Under the pieces are notes generated by a model, which did no database searches, was not told where the DNA came from, and saw only the letters and a program-made list of their open reading frames with translations. Source: Candidatus Methanoperedens sp. (lineage in GTDB: Archaea; Halobacteriota; Methanosarcinia; Methanosarcinales; Methanoperedenaceae). Taken from it: a stretch of DNA of 32,000 nucleotides. Shown here one piece after another: positions 1 through 32,000 of this stretch. A program made the translations under genes and the position numbers. How positions within the stretch are numbered: position 1 is the first letter of the stretch; each line of letters begins with the position of its first letter. The stretch spans positions 6,313 through 38,312 of the forward strand of contig JAPMTR010000074.1 of assembly GCA_026552975.1 (NCBI GenBank), read 5' to 3'.

Positions 1-841
1 TTGAGTTTGTTTCAAAAGCAATGGTACTTGGACGCGTCCAGTTTATTGAAACTGCTGTTGCCGTATGGCAGGCTATACAATTATCATTTGTATTATGTTC
101 CATACCATATTTGATGAAAGCTTCATGAATGATATCTGGTGTATTAATGAGATACTCTGAATGGCATTCAGTGCATAATATGGTGGATGAAGCATGGGCT
201 AATAAACCTGGTGTAATCTCATTAGCACCTGCCCCTGTAAGGTCGTCAGAGCCATATGGATTAACATTTATCTTTCTTGTGTCGAGCATTCCAAACCGAG
301 TGAGATTGTCCATATCTAATGGTACTCCATTAATATAAGTTGATATTTTTTTCTCTTTTTCATAATTATATAAAATTCCTGCTTCTCCCGGTGTCATGCT
401 TCCTTTATAAAAACCATTTTGATCACGTAATTCAATCTTATCATTGCCAGCAGCAGCCCATTGGTCTATAGTAATCTCACCAGAAATTGACGTAGGAAAA
501 TTTCCATTCTGGTAGTTCTGTATGGTCGTTGCAAGGACCCTATTCCCGATCATCGATGGACCTGTAATATTCACATAAATTAATCTCTCATAAGCATTGT
601 CACCACTTGCGTACTGAACACCCTTTTGGACACGGTGGCAATCTGAACATGTGAAGTTTTTATGGATGAAACCTGTATGGATCTCCAGCTGGATATCTCC
701 ATGACATTTAATGCATGGAACCTGGGAACCTACCGGATCAACATTATAATAGCTATGTCCGCCGCTAAATATGGACAGGGTATTGGGGATCAACCATATA
801 GAAATCCCACCTAAAGCTATCAATACCCACAAGAGTTTCAT
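1..841 (-). CDS. exported multihaem c-type cytochrome (at least 4 haems), paralogue of 2191..3510; C-terminal end lies beyond the window start
   Basis: Open-ended ORF absent from the supplied track. Own translation from ATG at complement 841-839: MKLLWVLIALGGISIWLIPNTLSIFSGGHSYYNVDPVGSQVPCIKCHGD... Four CxxCH motifs are visible (CIKCH, CSDCH, CTECH, CIACH) and the N-terminus is hydrophobic. It is collinear with the 443-aa ORF (SLFSGQHTFYNIDATGNQVPCAKCHGD; CVACHTHVAVDINF versus CIACHTATAVSINW). The ATG lies 1 nt after the stop of 843..1304. Confidence 0.85.
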   Translation of the reverse strand, partial: MKLLWVLIALGGISIWLIPNTLSIFSGGHSYYNVDPVGSQVPCIKCHGDIQLEIHTGFIHKNFTCSDCHRVQKGVQYASGDNAYERLIYVNITGPSMIGNRVLATTIQNYQNGNFPTSISGEITIDQWAAAGNDKIELRDQNGFYKGSMTPGEAGILYNYEKEKKISTYINGVPLDMDNLTRFGMLDTRKINVNPYGSDDLTGAGANEITPGLLAHASSTILCTECHSEYLINTPDIIHEAFIKYGMEHNTNDNCIACHTATAVSINWTRPSTIAFETNS

Positions 842-842
842 A

Positions 843-1304
843 TCACTCCTCACATTGCCAGCAATGGAAAGCGGTTGTTTTATATTGGATCGCTCCGGTG
901 CCACTGACCAGGCGGATCGTTATGATTAAAATATCGCCAGCTTTCGGTTCGCTCCCTTCCCTGAAAAATAGCTTCAGCGGAAATTCACCTTCTTCATAGC
1001 GGTAAGCAGACGCCCAGTAACTTGCAGGTGGTGCCATAAGAGTGTTAAGGCGAATATTCGCATCAACCTCCGGGAACTTTGGGATCGAATCTGCAGTTTT
1101 ATAGAAGAATGGTATAGCGATTTCTTCGATCGTTACATTGTTCACCATGGGGGTTCCAGTTTCTGATAGATTGGTTGAAACGATCATCATCACAGCGGGT
1201 TTTGCGAGGTCCATTTCAAGCGCATGTTGATATACATAATACCCTGATATTGACACTATTAATAACAGTATTATACCGTATTTTATTGATTTCTTTCTAT
1301 CCAT
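843..1304 (-). CDS. uncharacterised N-terminally membrane-anchored protein with C-terminal HCWQCEE motif
   Basis: 153-aa ORF with a basic N-terminus followed by one hydrophobic helix (KYGIILLLIVSISGYYVY). No family recognised. The last residues are H-C-W-Q-C-E-E (nt 846-866). It sits between two cytochrome genes with gaps of 42 nt and 1 nt. Confidence 0.6.
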   Translation of the reverse strand: MDRKKSIKYGIILLLIVSISGYYVYQHALEMDLAKPAVMMIVSTNLSETGTPMVNNVTIEEIAIPFFYKTADSIPKFPEVDANIRLNTLMAPPASYWASAYRYEEGEFPLKLFFREGSEPKAGDILIITIRLVSGTGAIQYKTTAFHCWQCEE

Positions 1305-1346
1305 TGTTCACTTCCTATCCAAATTTCTTTCTCGTCCCATATTTAT

Positions 1347-1943
1347 TCAGATCACTCCAAATAATGTATCAAATATTTGTTTAAGAAAAGCAAATATTGT
1401 GAATTTTTCAAGATTCCTATTTTTTTCAGGATCATTGGATGAAATAGGAGAATTAGTCATATAAACCTTGCCTTTTGCCCATGAACCATGACATATAGGG
1501 CAATTCTTGCTAATATTTTTGATGTGTATCGTGTGTACCTTGTTACTATGGCATAGTACACATTGAAATCCCTGTTTTTCAATTCCTTCGATCTTTACAA
1601 CAGTAAAATTATCCTGGGTATGACAGGTGGTACAATTTATTGCATTGTGCCCATTGTGAAATATCTGTTTCTCACTTGCATTGATCAGCGTGTTTCCCAT
1701 GTGGCAGGCTTTACAGATCTTTGGGTTATGTTCTTCCTCCAGTTTTGGCACATCTAATTTGTACTTATGGCAACCATTACATTCACTTTGTTGTGATCCA
1801 ACGCCAGCATTGAGAGTTTCACCATGACATCCTACGCAAGGAACAGGAATATGATCCTCTGGAATTTCTGATGCAGTTGCAAGGTCTGGAGTATACAGAA
1901 GAGAAATGAGGACTAAACAAATGACGACAATGTTTTTTTTCAT
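1347..1943 (-). CDS. small hexahaem c-type cytochrome with signal peptide
   Basis: 198 aa with a signal-like N-terminus (MKKNIVVICLVLISLLYTPDLATA). Six CxxCH motifs (CVGCH, CNGCH, CKACH, CTTCH, CVLCH, CPICH) in about 170 mature residues, plus many extra His residues that could serve as distal ligands. Confidence 0.85.
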   Translation of the reverse strand: MKKNIVVICLVLISLLYTPDLATASEIPEDHIPVPCVGCHGETLNAGVGSQQSECNGCHKYKLDVPKLEEEHNPKICKACHMGNTLINASEKQIFHNGHNAINCTTCHTQDNFTVVKIEGIEKQGFQCVLCHSNKVHTIHIKNISKNCPICHGSWAKGKVYMTNSPISSNDPEKNRNLEKFTIFAFLKQIFDTLFGVI

Positions 1944-2145
1944 ATTATTTTTTTAAATACAGGTTTTTACAGTCATTAATGAGAGATCTTTATCGTTGAT
2001 CTTCTCAAGAGCAACAATATTGAACACATTCTTCCTATCATAAATAAAATACGGTACCCAAAGTATATAAAGTTTACACTCAGTGAAAAATTATACAATA
2101 ATTAATAATTACAGTTAATGGTCAGTTAATAATAAAAGACATTAG

Positions 2146-2178
2146 AAAAAAAAGAGAAAAATGGGGATTACCCCATTT
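2146..2178 (-). terminator. stem-loop plus oligo-U tract 3' of the pentahaem cytochrome gene
   Basis: aaatgggg (2159-2166) atta ccccattt (2171-2178) forms a perfect 8-bp stem with a 4-nt loop, 12 nt after the stop at 2191-2193. On the minus-strand transcript it is followed by uuuucucuuuuuuuu (complement of 2146-2160). Confidence 0.6.
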
Positions 2179-2190
2179 CATAGTTCAGAT

Positions 2191-3510
2191 TTATGTTGTT
2201 AAGGCTGTTGTATTGTCGCTTGAGTCTCCATCAAGGCCAATTGTTGTCTTCACAGTTGCACCATTAACGTACATATTTGCGCCTCCCCAGGTATAGCTCT
2301 TGTCACCAGTTGCATAGGTTGCTCCGGATCCATTGCCATATATCGCAACATTGACCTGACCTTCAGCGAGGAAGTTATCTACAGTCCAGCTGCCCGTTGC
2401 TGTGTTTACAGCATCGAATTGAACTTTGTATGCTTTCTGGAAGTTAATATCGACTGCTACGTGTGTATGACATGCTACGCATGCGATATTATTTGAGCCA
2501 TAACCTGTTCCTGGGCCTCTGAGAACGCCATTTGGATCTGCTACGACGAATTCATTGTGTGCTTCAAGTGAGCCTTCTGTAGCGCTACCTGTTGTCAATC
2601 CCAGACCATCAATTGCTTGGAATCCTCCAGCTGCCATGGCACCTACCCATTCGCCTCCGCCATAGTGGCAGTTACCACAGCTACTGGCTAACAAAGACCT
2701 GTGATTATAGGGTTGTGATTGTACAACCTCATATCCTGCAGCTCCCTTCTGCTGCTCTCCTCCATGGCATTCCAGGCATGAGACCAGTGATGCTGCATGA
2801 TATGTCTGACCAGGAGTCATCAAATTAGAACCTGATCCAGGCGCTATTGTATATGCTGTGTTAGAGGTCCATGTAATTCCTGACCATTCTTCAAAGTAGT
2901 TATCTGTCATATTAGTTTTCAGGGTACCATTAGAATTCCTCAAGTTAACGAGGCCCCCTGTATCATAATATTTATATTCTCCAGCAACAGCAGCATTTGA
3001 TAGGCTGCCAGTATATTCACCATCAATCAAGAGTGCTGTATTATTTAACCATTGGGTTAAATTGTCAGCCTTACGGGCTTTCAAGGGGTTAAGAGTGGTA
3101 TCATCCCAGTTATGTACGGTCAAGGTTGTATCATAAGTCAGATACTTCGGGAAGTTTCCGCCTTCAAAGTTTGAAATGCTTGTTAAAAGATATAGTCTAT
3201 AGGATTCATTAGCTACATTTCTATATCTCACGACTGCAAGCGCATCGTCACCGGATGCAAAGCCTGCTTCGGCCCTATGGCAGTATTCGCACTGGAATTT
3301 TGCATGTGGTGCACCTGATCCTGCTGTTGCCATGGATCCGCTTAATTCTGCTTTCACATCACCGTGACATTTTGCGCACGGTACCTGGTTGCCTGTTGCG
3401 TCAATATTGTAGAAAGTGTGCTGGCCTGAGAACAACGACATGGTTGATGGCAGGGCGAACACGCCAATCCCAATAAGGGCAATTATGGCTAAAGTAAATT
3501 TTGTGTTCAT
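2191..3510 (-). CDS. exported pentahaem c-type cytochrome with a large haem-free middle domain
   Basis: The ORF track gives 2191..3522 (443 aa, GTG start). I prefer the ATG at 3510 (MNTKFTLAIIALIG...) because an SD-like GGATGTGA ends 8 nt upstream of it. Hydrophobic N-terminus. Five CxxCH motifs (CAKCH, CEYCH, CLECH, CGNCH, CVACH), with 166 haem-free residues between motifs 2 and 3. Seven N-x-S/T sequons. Confidence 0.85.
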   Translation of the reverse strand: MNTKFTLAIIALIGIGVFALPSTMSLFSGQHTFYNIDATGNQVPCAKCHGDVKAELSGSMATAGSGAPHAKFQCEYCHRAEAGFASGDDALAVVRYRNVANESYRLYLLTSISNFEGGNFPKYLTYDTTLTVHNWDDTTLNPLKARKADNLTQWLNNTALLIDGEYTGSLSNAAVAGEYKYYDTGGLVNLRNSNGTLKTNMTDNYFEEWSGITWTSNTAYTIAPGSGSNLMTPGQTYHAASLVSCLECHGGEQQKGAAGYEVVQSQPYNHRSLLASSCGNCHYGGGEWVGAMAAGGFQAIDGLGLTTGSATEGSLEAHNEFVVADPNGVLRGPGTGYGSNNIACVACHTHVAVDINFQKAYKVQFDAVNTATGSWTVDNFLAEGQVNVAIYGNGSGATYATGDKSYTWGGANMYVNGATVKTTIGLDGDSSDNTTALTT

Positions 3511-3523
3511 ATTTTTATTCACA

Positions 3524-3785
3524 TCCTATCTTTAATTTTTGTTAAACCCTAATCCAATTTGGTATTGTTAGAATAAGAATTCAGCAAAAGAAGAAGGTCC
3601 TTTTGCTGTCGCTCCTATCCTATCCATTTTCCCAATTTGGTATCAATTTGGGTATAATTAGGATACGAGTTTACAGAATATATACTTATCGATTCATTTT
3701 TTAAAAAAATCGTAATGAAGTATTTTTTTGCTGCAATTTATCCTATCCTATCTGTTAATCCCAATTTTGTAGTAATTAGGGATAG
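3524..3785 (-). promoter_or_regulatory. three copies of a 45-55-bp composite motif upstream of the pentahaem cytochrome gene
   Basis: Plus-strand reading: TCCTATC(CTATC), spacer, CCAATTTGGTAT, spacer, TTAG(G/A)ATA. Copy A spans 3524-3577 (tcctatc 3524-3530, ccaatttggtat 3554-3565). Copy B spans 3613-3666 (tcctatcctatc 3613-3624, ccaatttggtat 3632-3643, then caatttgggtat 3644-3655, aattaggata 3656-3665). Copy C spans 3741-3785 (tcctatcctatc 3741-3752, cccaattttgtagt 3760-3773, aattagggatag 3774-3785). Confidence 0.55.
3582..3608 (-). other. perfect 9-bp stem-loop between motif copies A and B (leader, attenuator or terminator-like element)
   Basis: cagcaaaag (3582-3590) and cttttgctg (3600-3608) are exact reverse complements separated by a 9-nt loop. 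Confidence 0.45.
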
Positions 3786-3888
3786 ATTTGTATAAGAGGT
3801 TACTAAATATATAGTTGTCTATTCTGTTCTATGCTGATGTATTTTTTGTTATTTAAAATAGGGTGATTCGATCTTTTTTCGAGGATTT

Positions 3889-4065
3889 TTAAATGAATCT
3901 CCTGAAGAATGTCTCCTCTTTTTTTGCTTTTTTATGTTTTACACCTGAAAAGATTTCATAATAAGATATTGTGGTCGTTACAGCATCTGAATTTTCTGAA
4001 ATATCATACGATTTATTATTACCTTTAAAGAAATCAATTAGAACGCTCGTATCCACTACTACCAT
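3889..4065 (-). pseudogene. vapC: truncated PIN-domain (VapC-like) toxin remnant, 58 codons
   Basis: Own translation (too short for the track): MVVVDTSVLIDFFKGNNKSYDISENSDAVTTTISYYEIFSGVKHKKAKKEETFFRRFI*. VVDTSVLIDFF is a typical PIN N-terminus carrying the first catalytic Asp, but full PIN domains are about 130 aa. The ATG overlaps the upstream stop (ATGGTAG), as in toxin-antitoxin pairs. Confidence 0.6.
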
Positions 4066-4262
4066 ATCCTTTGCCTCGCTGCCGCTCTTATTTTCTTACA
4101 ATCTTCTCCTATCTCATCCAGTACTTTGCTATCTTTAAGAACTCCAAAATACTCGCCAATATCTGATTTCTTTCTATTTGTCAGCCTGCCTATAACATCG
4201 CTAAAACTCTCATCCTCTGTATGCATACAGATATTATACTTGTTGAAAAACAGTTCAAACAT
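4059..4262 (-). CDS. small antitoxin-like protein paired with the PIN remnant
   Basis: 67 aa. The ESFSDVIGRL motif and the acidic/basic C-terminal half resemble the small archaeal putative antitoxins found upstream of PIN toxins. An in-frame TGA lies immediately upstream of the ATG, so the N-terminus may be truncated. The family name needs an HMM check. Confidence 0.45.
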   Translation of the reverse strand: MFELFFNKYNICMHTEDESFSDVIGRLTNRKKSDIGEYFGVLKDSKVLDEIGEDCKKIRAAARQRIW

Positions 4263-4365
4263 TCAGGTTTTCCCCAAGAAGTTACGCCAAATGTCCTTTC
4301 GAGTTCGTTGAGTTCTGCCTATAGCTTTCATTCTGCAAGAGAATTGTTATAGTTGACCTCACGTT

Positions 4366-6156
4366 TTATAAAAACACCTGATACATCCATTTTAGAATAT
4401 TCTCCATGATCGGAATTATTGTTAGATTTTGAGACGGCGATATATAGGTAATAGTGACGATCCAGTAATAGAAAAGCAGCAATACAGAAGTTAAAGCAAG
4501 TGATAGGGACATTAAGAACAGAGTGGTTTTATCCAATATGTCAGAAAAAGAGTTCTTATTATCCCAAAAAATGCTCAATGATAATGAAATCATTAAGGAT
4601 CCAGACGTGACCAGTCCTAGCGAATGGTACTGACCTATAAATTTTGAAGGAAATACTTCAATAAAGAAAAATACTAGTATCATAGCTGATGAAATGTATA
4701 ATAGGGCTATTTTTTTAATGTTACTTTCGATCAGCTCCCTCACTTTATTTATCCTGAGTGCAAAATACAAAAGCACTATATACATAATAAGCAAATACCT
4801 GTATTCAAGGACGATTGGAGTATCGGTGATTATTGCCTGGATATAATTTTTATGCAATATAAAGAAAATTACCGCATATATTCCCAAAAATTTATCTATG
4901 GGACTTAACCTTATTTTCCCTTTTATCCTGTCCAATATAAATGCAAGTGCCATAATTAAGAAAGGACTAATTAATAGAATACCAAACGTGTTTCCCAATT
5001 TCAGTATCAAGATATCAAATAAAACATCAAGCGTTCCTGTACTGATATTGGGGCCCCAGGTAAATCCAAGTTTTTCCAGAAGCTGCGTCTGTTTGATCTT
5101 TGCTGGACCTTCACTGAGTGTGATCATATTTTGTTCGATCTGCATTCTCATGGGCGTATCACTCAGTGGATGCAATTCTATGATAGAGAACGGATCCCCC
5201 AGTATCATCTGATTGAAACTGAAAAACGGGGTAAGCGATACAAAAATTATCATTGCGATCAAAGCAAGGTGTTTGATGCCTCTCCTGAAAAATATTATAT
5301 CAAAAAACAGGAGTGAGAGCATAAGCGCCGCACCATCAAGCGTTCGCGTCCATATGCACAGGCCCGCCAGGATATAAGCAGCATACATGTACCTGATGTC
5401 CTTTTTCTCCTGGCATCTATACAAAAAGTAAAAAGCCAATACTGTCAATAATAATGCAAGTGAATGATGCTTTAGGGTCAGCGCATAAAAGGAAATGGGG
5501 GTAGCAAATATAATAAACAGGGAAGAAAAAATGGCGATCTTATCATTGAATATTTTCCTGAACAGGAAATAAATCATCACGATCAGAAATGACGTAATGA
5601 GAATATTAGTAAATTCAATCGAGATTATTTCTCCCCATTTTGGAAAATAAATGGGATCAAAGGATCGCATATTTACTAATATTAAAAATAAACAAAATGC
5701 CAAACCAAAAAAAAACGCTTTCTTTATCTGCCAAGCTTTTGCCAGAAGATAAAAACTGATCCCGCCGCTTAATGCCCATATCTGCAGGAGGAATAAATGA
5801 GCGCCATAAAATATGTCTATATTTTTCAATGCAAAATATACAGGTAAAGATAGAACCAGCAATGAATAACTGAATTTTCCATATAAATGGTTCGCTACGG
5901 TAATGTATATTCCTTTTTCTACATTTACCTTTGCTACTTTCAGTTCTAAGGAGCCATGAATGAAATTATAGAACTGGCTTACTATCACCCCTTCATCTGA
6001 AAAAAGCATACGGGTTCCTGCAAAACTGAGAAATATAAATAATGAACCAAAAAACAATATTAAAGGGATCTGGTTAGATCCAAATAACCTGACGATTTTC
6101 TTATACATTGATATTAATTCCTGTTTTCCAGTGATCATTATTTTATTCGAATACAT
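4366..6156 (-). CDS. polytopic integral membrane protein, possible GT-C-type glycosyltransferase (ArnT/PMT-like)
   Basis: 596 aa with at least 12 hydrophobic helices by eye. An acidic SDEG motif follows TM1, where GT-C enzymes carry a D/E motif in the first external loop. There is no WWDYG, so this is not a second AglB. The function is inference. Confidence 0.5.
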   Translation of the reverse strand: MYSNKIMITGKQELISMYKKIVRLFGSNQIPLILFFGSLFIFLSFAGTRMLFSDEGVIVSQFYNFIHGSLELKVAKVNVEKGIYITVANHLYGKFSYSLLVLSLPVYFALKNIDIFYGAHLFLLQIWALSGGISFYLLAKAWQIKKAFFFGLAFCLFLILVNMRSFDPIYFPKWGEIISIEFTNILITSFLIVMIYFLFRKIFNDKIAIFSSLFIIFATPISFYALTLKHHSLALLLTVLAFYFLYRCQEKKDIRYMYAAYILAGLCIWTRTLDGAALMLSLLFFDIIFFRRGIKHLALIAMIIFVSLTPFFSFNQMILGDPFSIIELHPLSDTPMRMQIEQNMITLSEGPAKIKQTQLLEKLGFTWGPNISTGTLDVLFDILILKLGNTFGILLISPFLIMALAFILDRIKGKIRLSPIDKFLGIYAVIFFILHKNYIQAIITDTPIVLEYRYLLIMYIVLLYFALRINKVRELIESNIKKIALLYISSAMILVFFFIEVFPSKFIGQYHSLGLVTSGSLMISLSLSIFWDNKNSFSDILDKTTLFLMSLSLALTSVLLLFYYWIVTITYISPSQNLTIIPIMENILKWMYQVFL

Positions 6157-6290
6157 TTAATATCATTCATATACATATCGCCTTATTTTACTTCTATTAA
6201 GAATAGCAGCAGATATGAGTAAGATGAGCATAATTGTCGGAACAAAAATTTTGGAAACCTTTATAGCCACCCAGGAAATAAAGATTAGTA

Positions 6291-6914
6291 ATGATAAGAG
6301 TCATCCTTTATATCTCAGGAAAAGTCCAGAGAGTAAATTACAGGTCTAAAGTAATAAACAAAGCTGAAAAATACAATATAAAAGGGAATATTCAAAATCT
6401 TTCTGACAATAATGTAAAAATAATAGCTGAGGGAGAAGAAAAGGATATAGAGTTATTTATTCAGGATATAAATATTAAAAATACTCTTATAAATGTGTCC
6501 GATATAAAGATGGAATATTCCACCCCAACAGGTGAATACGAAAGTTTCTATAAGCTCGTCAGCGAAGGTGAAACAGATGAAAGACTCGATACAGCAGCAA
6601 ATTTGTTAAAAGAGCTTATAAATGTAACAAAAAAAGGTTTTTCAGGTATTGAGAAAAAGCAGGAAATCATGATAGTGACGCAACAAGAAACCATAGGTAA
6701 AATAGATAATCTTGGTATTGTGCTCGGGAATAAGATCGATCAGAATCGATTGGAGATAAAATCAGAGATACATGCGCTCAGAGACGATTTTAAGTCTCAT
6801 TTTGACAAAAGGTTATCAAAGATGGAATTCGAATTAGCTGAAATAAAAATAAAAGTCAATAAGATCCAACATTCTTCAAATAATCCCAGGACAAAAATAT
6901 CTCAAGCAGAATAG
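6291..6914 (+). CDS. acylphosphatase-like domain protein with a C-terminal coiled-coil region
   Basis: The N-terminus VILYISGKVQRVNYRSKVINKAEKYNIKGNIQNLSDNNVKIIAEGEE follows the acylphosphatase pattern (V.G.VQGV.FR...G.V.N..dG.V.i.aeG), but the QGV glycine is replaced. The C-terminal ~100 aa are charged and heptad-like. Confidence 0.5.
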   Translation: MIRVILYISGKVQRVNYRSKVINKAEKYNIKGNIQNLSDNNVKIIAEGEEKDIELFIQDINIKNTLINVSDIKMEYSTPTGEYESFYKLVSEGETDERLDTAANLLKELINVTKKGFSGIEKKQEIMIVTQQETIGKIDNLGIVLGNKIDQNRLEIKSEIHALRDDFKSHFDKRLSKMEFELAEIKIKVNKIQHSSNNPRTKISQAE

Positions 6915-6942
6915 AATTATTTATTAATAAGGAAAATACATA

Positions 6943-7191
6943 ATGATAAATATAAACCCAATTATAAATAATAATCCTAAAATAGCAGGATCAATTATGT
7001 TTTTGATCGGAGGCTTATCCGGTGCATTGACCCTAAAATTGTTAGGAGATGCCATATCCTCCCAATCTGTTCTCAAATACCTATCTAATACTTCACTGAT
7101 TATATATCTTGCATCTATCGTTATCCTTGCTCTACTATCATTTATCCTTATATCCAAAAGCTATAAACTACTGAATCCCTTCTTGAAATAA
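6943..7191 (+). CDS. small two-helix membrane protein (hypothetical)
   Basis: 82 aa with two clear hydrophobic segments, on the same strand as its neighbours. It competes with the antisense ORF 6924..7157. AT-rich region, so the call is weak. Confidence 0.35.
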   Translation: MININPIINNNPKIAGSIMFLIGGLSGALTLKLLGDAISSQSVLKYLSNTSLIIYLASIVILALLSFILISKSYKLLNPFLK

Positions 7192-7271
7192 ATGTTTTTT
7201 GACAAATAGAAACAATTTATCGTGAATATATTTAAATATCCCTACGACTAAATTAGTATTATGGCGATAGT

Positions 7272-7853
7272 ATGAGTAAAAATTATATTATTAAATTTGC
7301 ATTAATTTTCCTGGTTTTCATACTTTTAGCCGGGTCTGTTTCTGCTCTGTCATTTAATACTTTTTTTGGATCAGGCAGCGATACGCTCTCAAAACAATTA
7401 ATAGAGATCGATCAAAAAGTTAACCTGATCTCTGGAAATGATCGGATTATGAAGTTCATAAATATTAATATGAATATGAAGAACAAGAACGTTGATACAA
7501 TAGTTATCTCGATAAAAGAAAATAAGAAAATCGTAACTTCATATTACATAATAAGAGCTAAAAATATAAATGATGCCGCAGTTGTTACTAAAACTCCCCC
7601 GAAAAAAATGGGGACAGTATGGAATTTCAATCCGAATGCACGCCAATCCATCGATGGATTAAATTTAGCACAACAGGGTGTATCCCTCTATGATCAACAC
7701 CCCAGATCCAGGTCTGATATAACATTCTTTTTGCTTAAAGGGTACTTTTTATATATATCGGTACCAAGCCAGAATGTCCCTTCAATGAGTCAGATCATCC
7801 AGAACTCCAATTGTGATATATGCAGGAGAGCGGTTGCCCTTATTGGGATGTAA
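7272..7853 (+). CDS. secreted or anchored hypothetical protein
   Basis: 193 aa with a signal-like N-terminus (IIKFALIFLVFILLAGSVSA). No family recognised. It ends with a CDIC motif. Confidence 0.55.
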   Translation: MSKNYIIKFALIFLVFILLAGSVSALSFNTFFGSGSDTLSKQLIEIDQKVNLISGNDRIMKFININMNMKNKNVDTIVISIKENKKIVTSYYIIRAKNINDAAVVTKTPPKKMGTVWNFNPNARQSIDGLNLAQQGVSLYDQHPRSRSDITFFLLKGYFLYISVPSQNVPSMSQIIQNSNCDICRRAVALIGM

Positions 7854-7870
7854 AATTCCAATAATATTAT

Positions 7871-9409
7871 ATGAATAAAAGATTTCTTTTTTATTTTCTT
7901 TTTGCTTTATTGATCTTAAACAGTGGTTGTGTTGAGCAGGAAACCCGATCAAGATCACTCAATTATGCAGAAATTACAGGAACAGTGATCACAGAAACAC
8001 TTCTTATTGATCTAGGCTATTTTTCACATTTCCCTGAGAATTTCAAAGTTAGCCCGGATAGCAATCGATTCGCTTATCTGGAAGAAAAAGGCAACAAACA
8101 ATTTATTGTCATTAATGGAAAGAAAGAAAAACAATACGATGAAATTGGCGGGTTTATTTTCAGCCCTGATAGCAAGCGTCTGGCTTTCGAAGCAAAAGAG
8201 AATGGAAAGTGGTTCGCAGTTATTGATGGAAAAGAAGGATCTCACTATGACGGTATAAAAGACCTGGCATTCAGTATGGATAGCAAGAGGCTGGCTTATA
8301 TGGCCAATGAGAGCGATCAATGGTTCATCGTTATAGATGAAAGCGAGGGTAAAAGGTACAATAGTACAAGATTGCCTGTATTTAGCCAGGATAGTGAACA
8401 TATAGCCTATGAAGCACGAGTAGGGGGTACATGGTTTGTAGTTGTAGATGGAAAAGAACAAAATGAATATAATAACAGTTTAACTCCTCTTTTCAGTCCT
8501 GATAGTGACCGGATGGCATTTGTGGTACAGGATCAAAAAAAATGGTTTGTAGTTGTTGATGGAATAGAAGGAAAAAGATATGATTCTATTCTCATGAATA
8601 CCCTGATGTTTAGCCCGGATAGTAAAAATATTGTTTATGTAGCAAAAAATGATGGAAATTGGTTTGTAGTAGTCAGTGAAGAAGAAGAAAAAATATATGA
8701 TGAGATCCTGAAATACACCCCCATCTTCAGTCCGGATGGTAAAAGAATAGCTTACGCTGCAAGTGAAGGAAATAGTATGTTCGTGGTTGTTGATGGAAAA
8801 GAAGGGGAAAAACACGCAAGTATATTGAAACATTCCATTTCTTTCAGTCCAGATAGTGAACGGATAGCTTATGTAGCAAGAGATTCTGATAAATGGTTCG
8901 TTGTAGTGGATGGGAAAGAAGGAAACAGGTATGATGAGATCCTGAAATACTCACCAGTTTTCAGCCCGGATAGCAAACGAGTAGCATATGCAGTGAAAGA
9001 TAATGACCAATGGTTCGTAATAGAAGAAAATTCACAAGGAACTACGCAAAAAAGTACAAAAATTAAAGAACAGATTTCTTTTAGCCCGGCTCAGGCATAT
9101 CATGCTTCTTCAAAGAATAACTTCGCAGACACTCAGTTCACAATAAACAAAACAGGGAAGCAATACTACGATGTAATCGAAGGTTCATTGACTTTTAGCC
9201 CGGATAGTAAGCATCTGATCTATGGTGTTGTGGATAGTAATGGCCAATCAGTGGTCGTGGATGGAAAGGATGGGAAACCTTATGATTCAATTATTTTTAT
9301 CTATAATGGAGGAAGTATTTTTTTTGATTCAAAGGATAGTTTCCATTTTCTGGCACACAAAGGGAAAGGTGTTTATCTGGTAGAGGAGATTGCAGCTACA
9401 GTAATATGA
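7871..9409 (+). CDS. lipobox-like repeat protein, probable beta-propeller (PD40/TolB-like or WG-like repeats)
   Basis: 512 aa. The N-terminus is MNKRFLFYFLFALLILNSGC, a signal peptide followed by Cys. Then come 11-12 tandem units of 37-39 aa with consensus FSPDSKR(I/L)AY.a....kWFVVVDGKEG.rYD.I. Confidence 0.75.
   Translation: MNKRFLFYFLFALLILNSGCVEQETRSRSLNYAEITGTVITETLLIDLGYFSHFPENFKVSPDSNRFAYLEEKGNKQFIVINGKKEKQYDEIGGFIFSPDSKRLAFEAKENGKWFAVIDGKEGSHYDGIKDLAFSMDSKRLAYMANESDQWFIVIDESEGKRYNSTRLPVFSQDSEHIAYEARVGGTWFVVVDGKEQNEYNNSLTPLFSPDSDRMAFVVQDQKKWFVVVDGIEGKRYDSILMNTLMFSPDSKNIVYVAKNDGNWFVVVSEEEEKIYDEILKYTPIFSPDGKRIAYAASEGNSMFVVVDGKEGEKHASILKHSISFSPDSERIAYVARDSDKWFVVVDGKEGNRYDEILKYSPVFSPDSKRVAYAVKDNDQWFVIEENSQGTTQKSTKIKEQISFSPAQAYHASSKNNFADTQFTINKTGKQYYDVIEGSLTFSPDSKHLIYGVVDSNGQSVVVDGKDGKPYDSIIFIYNGGSIFFDSKDSFHFLAHKGKGVYLVEEIAATVI
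8039..9371 (+). repeat. in-frame tandem coding repeat, period about 111-117 nt, 11-12 units
   Basis: DNA-level recurrence of ttcagcccggatagcaa and tggtt(c/t)gt(a/t)gt(a/t)gt(g/t)gatgg(a/g)aaagaagg. An exact 21-mer, tatgatgagatcctgaaatac, occurs at about 8694 and about 8930. Confidence 0.8.
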
Positions 9410-9435
9410 ATTCAAGAAATATTCAAAATGAGCAT

Positions 9436-11691
9436 TTAGTTCACCTTAATTACCCTTCCATTCATAATATCGTTCTGCGTTACTTGAACAAAAATACTTG
9501 AATTATCATATTTCAGGTTATAATCTTTTAATAATCGAGTCTGATAAGGGCTATCACTGGAATATGGAACAATAAATTCAAAATATCCCTTCTCATCAGC
9601 TTTTGTTTCCTGGAAATAATCATATTCACGTTCCTGGTTTGTAATAATTGTTCCTTTGATCAGTAAAGTCCCATTGGATGATGAATTTCCTATAATTTTG
9701 GCGCCTTTTACATATTCGAAGATTTTAATATTCTTAGTAATTTTATCCATCAAATTATAATGTGTTTCATTTGATTCATATATCATCCTGTAATTTCGAA
9801 GCCCATTCCCATCAAAAACATGAAGCCTGGCATACATAGACCTGGCATAATCTACATTTGGAAGATTGTTTCCATCCAGGAACATTCCAATATCCTTATC
9901 TGCAAAACTCACAATAGCCATGAATGTCCCTTTTAATACGACCTGGTTTCCCTGCTGGAATTTATTTAATCCCATCCTGTGATCAACGATAACATACCTT
10001 GCTTTTCGCTTATTCATCATACTGTTCGCATTTATCTCATCTGGTTCAACAAAAAATCTTGCAGCTTCATCCCCGCCTATCTGGAAATTATTAGCCACCA
10101 CCGGACGTTTTGAAATATACAGGATCCAGTTCCCATAATCCCACCATGTCATAATGCCATATTGGGGACTTTTTCCAGGATCCGGACTATTTTCCCTCAA
10201 CCAGGTCAAAGAATCGTACCAGTCATCTGTTGGTTTTGGTGGGGACTGAGCCATATTATATGCCTGTATAGCGTTTGGAATAACAAGAATGGCAAGAATG
10301 ACCAATGCTATATGACCTGATTTCAGGCCAGAATATTTAAATTTAGAACTATTTTTAATAATATTATTAACATGAAATATTATCTTATCTAAGAAGAATC
10401 CTGACAATAACACAATATTAACAGACAGCATGTATGAAAAGCGCCTCTGGTACAGGGCAAGCGCCAGGACTATTAATGTCCAGATCAAAAAGAACAATGT
10501 TCCTTGATCGATTCCTTTTCGATAACAATATAATAAAAAGAAAAACCCGATTATTGCAAAATAGAAACTAAATGCGAATTGATGCCAGACAGGATTGCTG
10601 AAAAATTGCCACCCCAGGAAGACCCCGTCAAATGTATAAAATAATGGCTGAGCCTCCACTATTTGTTTTAATACAGGTGCATCCCTGAGTAAATATCCTA
10701 TACCATTCATTAAACTGTCATAAAAAGAAGGCACGGTTAAGGATATGACGCTAAATAAAGATAAAAAACTTATTATAAGTAATAGTGGATATAAATACCA
10801 TTTCTTATCTTTCAAAATGCGGAAAGTTAACCCTGAAAAGATCACTATTACTGCACAAGTTATGACATATAAAGGCTGGAAATATGAAAGTGTCCCGAAT
10901 TGTAATGCTTTTTGCCATGGTGTCCAGAGATAAAACAATATGATCGTAAAAAAGGCAATGGAAAATGAAATAATTCCACTTTTTAGAAGATTATCAGATC
11001 CAACATTGGATTTTCTGTTCTGGATGAATTGAAATATTATATACAATAAAATTATTCCTATAAATATAGGAGCACCGATCCATGTAAGGAAAGATAATCC
11101 TATAATGATCCCTGATAAGATTGAAAACTTATTGAATTCATTTTTTAATGACATGATGAAAAACAAATATGCAAGAACTGAGATCAGAACCTCTGAAATA
11201 TGATGGTCAACAAATCCCAAAAATGAAATCTGGGCATGCGCTGGCATCACTGCAAGTAAAAGAGAGCTATAAAGACCAACACGCTCATTAAAAATTTCTT
11301 TTGAGATATAATATACCGAAATTATCGAAAATATTCCTAATATAACAGGAGTGAAAGCGCCTATTGTTTCAATAAGGTGTACGCCCGGACTGCCAAAACC
11401 AGCAATTATAGATACAAGCGCTATAGTTTGATCAAAAAGGGGCGGCCATCCAATAATTGCACCATATGGATAATTTATGAATGGTTCGAAAAAAAATGTT
11501 CCGGGGAATGTATCAATAAACGAAAATACCCTCCACATATGGTAATAAGGGTCAGTCTCAAGAAAAACGATCCTACCCTGCTCAAACACCTGTGAAAATG
11601 TAAAGAGTCTTACAATAAGACCGATCAAAAGTATTACAAATAAAAATATGGAGCTCTGAGAGTTTATCCTGATATTTTTCAAATGTGACAT
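9436..11691 (-). CDS. aglB: archaeal oligosaccharyltransferase AglB (STT3 family)
   Basis: 751 aa with about 13 N-terminal TM helices and a soluble C-terminal domain. The WWDYG catalytic motif is at aa 516-520 (nt 10132-10146; I verified atgacatggtgggattatggg on the minus strand). Acidic loop motifs ETDPYYH (aa 45-51) and GFVDHH (aa 159-164) are present. Confidence 0.95.
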   Translation of the reverse strand: MSHLKNIRINSQSSIFLFVILLIGLIVRLFTFSQVFEQGRIVFLETDPYYHMWRVFSFIDTFPGTFFFEPFINYPYGAIIGWPPLFDQTIALVSIIAGFGSPGVHLIETIGAFTPVILGIFSIISVYYISKEIFNERVGLYSSLLLAVMPAHAQISFLGFVDHHISEVLISVLAYLFFIMSLKNEFNKFSILSGIIIGLSFLTWIGAPIFIGIILLYIIFQFIQNRKSNVGSDNLLKSGIISFSIAFFTIILFYLWTPWQKALQFGTLSYFQPLYVITCAVIVIFSGLTFRILKDKKWYLYPLLLIISFLSLFSVISLTVPSFYDSLMNGIGYLLRDAPVLKQIVEAQPLFYTFDGVFLGWQFFSNPVWHQFAFSFYFAIIGFFFLLYCYRKGIDQGTLFFLIWTLIVLALALYQRRFSYMLSVNIVLLSGFFLDKIIFHVNNIIKNSSKFKYSGLKSGHIALVILAILVIPNAIQAYNMAQSPPKPTDDWYDSLTWLRENSPDPGKSPQYGIMTWWDYGNWILYISKRPVVANNFQIGGDEAARFFVEPDEINANSMMNKRKARYVIVDHRMGLNKFQQGNQVVLKGTFMAIVSFADKDIGMFLDGNNLPNVDYARSMYARLHVFDGNGLRNYRMIYESNETHYNLMDKITKNIKIFEYVKGAKIIGNSSSNGTLLIKGTIITNQEREYDYFQETKADEKGYFEFIVPYSSDSPYQTRLLKDYNLKYDNSSIFVQVTQNDIMNGRVIKVN

Positions 11692-11712
11692 TTTTTACGA
11701 TTAGCAATACCA

Positions 11713-11738
11713 GGATTTCCACGAATCCGTGAAAATCC
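11713..11738 (-). other. 11-bp stem-loop in the fwdC-aglB intergenic region
   Basis: ggatttccacg (11713-11723) aatc cgtgaaaatcc (11728-11738). On the minus-strand RNA the single non-Watson-Crick position is a G-U pair. It overlaps three ATCCG(T/C)G repeats starting at 11725, 11735 and 11744. Confidence 0.45.
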
Positions 11739-11773
11739 GCGCGATCCGTGTTCTATTATATTACTGATGCAAT

Positions 11774-12532
11774 TCATTTCACATACAACAGGCCTTTCCC
11801 ATTGCCAATAACATCACCTGTATATTTTTTATAGGTTACGCCATCCACAATCTCATCGCCTTCAAGCTTAAAGACTGGCATCATCTCTTCCACTTTTCCA
11901 TTCACGATTATTGTGCCTTTTGACATCTCGCTCCCGGGACGGCTGGTATTGCCACCGATCACGATCTTTCCGCCATTGTTGCTCAATCCAGGAAGTATGC
12001 CTGTGTTCCCTTTCACTATGATCTCACCGCCGCACATATGCTCGCCAACGAAATCAAGTGCATTGCCCATTACGGTTATTTTGCCACCGCGCATGCCGCA
12101 GCTCTCACCGCGATATCCGGCGCCAAGGTAATAAGCAGCATTTCCTTCAATAATAAGCTCGCCGCCTTTCATTTCCCGCCCTGCCCAGGAGTCAACATTG
12201 CCTTTTACTGAGATTTTCCCGCCACTCATTTTCGCGCCAAGGTGCATGTCCACGTTACCAGTTATCAATATCAGGCCAGCGGTCATTCCTTCGCCGATCC
12301 TCTTTACACGTGAGAAGTCACCTTCAAGAATGATCTTTGTGTCTGCTGCTGGACCTGAACCTTCCACTTTTACAGAGAATAACTCTCCGATCGTTGTCTT
12401 CTGATTCCCCATCCATGCAACAAGCGCATGTATCTCTTTTTCAGTCTTCCCTGAAAATATATCCGCAGATATATTTTCACCCTCAACTGATATTTTTATT
12501 TCTTTCTTTGGTTTTAATGTAACTGTCTGCAT
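11774..12532 (-). CDS. fwdC: formylmethanofuran dehydrogenase subunit C
   Basis: 252 aa of repeated G-x-x-G-x-x-G beta-helix units (GNVDMHLGAKMSGGKISVKGNVDSWAGREMKGGELIIEGNA...), typical of FwdC/FmdC. The start overlaps the fwdA stop by 1 nt. Confidence 0.92.
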   Translation of the reverse strand: MQTVTLKPKKEIKISVEGENISADIFSGKTEKEIHALVAWMGNQKTTIGELFSVKVEGSGPAADTKIILEGDFSRVKRIGEGMTAGLILITGNVDMHLGAKMSGGKISVKGNVDSWAGREMKGGELIIEGNAAYYLGAGYRGESCGMRGGKITVMGNALDFVGEHMCGGEIIVKGNTGILPGLSNNGGKIVIGGNTSRPGSEMSKGTIIVNGKVEEMMPVFKLEGDEIVDGVTYKKYTGDVIGNGKGLLYVK

Positions 12533-14253
12533 TAGTTCACCTCCGCAGGAATGATTCCGGCTTTTACAACCTGCTGGTGAGTGAGATATTCATCCTGCAC
12601 CATATAATTTGCAAGTTGCATAGAATAATAATTCTTGAATTTCTTGACAATATCCTTCATCATTTCATCATGATGCTGCTGCGGGACTTTTGCATCGACC
12701 CAGTATGTCCTTCCCAGAGGCGTTGCTGTGATCTGTCCATCTTTCACCACAACATTGCCGCCTTTTATCGTATAAGCAGCTGAAGAGAATGCGCTCTTTA
12801 TCTTTGCATGCTCAACTGTTGGGTCTATCTGGTCAGGTTTGATATCATATATTGAAATATCAGCATCTGCTCCAACGCCAAGATGACCTTTCGTATCAAG
12901 AAGCCCTAAAACCTTAGCTGTACCAGCTCTTGTCATAATGGCTATTTCACTGAAATCCAGCTCACGATCAAGCCCGGGCAATTTATTCTTTGCATGTACT
13001 GCTTCATGTACCGTCTTGATCTCTTCCTGGCGCTTCTTATTGCTCATAAGAAGTGCTATGACTTCCGAATAATTCACGAACGGCCCGCCATTGGGATGGT
13101 CAGTGGTCAAAAGCATCTGGTACGGGTCTTTTGTCAGTAAAGCAAGTTCAAGACCTATAGCCCACATGATAGCATGAACTGAGATCTGTTTTACATAATA
13201 AATTGGCACAACGCCCGATGCATCCTCAAGTTCAACATCCCCATTGCTCCATTTAGCATGCAATAATTTTGCATTGGCATATTGCTTTGGACCATCCGCG
13301 GTCATGGTCGTTGCGCTTCCAAAGATCATCTGTCCCATATCACCTGTTACATTTTTGTGATTGTTCAGGAAATTAGCGACCTCATCAGCCTTTGATTCAA
13401 AGTCCCCCCAGTTGGTGCCGCCCCATGAATTGAACAATAAATGAGTGACGTGCATTACCTGCCTTTTCTTGCTGGCTTTGACCTGGTTGGCCAGTTCCAT
13501 GCTCGCAAGGGTGGTCTTATAATTTCCAGGATTTCCAAGATTGTTGCAGTGTAGATGCACAGAATGCGGAAGTCCCAGCATCTCATTGACTTTCATCAAG
13601 GATACTATGATCTCTTTTGGGGTCACATCAAAACCAGGGACAACATCGTCAATACCTGTTACGTTCTTGCCAAAGCCCCACATCTCGCCGCCGCCTGGAT
13701 TTACGCATTTGACGCCAAATCCCCTGCTTGCAAGAAGACCCCATGACACATAAGCAGCAAGCTTATCCATGTCCTTCTCGCGCACAAAGTCCATTGTAGG
13801 CCAGTTGCTCCCAAAAAGCGTGAGCGCGCCTTTGTCGATTATGGGTATTTCTTCAAGTTCCTCGTGCGTATGACGGGCTTTCATAATAGCCTGTGCAGCC
13901 TCAAAAACTGTTGTATAACCCATCTGTGCATAGCGATATCCCATTGCATAGACATTAGGCACTGTGTATCCTGTGCATGGTCTTGTTATTTTTGTCCTGG
14001 GTGAAATACCTGATCTGCTGTCCTCAGGACGCATCATTCGTCCCACATTGACTTTTGCACCTGCTATGTGGGAATGTGCATCTACGCCCCCTGCCATGAC
14101 CAGTCTTCCGCCTGCATCAATTATAGTTGCTTTACTGCTAACTGTTTTCACGATCTTGCCATCTTTTATGGAAATATCGGTTTTATCTCCCTTATTGCCA
14201 TTTACCGGGTCAACGACCGCGCCATTCTTTATAAGAAGTTCCATTTTATTCAC
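12532..14253 (-). CDS. fwdA: formylmethanofuran dehydrogenase subunit A (amidohydrolase fold)
   Basis: 573 aa. The metal-binding motif GGVDAHSHIAG lies near the N-terminus. Length and operon context match FwdA. Confidence 0.92.
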   Translation of the reverse strand: MNKMELLIKNGAVVDPVNGNKGDKTDISIKDGKIVKTVSSKATIIDAGGRLVMAGGVDAHSHIAGAKVNVGRMMRPEDSRSGISPRTKITRPCTGYTVPNVYAMGYRYAQMGYTTVFEAAQAIMKARHTHEELEEIPIIDKGALTLFGSNWPTMDFVREKDMDKLAAYVSWGLLASRGFGVKCVNPGGGEMWGFGKNVTGIDDVVPGFDVTPKEIIVSLMKVNEMLGLPHSVHLHCNNLGNPGNYKTTLASMELANQVKASKKRQVMHVTHLLFNSWGGTNWGDFESKADEVANFLNNHKNVTGDMGQMIFGSATTMTADGPKQYANAKLLHAKWSNGDVELEDASGVVPIYYVKQISVHAIMWAIGLELALLTKDPYQMLLTTDHPNGGPFVNYSEVIALLMSNKKRQEEIKTVHEAVHAKNKLPGLDRELDFSEIAIMTRAGTAKVLGLLDTKGHLGVGADADISIYDIKPDQIDPTVEHAKIKSAFSSAAYTIKGGNVVVKDGQITATPLGRTYWVDAKVPQQHHDEMMKDIVKKFKNYYSMQLANYMVQDEYLTHQQVVKAGIIPAEVN

Positions 14254-15544
14254 CCCTTAATTCTCTCACACGTTGCGTTATCTTTTCAAGAATCTCAACA
14301 TCTGTTGGAAGTGTAGGTTCGATCATCTTCCTCATCCGCATGGATACTCCATCCATCCTGTATGCTGTGCCTTCAACCTCCACGCCGCAGATCGCTACGG
14401 GAATGACCACATTGGAGACCTCTGTTGTTGGATTCCAGTATGGGTCGATCTGGACCACGGGGATCCTTGCAAGATGGCGCACAGAATCTGCCGGGAAATG
14501 AGCGCCTGCGTCACCAGCGATTATCATTGCAGCATCTGTTTCTTTTCTCATCAGCACATCGTTCGCAGCGGTCTCGCCTGGATTATAATATGGAGCGCCT
14601 CGGGCAAAATCAACTGCAGTGGCAAAACCTGTTTCCCATGAACATACCTGTCCGAAACCTGTGACATTATAGTGTCCGCGCATGGGTGTTATTACATATT
14701 TTGTATATGCGTTCAACTCTGTTATGAGTGAAATGGCATTGTCTATGTTCTTGTATCTGGATATGCTCTGGGTAAGACCCATACCGAAAAAGACCGCGCC
14801 GAATTTTGCAGCCTTAAGTGTATCCACAAGTTTTGAAAGCTGCTCTTTTGTAACGCCGCCAACTGATTCTGGTACAACGTCCGCATGCCCTGAAAGTATG
14901 GCGCGAAGAGCCGAAATAACAAGGTAATCGCTTCCCTGCTGCACCTGTACGAATTCATCTGCCATGGATGCAGTTTCAGTCTTCCTGACGTCAACCACTA
15001 TAACTTTTCGTCCTTTACGCCCTTTTTCCTGGAAGAATCCTTTTGCAAAGACAGAATATCGTCCCATGTGCCTTGGGTGGGCATGGACAGGATTGCTTCC
15101 CCAGAATACAACCACATCTGAGCGGTTCTTTACCTGGCCAAGGGTGGCTGTGGGAAGACCTTTTTCATGAACGGCAAGTGTTGATGGCGCGTGGCATACT
15201 GTCGCTGTATTATCGATTATCGCCCCTACTTCCTCTGCAAGTAAGATCCCTTTTTTATGAACTTCACACACAGCTGACGCCCAGCCATACATTAAAGGCC
15301 TTTTGGATTTAAATAGTATCGAAGCTGCCTCATTTATGGCTTCGTCATAAGAAACTTCCTTGAACTCGGATTTTTTATCAGCCCTCATCATCGGGGCTTC
15401 TATTCTGTGATGCCCCATTATTTTTGCCGAGCCCAGTTTACAGGCGTTTTTAATATCAGTTATCTTGTTGTTTTCCACAACAATGGTCAGGTCATCGCAC
15501 AAACAGCCGCAAAAAGGGCAAAGTGCATCTGTTATTACTGTCAT
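14246..15544 (-). CDS. fwdB: formylmethanofuran dehydrogenase subunit B (molybdo/tungstopterin subunit), cysteine type
   Basis: 432 aa. N-terminal FeS motif CPFCGCLCDD. Cys117 in DNTATVCHAPS is at the position of the metal-ligating Cys/Sec. No in-frame TGA. It overlaps fwdA by 8 nt and fwdD by 1 nt. Confidence 0.92.
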   Translation of the reverse strand: MTVITDALCPFCGCLCDDLTIVVENNKITDIKNACKLGSAKIMGHHRIEAPMMRADKKSEFKEVSYDEAINEAASILFKSKRPLMYGWASAVCEVHKKGILLAEEVGAIIDNTATVCHAPSTLAVHEKGLPTATLGQVKNRSDVVVFWGSNPVHAHPRHMGRYSVFAKGFFQEKGRKGRKVIVVDVRKTETASMADEFVQVQQGSDYLVISALRAILSGHADVVPESVGGVTKEQLSKLVDTLKAAKFGAVFFGMGLTQSISRYKNIDNAISLITELNAYTKYVITPMRGHYNVTGFGQVCSWETGFATAVDFARGAPYYNPGETAANDVLMRKETDAAMIIAGDAGAHFPADSVRHLARIPVVQIDPYWNPTTEVSNVVIPVAICGVEVEGTAYRMDGVSMRMRKMIEPTLPTDVEILEKITQRVRELRGE

Positions 15545-15921
15545 TACTTATACCTCGCGATCAAATCTTTCATGGATAATATTTTTTTATCAGTAGGCTC
15601 TAACCGCGCCTTTATTCCTTTAAATCCTGGCATCCCGCAGCCCTTTGTATCAGGATCAACAACAGCATTTGCCCACGGCCCCATGGGAATGAAAGCCATG
15701 CCGTCAGGATTGCCATTGTTCTCTTTTAATTTTACGACCACATCACCGTGATCTGTCTTTACAGATATCTGGCTTCCTGGTTTTATCCCAAGGATGCCTA
15801 TATCCTTTGAGTTCAATTCACATAAAGCGGTCGCTTCCTGATAATCCAGGGACGTCTTGTTCTCGATAGTCGCTCCCTGGTTTATTGTTCTTCCGGTTAT
15901 CAGTATTGCATTTAATGTCAT
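15544..15921 (-). CDS. fwdD: formylmethanofuran dehydrogenase subunit D (molybdopterin dinucleotide-binding domain)
   Basis: 125 aa. ILITGRTINQG... and the beta-barrel-like remainder are typical of FwdD. It is the first gene of the D-B-A-C operon. Confidence 0.88.
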   Translation of the reverse strand: MTLNAILITGRTINQGATIENKTSLDYQEATALCELNSKDIGILGIKPGSQISVKTDHGDVVVKLKENNGNPDGMAFIPMGPWANAVVDPDTKGCGMPGFKGIKARLEPTDKKILSMKDLIARYK

Positions 15922-16013
15922 CTTACACCCTTTTTTTAAGGATGTAAATAACTTCCATATTTAAAAAGTATGTGATTTAGTTTGAGATATTGTTTCAGAA
16001 AAAAATTAAAATA

Positions 16014-16400
16014 CTAAACTTCAACCATCTCGCCGACCTGTTCAAAAGCAGCATTTTGATCGAAACTGAGGTCAATCTCTGGCAATATATCAACATAATT
16101 TTCCAGCTCATGATATATCTCATGCCTGGGGCTCACAATTATCACGTGTGCCGGAGGATGGATCTTTCGAAGTCTTCCGATGGCAACGCTGGCCTGGTCT
16201 TCAAGTGGAACTATCGCAGCTGCCGAACAACATGCTCTTAGCGGACTTTTCATTATATGTGTGAGTATGTTATCTGCAAAAGTCGGGTCTAATTTTCGCG
16301 CCCCATCGGAAAAAGTCAATTTTGCATATCTTATCAGATCATATAATGCAATTTTTACTTTAGATGCGTCATCTGCCCTTACAACAGCCATCGAATTCAT
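16014..16400 (-). CDS. hypothetical protein upstream of the fwd operon
   Basis: 128 aa, soluble, with an ACCSAAAIVPLED segment and a VIIVSPRHE strand-like segment. No family recognised. Same strand as fwdD, 92 nt upstream of it. Confidence 0.6.
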   Translation of the reverse strand: MNSMAVVRADDASKVKIALYDLIRYAKLTFSDGARKLDPTFADNILTHIMKSPLRACCSAAAIVPLEDQASVAIGRLRKIHPPAHVIIVSPRHEIYHELENYVDILPEIDLSFDQNAAFEQVGEMVEV

Positions 16401-16587
16401 TTTTTCCCCTTTAACGTTTTGTTTTTCACTTTAATCCATCCTATTTTTACCACCAATACAGTAACAGTTTTATATCTAGATATTGTTATGTTTACTTCTT
16501 ATATAAATACTAGTATCATAGAAAAAACAGGAAAGTAAAGATAAATTTGCGATATAGTTTATATTATGTTAAATCTTATAGTCGCCG

Positions 16588-18771
16588 ATGACACAGGACT
16601 TTCTCCGCTATTTTCCCAAACGATCATGCTATCCAAACCAGCTGGAAGCGATGGTCACCATCAATGAAGCCCTCCTCAAAAAGAAAATTGTCCTGTTTGA
16701 AGGAGCATGCGGTACAGGTAAAACCCTGAGTTCTCTTGCGCCTGCTCTTCATATAGGGAAAATAGAGAAAAAAACAGTCGTCATTGCCACGAATGTCCAC
16801 CAGCAGATGGCTCAATTCATAGAAGAAGCCAGGGAAATAAGAAAGCAAGTTGATATCAAAGTCGTTGTCCTGAAAGGCAAGATGCTAATGTGCCCGAAAC
16901 CCGGAATGGATTATGATACATGCAGTGCAAAAAGAGAAAATACCTATAAATTGCTTGAACATGAAAAAGACTTCGGGCAATTGAAAAATGAAGCACGATC
17001 TGTAAAAGACAGGCTAAAAAGGGACAAAGACCCAACATTGATCCAGGTACAGAGGGAATTAAGCACCGAGATCGACAGGGAAGAAAAACTTATCCATGAA
17101 ACACAAAAAAACTCATGTGATATGCTTCTTGAAATGCTAAAGAAAGACACAGATGATTTTCGAGATTGGCTTTTTGCAAGTGTGCGCACACCTGAAGAAG
17201 TAGCAGACTGGGCATTATCGAATAACACATGCGGATATGAACTTCTGAAGCGCTATATGAAAGAAGCTGACCTATTGATCTGTAATTTCCATCATTTTCT
17301 TGATGAGGACATCCGTACCAATGTCCTGGGATGGCTCGATAAAGGCCTCTCGGATGTAATAACCATCTTTGATGAAGCACATAATATCGAATCTGCTGCG
17401 CGTTCCCATTCCTCGATGACCCTCACAGAATACACTATCAACAGGGCTATTGATGAGATCGAAGGGAACGGGGATACTACGATTTCAGAGGATGCCAGGA
17501 CACTTCTCGTTACCCTTCTTGAAACCATACGATCGACGTATAATATACTTCTTGATAAGGAGTTTGGCAAACGTGAAAGAATAGGCAAGGATTGGTATGA
17601 CCTGAGGGTAGCTGACCCGCAAGAGCGAACGGACATGTTCAGGGCAAAACTTATGGTGGCCCTTGAAAAAGCGGGTATAAAAAAAATTAATGAAGCGATC
17701 GAACATTTAAGAAGTTTCGGGTTAAAGATCGATGCGTTAAATGAAAAGCAATTTAATGAAGGTAAAAGCCCGATCAAGAAAATATGCAGCAGCTTAAATG
17801 CAGCGATCTTCCTTTCAGATTATGTCAAATTCTCAAATGATAAAAGCTATTATCCTATCCTGAACGTGAAAAGGCAGAATTATGACATCTCAGGGAGGCT
17901 TGAATTATTCACCTGCATCCCCAAGAATGTCACAGCACCATTATTTAACTCAGTTCATTCAGCTATCCTTATGTCAGCCACGCTTGCTCCTTTTGAGACC
18001 ATAAAAGCAACGCTCGGGATCGCCCGGGAAACGCGTGAATTGTCCTTCGGACTCACATTCCCCAGGGAAAAGCGCATTACGATAGCAGCCTCTGTTCCTG
18101 CCCTGTTTTCAAAGGACAGGGACAATCCCCAGACAAAACAGATCATCACAAAAGTCCTGAATGATATAATTGAGCAAACTGATGGGAATGTGATCATATT
18201 TTTCCCGAGTTTTTTTGAAGCCACCCAGTACAGGAACAGGATAGATTGTGATGTTCCCATATTCCTCGATGAAATTGGAGTTTCAGCACAACCTATCAGG
18301 GATGAATTTTTCAAGCTGGGTGAATCCGGGAAAAAAGCTGTACTTATATCCTATATGTGGGGAACATTAACAGAAGGTGTGGATTATAAACAAAGTAGGG
18401 GAAGGACTGTTGTAATCGTGGGTGTTGGATACCCTGCCCTGAATGACAGGACTCGCGCCGTTGAATCTGCGTATGACTCTGAATTCGGGCACGGATGGGA
18501 ATATGCTATTGAAATCCCCACTATAAGAAAAGTAAGACAGGCTATGGGGCGTGTAGTGCGTTCACCTGATGATTATGGGGCAAGAGTGCTGCTTGATGGG
18601 CGTTATACATCTTCATCTTCCAAACGCTATGGCAAATATTCGGTCAATAAATATTTCCCGGAAGAAGAACGCTCTGAGATCATTGATGTTGAACCAGATA
18701 GGGTCAAGTATTCACTTATGAATTTTTTCAATGATGTGAAAAAAAACCAACGAGAACTGATGAAAAAATAG
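16588..18771 (+). CDS. xpd: XPD/Rad3 (DinG)-family 5'-3' DNA helicase with a 4Fe-4S domain
   Basis: 727 aa. Walker A GACGTGKT, DEAH box IFDEAHNIE, four cluster cysteines (C102, C112, C177, C215) inside helicase domain 1, and C-terminal helicase motifs (QAMGRVVRS). Confidence 0.9.
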   Translation: MTQDFLRYFPKRSCYPNQLEAMVTINEALLKKKIVLFEGACGTGKTLSSLAPALHIGKIEKKTVVIATNVHQQMAQFIEEAREIRKQVDIKVVVLKGKMLMCPKPGMDYDTCSAKRENTYKLLEHEKDFGQLKNEARSVKDRLKRDKDPTLIQVQRELSTEIDREEKLIHETQKNSCDMLLEMLKKDTDDFRDWLFASVRTPEEVADWALSNNTCGYELLKRYMKEADLLICNFHHFLDEDIRTNVLGWLDKGLSDVITIFDEAHNIESAARSHSSMTLTEYTINRAIDEIEGNGDTTISEDARTLLVTLLETIRSTYNILLDKEFGKRERIGKDWYDLRVADPQERTDMFRAKLMVALEKAGIKKINEAIEHLRSFGLKIDALNEKQFNEGKSPIKKICSSLNAAIFLSDYVKFSNDKSYYPILNVKRQNYDISGRLELFTCIPKNVTAPLFNSVHSAILMSATLAPFETIKATLGIARETRELSFGLTFPREKRITIAASVPALFSKDRDNPQTKQIITKVLNDIIEQTDGNVIIFFPSFFEATQYRNRIDCDVPIFLDEIGVSAQPIRDEFFKLGESGKKAVLISYMWGTLTEGVDYKQSRGRTVVIVGVGYPALNDRTRAVESAYDSEFGHGWEYAIEIPTIRKVRQAMGRVVRSPDDYGARVLLDGRYTSSSSKRYGKYSVNKYFPEEERSEIIDVEPDRVKYSLMNFFNDVKKNQRELMKK

Positions 18772-18796
18772 CTAAAAAATTATAAGAAAAAAACAG

Positions 18797-18819
18797 AAAA
18801 ACGACTTTAAGTCGTTTTT
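18797..18819. terminator. bidirectional stem-loop between the convergent xpd and TRAM genes
   Basis: aaaaacgac (18797-18805) and gtcgttttt (18811-18819) are exact reverse complements, and the central tttaa can extend the stem. A-run on one side and T-run on the other. It overlaps the TRAM stop codon (18807-18809). Confidence 0.6.
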
Positions 18820-19013
18820 TCTGCGATAGCGAATTTTCGCATTACTTTGTTGACTTTTATAGTTACCTTGTCGCCAACTTTTGTTTGTGGCACAAAGATA
18901 ACAAAGCCCTCTACTCTTGCAATTCCGTCGCCTTCTTTTGCAAGGTCATCTATCGATACATCGTAGCTTTCTCCGACTTTTACCGGAGCAACTTTTTCCT
19001 GATATTCACTCAA
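18807..19013 (-). CDS. small stand-alone TRAM-domain protein (RNA-binding or RNA chaperone type)
   Basis: 68 aa. [44 protein letters not shown] matches the TRAM beta-barrel pattern. Confidence 0.85.
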
Positions 19014-19226
19014 AATTTACACATCCTTAACATTCGATCTTCATCTAAAATGGAAAATAATGATTGGCAGAAATTGATTAAACTTTTAATTACCGTAAAC
19101 ATTTTTTCCAGAATAGATTTAAATCTTATTTCGTAATTGTCCGTTCATTATTTAAAACTTTGCTAAAAAAATCCATTAAAATAAAATGCATATCCTTTAT
19201 ATAATCCATATCCTGTAAAGAACTTA

Positions 19227-20147
19227 ATGCTTCGAACACGCCTGCGTGATTTCATAATCACAAAAGATGACTGGATATTCGCTGTTGCGGATTACTCTCA
19301 CGAAGATGGTATCCGTTCCATACTGAGGTATATCCCTGACCCGAAAGGTGCCAGAGGGACTATAAAAAAATACCGTAAAATGGATTTTGATGATTCCTTC
19401 ATTTTCATGAAAACGTCGCGTCCTGAATGGGTAAGCGATGTTCATATAGTGCCATGGGATTCTGTAAAAGAGATTCTTGCTCCAGATAAGATTCTTCCCC
19501 TGGTTGCAAATAGGAATGAAAAAGTAAAAACAATTGTAAGATGTCTTGAAAGATATGTCACTCCTGAAAGAATGGGGGTTACAGGTTCTCTTCTTGCCGG
19601 CCTTGAAATTGAGTCCTCTGACATTGATTTTATAGTATATGGGAATTCATGGTTCACTGCGAGAGATATAATAAAACGCGAAAAAGAAAAGAAAGATCCA
19701 ATTACCGAAATAAGCGATGAAATGTGGATCGATATTTATAATAAACGAAAACCTGACATTCCTCTTGATGAATTCTTGATCCATGAGAAAAGAAAAGGGA
19801 ACAGGGGTATGGTCGGCGATACTTATTTCGATCTTCTTTATGTCAGGGATTGGAAAGATATTGTACCCTGCAAGAGAGGAAAAGACATAGGTATGATGAC
19901 CATTGAAGCTACGATCACCAATGCTGATTTTTCATTCGACAGCCCTGCAATATATAAAATTGATCATCCAGAAATAGAGTATGTATTGTCATATACCCAT
20001 ACCTATGCCGGTCAGGCGCTTGTCGGAGAAAAAATTGAGGCCCGGGGAATGCTTGAGATCGTTGGAAATATAAAACGTCTGGTCGTGGGAACAAAAAGAG
20101 AACCAAAAGGTGAATGGATCAGGTCGCTGACTTTGCTTGAAAGCTGA
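19227..20147 (+). CDS. predicted nucleotidyltransferase (Pol-beta superfamily; COG1665-like, from memory)
   Basis: 306 aa. GVTGSLLAGLEIESSDIDFIVYG fits the hG[GS]-x9-13-DhD nucleotidyltransferase signature. The N-terminal ~100 aa are an unassigned domain. Confidence 0.55.
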   Translation: MLRTRLRDFIITKDDWIFAVADYSHEDGIRSILRYIPDPKGARGTIKKYRKMDFDDSFIFMKTSRPEWVSDVHIVPWDSVKEILAPDKILPLVANRNEKVKTIVRCLERYVTPERMGVTGSLLAGLEIESSDIDFIVYGNSWFTARDIIKREKEKKDPITEISDEMWIDIYNKRKPDIPLDEFLIHEKRKGNRGMVGDTYFDLLYVRDWKDIVPCKRGKDIGMMTIEATITNADFSFDSPAIYKIDHPEIEYVLSYTHTYAGQALVGEKIEARGMLEIVGNIKRLVVGTKREPKGEWIRSLTLLES

Positions 20148-20162
20148 TCCATCTGTCCTTAT

Positions 20163-21299
20163 TTAAATATGATCCATTACTTTATCGAAAATACTCTTAC
20201 TCTTTGTTTTTTCACCGCTGATCTGTGCAAATTCCCTCAATAACTCTTTTTGCCTATCGGTCATCTTTGTTGGAACAATGACCTTGATCTTTACAAGCTC
20301 ATCTCCTTTTCCTGAATTATAAAGGCTGGGAATTCCTTTTCCTTTAAGCCTGAACACATTTCCGTTCTGCGTTCCCGCAGGTATTTTCATCTCGGCTTTT
20401 CCATCAAGGGTTGGGACAATTATTTCATCCCCCAATGAAGCCTGCGTAAAACTGATAGACGCTTCCATCACAATATCATTATCATTTCGTGTAAAAATAG
20501 TATGTGGTCTCACATTCATTTCCACATAAAGATCGCCGTTGGGTCCGCCTTTCTCTCCGGCTTCACCTTCTCCTGTTACCCTGAGTCGTGAACCTGTATC
20601 AACGCCAGGTGGGATCTTTACTTCTATTTTTCTCCTCCTCTGGACATGACCGGAACCATGACATGTAATACACGGAGAATCGATCACGCTGCCGGCTCCA
20701 TGGCATGTCCCGCAGGTTGAAGAAGTCATAAATCTCCCAAAGGGTGTGTTCTGCGCCCTGTTAACCTGGCCGCTTCCATTACATGTAGAGCATTTTTTTG
20801 GGGAAGTTCCGGGTTTTGCCCCGCTTCCATGGCATGTATCGCAGTTTTCTGTTCTGGGGACTTCCAGCTCCACCGATTTACCAAAGGCTGCATCCTCAAG
20901 ATTAATAGATAATTCATAGAGAATATCAGAACCTCTGCTTGGCCCTCCACGCTGCCCACCACTCCCGAAGATTATATCGAATATTCCACCTCTGCCTCTT
21001 CCCCCCCCTCCAAAACCCTGGAAGAGATCCTCAAAATCAACGCCCCTGAATATATCCTCCTGCGAATACCGCATATCGATGCCGGCATGACCGAACTGGT
21101 CGTATTGCTGGCGCTTTTTCTGGTCTGAAAGGACAGCATATGACTCAGATATTTCCTTGAATTTCTCTTCAGCATCCGGGGATTTGTTCTTATCCGGATG
21201 ATACTGCATTGCTAACTTGCGATATGCTGACTTGATATCATCCGCTGAAGCTTTCTTATCCACCCCCAGTATTTCATAATAGTCTCGTTTAGTAGCCAT
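20163..21299 (-). CDS. dnaJ: chaperone DnaJ (type I Hsp40)
   Basis: 378 aa. J domain ([13 protein letters not shown]), Gly/Phe-rich linker, four CxxCxGxG zinc-finger repeats and a C-terminal substrate-binding domain. Confidence 0.97.
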
Positions 21300-21532
21300 A
21301 ACTTAAAAAACCAATATCTATTTTTTTGTCTAAATAGCCTTTAGTTAAAATATAAGTTATGGTCTTTATGATTTTGGTATTGCTGTAAATTGTGAATTCT
21401 TCTGAATATAATAGCAACCTTTTTATTCTCCAGAATCATCACATCCTTCCCCTGTAGACGGAACAAAAAAAAAACGGGTACAATTCTGTCTTTAAAAAGG
21501 AAATTAAGAATCATGATAATGGAGAAGGAAAA

Positions 21533-22411
21533 ATGACCCTCAAAAATACTAAATCAAATTCTTCACTGTATAGTTCAACGTGTTTAAATTTATTATTGAT
21601 CGTATTAATTTTTTTAATCGTTCCTGCTGGAGCGGTCGATCTTGATGCTCTTAATAATTCGTGCATAAACTGTCACGAAAATGTGACTGTGAAAAAACCG
21701 TCCGAAAATTTCCAGCGATGGTCTGATTCCATACATTCAAGTTATTTTGTTACATGCGATGCCTGCCATGGTGGGAACCCTGATGTAACGACTGAATCAG
21801 AAGCACATTCAACTATGAAGAATGTGACCGACCCCAAAAGCCCTATTTATTTTAAGAATATTCCTGAAACATGCGGGAAATGTCATAGTACAGAATTAGA
21901 TCATTTTAAGAACACTATGCACTTTGAAAGATTAAGAGCAGAAGCAAGCGCCCCGTCCTGTGCCACATGTCATAAACCCCACAGCTTTAAAGTATTAAAG
22001 GCATCTGAACTCTTACCACTGTGCAGCGTATGTCATAATGTAAGAGATATGCCTTCATCTGCAAATGTTCCAAACGATGCGAAAATCGCTCTTGAAATGG
22101 CGGATGAATTACAAAATGAAATAATGGCCCTGAGTAATTCCTTATCTGATGCAAAGGCAAAAGGAATGGATGTCTCTTCAGCTCAGAAGGATCTGGATAA
22201 AGCAACATTTGTTATAAAAGATGTTCCATCCCTCTGGCATAGCTTTAACCTCAAAGCTTTTGATATACAGATCCAGAGCGGGATAGATTCTGCCAGGAAA
22301 GGCCAGAATAAATTAAGCGAAGTTGAGCCAACAGCTCCATCTGTTCCAGGGTTCGGAATCGTCATGGTCCTTGGTTTATTCGCAACATTATATATTATTA
22401 GAAAAATTTGA
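21533..22411 (+). CDS. pentahaem c-type cytochrome with helical stalk and PGF-CTERM archaeosortase sorting signal
   Basis: 292 aa with an N-terminal signal/anchor. Five CxxCH motifs (CINCH, CDACH, CGKCH, CATCH, CSVCH) in the first ~165 aa, followed by about 90 haem-free helical residues. The C-terminus is ...APSVPGFGIVMVLGLFATLYIIRKI (PGF at nt 22346-22354, hydrophobic helix, basic tail). SD-like GGAGAAGG lies upstream. Confidence 0.88.
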   Translation: MTLKNTKSNSSLYSSTCLNLLLIVLIFLIVPAGAVDLDALNNSCINCHENVTVKKPSENFQRWSDSIHSSYFVTCDACHGGNPDVTTESEAHSTMKNVTDPKSPIYFKNIPETCGKCHSTELDHFKNTMHFERLRAEASAPSCATCHKPHSFKVLKASELLPLCSVCHNVRDMPSSANVPNDAKIALEMADELQNEIMALSNSLSDAKAKGMDVSSAQKDLDKATFVIKDVPSLWHSFNLKAFDIQIQSGIDSARKGQNKLSEVEPTAPSVPGFGIVMVLGLFATLYIIRKI

Positions 22412-22422
22412 AGGGATTTATA

Positions 22423-23517
22423 ATGGATAAAATATCATTAATTGACGTTATCAAACATCGGATTTCTAAGTACAAATTGCCAATTATAATAGTGTTTATA
22501 GTGATGCTTTTTACTATAATTATTATTTCCGCAAAAGTACTTGAGATCTCAGAGAATCCAGCATTCTGCGGTAAAAATTGCCATATTATGAGGCCTTATT
22601 ATGATTCATGGAGAAGTTCATCCCATACAGATGTGAGATGTGTAGAATGCCATTATGAACCAGGTGTGTTAGGTCATATAAAAGGTAAGCTCAATGGACT
22701 CATGCAATTCTACAGCTATGAGACTACAGTTGAAGAATACTCTGGAAAGTTATATGCAAAAGTCATGGATAAAAACTGCCTGGTATGCCATGAAACACAC
22801 ATTTTTTCCGTGGATGTTCCATTCACAGGCGTGAACTTTAGCCATAAGAATCATTTGCTAAAACCAAATAGAAATATTACATTAACATGCACAAGCTGCC
22901 ATTCTATGCTGGTTATAGGTATGAAAGAACACCAATCGGTATCTGACCCTTCATGTTCCCAGTGTCATCCGAATATTGTCCAGAATGACGTGGGTCATAT
23001 TGTTGTAACCACTTCAACATGCTTTACCTGCCACTTCAGGGATGTTCCAGTGGATAGTTCAATCTCAGGATGTCCATCATGTCATGGTCCTCCAAGGGAA
23101 ATGCACAGGAATTATACTAACTTCAACCATACAAGCCACCTTGACCGTGGAGCGCATTGCCAGACATGCCATATAAATATTTCAATCGGTGCAAATGATA
23201 TTGTTTCCAAGGATAAATGCAATTCATGCCATTATAATCCGGAAAGAGTAGCAAGATATGATGATTTTGAGTTTGTGCACAAGAACCATGTCACAAACAA
23301 TAAGATAGCATGCTACAACTGTCATTCCGAGGTAATGCATTCACCCGGAATAAAACAAAACCTTTGTGCAGACTGTCATCAGGGTCAGCATCCGAGCGAT
23401 TGGTTGAATACACATAAATCAAAGGTCTTGATAGGACAGGTTTGCAATGATTGTCATCAGCCAAAATTCTGCGCAGACTGTCACGCAACAGGAAAATCCG
23501 TAAAATTGGCCAAATAG
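22423..23517 (+). CDS. N-terminally anchored NapC/NirT-like multihaem cytochrome, 13 haem motifs
   Basis: The track starts at TTG 22408, overlapping the upstream stop. ATG 22423 (MDKISLIDV...) is the alternative start. After one TM helix comes FCGKNCHIMRPYYDSWRSSSHTDVRCVECH, the NapC/NirT N-terminal pattern. There are 12 CxxCH motifs plus one CX3CH (CGKNCH, nt 22567-22584). Confidence 0.85.
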   Translation: MDKISLIDVIKHRISKYKLPIIIVFIVMLFTIIIISAKVLEISENPAFCGKNCHIMRPYYDSWRSSSHTDVRCVECHYEPGVLGHIKGKLNGLMQFYSYETTVEEYSGKLYAKVMDKNCLVCHETHIFSVDVPFTGVNFSHKNHLLKPNRNITLTCTSCHSMLVIGMKEHQSVSDPSCSQCHPNIVQNDVGHIVVTTSTCFTCHFRDVPVDSSISGCPSCHGPPREMHRNYTNFNHTSHLDRGAHCQTCHINISIGANDIVSKDKCNSCHYNPERVARYDDFEFVHKNHVTNNKIACYNCHSEVMHSPGIKQNLCADCHQGQHPSDWLNTHKSKVLIGQVCNDCHQPKFCADCHATGKSVKLAK

Positions 23518-23526
23518 ATTTAAAAC

Positions 23527-23559
23527 TAGTCATCTCAGGAAATATCCTGTTGATGACTA
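23527..23559 (+). terminator. 13-bp interrupted stem-loop 3' of the cytochrome pair
   Basis: tagtcatc (23527-23534) pairs with gatgacta (23552-23559). An inner cagga (23536-23540) pairs with tcctg (23545-23549). One T/T mismatch and a 4-nt loop. It lies 10 nt after the stop and is followed by tattttacttt. Confidence 0.55.
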
Positions 23560-23606
23560 TATTTTACTTTATAAACGTATCAAAAGATAATTAATGGAGA
23601 TAAGAA

Positions 23607-23837
23607 ATGGTAATCGGAGTAACACTCGTAAATGTTGTACCAGGACAGGAAAAAACAGCTTATAATGAGCTGGTTAAAATAAAAGGGATAAAAGATGTAT
23701 ATCATGTGTTCGGAGAGTATGATTTCGTCGTAATTAGCAATGTAGAAGGATTAAGCGCCTTGAATAAACTCGTTGATACAATAAGAGAAAGTGAAAATAT
23801 CACTGCAACACAAACAATAGTAGGCGCTGAACTTTAA
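23607..23837 (+). CDS. stand-alone Lrp/AsnC-type ligand-binding (RAM) domain protein, no HTH
   Basis: 76 aa. VTLVNVVPGQEKTAYNELVKIKGIKDVYHVFGEYDFVVISNVEGLSALNKLVDTIRESENITATQT matches the beta-alpha-beta-beta-alpha-beta RAM domain pattern. GGAG lies 7 nt upstream of the ATG. Confidence 0.75.
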   Translation: MVIGVTLVNVVPGQEKTAYNELVKIKGIKDVYHVFGEYDFVVISNVEGLSALNKLVDTIRESENITATQTIVGAEL

Positions 23838-23846
23838 GGATGCTTA

Positions 23847-25697
23847 ATGGTCATTGCTGATGAACTTGCAAAAAAGCAAAAGGCCATTAGTATCGCTGAA
23901 TTCTTCGAAAAGAACAGGCAGATACTTGGTTTTGATTCAGGAACAAGAAGCCTGTTAACTTCAGTCAAGGAAGCGGTAGACAACTCCCTGGATGCATGCG
24001 AAGAGTCAGGGATCCTTCCGGATATTTTTATTAAGCTTGAAAATACATCAAAAACGAATTTAACTCTCATCGTCGAGGATAATGGTCCCGGGATAGTCAG
24101 AGAACAGATCCCCAGGGTTTTTGCAAAATTACTCTATGGCTCACGTTTTCATGCTGTCAAGCAAAGCCGCGGCCAGCAGGGCATAGGTATTTCAGCAACT
24201 GTTCTTTATTCACAGTTGACTTCCGGAAGGCCGGTAAAGATCATTTCCAAGATCGACCGGGATGCTCCTGCTCATTATTTTGAGCTTCTTATAAACACCC
24301 AGACCAATGAACCTGAGATACTAAAAGATAAGATCGTAGAATGGGACAGGCTGAGGGGAACGCGAATTGAACTTGAGATGGAAGCTTCATATGCAAAAGG
24401 GCGCAGGCAATCGGTCTATGAATACCTGAAAGATACTGCGATCGTAAATCCCCATGCCAGGATCACTTTTATCGAGCCTGATAACAACCAGGTGATCTTT
24501 GATCGAGCCACCGACAAACAACCTTTGCAGGCTGTTGAGATCTTACCGCATCCACATGGCATTGAACTGGGAACGCTTATGAAGATGCTTCGGTATAGCG
24601 AAAGCGACAAACTCGAATCATTCCTTCGAACCTCCTTTTCAAGAATTGGTGCAAAGACAGCAATCGATATCTGCACAAAAGCAGGCATAAGCCCCGAAAC
24701 CGACCCAAAAAATATTGCACTTGATGAAGCAAAGAGGCTTCATGAAGCATTCAAAAGAGCAAAGATACTGGCGCCTTCCACGGATTGTCTCTCTCCCATA
24801 ACTGAGGAGCTTATCCGAAAAGGTGTTGGGAAAGAACATATTGTGGATTTCATTGAGACCACCACCCGTCCTGCTTCGGTGCATAATGGTCATCCTTTCC
24901 TTGTGGAAGCTGGAATTGCTTACGGCGGGAAGCTTTCCAAAGAAGACAAAGTGGAAATTCTTCGGTTTGCAAATCGCGTACCTCTTCTCTACCAGCAGGG
25001 AGCATGTGCAATAACGCATGCTATTGAGAATCTTAGCTGGAGGACGTATTCATTAAACCAGCCAGGGGGTTCAATCCCTATCGGCCCTGCGATAATATTG
25101 GTGCATGTGGCATCAACGCATATTCCTTTTACTTCAGAATCAAAAGAAGCCATCGCCGATGTCCCTGAGATCATAGCAGAGGTGGAACTTGCTCTTAAGG
25201 ACGTGGCGCGCCGGCTTAAGCTGTACCTTTCAAGGCAGGATAATCTTGAAAAGAGGCGTGAAAAAGAAGAAGTCATCAATGTGCTCCTCCCGCGCATTGC
25301 AAAAAAAGTGGGGGAAATACTTGAGCGTCCAACTCCTGATATTGGACCGATCGTTGCAAAAATTATGAAGAATGTATTCTGCCAGCGCGTTATAAACCAA
25401 AATGGGAATGGCTGTGAAGTGGAGATACGCTTGAAGAACCACGGCGACTCAACACATCATTTCAATGTGCATGAGTCACTTCCATGCTCGATAGGATCAC
25501 CAAGCCCTGCGCCTAAAATTATCCCAGTGGGAACGCAGATCGATCATGTATGGAAGATCTCTCTTAAGCCGGGTGAGCAAAAGGCCATTATGTATCAAAT
25601 AGAAATGAACGCGGATGAAGCTGCAAAACTCCCGCAGCTTGTGGTTGAAGGAATAGAGAGTGAACTTATAACAGGGGCAAAGGCAGTGAATGTATGA
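23847..25697 (+). CDS. top6B: DNA topoisomerase VI subunit B
   Basis: 616 aa. GHKL/Bergerat ATPase motifs ([23 protein letters not shown]) plus the transducer domain. It overlaps top6A by 4 nt. Confidence 0.95.
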
Positions 25698-26803
25698 ATG
25701 AAACTGAGTTAACAAATAAGCAGATACGCGATTCCCTCTCAAAGACAACTCTTAAGAAACTGATCTATGATTTCTATGATCAATTCGAGAGTGAGACCAT
25801 ACCTCATATTACATTGCCTTCGCGCACCAAGAAGAACATCGAATTGAACACTGACAGCGATGTGTGGGTCTATGGCGACAGCGAAAGCATGCGAAGCGCA
25901 AAAACCGTAAAAGGCGCAACTCAGCTTCTTAAGACTTCGCATGTTGTGGAACTCCTGATGAAAGGGCATCTTGACCAGAACAGAAGTTCGACCCTGAGAG
26001 AATTGTATTATATCAGCGAGAACTGGGATATCGCAAAATTCAATGAACAATCCGAAAGCGACCACCTGATAGAAGATCTTGAGATAATAACCGGATTGCA
26101 ACGAGAGGATTTCCATGTGCGACCAGAAGAAAATGGCGCGACATTGTACGGCCCTATCAAGATCAAGGAATTGACAAAGCGCGGCGATCGTACCATGCAC
26201 TGCCAGGATGAGGTTGGCGAGGCAGGATACCAGATACCTTATAACGTGGAGACTATAAAATTCGTGGAGCATGATGCGAAATTCATTATCGCCATTGAAA
26301 CAGGCGGTATGCAGGACAGGCTTATCGAGAACGGATTTGATGAAAAATATGATGCCATCCTCGTTCATCTAAAAGGCCAGCCAGCACGAAGCACAAGGCG
26401 CATCATAAAACGAATGAACGAAGAACTCAAGCTTCCCGTTGTTGTTTTTACAGACGGTGACCCCTGGAGCTTCCGTATTTATGCAAGCGTAGCCTATGGC
26501 GCCATCAAGAGCGCACACCTCTCCGAGTTCATGGCAACTCCTGCCGCCAAATTCATCGGTGTGCAGGCAACGGATATCGTTGAATATGAACTTTCAACGG
26601 ACAAGCTCAATGATCAGGACATCAAGGCGCTTGAGAGCGAGCTTACAGATCCAAGATTTGATACGCCGTACTGGAAAGACCAGATAAACCTGATGCTAAA
26701 GATCGGGAAGAAAGCTGAGCAGCAGGCTTTCGCGGGGAAGGGCCTGGATTATGTTACGGATAAGTATTTGCCTGAGAGGTTGACAGAGATGGGAGTGATT
26801 TGA
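25694..26803 (+). CDS. top6A: DNA topoisomerase VI subunit A (Spo11 homologue)
   Basis: 369 aa. The catalytic Tyr region is [10 protein letters not shown]. Toprim motifs IAIETGGM and [12 protein letters not shown] are present. Confidence 0.95.
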
Positions 26804-27224
26804 TCGCAAAAAGGCTTTCTGCCGCAATGATCGCGTTCTCGCGTCTGGCAGGATACACTTTTAGCTTGATTTTCGCAATGATCGCATCCGATGTTGTTGC
26901 GATCCTGACTTTTCCCCCGAAGGCTGCCTGTTTATCGAATCGTATATGAAAACAACATTCATCATCGATTCGCTCGCAGCGTTCCTTTTTTAGTGCCTCA
27001 AGTTCAGTTATATTAAGGTTTGACTTTACAACCTCCATAAAACGAGCAATGTCCTTTCCCCTGTTCCTTCCCTCAAGAATAATTATTGGATTCCCGAAAT
27101 GACCTTCAGTTAGCGTTGCCTTTGTCTCATTATTAAAAAGAAATAGTGACAGGGCGGTTTTCACCCTGTCATCACTTTCAGTCGCAGCAACGATAGCGCG
27201 AAAAGTGATATGATGTACGTTCAT
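26754..27224 (-). CDS. predicted RNA-binding protein (COG1931-like family, from memory) co-transcribed with L15e
   Basis: 156 aa. [23 protein letters not shown] fits the v.a.v.pTEd.ekV..Al..lF N-terminal pattern of this archaeal family. The start overlaps the L15e stop by 4 nt. The 3' end overlaps the top6A 3' end by 50 nt. Confidence 0.6.
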
Positions 27225-27808
27225 TTGCCAGTATTATTATGTGAACGCAGACTTGGTCTTGTCTTTTCAGTTCCTTTGCCTTTTCGTCTCTGGCCTCTGC
27301 CTTTTCTTCCTGCGCTGGTCTTACCCCTGTAAACTCTTCCTTTCTGGGTATTACTGCATATCCATTTCAGGTTCTTGTCACTTTTTATTGAAGGGTGGTT
27401 TGGATCAACTACTATGACTTCATACCATTTGTGTTTTCCGTCCTGTCCGACCCAGTAGCTGTTCAATACCTGCATATTCGGGTATCTGCGGGCAACACGT
27501 TCCTCGCCAATACTCTGGATGCTCTTGCCGGGTGTGATCTTGTTAACGCCCATGTGCTTTGTTCTTCTACCGCGCTGCCATCTTGATTTACGCCTGCCGC
27601 CTCTTCTTATTCTAACTCTGGCAACAACTATTCCCTGTTTTGCCTTAAAACCAAGTGACCTTGCACGGTCAAGTCTGGTAGGATGTTCGACCCTTGTTAC
27701 GAAAGGTTCTCGCCTCCATACCTGCATTCGTTCCCATTGTAATTCGCCGACCTGGGATTCGTCGGGTTTCTTCCATGCGTCTCTGATATACGCATACATT
27801 GATTTCAT
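27221..27808 (-). CDS. rpl15e: 50S ribosomal protein L15e
   Basis: The track ORF extends to 27853, but [15 protein letters not shown] from ATG 27808 gives the canonical ~195 aa with GGAG 5 nt upstream. Motifs: [14 protein letters not shown](F/Y)[16 protein letters not shown]. Confidence 0.95.
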
Positions 27809-28054
27809 TGTGTTCTCCTGTTTAGTTTTACGGTTCAGCCTTGATAAGGCCACATCCCTGCGGGATCAACACCAAAAAGGTGCACATCCCACCAATTGTT
27901 TGTAAACAAACGGCTAAATGAAACCATGTCTTATTATACCTTTCTACGCACATTCGCATCACTCCATGTGGGAAATTTATAATATCAAACAGCAAAAGGT
28001 AAATACATTGTGTTCTAATTTAAGCCAATCTTAAATAGTCGATAGGAGATCCCC

Positions 28055-29008
28055 ATGAATTTAATCAATGAAAAAGTGATTGACTCTTATGTTAAAAACT
28101 TTAATTTCAAACAAATGTTAATTTATCCCGTGATTTTGCTTATTGTGTCGCTTTTGATCCTGGCTTACACTTCTTTTTTTGTACAGGGTACGATTACTGA
28201 CCCGGGATCTCCAGTTGAACTGGGAATGGAATTCCAGGGAGGGATGGCAATGATCTTTGATAGCACAAAGACTCCTGACCAGCTAAAACAGGACTTTTCA
28301 GCATATCCAGTAATCCAGGCAAGAGGGTATGGAGGAGACAGGAAATTGGTCCAGTTCGGACCTATGACAGATTCAGCACTTACTGAAGTTACTGATAAAA
28401 TCAATTCAGAATATACCAATGTTGAGATCAGGCAAATGGGAGAAGTGGTCAGTAAATCATTGCAGGGACAGGCTCTTAAGGCCATATTGTTCTCGTTCCT
28501 GGGAATGGCTATCGTTGTCTTCTTAATATTCAAAACATTCGTTCCATCTGTTGCTGTTGTCGTTTCAGCGTTTGCAGATATCGCTTTTGCACTGGCGATG
28601 ATGGATGTGTTCGGCATAGCATTATCTATGGGTACTGTTGCTGCCCTTCTGATGCTGATTGGTTATTCTGTTGATACTGACATCCTTTTAACAACGCGTC
28701 TTCTCAAACGCAAAGGAGAATTGAACGATAAGATAAAAGACGCCATGAAAACTGGTATGACCATGACAATTACAACTCTTGCGGCACTTACAGCGTTATT
28801 CCTGGTTTCATCAGGTTCGTATCTTTTTTCGTCATTCACACGAATTGACATAATCAGAGATGTTTCCATAGTGCTCATTTTTGGTTTGATCGCTGACATA
28901 ATAAATACCTGGATGACAAATCTTGGTATCCTGAAATGGTACATGGAAAAATACAAACCTTCTGAAAAAAGAATAGAAACACCTAAAAAGAGGAGACAGG
29001 CAACATGA
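28055..29008 (+). CDS. secF: protein-export membrane protein SecF
   Basis: 317 aa. TM1, an external loop, then five clustered TM helices with GYSVDTDILLTTRLL. It overlaps the downstream secD start by 4 nt, the archaeal secF-secD order. Confidence 0.85.
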   Translation: MNLINEKVIDSYVKNFNFKQMLIYPVILLIVSLLILAYTSFFVQGTITDPGSPVELGMEFQGGMAMIFDSTKTPDQLKQDFSAYPVIQARGYGGDRKLVQFGPMTDSALTEVTDKINSEYTNVEIRQMGEVVSKSLQGQALKAILFSFLGMAIVVFLIFKTFVPSVAVVVSAFADIAFALAMMDVFGIALSMGTVAALLMLIGYSVDTDILLTTRLLKRKGELNDKIKDAMKTGMTMTITTLAALTALFLVSSGSYLFSSFTRIDIIRDVSIVLIFGLIADIINTWMTNLGILKWYMEKYKPSEKRIETPKKRRQAT

Positions 29009-30669
29009 ATGATGAAATTTCTTTTTATAAGAAGCCTCGAGTTCTTTTAGTGTTATTAGTACTCCTGGGTTCAATTCTTGTAATGACCGTTTCTTATAAG
29101 AACGGTGAAATTAACGTTGGTAGCAACCTGAACTATGGTATTGATATCCAGGGTGGGTCCTGGCTCCAGTTGCAGCTCCAGGGAGCTATTGCCCAGGTAA
29201 CTGCAGATGAAGCAAAGATCATCCAGAGCGAGTTCATAAAATTGCTCAATGACCCGACTATCAAAATAGAAGAGACTACTTATAATTCAATTACTTTTAC
29301 CACCTCCAAACAAACCACCCAGAAAACAATAGATAACTTTGGATTCGGAAAAGCCACTATAACCCAGGCTCCTGACGGTGGTACAAGGATCTCACTTGCG
29401 ACGAACAGGGAATTTGCTATCCAGAGATATCTTGAGAATAATCTTAAAGCGGAAATTGTGAGGATCCCCGGTAACCAGCTTACATTTGAAATAAGAAAAA
29501 CTGTCACCGAAGATGAGTTGAATATACTCCTCAAACCAGTCGACGGAAGAGTAATTCCACCATTCACGGTGGGTGTGTCAGCACAAACAAGGGATGAAAC
29601 AAAAAAGATCCTTGAAACAAAACTTAACAGTCTGGGATTAAAGGAAATTCCTATCAGGACGATAGGTAATAACTATCTTCTAATAGATCTTGCCGGAGTA
29701 GATATAAACACGGCACGAGATATCGCATCAAAACCCGGTAAATTCGAAATACGCATACAGGTGACCGGAAATGAAACCGAACATGTTCTTTATGGCACTG
29801 ATATAACTCCAGGCTTGCCTGAAAAAGATAAGGATGTATGGGGTGTATCATTTGTCCTCAGTGAAGCAGGCGCAGCGGCTCTTCGTGATGCTGCAATACA
29901 ATATGGTGCGGTCACAGCCCCTTCCTCACATAATTTGATAATGACCCTTGACGAAAATGTAGTATTTGATGCTCCATTGTCTCCTGATCTTGCCAGGAAT
30001 ATCCAGAGCGTTCCTGTGAAAAACCTTGTAGCTACAACAGGAGCAGGGGACGAAGGACAACAAAAGGCAAATCAGCTTCAGATCCACTTAAGAGCTGGAG
30101 CGCTTCCTGTAAAAGTAGATGTTCTTGGTGCGGGGCAGGTTTCTGCAGAACTGGGCTCAAAGTTCAAATCACAGGTATTGATCGCAGGAATAATTGCCCT
30201 GATCCTTGTTGCAATTGTTGTTTCATTGAGATACAAACAGCCTAATATCGTTATCCCGATGCTTGCAACATCCTTTAGCGAAGTCATTATGATCCTTGGC
30301 TTTACGACCCTGGTTGGTTTCCAGCTTGACCTGCCCACAATTACAGGAATAATCGCGGTCATAGGTACGGGTATTGACCACCTGATTATAATTACCGATG
30401 AAGTGCTCGCAGGAGGGGCAATGCCACCTGATAAAGTCTATAAATCACGACTAACCAAGGCGTTCACTATTATATTCTCAGCTGCAGCAACAGTACTCGT
30501 GGCTATGTCACCATTACTTATCATGGGTTTTGGAGCTCTCCGGGGATTTGCAGTGATAACAATAGTGGGCGTACTTATCGGAGTATTCATAGCAAGACCC
30601 GCATATGCTGAAGTAATTCAGAGCATGCTTGTTGAAGATACAAGCAAGAAATTCGCAGAAGATGATTAA
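29005..30669 (+). CDS. secD: protein-export membrane protein SecD
   Basis: 554 aa. TM1, an external domain of about 360 aa, then a C-terminal six-TM bundle (GIIAVIGTGIDHLIIITDE). Paired with secF. Confidence 0.85.
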   Translation: MNDEISFYKKPRVLLVLLVLLGSILVMTVSYKNGEINVGSNLNYGIDIQGGSWLQLQLQGAIAQVTADEAKIIQSEFIKLLNDPTIKIEETTYNSITFTTSKQTTQKTIDNFGFGKATITQAPDGGTRISLATNREFAIQRYLENNLKAEIVRIPGNQLTFEIRKTVTEDELNILLKPVDGRVIPPFTVGVSAQTRDETKKILETKLNSLGLKEIPIRTIGNNYLLIDLAGVDINTARDIASKPGKFEIRIQVTGNETEHVLYGTDITPGLPEKDKDVWGVSFVLSEAGAAALRDAAIQYGAVTAPSSHNLIMTLDENVVFDAPLSPDLARNIQSVPVKNLVATTGAGDEGQQKANQLQIHLRAGALPVKVDVLGAGQVSAELGSKFKSQVLIAGIIALILVAIVVSLRYKQPNIVIPMLATSFSEVIMILGFTTLVGFQLDLPTITGIIAVIGTGIDHLIIITDEVLAGGAMPPDKVYKSRLTKAFTIIFSAAATVLVAMSPLLIMGFGALRGFAVITIVGVLIGVFIARPAYAEVIQSMLVEDTSKKFAEDD

Positions 30670-30685
30670 ACATAAAAAAAAAGCA

Positions 30686-30748
30686 ACGAACAACAACGAA
30701 CTCACACTACCGGAGTTCGTTGTTGTTCGTACAAGTTCGTTGTTTTTT
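30686..30748. terminator. 18-bp perfect stem-loop with flanking A9 and T6 runs between convergent genes, plus a third repeat arm
   Basis: acgaacaacaacgaactc (30686-30703) and gagttcgttgttgttcgt (30713-30730) are exact reverse complements with a 9-nt loop. A9 lies at 30674-30682. The 11-mer agttcgttgtt recurs at 30734-30744 and runs into T6 (30743-30748). Confidence 0.65.
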
Positions 30749-30771
30749 CGTGTTAATGCGAATATTTGGAA

Positions 30772-31065
30772 CTATATACTCGCCAGGACTTTAACAAGAG
30801 GATGAACTGACTCTTTATTTATTAAGGGTATGTTTATCCCGGTATTGAAAGCAATTTTCGAACTTTTTCTTACTTTACTTGATTCCTTTAGCGTCGTAAG
30901 AACATCTTTTGCTTTATGGGAATAATATTCCTCTTCGCATTCGCAACATTTTACATATGGCTGGGAACCTTTATCTACAAAAATATGGAAATAGAAATTT
31001 TTTAGATCATCATTCCCGCATATTTCACAGGGAACAAATTCTTGTATTACTTCTCGAACTTTCAT
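30772..31065 (-). CDS. small zinc-ribbon protein (hypothetical)
   Basis: The track ORF reaches 31137 through an implausible I/Y/N-rich leader. MKVREVIQEFVPCEICGND...VKCCECEEEYY from ATG 31065 gives 97 aa with a CxxC...CxxC pair. Confidence 0.5.
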   Translation of the reverse strand: MKVREVIQEFVPCEICGNDDLKNFYFHIFVDKGSQPYVKCCECEEEYYSHKAKDVLTTLKESSKVRKSSKIAFNTGINIPLINKESVHPLVKVLASI

Positions 31066-31266
31066 AATAATCCTCAATAATTGATGGTTCTTCCTGGTAT
31101 ATATAATTATCACAGTGTTAATATAAATAATTATCATAATTATTAAGCTAATGATTATGAATTATCAAACAAGATTTGATGGACTCCTAGAAATATCGTT
31201 ATTAAGGAATTCAGCACAAGAGTATAAATCATTATACAAATAATCCTGTAAGTGCAAGGTAATTAT

Positions 31267-32000
31267 ATGAGAACAAAAGTCATAATAATGGGCGCTGCGG
31301 GGCGTGACTTTCATAATTTTAATGTTTTTTTCAGGAATGATGACAATTATGAAGTAGTGGGATTCACTGCTGCGCAAATACCCGGTATTGAAAGGCGTTC
31401 TTATCCGAAGCAGCTTGCAGGTTTTCTATATAAAAAGGACATTCCAATATATCCGGAAGAAAGCTTGCCAACACTCATTAAAGAGCACGGAATAAACCAG
31501 GTGATACTTGCATATTCTGATCTCTCGCACGAGACGGTTATGCAAAAAGCTTCCCTTGTTCTTGCAGCAGGCGCTGATTTTCGCCTGATGGGGACACAAA
31601 GTACTATGCTCAAGTCAAAAAAACCTGTGTTCTCGGTATGCGCGGTTCGAACCGGTGCCGGAAAAAGTCCCACATCGCAAAGACTCGTTGATGTGTTAAT
31701 GGAAAAGGGGTTCAGAGTAGTTGTTGTGCGCCACCCCATGCCTTATGGAAACCTGGTCAAACAGGAATGCCAGAGGTTTGCAGTGATGGATGATTGTATT
31801 GAGAACGAATGCACGATCGAAGAACGTGAGGAGTATGAACCGTATATCTGCTGTGGAACAGTAGTTTACAGCGGTGTGGATTTTGAAAAAATACTCAAAG
31901 AAGCAGAAAAGGAAGCTGATATCATTATCTGGGACGGGGGGAACAATGACATTCCTTTCTATAAACCGGATCTTCATATCGTGATCGCAGATCCGCACAG
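31267..32000 (+). CDS. COG2403-like P-loop protein (predicted GTPase / cyclic 2,3-diphosphoglycerate synthetase-like), 3' end beyond the window
   Basis: Open-ended ORF absent from the track. Own translation: MRTKVIIMGAAGRDFHNFNVFFRNDDNYEVVGFTAAQIPGIERRSYP...CAVRTGAGKSPTSQ...VVVRHPMPYG...CTIEEREEYEP...IIIWDGGNND. Walker A is GAGKS. The pattern matches this family as I remember it. Confidence 0.75.
   Translation, partial: MRTKVIIMGAAGRDFHNFNVFFRNDDNYEVVGFTAAQIPGIERRSYPKQLAGFLYKKDIPIYPEESLPTLIKEHGINQVILAYSDLSHETVMQKASLVLAAGADFRLMGTQSTMLKSKKPVFSVCAVRTGAGKSPTSQRLVDVLMEKGFRVVVVRHPMPYGNLVKQECQRFAVMDDCIENECTIEEREEYEPYICCGTVVYSGVDFEKILKEAEKEADIIIWDGGNNDIPFYKPDLHIVIADPH

What the first reader, a model, noticed from the sequence alone, without database searches (positions are those of the whole stretch)
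1..3522. Cytochrome-only locus: three exported multihaem cytochromes plus an unknown anchored partner, a candidate extracellular electron-transfer or cytochrome-filament module
Seen: four consecutive minus-strand genes. The pentahaem gene 2191..3510 has its own stem-loop/oligo-U at 2146-2178. It is followed by the hexahaem gene 1347..1943, an unclassifiable 153-aa anchored protein (843..1304) and a tetra(+)haem paralogue (1..841); these last three are separated by only 42 nt and 1 nt. There are 15 CxxCH motifs in total. Every product has an N-terminal hydrophobic export or anchor segment. No catalytic or quinol-oxidising partner (molybdopterin, NrfD, FeS or b-type cytochrome subunit) lies in the locus.

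Established: archaea that run methanogenesis in reverse or respire metals rely on exported multihaem cytochromes. Polymerising cytochromes (OmcS/OmcE/OmcZ in Geobacter; tetrahaem filaments reported in Pyrobaculum and Archaeoglobus) are encoded in small cytochrome-centred loci with poorly understood accessory genes.

Inference: this locus could encode a surface conduit or filament. I could not place any of the four proteins in a named family by eye.
Basis: partly seen in the sequence, partly recalled or inferred. Interest (0 to 1): 0.75.

Follow-up and report, generated by a model that had tools for sequence, protein, structure and literature searches.

The report
Methanoperedens cytochrome-nanowire gene cluster, front half
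These four genes are the front half of a conserved gene cluster in the methane-oxidising archaeon Methanoperedens, and two of its cytochromes are clear relatives of the only structurally solved Archaeoglobus "cytochrome nanowire", so the locus probably builds an electron-conducting surface filament, a known kind of system here in a new five-haem variant with a dedicated assembly set.

Summary
There are four minus-strand genes with 5 + 6 + 0 + 4 CxxCH motifs, export or anchor segments, and a hairpin/oligo-T after the first gene.

The proteins are not unplaceable. A (2191-3510) and D (1-841) are homologues of AvECN, the Archaeoglobus veneficus cytochrome filament (PDB 8E5G; E 3.7e-23 and 3.2e-15). 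They keep its four haem motifs, its distal histidines and its N-terminal LPSTxSLFxGQH motif.

"Cytochrome-only" is an artefact of the window edge. On the parent contig the cluster continues with a CARDB-domain anchored protein, a dedicated archaeal signal peptidase I, a heptahaem cytochrome and a giant glycoprotein cytochrome. The N-terminal modules of the last two are also AvECN-like (hhalign probability 98.7%).

The order A-B-C-D-E-F-G-H recurs in at least 14 Methanoperedens genomes. A reduced set, A-B-C-(D fragment)-F, sits on an IMG/VR viral contig.

Published transcriptomes make the apparent A orthologue one of the most abundant cytochrome mRNAs, roughly 20-370 times B or D.

Best reading: A is the major subunit of a pentahaem nanowire, decorated with a beta-domain, and the other genes are accessory. 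Polymerisation is inferred, not shown. The AvECN-Methanoperedens homology is already published, so this is a new variant of a known kind.

The parts
2191..3510 (-). Gene A: exported pentahaem AvECN-family cytochrome (439 aa). It carries a beta-rich insertion of roughly 130-145 residues between haems 2 and 3 and an extra haem between AvECN haems 3 and 4. Proposed major filament subunit.
   Evidence: phmmer against PDB 8e5g_A gives E 3.7e-23. Foldseek finds 8e5g as the only significant hit, E 9.9e-5. Eleven histidines are invariant across 48 homologues. The insertion domain is modelled at pLDDT about 88. The protein is identical to OIN87_07215 of a Candidatus Methanoperedens MAG. The apparent orthologue Methanoperedens_00391 is expressed at 5,000-16,000 TPM.
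2158..2179 (-). Hairpin GAAATGGGG-TAAT-CCCCATTTT followed by a T-run, just 3' of A. It is a terminator or 3'-end stability element found only after A-type genes.
   Evidence: Terminator scan. The same stem sequence follows the A stop codon in 17 of 18 loci examined. The pattern occurs once in the window (expected 0.01) and once per A-type gene in 21 loci, and nowhere else.
3511..3830 (-). Promoter and 5' leader of A. It contains conserved CCAAATTG direct repeats, GGATAGGATAGGA at about -105, GATAGGATGTGA at -20, an internal hairpin at 3608-3582, and a tandem 129-nt duplication.
   Evidence: GGATAGGATAGGA is found only upstream of A-type genes in 12 loci.
1347..1943 (-). Gene B: small hexahaem cytochrome (198 aa). 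It has a standard Sec signal peptide (..ATA|SE..) and a conserved hydrophobic C-terminal tail. Proposed electron donor at the filament base.
   Evidence: Six CxxCH and 12 His. Pfam gives only generic c3/c7 matches. It is conserved next to A in all syntenic loci. Full-length homologues sit beside AvECN in A. veneficus (E 1e-11) and in the Geoglobus cluster.
843..1304 (-). Gene C: membrane-anchored protein (153 aa) with an N-terminal transmembrane helix and a 7-strand beta-sandwich. It has no cofactor motif. Accessory protein of unknown role.
   Evidence: AF2 pLDDT 91.8. No significant PDB fold match. Only 18 family representatives among 1.84 billion proteins. No conserved Cys or His, but a conserved N-x-T sequon. 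It always lies between B and the next ECN-like gene, including on the viral contig.
1..841 (-). Gene D: tetrahaem AvECN-family paralogue. The first 280 of 317 aa lie in the window; the rest lies beyond position 1. Proposed minor or specialised subunit.
   Evidence: phmmer against 8e5g_A gives E 3.2e-15. It is 31% identical to A over 250 aa, including the insertion domain. Full length comes from L001. Long (about 319 aa) and short (about 194 aa) forms exist in relatives. The apparent orthologue is expressed at 12-243 TPM.
4366..6156 (-). PMT_2-family (dolichyl-phosphate-mannose-type) glycosyltransferase. It is a conserved upstream neighbour and a possible glycosylation partner. The link to the cluster is an inference.
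   Evidence: Pfam PF13231, E 5e-10. A homologue about 70% identical sits directly upstream of A in L006, L008, L017, L018 and L021.

Best explanation
The four genes are the promoter-proximal half of a conserved Methanoperedens cluster, A-B-C-D-E-F-G-H, that builds and wires an extracellular cytochrome filament of the AvECN type.

Shown:
- A and D are homologues of the A. veneficus filament subunit. They keep its four haem motifs, its distal histidines and its N-terminal motif.
- The cluster also encodes a dedicated archaeal signal peptidase I (F).
- G and the giant glycoprotein cytochrome H begin with a compact AvECN-like tetrahaem module.
- The gene order is conserved across species, and a reduced version sits on a contig that IMG/VR classifies as viral.
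- The apparent A orthologue in 'Ca. M. nitroreducens' is transcribed far above the rest of the cluster.

Inferred:
- A is exported through Sec and cleaved after the conserved P-x-T-x-S (...LPSTMS|LFSGQH...), probably by F. This would expose an N-terminus whose His lies six residues in.
- As in AvECN, where three of four distal His come from a neighbouring subunit, subunits complete each other's haem ligation and stack into a continuous haem wire.
- Here the wire would carry five haems per subunit and an outer beta-domain.
- B (hexahaem, with a hydrophobic tail) feeds electrons in at the membrane side.
- D, G or the N-terminal module of H act as minor subunits or adaptors that join the filament to the cell-wall cytochrome H.
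- C and E (anchored beta-sandwich proteins) help assembly or anchoring.
For: Homology:
- A and D against 8e5g_A give E 3.7e-23 and 3.2e-15.
- BLASTP against full-length AvECN is colinear over both halves.
- Foldseek returns 8e5g as the only significant hit.

Conserved ligands and motifs:
- Four CxxCH plus H108 and H165 are invariant and H32 is nearly invariant (AvECN numbering) across AvECN, A, D and the G/H modules.
- A's extra haem sits where the pentahaem A. veneficus paralogue P0218 has its own.
- In AvECN, three of four haems take their distal His from another subunit (review PMC12203936).

G and H:
- The N-terminal module of G/H matches the AvECN family profile by hhalign at probability 98.7%, E 3e-16.

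The peptidase F:
- TIGR02228 scores 82.5 bits against a cut-off of 51.85.
- The SM..HR..GDNN motifs align to SEC11A/C.

Synteny:
- The full gene order appears in at least 14 genomes, and an A-B-C-8haem-F variant in 5-6 more.
- Geoglobus has a B-like cytochrome, a CARDB protein, an F-like peptidase (E 4.5e-34) and an ECN together.
- A. veneficus has AvECN, a pentahaem paralogue and a B-like cytochrome in a row.
- A viral contig carries A-B-C-(D fragment)-F.

Expression:
- Methanoperedens_00391, assigned to A by gene order and haem counts, gives 15,954 / 5,104 / 5,016 TPM on iron / electrode / nitrate. B gives 57 / 14 / 161 and D gives 147 / 12 / 243.
- This fits the private terminator hairpin after A.
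- Homologues were also the top-expressed cytochromes in strain MPEBLZ (PMC4683180).
Against: - No filament has yet been seen in Methanoperedenaceae (PMC13046784).
- Polymerisation cannot be tested with the tools here. AF2 without haems models the haem regions poorly (pLDDT below 50).
- A is strongly expressed under nitrate, where long-range transfer is not obviously needed. Arshad et al. read these proteins as pseudoperiplasmic carriers.
- A. veneficus has no F-, C- or E-like gene within 10 kb of AvECN, so those accessories are not universally required in cis.
- Electrode studies highlighted other clusters, namely OmcZ-like and NrfD-type ones (PMC10874420).
- The orthology of Methanoperedens_00391 to A rests on gene order and haem counts, not on a sequence comparison.
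Confidence: 0.6

Rival explanations
1. A, B and D are non-polymerising surface or pseudoperiplasmic electron carriers. They shuttle electrons between membrane menaquinol:cytochrome c oxidoreductases and the cell-wall cytochrome H, or the nitrate reductase. Their resemblance to AvECN reflects shared ancestry, not shared quaternary structure.
For: A and its homologues are highly expressed in nitrate-grown cultures. No filament has been seen in this family. Chadwick et al. model small ANME cytochromes as intermediates between the membrane and S-layer conduits. AvECN-like modules also occur fused inside larger cytochromes (G and H), which shows that the module can work without forming a homopolymer.
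Against: The distal histidines that AvECN supplies in trans are conserved. A is expressed about 20-370 times above its operon partners and has its own terminator, which is typical of a structural subunit. The cluster includes a dedicated signal peptidase and anchored accessory proteins, which a soluble shuttle would not need.
Confidence: 0.3
2. The filament is a heteropolymer, or D rather than A is the polymerising unit. In this reading D is the true AvECN orthologue, tetrahaem like the solved filament, and A is a surface-exposed terminal reductase.
For: D has four haems, like AvECN. Its short 194-aa form lacks the insertion and is closest in architecture to AvECN. In MPEBLZ the top-expressed cytochrome was listed as the homologue of ANME2D_02830, the D position.
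Against: In 'Ca. M. nitroreducens', D is 20-440 times less expressed than A. AvECN scores higher against A (80 bits) than against D (57 bits). The MPEBLZ protein is only 29% identical to ANME2D_02830.
Confidence: 0.08
3. The cytochromes are partners of a catalytic enzyme, acting as a nitrite or hydroxylamine reductase-type electron-transfer module.
For: There are weak local matches to NrfA, NrfB and octahaem nitrite reductase (E 0.002-0.5, covering 50-100 residues).
Against: The matches cover only paired haem motifs. NCBIfam scores are 19-25 bits against cut-offs of 166-595. No catalytic subunit is present in at least 17 kb of cluster. The only strong PDB hit is the filament.
Confidence: 0.02

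Closest known systems
AvECN, the extracellular cytochrome nanowire of Archaeoglobus veneficus (F2KMU8, PDB 8E5G; Baquero et al. 2023 Cell, cited from memory and through reviews because the paper itself is not held)
   Same: Homologous sequence. The same N-terminal LPSTxSLFxGQH motif, four CxxCH in the same order, conserved distal His, and a C-terminal beta region. Both loci contain a 4-haem form, a 5-haem form and a B-like small cytochrome.
   Different: A has five haems and a beta-domain insertion of roughly 130-145 residues. The abundant product here is the pentahaem form, not the tetrahaem form. The Methanoperedens cluster adds C, E, F, G and H, none of which lies within 10 kb of AvECN. Polymerisation of A or D has not been shown.
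MmcX of 'Ca. Serpentinarchaeum' Met12 (PMC11176372)
   Same: The same AvECN clade. That paper already notes members with 3-5 haem motifs in Methanoperedenaceae, ANME-1, ANME-2, Syntropharchaeales and Archaeoglobales, and reports very high in situ expression.
   Different: MmcX is a lone tetrahaem gene discussed without an accessory cluster.
OmcS and OmcE 'insulated' nanowires of Geobacter
   Same: Proposed to work alike: an exported multihaem subunit, inter-subunit His ligation and a continuous haem chain. OmcE clusters also include beta-propeller proteins and family-39 glycosyltransferases. A PD40 propeller and a PMT_2 glycosyltransferase are conserved neighbours here.
   Different: No sequence relationship. 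None of them appears in the PDB searches even at E up to 10. The cell envelope is different, an archaeal S-layer rather than an outer membrane.
OmcZ with its protease OzpA (Geobacter; homologues in Methanoperedens, PMC10874420)
   Same: A nanowire subunit gene paired with a dedicated protease gene.
   Different: OzpA is a subtilisin-like protease that trims a precursor. F is a type I signal peptidase. OmcZ is unrelated to A and lies in a separate Methanoperedens cluster.
tapA-sipW-tasA fibre operon of Bacillus subtilis (from general knowledge)
   Same: The same logic: an abundant fibre subunit, a dedicated ER/archaeal-type signal peptidase I, and a small anchored accessory protein. F matches the SipW model weakly (E 1.6e-9).
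   Different: The subunits are unrelated and TasA has no haems. F scores far below the SipW equivalog cut-off (37.6 against 190 bits). This is an analogy only.
ANME S-layer multihaem cytochromes and their associated signal peptidase (McGlynn 2015; Chadwick 2022, PMC9012536)
   Same: H is a giant, heavily N-glycosylated cytochrome with Ig-like and CarboxypepD_reg repeats, predicted to sit in the cell wall. A signal peptidase beside large ANME cytochromes has been noted before.
   Different: Those clusters centre on MHC-B and CcmF2. The AvECN-like N-terminal module of H and its linkage to A-D are not described in the papers I could read. The S-layer domain of H could not be checked because the contigs end.

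Membership tests
AvECN-type extracellular cytochrome nanowire subunit (PDB 8E5G) | Significant sequence homology to AvECN over both halves of the protein | tested here: met
   phmmer gives E 3.7e-23 for A and 3.2e-15 for D. BLASTP against full-length AvECN gives 1e-20 plus 1e-11 for A, and 4e-13 plus 3e-9 for D.
AvECN-type extracellular cytochrome nanowire subunit (PDB 8E5G) | Four CxxCH motifs in conserved order, with the conserved distal histidines (H32, H108, H165 and one in the haem1-haem2 loop) | tested here: met
   Alignment A5 shows all four motifs plus H108 and H165 invariant and H32 nearly invariant. A adds a fifth motif at the position used by the A. veneficus pentahaem paralogue.
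AvECN-type extracellular cytochrome nanowire subunit (PDB 8E5G) | Signal peptide followed by the conserved LPSTxSLFxGQH(W/F)YN N-terminus | tested here: met
   The cleavage site itself is inferred.
AvECN-type extracellular cytochrome nanowire subunit (PDB 8E5G) | Same fold | tested here: inconclusive
   Foldseek finds 8e5g as the only significant hit (E 9.9e-5, probability 1.0). However, TM is 0.18-0.33 and the haem regions of the AF2 model have pLDDT below 50.
AvECN-type extracellular cytochrome nanowire subunit (PDB 8E5G) | Polymerises into a filament with inter-subunit His-haem ligation and a continuous haem stack | not testable with these tools
   No haem-aware multimer prediction is available, and no filament has been reported for Methanoperedenaceae.
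Archaeal/ER-type signal peptidase I (S26B, TIGR02228). This applies to gene F, which lies outside the window on L001 12990-13676. | Score above the curated cut-off, and the catalytic Ser, His and GDNN boxes | tested here: met
   82.5 bits against a cut-off of 51.85. The SDSM..THRV..GDNN motifs align to SEC11A/C.
Cytochrome c nitrite reductase or hydroxylamine oxidoreductase partners (NrfA, NrfB, NrfH, ONR) | Full-length homology above family cut-offs | tested here: not met
   Only local matches. NCBIfam scores are 19-25 bits against cut-offs of 166-595. PDB E-values are 0.002-0.5 over 50-100 residues.
Geobacter nanowire cytochromes OmcS, OmcE and OmcZ | Sequence homology to the solved subunits | tested here: not met
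   None of them is listed in the PDB searches at E up to 10.
ANME S-layer multihaem cytochrome (MHC-A/B). This applies to gene H. | S-layer domain and a C-terminal transmembrane helix | not tested
   H is cut by contig ends in every locus held. Only Ig-like, PKD and CarboxypepD_reg repeats were seen.

The most novel reading that the evidence does not exclude
The cluster is a complete, self-contained and horizontally mobile assembly system for archaeal cytochrome nanowires. It would comprise a pentahaem major subunit (A), a dedicated signal peptidase (F) that creates the His-bearing N-terminus needed for polymerisation, anchored beta-sandwich assembly factors (C and E), and a cell-wall cytochrome (H) whose own AvECN-like N-terminal module co-polymerises with A. 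The wire would then be plugged directly into the S-layer conduit. A reduced version (A-B-C-D fragment-F) is carried on a viral contig and could equip a host with the wire.
Probability: 0.3. Interest if true: 0.8.

Novelty: new variant of a known kind. Interest (0 to 1): 0.55.

Why it matters
Two questions are stated as open in recent reviews. One is how cytochrome nanowires are exported and assembled. The other is whether Methanoperedens uses cytochrome filaments or archaella for long-range electron transfer.

This locus gives concrete, testable candidates for both:
- a specific major subunit, A, to look for in cryo-EM and mass spectrometry;
- a small gene set (A, B, C, F) for heterologous reconstitution;
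- a predicted junction between the filament and the cell-wall cytochrome.

It also predicts a five-haem, domain-decorated version of the AvECN wire.

It does not overturn anything. The family and its presence in Methanoperedens are already known.

Tried and rejected
- **Family naming.** Pfam and NCBIfam gave only generic c3/c7/MtrC matches for the cytochromes and nothing for C.
- **C as a thiol reductase.** I considered C as a CcmH-like thiol reductase because of its C-terminal CWQC. I rejected this because the motif is unique to this genome and no Cys or His is conserved in the family.
- **Structure of A.** AF2 is unreliable in the haem regions, so no haem geometry could be read from it.
- **Genome scan.** The back-translated patterns were too narrow to reach A. 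veneficus. I reached it instead by searching with the AvECN sequence reconstructed from the PDB alignment.
- **Primary paper.** The AvECN paper (PMC10330847) is not held. Its content is cited only through reviews.
- **Other searches.** Rfam found nothing in 1-4400. B and E have no relatives in the PDB by sequence.
- **Spare histidines in D.** I looked at the 'spare' conserved histidines in D as a sign of a capping subunit and dropped the idea, because AvECN-type proteins also carry a spare conserved His.

Full report
**Observation.** The window start carries four consecutive minus-strand genes, exactly as described.
- A, 2191-3510: 439 aa, 5 CxxCH.
- B, 1347-1943: 198 aa, 6 CxxCH.
- C, 843-1304: 153 aa, no CxxCH.
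- D, 1-841: 280 aa in the window, 4 CxxCH.

The motif total is 15. The gaps are 247, 42 and 1 nt. A 9-bp hairpin with a T-run follows A at 2179-2158. All four products begin with a hydrophobic segment. Two details differ from the finding. D is cut by the window edge, and the locus does not end where the window does.

**Organism and extent.** A is identical to OIN87_07215 of a Candidatus Methanoperedens MAG. The rest of the window fits a Methanosarcinales-type chromosome, with formylmethanofuran dehydrogenase, topoisomerase VI, SecDF, DnaJ and AglB.

Looking up protein C returned a 20-kb contig (L001) that extends past window position 1. In order, it shows:
- D complete, at 317 aa with exactly four haem motifs;
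- E, 486 aa: signal peptide, CARDB and Ig-like domains, and a C-terminal transmembrane helix;
- F, 228 aa;
- G, 294 aa: seven CxxCH plus a CxxCK;
- H, more than 979 aa: the same heptahaem module, followed by Ig-like, PKD and CarboxypepD_reg repeats, with 66 N-x-S/T sequons.

F is a bona fide archaeal signal peptidase I. It scores 82.5 bits on TIGR02228 against a cut-off of 51.85, and its Ser, His and GDNN boxes align to human SEC11A/C. "Cytochrome-only" is therefore a truncation artefact.

**What A and D are.** Both hit a single solved structure strongly: 8e5g_A, the Archaeoglobus veneficus cytochrome filament. E is 3.7e-23 for A and 3.2e-15 for D. All other PDB matches are local haem-motif similarities to nitrite reductases (E at least 0.002).

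Foldseek with the AF2 model of A again returns 8e5g as the only significant hit (E 9.9e-5). The model is poor in the haem regions (pLDDT below 50), so I treat fold identity as inconclusive.

I aligned AvECN relatives with A-type, D-type and G/H sequences. The alignment shows:
- all four CxxCH motifs invariant;
- H108 and H165 (AvECN numbering) invariant;
- H32, in the N-terminal LPSTxSLFxGQH motif, nearly invariant.

According to a review, three of AvECN's four haems take their distal histidine from a neighbouring subunit (PMC12203936). Conservation of those histidines is the best available sequence argument that A and D also depend on subunit-subunit contacts.

A differs from AvECN in two ways:
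- A confidently modelled beta-rich insertion of roughly 130-145 residues lies between haems 2 and 3 (pLDDT about 88). D-long shares it and D-short lacks it.
- A fifth haem motif with its own upstream His is present. It sits at the same position as the extra haem of the A. veneficus paralogue P0218 and of ANME-1 relatives.

**G and H.** A profile of the first 300 residues of G and H from 14 loci was compared with an AvECN-family profile. It matched at probability 98.7%, E 3e-16, over positions 9-150 against 16-241. The extended cluster therefore contains four AvECN-type modules: A, D, G and H. One of them is fused to a giant, heavily glycosylated wall protein.

**B and C.** B is a small hexahaem cytochrome with a canonical signal peptide and a hydrophobic C-terminal tail. 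Full-length relatives lie directly beside AvECN in A. veneficus (196 aa, E 1e-11, same tail) and in a Geoglobus cluster.

C belongs to a tiny family, with only 18 representatives among 1.84 billion proteins. It has no conserved Cys or His. It is predicted with high confidence (pLDDT 91.8) as a transmembrane helix plus a seven-strand beta-sandwich, and it has no specific structural relative.

**Conservation.** I called ORFs in all fetched loci and compared them with A-H.
- The order A-B-C-D-E-F-G/H recurs in at least 14 Methanoperedens genomes. These include 'Ca. M. nitroreducens' ANME-2d (ANME2D_02827 onward), BLZ2 and Mnv1.
- More divergent Methanoperedenaceae carry A-B-C-(8-haem)-F.
- Geoglobus has a B-like cytochrome, a CARDB protein, an F-like peptidase (E 4.5e-34) and an ECN together.
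- A. veneficus has only AvECN, the pentahaem paralogue and a B-like gene, with no peptidase within 10 kb.
- ANME-1 and Syntrophoarchaeum have tandem ECN-like genes only.
- An IMG/VR viral contig carries A-like, B-like, C-like, a D-like fragment and F-like (E 2e-59) genes in the same order. Its flanks hold an HNH endonuclease and a PHROG protein. This agrees with a preprint that reports 5- and 6-haem cytochromes on a Methanoperedens virus.

The recurring core is therefore an ECN subunit, B, C and F.

**Expression.** In the data of Zhang et al. 2023 for 'Ca. M. nitroreducens', genes Methanoperedens_00388 to 00397 carry 5, 0, 0, 5, 6, 0, 4, 0, ?, 8 CxxCH motifs; the entry for 00396 was not seen in the supplement. 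This reproduces the gene order of locus L002. On that basis 00391 is the A orthologue. This is an inference from order, not from an alignment.

| Gene | Iron (TPM) | Electrode (TPM) | Nitrate (TPM) |
|---|---|---|---|
| 00391 (A) | 15,954 | 5,104 | 5,016 |
| 00392 (B) | 57 | 14 | 161 |
| 00394 (D) | 147 | 12 | 243 |

00391 is the first or second most abundant cytochrome transcript in the whole community. Homologues were also the top cytochrome transcripts in strain MPEBLZ.

The excess of A over its neighbours matches the cis elements:
- The hairpin GAAATGGG-loop-CCCATTTC plus T-run follows the stop codon of A in 17 of 18 loci.
- It occurs once per A-type gene and nowhere else in the window or in about 600 kb of loci.
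- The 5' leader carries conserved, A-specific motifs.

**Mechanism.** Shown: the homology, the conserved ligands, the composition of the cluster, its conservation and the expression asymmetry.

Inferred:
- A is the major subunit of an AvECN-type wire.
- It is cleaved after the conserved P(-5), T(-3), S(-1), which leaves L-F-x-G-Q-H at the new N-terminus. F is the likely peptidase.
- B injects electrons at the membrane side.
- D, G or the N-terminal module of H act as minor or adaptor subunits that link the wire to the wall cytochrome.
- C and E assist anchoring or assembly.
- The conserved upstream PMT_2 glycosyltransferase may glycosylate the products.

The tapA-sipW-tasA operon and the OmcZ/OzpA pair are functional analogies, not relatives.

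**Rivals.** The main alternative is that these are non-polymerising surface or pseudoperiplasmic carriers. Evidence for this:
- expression is high under nitrate;
- no filament has been seen in this family;
- the same module also exists fused within larger cytochromes.

I give this about 0.3. An enzyme-partner role is essentially excluded.

**Novelty.** The AvECN family, its 3-5-haem members in Methanoperedenaceae, and the idea that Methanoperedens may build such wires are all published. A signal peptidase beside large ANME cytochromes has also been noted.

Several things appear to be new, as far as the papers I could read show:
- the defined A-H cluster;
- the pentahaem, domain-decorated form as the abundant product;
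- the AvECN-like module at the head of the wall cytochrome;
- the C family;
- the A-specific 5' and 3' elements;
- the presence of C and F in the virus-borne copy.

I rate this a new variant of a known kind, with interest 0.55.

Noticed in passing
window 2158-2179 (-); L001 9127-9146 and the equivalent sites in 20 other loci: The hairpin after gene A is conserved in sequence (GAAATGGG / CCCATTTC stem, variable loop, then a T-run) across Methanoperedens species whose A proteins are only 40-70% identical. It occurs once per A-type gene and nowhere else in the window or the loci. This suggests a gene-specific terminator or mRNA-stability element rather than a generic one.
   Followed up: yes
window 3511-3830 (-): The leader of A carries motifs found only upstream of A-type genes. 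These are GGATAGGATAGGA at about -105 (12 loci), CCAAATTG direct repeats one helical turn apart, a hairpin with some compensatory changes, and TTCTTATTCT, which can pair with GGATAGGA. In this genome the promoter-leader start is tandemly duplicated (3630-3695 and 3759-3824, 74% identical, 129-nt spacing).
   Followed up: partly
L001 13673-14557 and 14611-15510 (beyond the window start): G and H each carry an invariant C-I-S-C-K (CxxCK) after their seven CxxCH motifs. It is conserved in all 14 sequences aligned. It could be a lysine-type haem site as in NrfA, but this was not examined.
   Followed up: no
L039 8001-11637 (IMGVR_UViG_3300020045_010174): A 74-kb contig classed as viral carries a compact A-B-C-(D fragment)-F set, with an HNH endonuclease and a PHROG_2650 protein nearby. 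I did not look for capsid genes.
   Followed up: partly
L004 1121-9590; also L008, L017 and L021 upstream regions: Several genomes have a second, divergent cluster a few kb upstream on the opposite strand. It contains two 4-haem ECN-like genes, a B-like gene, a 142-aa protein, a second S26 peptidase (241 aa), an 11-haem G/H-like cytochrome and CARDB-like proteins.
   Followed up: partly
window 4366-6156 (-) and 7871-9409 (+): A PMT_2 glycosyltransferase and a PD40 beta-propeller protein with a lipobox-like N-terminus are conserved upstream neighbours of A in 5-6 other genomes. Geobacter OmcE clusters likewise include beta-propeller lipoproteins and family-39 glycosyltransferases. AglB (9436-11691) lies next door.
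   Followed up: partly
window 3889-4262 (-): A small VapB/VapC (PIN) toxin-antitoxin pair sits between the glycosyltransferase and the A promoter in this genome only.
   Followed up: no
window 21533-22411 (+) and 22408-23517 (+): Two further overlapping cytochrome genes. One is 292 aa with 5 CxxCH and a C-terminal transmembrane helix. The other is 369 aa with an N-terminal transmembrane helix, 12 CxxCH and one CxxxCH. They may form a membrane electron-output module 18 kb from the cluster.
   Followed up: no
window 843-851 (-), C-terminus of C: The C-terminal H-C-W-Q-C-E-E of protein C is unique to this genome. All relatives end at the conserved W.
   Followed up: yes
window 27827-27891 (-): Rfam eL15-Euryarchaeota ribosomal protein leader (RF03144, 35.4 bits against a gathering score of 33.7), upstream of the L15e gene.
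   Followed up: no

Follow-up and report, generated by a model that had tools for sequence, protein, structure and literature searches.

The open reading frame at 21533-22411 of the window (the whole 32-kb stretch of DNA that was analysed) encodes a pentahaem cytochrome c that is predicted to be exported and whose C-terminal tail descends from PGF-CTERM sorting signals, with a signature that has been relaxed in its own family. The region previously taken for a stalk is a conserved three-helix domain, which probably provides a ligand to one of the haems. Taking these observations together with the gene context, we consider it rather likely that the protein is an exported, tail-tethered electron relay made together with an NrfH-like partner carrying 13 haems. 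Tethering to the membrane by the tail is well supported.

The gene is part of a 'Candidatus Methanoperedens' chromosome. In the list of open reading frames of the window, it is the sole long one at the locus (forward strand), and its 292-residue translation is identical to the one in the initial annotation. A database search yielded 170 homologues at E ≤ 1e-3, and the order of the parts shown in Table 1 was kept in all of the 120 listed homologues (of 170; E ≤ 1e-103, 50-79% identity). Because of this number of homologues and the constancy of their architecture, the reading frame is not a chance one.

Table 1. Positions of the pentahaem cytochrome gene, of its parts and of the adjoining gene in the window
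Feature	Coordinates	Strand	Basis
Pentahaem c-type cytochrome gene, 292 aa, stop included	21533..22411	+	ORF list, translation
N-terminal export signal / signal anchor, aa 1-34	21533..21634	+	sequence inspection
Haem-binding core, aa 44-168, five CxxCH	21662..22036	+	motif positions
Three-helix domain, aa 179-263 (formerly 'stalk')	22067..22321	+	AlphaFold2
W235-H236, motif P-S-L-W-H-x-F-N-L, within the helical domain	22235..22240	+	conservation
Proline-rich linker V-E-P-T-x-P-x-x, aa 264-271	22322..22345	+	conservation
C-terminal tripartite tail PGFG-IVMVLGLFATLYII-RKI, aa 272-292	22346..22408	+	diverged PGF-CTERM type
Partner cytochrome, N-terminal membrane helix, NapC/NirT/NrfH-like N-terminal module	22423..23517	+	

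By eye, the N-terminus of the protein consists of a basic n-region, a hydrophobic stretch of 19 residues (12-30; mean hydropathy 2.46) and the sequence PAGA, with Ala34 at least 90% conserved in an alignment of 81 family members. The hydrophobic signal described initially is thus present, and may be either a cleaved export signal or a signal anchor; an N-terminal transmembrane helix was assigned to the probable orthologue (Arshad 2015). The five CxxCH motifs start at Cys44, Cys75, Cys114, Cys143 and Cys164, and the range of about 40 to 165 that had been given for them is right, since the last haem histidine is His168. The protein scored above the gathering scores of the Pfam multihaem models PF14522 (29.9 bits vs. 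24.8) and PF09699 (27.0 vs. 20.6), and it also passed PF14537 (27.3 bits vs. 25) and PF22113 (30.8 vs. 30). With five CxxCH motifs, an export signal recognised by inspection and Pfam scores above cut-off, it qualifies as a multihaem cytochrome c, which its sequence predicts to be exported to the outer face of the membrane.

All sources that are named among the 170 homologues are Methanoperedens. A search of species-representative genomes gave 348 relatives, the best 80 of which all came from Methanoperedens, Methanoperedenaceae or unclassified Methanosarcinales/Euryarchaeota. As far as can be judged from sequences with a named source, the family is confined to Methanoperedens.

In the 81-sequence alignment, the cysteines and histidines of the CxxCH motifs were invariant or nearly so, and the mean conservation of the commonest residue in the haem core was 0.81. 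Exactly five histidines outside these motifs were invariant, both in the family and in a paralogous family that is described below. Four of them, His68, His92, His130 and His150, are candidate distal haem ligands, and the fifth, His236, belongs to the three-helix domain. Met129, which was likewise invariant in the 81 sequences, could act as a ligand in place of one of the invariant histidines.

The initial annotation had described a haem-free helical stalk of about 90 residues between the haem core and the tail. Residues 179-262 are indeed devoid of CxxCH-type haem motifs and were modelled as helical with a pLDDT >90 by AlphaFold2, but they form three helices (179-209, 215-236 and 240-262) rather than a single long one. 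Foldseek showed that the domain resembles designed antiparallel three-helix bundles (TM 0.68-0.70, rmsd 2.1-2.6). The mean conservation of the commonest residue amounted to 0.69-0.77 across the three helices, near the value for the haem core, and Trp235 and His236 were invariant in the 81 family members as well as in an alignment of 93 sequences drawn from the two paralogous families. His236, the fifth invariant histidine for five haems, is probably the sixth ligand of one of these. As a probable haem ligand, it would make the three-helix domain part of the redox module, and the invariant W-H-x-F argues against the view that the 'stalk' is an inert spacer. The up-down-up topology would put the haem domain at the membrane-distal end; the orientation of the helical domain and the position of His236 relative to the haem are both read from the topology alone.

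The tail reported initially (PGFGIVMVLGLFATLYIIRKI / EPTAPSVPGFGIVMVLGLFATLYIIRKI) was found at the extreme C-terminus of the protein. PGFG is followed by 16 hydrophobic residues (mean hydropathy 2.49) and by RKI (residues 272-292 of 292), and this tripartite architecture (signature, hydrophobic helix, basic end) was kept in all 120 listed homologues (of 170). The claim that it is a standard PGF-CTERM signal failed the profile-HMM check, the tail being below the curated cut-offs of both TIGR04126 (14.0-15.6 bits vs. 24.5) and PF18204 (13.4-15.9 bits vs. a gathering score of 18.8). The full-length protein gave no match to TIGR04126 at E ≤ 1, and no match to PF18204 was observed among the orthologue tails tested, which had PGI, PGV, PAI or PEV. 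Positive controls were detected by PF18204, with 28.1 and 19.0 bits for tails of the paralogous family and 29.4 and 20.2 bits for tails of distant relatives. A tail passing PF18204 received only 18.0 bits from TIGR04126, which is a strict model in the Methanoperedens lineage. PF18204 also missed tails from the paralogous family, which retains PGF almost without exception, and failure with this model is therefore weak evidence.

The conservation of the signature in the family also spoke against a standard signal. PGF was present in only 19 of the 120 listed tails (of 170), most of the others having PGI or PGV; the counts at the third position were 49 for Ile, 28 for Val and 18 for Phe among 116 tails, and the tails of named strains read PGP, PGI, PGA, PGA and PGV. 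Conservation was 0.93 for Pro272, 0.75 for Gly273, 0.42 for Ile as the third residue (Phe being in the minority) and 0.95 for Gly275, and it was again high at the end of the tail (Tyr287, 0.91; Arg290, 0.89; Lys291, 0.89). The nearest relatives (70-79% identity) have PGI in almost all cases and a single base change, ATC to TTC, would yield the Phe found in the window; this Phe therefore looks neutral. As read from the aligned tails, the signature of the family is relaxed to P-G/A-I/V/F-G, the Phe of the window protein being a minority state.

The origin of the tail was indicated by a paralogous hexahaem cytochrome (for example, L003 6477-7409; first gene of the NrfC/NrfD operon), which shows 34% identity over 305 aligned columns extending to the last tail residue. 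A profile-profile comparison of the two families gave a probability of 100% and an E of 1e-112. The paralogue shares the signal, the haem core, the W-H-x-F-N helical domain, the linker and the tail, but it has a sixth haem motif, CxxxCH, that is absent from the window protein, a variable Pro/Thr-rich linker, and PGF in 114 of 120 tails (95%) from the same genomes. In the pentahaem family, the E-P-T-x-P linker is more conserved than this variable one (Glu265, 0.96; Pro266, 0.89; Thr267, 0.93; Pro269, 0.93). PGF tails were also found in distant relatives of the pentahaem protein, and several tails of paralogues and distant relatives pass PF18204, which bears out the initial idea to the extent that the tail has a common origin with genuine PGF-CTERM tails. 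Since the tails of the two families align and PGF occurs in so few of one and nearly all of the other, the tail of the pentahaem protein is a diverged PGF-CTERM descendant. The retention of PGF in the paralogue indicates that Phe is under selection where the signal is used, and that this selection has been relaxed in the pentahaem family.

Thus, the tail resembles PGF-CTERM signals by its Pro-Gly motif, its stretch of about 16-17 hydrophobic residues and its basic end at the extreme C-terminus, as well as by its common ancestry with PGF tails that pass PF18204, in a lineage reported to have ArtA. It differs from them by its scores with both models, by a family signature in which Phe accounts for 16%, and by the short conserved linker that stands in the place of a long variable Thr/Pro-rich stretch.

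As to the fate of the tail, the chances appear about even that the former sorting signal is now a permanent C-terminal transmembrane anchor, which would hold the protein by a helix beside its membrane-bound partner. This would account for the relaxation of signature positions 2 and 3 and for the retention of the hydrophobicity and of the basic end, and it agrees with the lack of PF18204 matches to the orthologue tails tested. C-terminal helices without PGF are found elsewhere, in small Methanoperedens monohaem proteins ending in ...VYIIRL and in a Woesearchaeota relative, and both types of anchors were described among the small ANME cytochromes by Chadwick et al. 2022 (PMC9012536). However, a hydrophobic stretch of 16 residues is short for a stable membrane span, and the conservation of Pro272, Gly275 and the upstream E-P-T-x-P goes beyond the needs of a plain anchor. 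Furthermore, the hydrophobic core of the tail is no more conserved than that of the PGF paralogue (0.64 vs. 0.60), and there is therefore no sign of a new constraint due to helix packing.

It is conceivable, if somewhat doubtful, that the tail is still a working PGF-CTERM signal, from which archaeosortase A would remove the helix and to which it would add an archaeal lipid, resulting in a lipid-anchored cytochrome on a stalk. With its canonical P-G-F-G and its basic end, the tail in the window has the length and the position expected of such a signal, and PGF-CTERM was its best or second-best family match, albeit below the cut-offs. Its ancestry is shared with tails that pass PF18204, a model that is insensitive in the Methanoperedens lineage, and Pro272 and Gly275 are at least 93% conserved. 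Yet Gly273 is replaced in about a quarter of the family and the Phe, rare among the homologues, looks neutral in the window protein and seems to have escaped the selection that acts on the paralogue in the same genomes. Permutation of PGF was reported to block processing in Haloferax volcanii (review PMC6098224).

The enzyme that would be needed has been reported from the lineage. According to PMC5244752, archaeosortase A is present in ANME-2d genomes, IPR014522 occurs twice in each of two such genomes, and 1-2 PGF-CTERM proteins are detected by HMM. Two ArtA-family genes for only 1-2 detected PGF-CTERM proteins leave room for undetected substrates, and lipid-linked small ANME cytochromes were already predicted by Chadwick et al. 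2022 (PMC9012536). On the other hand, no archaeosortase gene was found by Pfam scans of the open reading frames in the 32-kb window, nor by an NCBIfam scan of related loci (747 kb), which covered six polytopic membrane ORFs. A Methanoperedens plasmid preprint and a paper on a haloarchaeal rhomboid contained nothing useful on archaeosortase links. The protein may be lipid-anchored and relay electrons towards the S-layer, as the initial annotation proposed, an idea that is not new (PMC5244752; PMC9012536).

It seems unlikely to us that the tail is a functional but distinct sorting signal, of the approximate form E-P-T-x-P-x-x-P-G-[I/V/F]-G, helix, R-K-R, read by one of the two ArtA-family enzymes with a relaxed or altered specificity. 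If this were true, one operon would give rise to two lipid-anchored cytochromes with the signatures PGF and PG[I/V], and there would be a new class of archaeosortase signals dedicated to respiratory electron relays.

The gene that follows encodes a cytochrome with 12 CxxCH motifs and one CxxxCH (13 in all). Its reading frame opens at a TTG at 22408, and GAAGGG precedes the ATG at 22423. The first haem motif, CGKNCH-I-M, is of the CxxxCH rather than the CxxCH type, and nine further motifs lie beyond the tetrahaem module. The match to the NrfH model TIGR03153 (E 7e-18, 64.9 bits) was below the cut-off of 134.2 bits, and PF03264 was found, as a precomputed annotation, in many of its 408 homologues; the protein has relatives in the NapC/NirT family.

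An exact search of public assemblies for the window protein gave no record, and the gene context was read from the loci of homologues. In every locus inspected, the partner gene was directly downstream of the pentahaem or hexahaem gene, separated from it by no more than about 10 nt, and pentahaem and hexahaem genes share one operon in most genomes. The gene pair is conserved across Methanoperedens, and relatives were present in every named strain examined. Matching features and genome position, rather than a sequence comparison, make it probable that the pair corresponds to MPEBLZ_04299/04300 and ANME2D_00603/00604; MPEBLZ_04299 and MPEBLZ_04300 are highly transcribed (RPKM 993 and 907, respectively; Arshad 2015), and this was the only paper in the literature searched in which we found these locus tags mentioned. 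The longer homologues are encoded in a conserved operon that also contains NrfC-like genes, NrfD-like genes and a gene for a b-type cytochrome; clusters of this kind were described as a menaquinone:cytochrome c oxidoreductase by Leu et al. 2020. An electrode-upregulated cluster with two cytochromes (Ouboter et al. 2024) is similar to this long-form operon; the gene order matched only imperfectly, and we do not claim that they are identical.

The gene pair is reminiscent of NrfH-NrfA and CymA modules, since a membrane-anchored NapC/NirT/NrfH-type gene adjoins a pentahaem gene. As in NrfH, x-M comes after the first haem motif in the partner sequence, and the pentahaem protein has a weak resemblance to NrfA in sequence and in fold. 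It differs from NrfA in that it lacks a CxxCK haem and has its own membrane tether. The partner contains 13 haem motifs instead of 4, and the order of the genes is reversed; all the matches to these Nrf families were below the family cut-offs. The local NrfA matches were to PF02335 (E 4.3e-5; 23.1 bits vs. a cut-off of 24.1) and NF008339 (E 6e-4; 18.5 bits vs. 595), and solved NrfA sequences matched at E 0.026 in a structure sequence search, which is marginal and local. A first AlphaFold2 model, built on a family-only alignment (pLDDT <50 in the haem core), led Foldseek to generic helical bundles and to marginal NrfA or MccA matches only. A second one, from a two-family alignment (pLDDT 74), gave no match below E 0.1. 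The haem core was modelled only moderately well (pLDDT 43-88, pTM 0.40). The nine best matches of the better model were without exception to NrfA, octahaem nitrite reductase or hydroxylamine oxidoreductase (probability ≤0.96), with E of 0.13-0.7 and TM about 0.28, and NrfA ranked first (E 0.13, TM 0.28).

That the protein is a small catalytic relative of NrfA, forming an NrfHA-type enzyme with its NrfH-like partner, is nevertheless highly improbable, as all five of its motifs are CxxCH, its five invariant extra histidines would match five electron-transfer haems with bis-His coordination and leave no site open, NrfA is longer by about 200 residues, and a separate canonical NrfA/NrfH pair exists in Methanoperedens (Arshad 2015).

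We therefore return to the tail-tethered relay. In the mechanism that we propose, the NrfH-like partner would oxidise quinol of the membrane pool (menaquinol has been proposed for the lineage), a role suggested by its below-cut-off match to NrfH. The presumed direction of electron flow is then through the haem chain of the partner and on to the pentahaem protein. The latter would serve as a membrane-tethered relay to other outward-facing cytochromes or reductases. Judging from the up-down-up topology, its three-helix domain may raise the haem core above the membrane by about 4 nm, and His236 would probably complete the coordination of one haem. The short Pro-rich linker would lead to the hydrophobic tail that holds the protein at the membrane.

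Small transcribed multihaem cytochromes of ANME-2 that have either one C-terminal anchor or a PGF-CTERM motif are described in two previous papers, in which CymA-like or relay roles are proposed for them (Timmers et al. 2017, PMC5244752; Chadwick et al. 2022, PMC9012536). The pentahaem protein belongs to exactly that class; the relevant passages name neither the degenerate signature, nor the three-helix domain, the fixed pairing with a 13-haem NrfH-like gene or the family itself. Since its tail is PGF-derived and Phe has mostly been lost in its relatives, we regard it as an ordinary member of the described class and not as a new system, and the current picture of electron transfer in ANME is unchanged by these findings. 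They also indicate that one PGF tripeptide in one sequence is insufficient to call a signal, and that conservation needs to be checked across the family. In this AT-rich lineage, tails of this kind are under-detected by the PGF-CTERM profile models, and the numbers of archaeosortase substrates counted in ANME genomes are therefore likely to be underestimates. In Methanoperedens, nitrate reductase, metal oxides and electrodes are among the acceptors of the electrons that leave the quinol pool, and a tether derived from a sorting signal, together with a 'stalk' domain that is probably haem-bound, should help in building testable models of this electron chain.

The pentahaem cytochrome gene is the only long ORF at its position in the ORF list and has a GGAG about 10 nt 5' of its ATG. 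Its translation was exactly as quoted in the initial annotation, with five CxxCH motifs (first cysteines C44, C75, C114, C143 and C164), an N-terminal signal made of lysines, a 19-residue hydrophobic stretch and PAGA, a segment without haem motif (residues 179-263) and a C-terminal tail, ...VEPTAPSVPGFGIVMVLGLFATLYIIRKI, in which PGF is followed by 16 hydrophobic residues and a basic end. A search among 5.8 billion proteins returned 170 homologues, and the 120 of these that were listed (E<=1e-103, 50-79% identity) all shared one architecture. Thus, the ORF is not due to chance. Every homologue with a named source came from 'Candidatus Methanoperedens', and the version in the closest species-representative genome was 76% identical. 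The public annotations that we examined were 'hypothetical protein', 'cytochrome c7', 'cytochrome c3 family protein' and a nitrite-reductase subunit name. Most members of the family are longer (about 324 residues), due to a 32-residue insert after haem 1 that contains a sixth haem motif, CSLECH (CxxxCH), and an extra histidine. Comparison with four homologues (P0030, P0042, P0059 and P0070) showed that the 292-residue form of the window does not have this insert. Its clade has lost it and therefore derives, as a pentahaem form, from a hexahaem family. The mature protein also has three N-x-S/T sequons (N41, N50 and N97) and, given these and the AglB/STT3 and PMT_2 genes of the window, may be N-glycosylated.

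The initial annotation had taken the C-terminus for a PGF-CTERM signal and proposed scoring it with the profile HMM, by which measure it fell short. The full-length protein matched neither NCBIfam TIGR04126 nor Pfam PF18204, and the tail scored 14.0-15.6 bits with the former (curated cut-off, 24.5 bits) and 13.4-15.9 bits with the latter (18.8 bits). As a control, we scored tails of the paralogous hexahaem cytochrome of Methanoperedens. One of them (TPGFISLAGLIALLAVSYLIRRK, from the homologue locus L003) passed the Pfam cut-off with 28.1 bits, while others, in which PGF is nearly invariant, reached 19.0 bits or did not match at all. The failure of the window tail is therefore weak evidence. 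A precomputed Pfam PGF-CTERM match was present in only 1 of the 120 listed homologues of the paralogue, indicating that the Pfam model badly under-detects these tails. Evidently, tails as rich in Ile, Leu and Tyr as those of the AT-rich Methanoperedens lineage tend to escape the profile models.

We compared the tails of the two families. In the window family, the four residues preceding the helix are P (105/116), G (84/116), I, V or F (49, 28 and 18, respectively) and G (108/116). PGF was found in 19 of the 120 listed tails; almost all the closest relatives of the window protein have PGI, from which the F of the window is one base substitution (ATC to TTC) away, and the named strains have PGP, PGI, PGA, PGA and PGV. 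P272, G275, Y287, the basic end and an upstream E-P-T-x-P are at least 89% conserved. In the paralogous family, PGF was found in 114/120 tails, where it follows a variable Pro/Thr-rich linker. The two families are clear homologues (profile-profile probability 100%, E 1e-112, 34% identity over 305 columns), and their alignment extends to the final residue of the tail. Thus, the window tail is a descendant of a PGF-CTERM signal with relaxed positions 2 and 3. A search with the C-terminal 117 residues among 1.84 billion representative proteins gave only 23 matches, the more distant of which carried PGF tails and, where named, were from Methanoperedens. Among the loci that we fetched (747 kb, nearly all of it from Methanoperedens and its close relatives), the helical domain and tail occurred in 136 distinct ORFs, with PGF in 101, PGI in 12, PGV in 5 and PGA in 4. 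A non-cytochrome Methanoperedens protein with a CARDB domain ends in ...KQSGFEAVIVGIGILMALALRRK, indicating that xGF-type tails are also present on other surface proteins of this lineage. Outside Methanoperedens, a distant relative of 564 residues from a Candidatus Woesearchaeota MAG (P0264) has the haem core and helical domain duplicated in tandem, and its C-terminus is a plain hydrophobic helix with no PGF.

The relaxed signature can be read in two ways. The window family may have become independent of an enzyme that requires F and keep its helix as the anchor, to which we give about an even chance, or it may use a sortase of different specificity. At 0.64 in this family versus 0.60 in the paralogue, hydrophobic-core conservation does not tell these readings apart. 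Cleavage and lipidation of the window tail is a tentative proposal, to which we give somewhat less than an even chance, and a small share is left for some other fate. According to the literature (PMC5244752), each of two ANME-2d genomes encodes two domains of the ArtA family and one or two of the ArtC family, but only one or two PGF-CTERM proteins were detected there by HMM. Small monohaem cytochromes (about 115-150 residues) adjoin the PGF paralogue; they share a conserved C-terminal module of another type, ...EIGVHMNTWDVG, leading to a hydrophobic helix that ends in ...VYIIRL and has no PGF, and which may be a separate kind of anchor. Two different genomes have a gene for a zf-AN1 and rhomboid intramembrane protease a few kb 3' of the cytochrome operon. 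Single-pass membrane helices are substrates for rhomboid cleavage; that this protease offers another processing route for C-terminal anchors is pure speculation.

The haem-free segment had been described as a helical stalk of about 90 residues. The AlphaFold2 model has three helices here (179-209, 215-236 and 240-262; residues 179-262 at pLDDT above 90), followed by a 10-residue linker and a terminal helix (273-291), and Foldseek matched the region to designed antiparallel three-helix bundles (TM about 0.7, rmsd 2.1-2.6). The region is therefore about 4 nm long and not a single rod. Its conservation is 0.69-0.77, versus 0.81 for the haem core, and it contains an invariant motif, P232-S-L-W235-H236-x-F238-N-L, and W235, H236 and F238 do not vary in the paralogous family either. 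Exactly five histidines outside CxxCH are invariant (H68, H92, H130, H150 and H236), the number required for five bis-His haems. The up-down-up topology places H236 at the end at which the chain enters the bundle after haem 5. We infer that H236 is a haem ligand and the bundle an integral part of the redox domain, the far end of which would face the linker and the membrane. That the haem core is held off the membrane remains plausible, but a haem-free spacer is not an apt description of the region. For the better model, the first nine places in Foldseek were all taken by NrfA, octahaem nitrite reductase or hydroxylamine oxidoreductase, with probabilities up to 0.96 (E 0.13-0.7, TM about 0.28). 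These structural matches and the sequence matches to NrfA, which are below threshold, hint at a distant kinship with this superfamily, whose structures also have long C-terminal helices; the evidence is insufficient for membership, and the window protein has no CxxCK catalytic haem.

The partner gene begins within about 11 nt of the cytochrome gene; its ORF opens at 22408 and ATG 22423 is the likely start. The product has an N-terminal hydrophobic helix, 12 CxxCH and one CxxxCH (CGKNCH, then I-M). Its N-terminal module resembles NrfH (E 7e-18, under the curated cut-off), and many of its 408 homologues have a NapC/NirT Pfam domain, bacterial relatives being 33-38% identical. One homologue from Candidatus Methanoperedens nitroreducens (P0303) is publicly named 'DnaJ-class molecular chaperone with C-terminal Zn finger domain', a name that most likely reflects mis-annotation owing to the repeated CxxC motifs. 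The two genes were adjacent in every locus inspected, including those of ANME-2d, BLZ2, Mnv1, FeB_1 and MnB_21. In most genomes, the long form and the partner belong to a conserved operon with the order hexahaem paralogue, small cytochrome, NrfC-like iron-sulfur protein, NrfD-like membrane protein and the pair, with a b-type cytochrome and a further multihaem cytochrome often coming next. Clusters of this kind have been described as menaquinone:cytochrome c oxidoreductases (Leu et al. 2020, PMC7327174). Probable counterparts of the window pair, matched by motif counts and by where locus L037 lies (ANME2D contig 1, at about 549 kb), are MPEBLZ_04299 (5 CxxCH, RPKM 993; homologue ANME2D_00603) and MPEBLZ_04300 (12 CxxCH and CxxxCH, N-terminal helix, RPKM 907; homologue ANME2D_00604) (Arshad et al. 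2015, PMC4683180).

Location of the cytochrome pair, neighbouring genes and related genes in homologue loci (L numbers)
Feature	Location	Strand	Remark
Pentahaem cytochrome, 292 aa	window 21533..22411	+
Partner, 13-haem-motif NapC/NirT/NrfH-like cytochrome	window 22423-23517	+	likely start
76-aa ORF (MVIGVTLVNVVPGQEK...)	window 23607-23837	+	between cytochrome pair and topoisomerase VI B; shorter than the 100-aa minimum of the ORF list
c-type cytochrome, 198 aa, 6 CxxCH	window 1347-1943	-	N-terminal signal, no C-terminal hydrophobic tail
c-type cytochrome, 443 aa, 5 CxxCH	window 2191-3522	-	N-terminal signal, no C-terminal hydrophobic tail
PMT_2-family glycosyltransferase	window 4366-6156	-	sequons on cytochrome also present
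AglB/STT3 oligosaccharyltransferase	window 9436-11691	-	sequons on cytochrome also present
Four genes: GXGXG, amidohydrolase, molybdopterin oxidoreductase and molybdopterin-binding domains	window 11774-15921	-	domain content
Paralogous hexahaem cytochrome	L003 6477-7409; L005 3385-4299; L006 3461-4420		first gene of NrfC/NrfD operon
Monohaem cytochrome	L003 7479-7928; many loci L047-L081		adjoins PGF paralogue
zf-AN1 and rhomboid protease	L003 14908-15717; L006 11771-12586
CARDB-domain protein	L007 10942-12087

The window has a G+C content of 39.8%. The domains encoded by its four-gene cluster correspond to those of formylmethanofuran dehydrogenase subunits C, A, B and D, and other housekeeping genes encode AglB, DnaJ, topoisomerase VI B and A, ribosomal protein L15e and SecF/SecD. 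Thus, the window is Methanoperedens chromosomal DNA.

The central idea of the initial annotation was already in print. Timmers et al. (2017, PMC5244752) report archaeosortases A and C in ANME-2a and ANME-2d genomes and genes joining multihaem cytochrome domains to PGF- or PEF-CTERM domains. Chadwick et al. (2022, PMC9012536) describe numerous small transcribed ANME multihaem cytochromes with single C-terminal anchors or PGF-CTERM motifs, the latter predicted to give covalent lipid linkage, and suggest a CymA-like role. At the level of one family, the present analysis adds the degenerate signature, as opposed to the strict PGF of the paralogue with which it shares an operon, a conserved three-helix domain in which one histidine is invariant, the constant pairing with an NrfH-like gene for a 13-haem protein and the finding that profile models have low sensitivity in the Methanoperedens lineage. 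In the scheme that we favour, and which we consider reasonably probable, the 13-haem partner would oxidise menaquinol at the membrane and, if the two proteins interact, hand the electrons to the tethered pentahaem relay, which would pass them on to other outward-facing cytochromes or reductases.

Follow-up and report, generated by a model that had tools for sequence, protein, structure and literature searches.

Organization of the two-gene locus

The window, that is the whole stretch of 32,000 nucleotides that was analysed, belongs to a Ca. Methanoperedens (ANME-2d) genome, and the gene 1 protein matches NCBI OIN87_07300, from a Ca. Methanoperedens sp. MAG, with 100% identity. A Borg or other extrachromosomal origin was rejected, since the GC content of the window (39.8%) is on par with that of chromosomal Methanoperedens loci and its dnaJ-side flank is syntenic with L006 and L010, two other Methanoperedens MAGs. 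The two cytochrome genes and the elements around them are as follows.

21411..21428, forward strand: putative promoter element of the archaeal BRE/TATA type, ATAGCAAC-CTTTTTATT, placed about 105 nt before gene 1 and conserved in orthologous loci
21457..21490, forward strand: conserved leader element, in which GACGGAA and TTCTGTC form an inverted repeat flanking the core AAAAACGGGTAC (21470-21481)
21533..22411, forward strand: gene 1, ORF for a secreted five-haem c-type cytochrome of 292 aa, stop codon TGA at 22409-22411
22410..22416, forward strand: Shine-Dalgarno-like GAAGGGA in the 11-nt intergenic gap, 7 nt upstream of the gene 2 ATG, read from the sequence
22423..23517, forward strand: gene 2, ORF from ATG for a membrane-anchored 13-haem c-type cytochrome of 364 aa
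23527..23559, forward strand: terminator-like hairpin (8+5 bp, by RNA folding) at the end of the two-gene unit, with a T-rich tract after it

Gene 2 has two candidate starts, TTG 22408 and ATG 22423. The residues that correspond to the ATG (M[DE]K/N...) form the N-terminus of all 36 full-length archaeal gene 2 homologues, and GAAGGGA lies 7 nt upstream; the start was therefore placed at ATG 22423, which leaves an 11-nt gap between the genes and no overlap. The TTG start, which would give a 4-nt overlap, was rejected on the basis of the homologue N-termini. Thus, where an earlier note on this DNA had described the genes as abutting or overlapping, the close spacing stands and the overlap does not. 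The GAAGGGA site is consistent with co-transcription and with translation of gene 2 from ATG 22423. Two other features in that note were borne out: the 233-nt upstream gap, which reaches a divergent dnaJ gene starting at 21299, and the 13-bp stem-loop at 23527-23559, with a predicted dG of -17.4 kcal/mol (z = -4.55; 0 of 200 shuffled sequences folded as well). Compared with three orthologous loci, both genes are under purifying selection (dN/dS 0.06-0.17), with values of 0.15-0.17 for gene 1 and 0.06-0.09 for gene 2.

All aligned loci have kept the TATA-like element and the leader ahead of gene 1. The promoter-element consensus AT.G.AA..T.TTTATT was found in 21 out of 21 aligned orthologous loci, whether the upstream neighbour was nrfD, dnaJ or another gene, and its agreement with the archaeal TATA/BRE consensus suggests that the 21411..21428 element acts as a promoter. 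The leader core AAAAACGGGTAC is unique in the window and invariant or nearly so in 18 loci; it contains five pairs, each paired in 16-18 of the 18 sequences. Covariation in the leader stem was not significant and not above that of shuffled alignments (7-bp stem, 82% paired), RNAalifold recovered a weak alternative stem instead of the proposed one, and an Rfam scan of 21250-23700 gave no match. The leader element may act either as a hairpin in the RNA or as an operator in the DNA.

Gene 2 combines an NrfH-like module with a nine-haem extension

The gene 2 product carries three segments.

22462..22554, forward strand: N-terminal transmembrane helix at residues ~14-44, where hydropathy reaches 3.06 (Kyte-Doolittle, 19-residue window) and AF2 places a helix at 18-43
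22486..22905, forward strand: four-haem module resembling NrfH, residues 22-161, which includes Met56, Lys89, Gln95 and the haem 1 motif CGKNCHIM
22906..23514, forward strand: nine-haem extension of the cytochrome c3/c7/Hmc type, residues 162-364

The only hydrophobic segment is that of residues 14-44, and the haem domain lies outside the membrane. The earlier count of 13 haem motifs at about one per 25 aa was confirmed over about 321 extracytoplasmic residues, with the correction that 12 of them are CxxCH and one is CxxxCH (CGKNCH). Composition-preserving shuffles contained on average 0.01 and 0.15 motifs for gene 1 and gene 2, with maxima of 2 and 3 respectively; the density of haem motifs is therefore not due to chance. 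All 13 motifs are invariant in 36 archaeal homologues, and 12 of the 13 are aligned and invariant in 23 bacterial relatives. Twelve non-motif histidines are also invariant, a pattern that fits 12 bis-His haems and one NrfH-type haem 1.

The NrfH/NapC/NirT-like character of gene 2, proposed earlier, was supported by three comparisons. The NCBIfam model TIGR03153 (cytochr_NrfH) matched residues 22-161 on model positions 4-134 of 138 with an E value of 5.9e-18, at a score (65.3 bits) under the curated cut-off of 134.2. The family profile of gene 2 matched NrfH 2j7a (E 9.6e-14). Finally, with an AF2 model of moderate quality (pLDDT 71), NrfH (2j7a/2vr0) was the only significant Foldseek match in the PDB, with a probability of 1.0, TM(target) 0.57-0.60 and an rmsd of 3.1 A over 113-116 columns. 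The Pfam scan of this gene 2 copy gave no PF03264 entry, although that domain is precomputed for many orthologues. The NapC/NirT-type anchor named in the earlier note is thus retained, while its 'haem pair' is replaced by a similarity that spans four haems.

Residue equivalences were taken from a phmmer alignment to Desulfovibrio vulgaris NrfH (2j7a_C), in which the roles of Met49, Lys82 and Asp89 have been described (PMC4683180; bioRxiv 10.1101/2025.04.14.648717). Met56 of gene 2 corresponds to Met49, the methionine that ligates the haem 1 iron in the CXXCHXM motif of NrfH, and is invariant (59 of 59 sequences), the haem 1 motif being CGKNCHIM (CX3CH) in all 36 archaeal proteins and CxxCHxM in the bacterial relatives. 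Lys89 corresponds to Lys82, the lysine of the quinol site (Lys91 in CymA), and is kept in 36/36 archaeal and 22/23 bacterial sequences (58/59). Asp89, which lies distal to haem 1 in NrfH, is not kept; the aligned residue is Gln95, which is Gln in 35 of the 36 archaeal sequences. In summary, gene 2 resembles NrfH (PDB 2J7A/2VR0), a NapC/NirT-family tetrahaem menaquinol dehydrogenase, in its single N-terminal helix followed by a four-haem module, in the x-Met that follows the haem 1 motif and in the conserved Lys82 equivalent. It differs in having 13 haems instead of four, a CX3CH first motif and Gln in place of Asp89, in lacking an NrfA partner and in scoring below the curated family cut-off.

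The nine-haem extension matched Pfam Cytochrom_c3_2 (6e-14), Cytochrome_C7 (1e-12) and Cytochrom_CIII (2e-10). Profile matches were obtained with 6i5b_A, with Hmc (1h29, 1gws) and, weakly, with ActA of Alternative Complex III (ACIII; 6lod, 8k9e, 6f0k).

Gene 1 encodes a pentahaem electron carrier

The gene 1 product is divided as follows.

Residues 10-41: signal/transmembrane segment (hydropathy)
Residues 44-168: haem motifs, five CxxCH
Residues 181-262: helical domain (AF2 pLDDT ~90+)
Residues 268-292: C-terminal PGFG, hydrophobic helix and RKI tail

The five CxxCH motifs and five further histidines (H68, H92, H130, H150 and H236) are invariant in 56 gene 1 sequences, and CxxCK is absent from gene 1. 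The lack of CxxCK and the five extra histidines indicate an electron carrier rather than a catalytic NrfA-type haem protein, and all five haems are predicted to be bis-His. The haem domain itself was poorly modelled (AF2 pLDDT <50). The copy studied here has five haems and is devoid of a ~32-aa insert bearing a CX3CH motif. Some gene 1 orthologues have been automatically named 'formate-dependent nitrite reductase c552 subunit'.

Gene 2 is held by one N-terminal helix, and gene 1 combines a signal peptide with a C-terminal transmembrane segment. The gene 1 tail, PGFGIVMVLGLFATLYIIRKI, has the tripartite form of a PGF motif, a hydrophobic helix and a basic tail; it scored 14.3 bits with the PGF-CTERM model TIGR04126 (cut-off 24.5) and 19 with Heimdall-CTERM (cut-off 24), and most gene 1 orthologues have PGIG, not PGF. 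Given the PGF-CTERM score, the lipid anchor assigned earlier to this protein is best regarded as a candidate one.

The pair is conserved, and its neighbourhood varies

Co-conservation of the two genes, which the earlier note had proposed to check, was found: of 50 archaeal loci, 42 have a gene 1 orthologue in front of gene 2, at a distance of 11-19 nt. The genes that flank the pair vary between loci. Among the 32 genomes with enough upstream sequence, 24 have the pair directly downstream of a cluster encoding a 6-haem cytochrome, a 3-haem cytochrome, a 4Fe-4S protein and NrfD, at 1.1-1.5 kb from nrfD. The other eight, and the window, have no NrfD cluster upstream of the pair; a tblastn search with M. 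nitroreducens proteins detected no NrfD, FeS or 3-haem gene in the 32 kb of the window. In MAG JBAQMZ01 a stand-alone pair (L014) and a four-gene NrfD cluster (L071) are present on different contigs. A separate N-anchored 3-haem cytochrome and a paralogue of gene 1 (38% identity) are encoded within the NrfD cluster itself. The description of the pair as self-contained and isolated holds only locally, as the pair follows the NrfD cluster in 24 of 32 genomes and JBAQMZ01 keeps the cluster on another contig.

No gene 2 homologue adjoins a gene for a terminal reductase such as NrfA, Nap or Tor, either in the window or in 50 archaeal and three bacterial loci, nor was such a linkage seen in a clade of 13-haem paralogues or in 7-haem paralogues; both of these paralogue groups occur without NrfD. 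The bacterial gene 2 relatives come directly after a gene whose product is a multihaem cytochrome anchored at its C-terminus, and no terminal reductase gene lies near them. These bacterial counterparts of gene 1 have a plain C-terminal transmembrane helix and no blastp homology to gene 1, so that the architecture alone is common to them. A link between the pair and the cytochrome genes at 1-3522, suggested earlier, received no evidence: these genes are 18 kb away, on the opposite strand, with unrelated genes between.

Orthologues of the pair belong to the published Group 1 cluster

Leu et al. (2020, mBio, PMC7327174) have published the Group 1 menaquinone:cytochrome c oxidoreductase, a set of six genes with a '13 heme' and a '6 heme' cytochrome among them. 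Genes 1 and 2 are orthologous to the '6 heme' and '13 heme' members of this set, with 52% and 71% identity, respectively, to the M. nitroreducens proteins and the same order and spacing. For the Group 1 pair, Data Set S1 of that study lists M.Nitro_00595/00594. The earlier statement that no known archaeal system has this architecture was thus wrong at catalogue level. The role proposed for the cluster is also the same, menaquinol electrons being passed to extracellular cytochromes, with quinol oxidation attributed to NrfD in published work. Two differences were noted: the pair here, as in about a quarter of genomes, is apart from the NrfD, 4Fe-4S, 3-haem and 6-haem genes, and gene 1 has five haems instead of six. 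No description of the 13-haem protein as an NrfH/NapC/NirT homologue was found in the Methanoperedens literature searched.

In M. nitroreducens, the corresponding Group 1 genes are Methanoperedens_02260 (12 CXXCH) and Methanoperedens_02261 (5 CXXCH, signal peptide), with TPM values on iron, electrode and nitrate of 1687, 100 and 362 for the former and 2063, 174 and 502 for the latter (Zhang et al., 2023, PMC10542353). The orthologues are thus expressed and respond to the acceptor, with the highest values on soluble iron, which answers the expression check proposed in the earlier note. All four cytochromes of the Group 1 cluster peak together on iron in the same study. In conclusion, the pair is real and conserved, but it is largely ordinary, its orthologues being already present in published Methanoperedens genome comparisons.

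Proposed role of the pair

On balance we favour the reading that the pair is one transcription unit of the Ca. Methanoperedens chromosome and encodes a membrane-bound electron-transfer module similar in type to a menaquinol:cytochrome c oxidoreductase. Gene 2 would be held by its N-terminal helix, with its first four haems forming an NrfH/NapC/NirT-type module at the membrane surface. By homology, haem 1 (CX3CH-x-Met, with the conserved Lys) would most likely take electrons from menaquinol, and the electrons would then run along the nine further bis-His haems of gene 2. The gene 1 product, secreted and putatively all-bis-His, would be tethered on the outer side of the membrane through its C-terminal helix or through a lipid; it would act as the immediate acceptor and hand electrons to other extracellular cytochromes. 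The pair would thus serve as one of the entries to extracellular electron transfer without covering the whole way to the cell surface, and would act here unlinked from the NrfD/4Fe-4S half of the Group 1 cluster. Quinol oxidation by gene 2 is thus proposed from sequence comparison.

More tentatively, we propose that the pair, rather than NrfD, might be the conserved autonomous menaquinol-oxidising core of Group 1. It would be an archaeal analogue of CymA/ImcH, in which an NrfH-type haem 1 with an uncommon CX3CH-x-Met site is fused to a nine-haem wire and served by a dedicated membrane-tethered partner, under a conserved promoter and leader of its own.

A competing explanation, which we consider possible although less probable than the favoured reading, is that gene 2, instead of oxidising quinol itself, serves an NrfD/4Fe-4S complex as its cytochrome exit subunit, in the manner of CbcS in Cbc4 (CbcSTU) or ActA in ACIII. 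In that case NrfD, encoded elsewhere in this genome, would oxidise menaquinol, and electrons would pass through the FeS subunit to gene 2 and then to gene 1. The position of 75% of the pairs (24/32) 1.1-1.5 kb downstream of nrfD agrees with such a complex, as do the treatment of the six genes as a single Group 1 cluster by Leu et al. (2020), the common peak of the four cluster cytochromes on iron and the presence of the NrfD cluster in JBAQMZ01, where the pair is unlinked. A precedent is Geobacter Cbc4, in which CbcS, a NapC/NirT-type tetrahaem cytochrome, is combined with the 4x[4Fe-4S] protein CbcT and the membrane subunit CbcU (bioRxiv 10.1101/2025.04.14.648717); most Methanoperedens genomes similarly set an NrfH-like cytochrome beside 4Fe-4S and NrfD-family proteins, and the C-terminal part of gene 2 weakly matches ActA. 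However, even where nrfD lies upstream, a conserved promoter region of its own precedes the pair, which moves independently, and the NrfD cluster is already equipped with an N-anchored 3-haem cytochrome and a gene 1 paralogue. Furthermore, gene 2 has retained the Lys of NrfH and its Met at haem 1, while all four haems of CbcS are reported to be bis-His; another difference from Cbc4 is that the FeS and NrfD genes are absent from the window. The pair is also listed in CMD-2 without NrfD or FeS entries in the table of Leu et al. (2020, PMC7327174), a MAG that may be incomplete, and the 13-haem paralogue clade and 7-haem paralogues exist without NrfD.

It is improbable that the pair alone is a complete conduit, whose 18 haems would reach across the pseudoperiplasm and S-layer and deliver electrons straight to extracellular acceptors. 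The presence of 18 haems in two membrane-tethered proteins, the isolation of the pair from any NrfD homologue in the 32-kb window and the maximal expression on soluble Fe(III) in M. nitroreducens are in its favour; however, both proteins are tethered to the cytoplasmic membrane, and Pfam and NCBIfam scans revealed no S-layer domain or surface-exposure feature. In addition, Methanoperedens has dozens of other extracellular or S-layer cytochromes, which are expressed far higher, an OmcZ-like cytochrome reaching 21259 TPM compared with ~1700-2000 for the pair (Zhang et al., 2023, PMC10542353). The terms 'self-contained membrane-to-surface conduit' and 'unprecedented' are not supported.

Lastly, it is highly unlikely that the pair is an ordinary respiratory reductase of the NrfHA kind, in which gene 1 would be the pentahaem subunit that catalyses the reduction of nitrite or some other soluble acceptor: gene 2 does resemble NrfH, and gene 1 is pentahaem, bears the automatic c552 name in some orthologues and weakly matches cytochrome c552/NrfA (Pfam PF02335 4e-5, below cut-off; PDB E 0.04-0.1), but this match is limited to ~70 residues, CxxCK is missing from gene 1, five invariant extra histidines provide sixth ligands for all five of its haems, it is 292 aa long instead of ~450-500 aa for NrfA, Methanoperedens has a separate canonical NrfAH (PMC4683180), and the expression data indicate no nitrate-specific induction, iron values being the highest.

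Relation to other quinol-linked cytochromes

Returning to the favoured reading, a membrane-bound menaquinol:cytochrome c oxidoreductase module, the general picture is unchanged, as the pair was already assigned to such a cluster and its expression already shown. The refinement concerns small anchored ANME cytochromes. Chadwick et al. (2022, PMC9012536) noted that these might play a CymA-like part, but that to implicate them would take homology to a quinol oxidase that has been characterised. The catalogued Methanoperedens 13-haem protein does show such homology, with a predicted NrfH fold and the conserved Met and Lys. The pair also behaves as a unit separable from NrfCD, and gives a small two-gene target.

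In ImcH of Geobacter the NapC/NirT-like region is extended to 7 haems. Gene 2 would be functionally analogous to ImcH and to CymA of Shewanella as a single-helix-anchored multihaem cytochrome linking the menaquinol pool to periplasmic or extracellular cytochromes; it differs from them in haem number and in having a dedicated, putatively co-transcribed, membrane-tethered partner. An archaeal parallel, compared by description, is GAH_01256 of Geoglobus ahangari, a putative decahaem quinol dehydrogenase of the NapC/NirT family (PMC8280799). It has another haem count and lineage, and the part of that source dealing with it describes no paired partner; like gene 2, it is an archaeal extended NapC/NirT-type cytochrome, and it has been proposed to start extracellular Fe(III) reduction.

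Organization of the cytochrome gene pair

The window encodes, divergently from dnaJ, a pentahaem cytochrome (gene 1) followed by a 13-haem cytochrome (gene 2), with these features:

20163-21299, minus strand: dnaJ, divergent neighbour, 233-nt gap to gene 1
21411-21428, upstream of gene 1: BRE/TATA-like element ATAGCAAC-CTTTTTATT, conserved in aligned loci
21470-21481, upstream of gene 1: leader core AAAAACGGGTAC, invariant and unique in the window
21533-22411, plus strand: gene 1, ORF of 292 aa with 5 CxxCH
22423-23517, plus strand: gene 2, ORF of 364 aa from an ATG, with 12 CxxCH and one CxxxCH (CGKNCH)
23527-23559, 3' of gene 2: hairpin folding at -17.4 kcal/mol, z = -4.55

This agrees with the earlier note in the two genes, their haem counts and layout, and in its coordinates (stop at 22409-22411, both candidate gene 2 starts, the 233-nt gap to dnaJ, hairpin at 23527-23559). 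The genes, said there to abut or overlap, lie 11 nt apart with no overlap: gene 2 starts at ATG 22423, since all full-length homologues have their N-terminus at the corresponding M-D/E-K/N and this ATG is preceded by GAAGGGA. Composition-preserving shuffles of the proteins yielded a mean of 0.01 (gene 1) and 0.15 (gene 2) haem motifs, and dN/dS against three orthologous loci was 0.06-0.17; both are real, constrained genes.

Gene 1 is identical (100%) to OIN87_07300, from a Candidatus Methanoperedens sp. metagenome-assembled genome (MAG), and close homologues of both proteins are essentially all from Methanoperedens or Methanoperedenaceae. A GC content of 39.8% and dnaJ-side synteny shared with two other MAGs indicate that the window is chromosomal DNA. 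The genes around the pair are housekeeping genes (dnaJ, an AsnC-ligand-domain protein, topoisomerase VI B, a helicase). Beyond 23559 the window is not syntenic with the nearest related loci: a 76-aa protein consisting of an Lrp/AsnC ligand-binding domain alone, with no DNA-binding domain, is encoded just past the terminator (23607-23837), whereas in M. nitroreducens a methyltransferase lies downstream of the pair.

About 100 nt 5' of gene 1 were conserved in 21 of 21 aligned orthologous loci, whatever gene lies upstream. The conserved region (21411-21490) also includes a TCATCA box, and the inverted repeat GACGGAA/TTCTGTC surrounds AAAAACGGGTAC; the element could act as an operator or fold as an RNA hairpin in the leader. 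No Rfam family matched the leader, and covariation in the repeat was too weak to separate these two possibilities.

Co-conservation of the pair and its relation to the NrfD set

Taking one genome per species, 50 archaeal loci that carry a gene 2-type gene at full length were compared. The pair is co-conserved, a gene 1 orthologue being present 11-19 nt upstream of gene 2 in 42 of them. The eight exceptions comprise five loci from a separate 13-haem paralogue clade (64-67% identity; L043-L046, L048), two loci whose copies are divergent (55-56% identity; L004, L061), and L034, which has no gene 1 between nrfD and gene 2. In the paralogue clade, which occurs in Methanoperedens genomes and has no gene 1 partner, 12- and 16-haem giants are sometimes nearby. 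At no surveyed locus was a terminal reductase (nitrite, nitrate or other) found beside the gene 2-type gene.

For 32 pairs the upstream sequence extended to 4.5 kb or more, and in 24 of these nrfD lay 1.1-1.5 kb upstream of the pair, so that the isolation and self-containment seen in the window are not general. The four genes of this NrfD set encode a gene 1 paralogue (38% identity, 5 CxxCH and 1 CX3CH), a 3-haem cytochrome of 149 aa with an N-terminal anchor, a 4Fe-4S protein and NrfD. The other eight pairs, and that of the window, have no NrfD set upstream. In MAG JBAQMZ01, the pair is on contig 32 (L014) and the NrfD set on contig 13 (L071), where unrelated genes follow it; two further NrfD sets have no pair downstream. 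From the conserved upstream region and the variable upstream gene, we therefore consider the pair to be its own transcription unit, often but not always next to the NrfCD unit. In three Methanoperedens genomes (L070, L071, L072; ~530-1250), two tatA/B/E-family genes lie about 1.5 kb upstream of the NrfD/4Fe-4S cluster, an arrangement consistent with export of the FeS subunit by Tat.

Other relatives of gene 2 adjoin other cytochromes. In Methanoperedens genomes, a 7-haem short paralogue (~217-258 aa; L053-L060) is encoded immediately 3' of large secreted multihaem cytochromes that have 4-13 haems, and three bacterial relatives, each with 14-18 CxxCH motifs, likewise come immediately after a different multihaem cytochrome. 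Two of these bacterial loci (L067, 2422-6863; L068, 2120-6830) have operons that open with Rieske protein and cytochrome b genes, followed by a 9-haem cytochrome bearing a C-terminal TM anchor and then by a long NrfH-like cytochrome of 18 haem motifs; L067 also carries repeated b-type cytochrome/multihaem modules. A C-terminally anchored cytochrome followed by an N-terminally anchored NrfH-like one thus recurs across domains; no sequence homology was detectable between the archaeal and bacterial versions of the first partner.

Gene 2 carries an NrfH-like module and a nine-haem extension

Hydropathy identified residues 14-44 as the sole hydrophobic segment of gene 2, and a helix spans 18-43 in the AF2 model (pLDDT 71, pTM 0.60). 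Residues 22-161 matched the NrfH family NCBIfam TIGR03153 over model positions 4-134 of 138 (E 5.9e-18), with a score of 65 bits, below the curated 134-bit cut-off. A 59-member gene 2 family profile matched the menaquinol dehydrogenase NrfH of D. vulgaris (2j7a_C; E 9.6e-14), and NrfH was the only significant PDB match of the AF2 model in Foldseek (TM(target) 0.57-0.60, 3.1 A, ~115 columns). The NapC/NirT-type anchor described earlier is thus upheld; the accompanying haem pair is not, the module containing four haems.

Met56 of gene 2 corresponds in the alignment to Met49 of NrfH, which ligates haem 1, and Lys89 to NrfH Lys82 (residue roles according to PMC4683180 and bioRxiv 10.1101/2025.04.14.648717). 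Both are invariant or nearly so among 36 archaeal and 23 bacterial relatives; Gln95 occupies the position of NrfH Asp89. The haem 1 motif is CGKNCHIM (CX3CH) in all archaeal members and CxxCHxM in bacterial relatives, a lineage-specific insertion of one residue at the haem expected to be catalytic (the quinol site). All archaeal family members, with 13 haems or with 7, have CGKNCH, which lies at 22567-22584 (residues 49-54) in the window.

Beyond the NrfH-like module, residues 162-364 carry nine further haems of cytochrome c3/c7/Hmc type, with weak matches to the ActA pentahaem subunit of Alternative Complex III. All 13 motifs and 12 further His are invariant in the archaeal set; this is the number of His that twelve bis-His haems and one NrfH-type haem 1 would need.

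Gene 1 is a pentahaem protein with a C-terminal hydrophobic tail

The N-terminus of gene 1 bears a signal-like hydrophobic segment, and its five CxxCH occupy residues 44-168. A further five His (68, 92, 130, 150, 236) are invariant, implying from sequence that all five haems are bis-His; as CxxCK is absent, gene 1 is an electron carrier rather than an enzyme like NrfA. Residues 181-262 form a helical domain, confidently predicted by AF2, which supplies His236. The tail (PGFG, a hydrophobic helix, RKI; PGIG in most orthologues) looks like an archaeosortase sorting signal and scored 14.3 bits against PGF-CTERM, below the 24.5 cut-off; lipid anchoring and a retained C-terminal TM helix are equally possible.

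Most gene 1 orthologues have 324 aa and six haems, owing to an extra ~32-aa insert with a CX3CH motif (CSLECH). It is absent from the closest relatives and from the window's gene 1 (site 21677-21680, after residue ~48), whose clade has lost it. Profile searches assigned the gene 1 core to a large, mostly bacterial and apparently unnamed family, with 625 cluster representatives at E <= 1e-10, of periplasmic pentahaem proteins that measure ~250 aa and contain a helical domain. The core that defines the family, a haem domain and a helical domain, includes a conserved W-H motif. Among the members (P0258-P0389), one comes from Bipolaricaulia, and the C-terminal anchors that some possess are of CGP type or plain.

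Probable role of the pair

The most likely mechanism, which we hold with moderate confidence, is electron transfer from menaquinol through the pair to other extracellular cytochromes. Haem 1 of gene 2 would oxidise menaquinol at the outer face of the membrane, electrons would run along its 13 haems to gene 1, and gene 1 would pass them on.

The main alternative, which is less probable, is that gene 2 would instead be the cytochrome subunit of an NrfD/4Fe-4S complex in which NrfD does the quinol chemistry, as CbcS is of Geobacter Cbc4 (bioRxiv 10.1101/2025.04.14.648717). The frequent adjacency of pair and NrfD set and the co-regulation of Group 1 cytochromes favour such a complex; however, the pair has its own predicted promoter and moves independently of the NrfD set, which possesses its own anchored cytochrome and gene 1 paralogue, while gene 2 retains the NrfH Met and Lys and has paralogues that occur without NrfD.

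The self-sufficient membrane-to-surface conduit proposed earlier is not supported: each of the two proteins is tethered to the membrane, neither showed a surface or S-layer feature, and far more abundant extracellular cytochromes are present in these organisms. A conventional NrfHA-type reductase is unlikely, as gene 1 has no CxxCK and Methanoperedens possesses a separate canonical NrfAH, the only one described in Arshad 2015 (PMC4683180).

The earlier note also suggested that the pair could form a complete electron path with a cytochrome locus at 1-3522, which is speculation, no evidence tying the two together. That locus contains:

843-1304, minus strand: haem-free membrane protein, 153 aa
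1347-1943, minus strand: 6-haem protein, 198 aa
2191-3522, minus strand: 5-haem protein, 443 aa
running off the window start, minus strand: further paralogous multihaem gene

Relation to published cytochrome clusters

Five menaquinone:cytochrome c oxidoreductase clusters were defined by Leu et al. 2020 (mBio, PMC7327174). Group 1 in their Data Set S1 comprises NrfD, a 4Fe-4S protein, 3-heme and 6-heme cytochromes, a "13 heme" protein and a second "6 heme c-type cytochrome"; the Mn-1 and Mn-2 pairs are numbered far from nrfD, and for CMD-2 the pair is listed with NrfD and FeS entries absent. The window pair is a further orthologue of this catalogued Methanoperedens pair, and an archaeal decahaem NapC/NirT-type protein was already proposed in Geoglobus (PMC8280799). 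The interpretation in the earlier note, which knew of no characterised archaeal system with exactly this two-gene architecture, was partly right in kind and overstated scope and novelty.

The orthologues are expressed. In Zhang et al. 2023 (PMC10542353), Group 1 includes Methanoperedens_02260 (12 CXXCH) and 02261 (5 CXXCH, signal peptide), and the four Group 1 cytochromes were reported to be expressed most highly with soluble Fe(III); TPM values with iron, electrode and nitrate were 1687, 100 and 362 for 02260, and 2063, 174 and 502 for 02261.

In the literature searched, no paper was found that terms the 13-haem protein an NrfH/NapC/NirT homologue. The present analysis adds this explicit NrfH homology, evidence that the pair can be separated from NrfCD as a unit, and the conserved upstream control region. 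One source names the M. nitroreducens gene 2 orthologue (P0027; L001, 6001-7089) [quoted passage not shown], evidently a misannotation due to its many Cys motifs.
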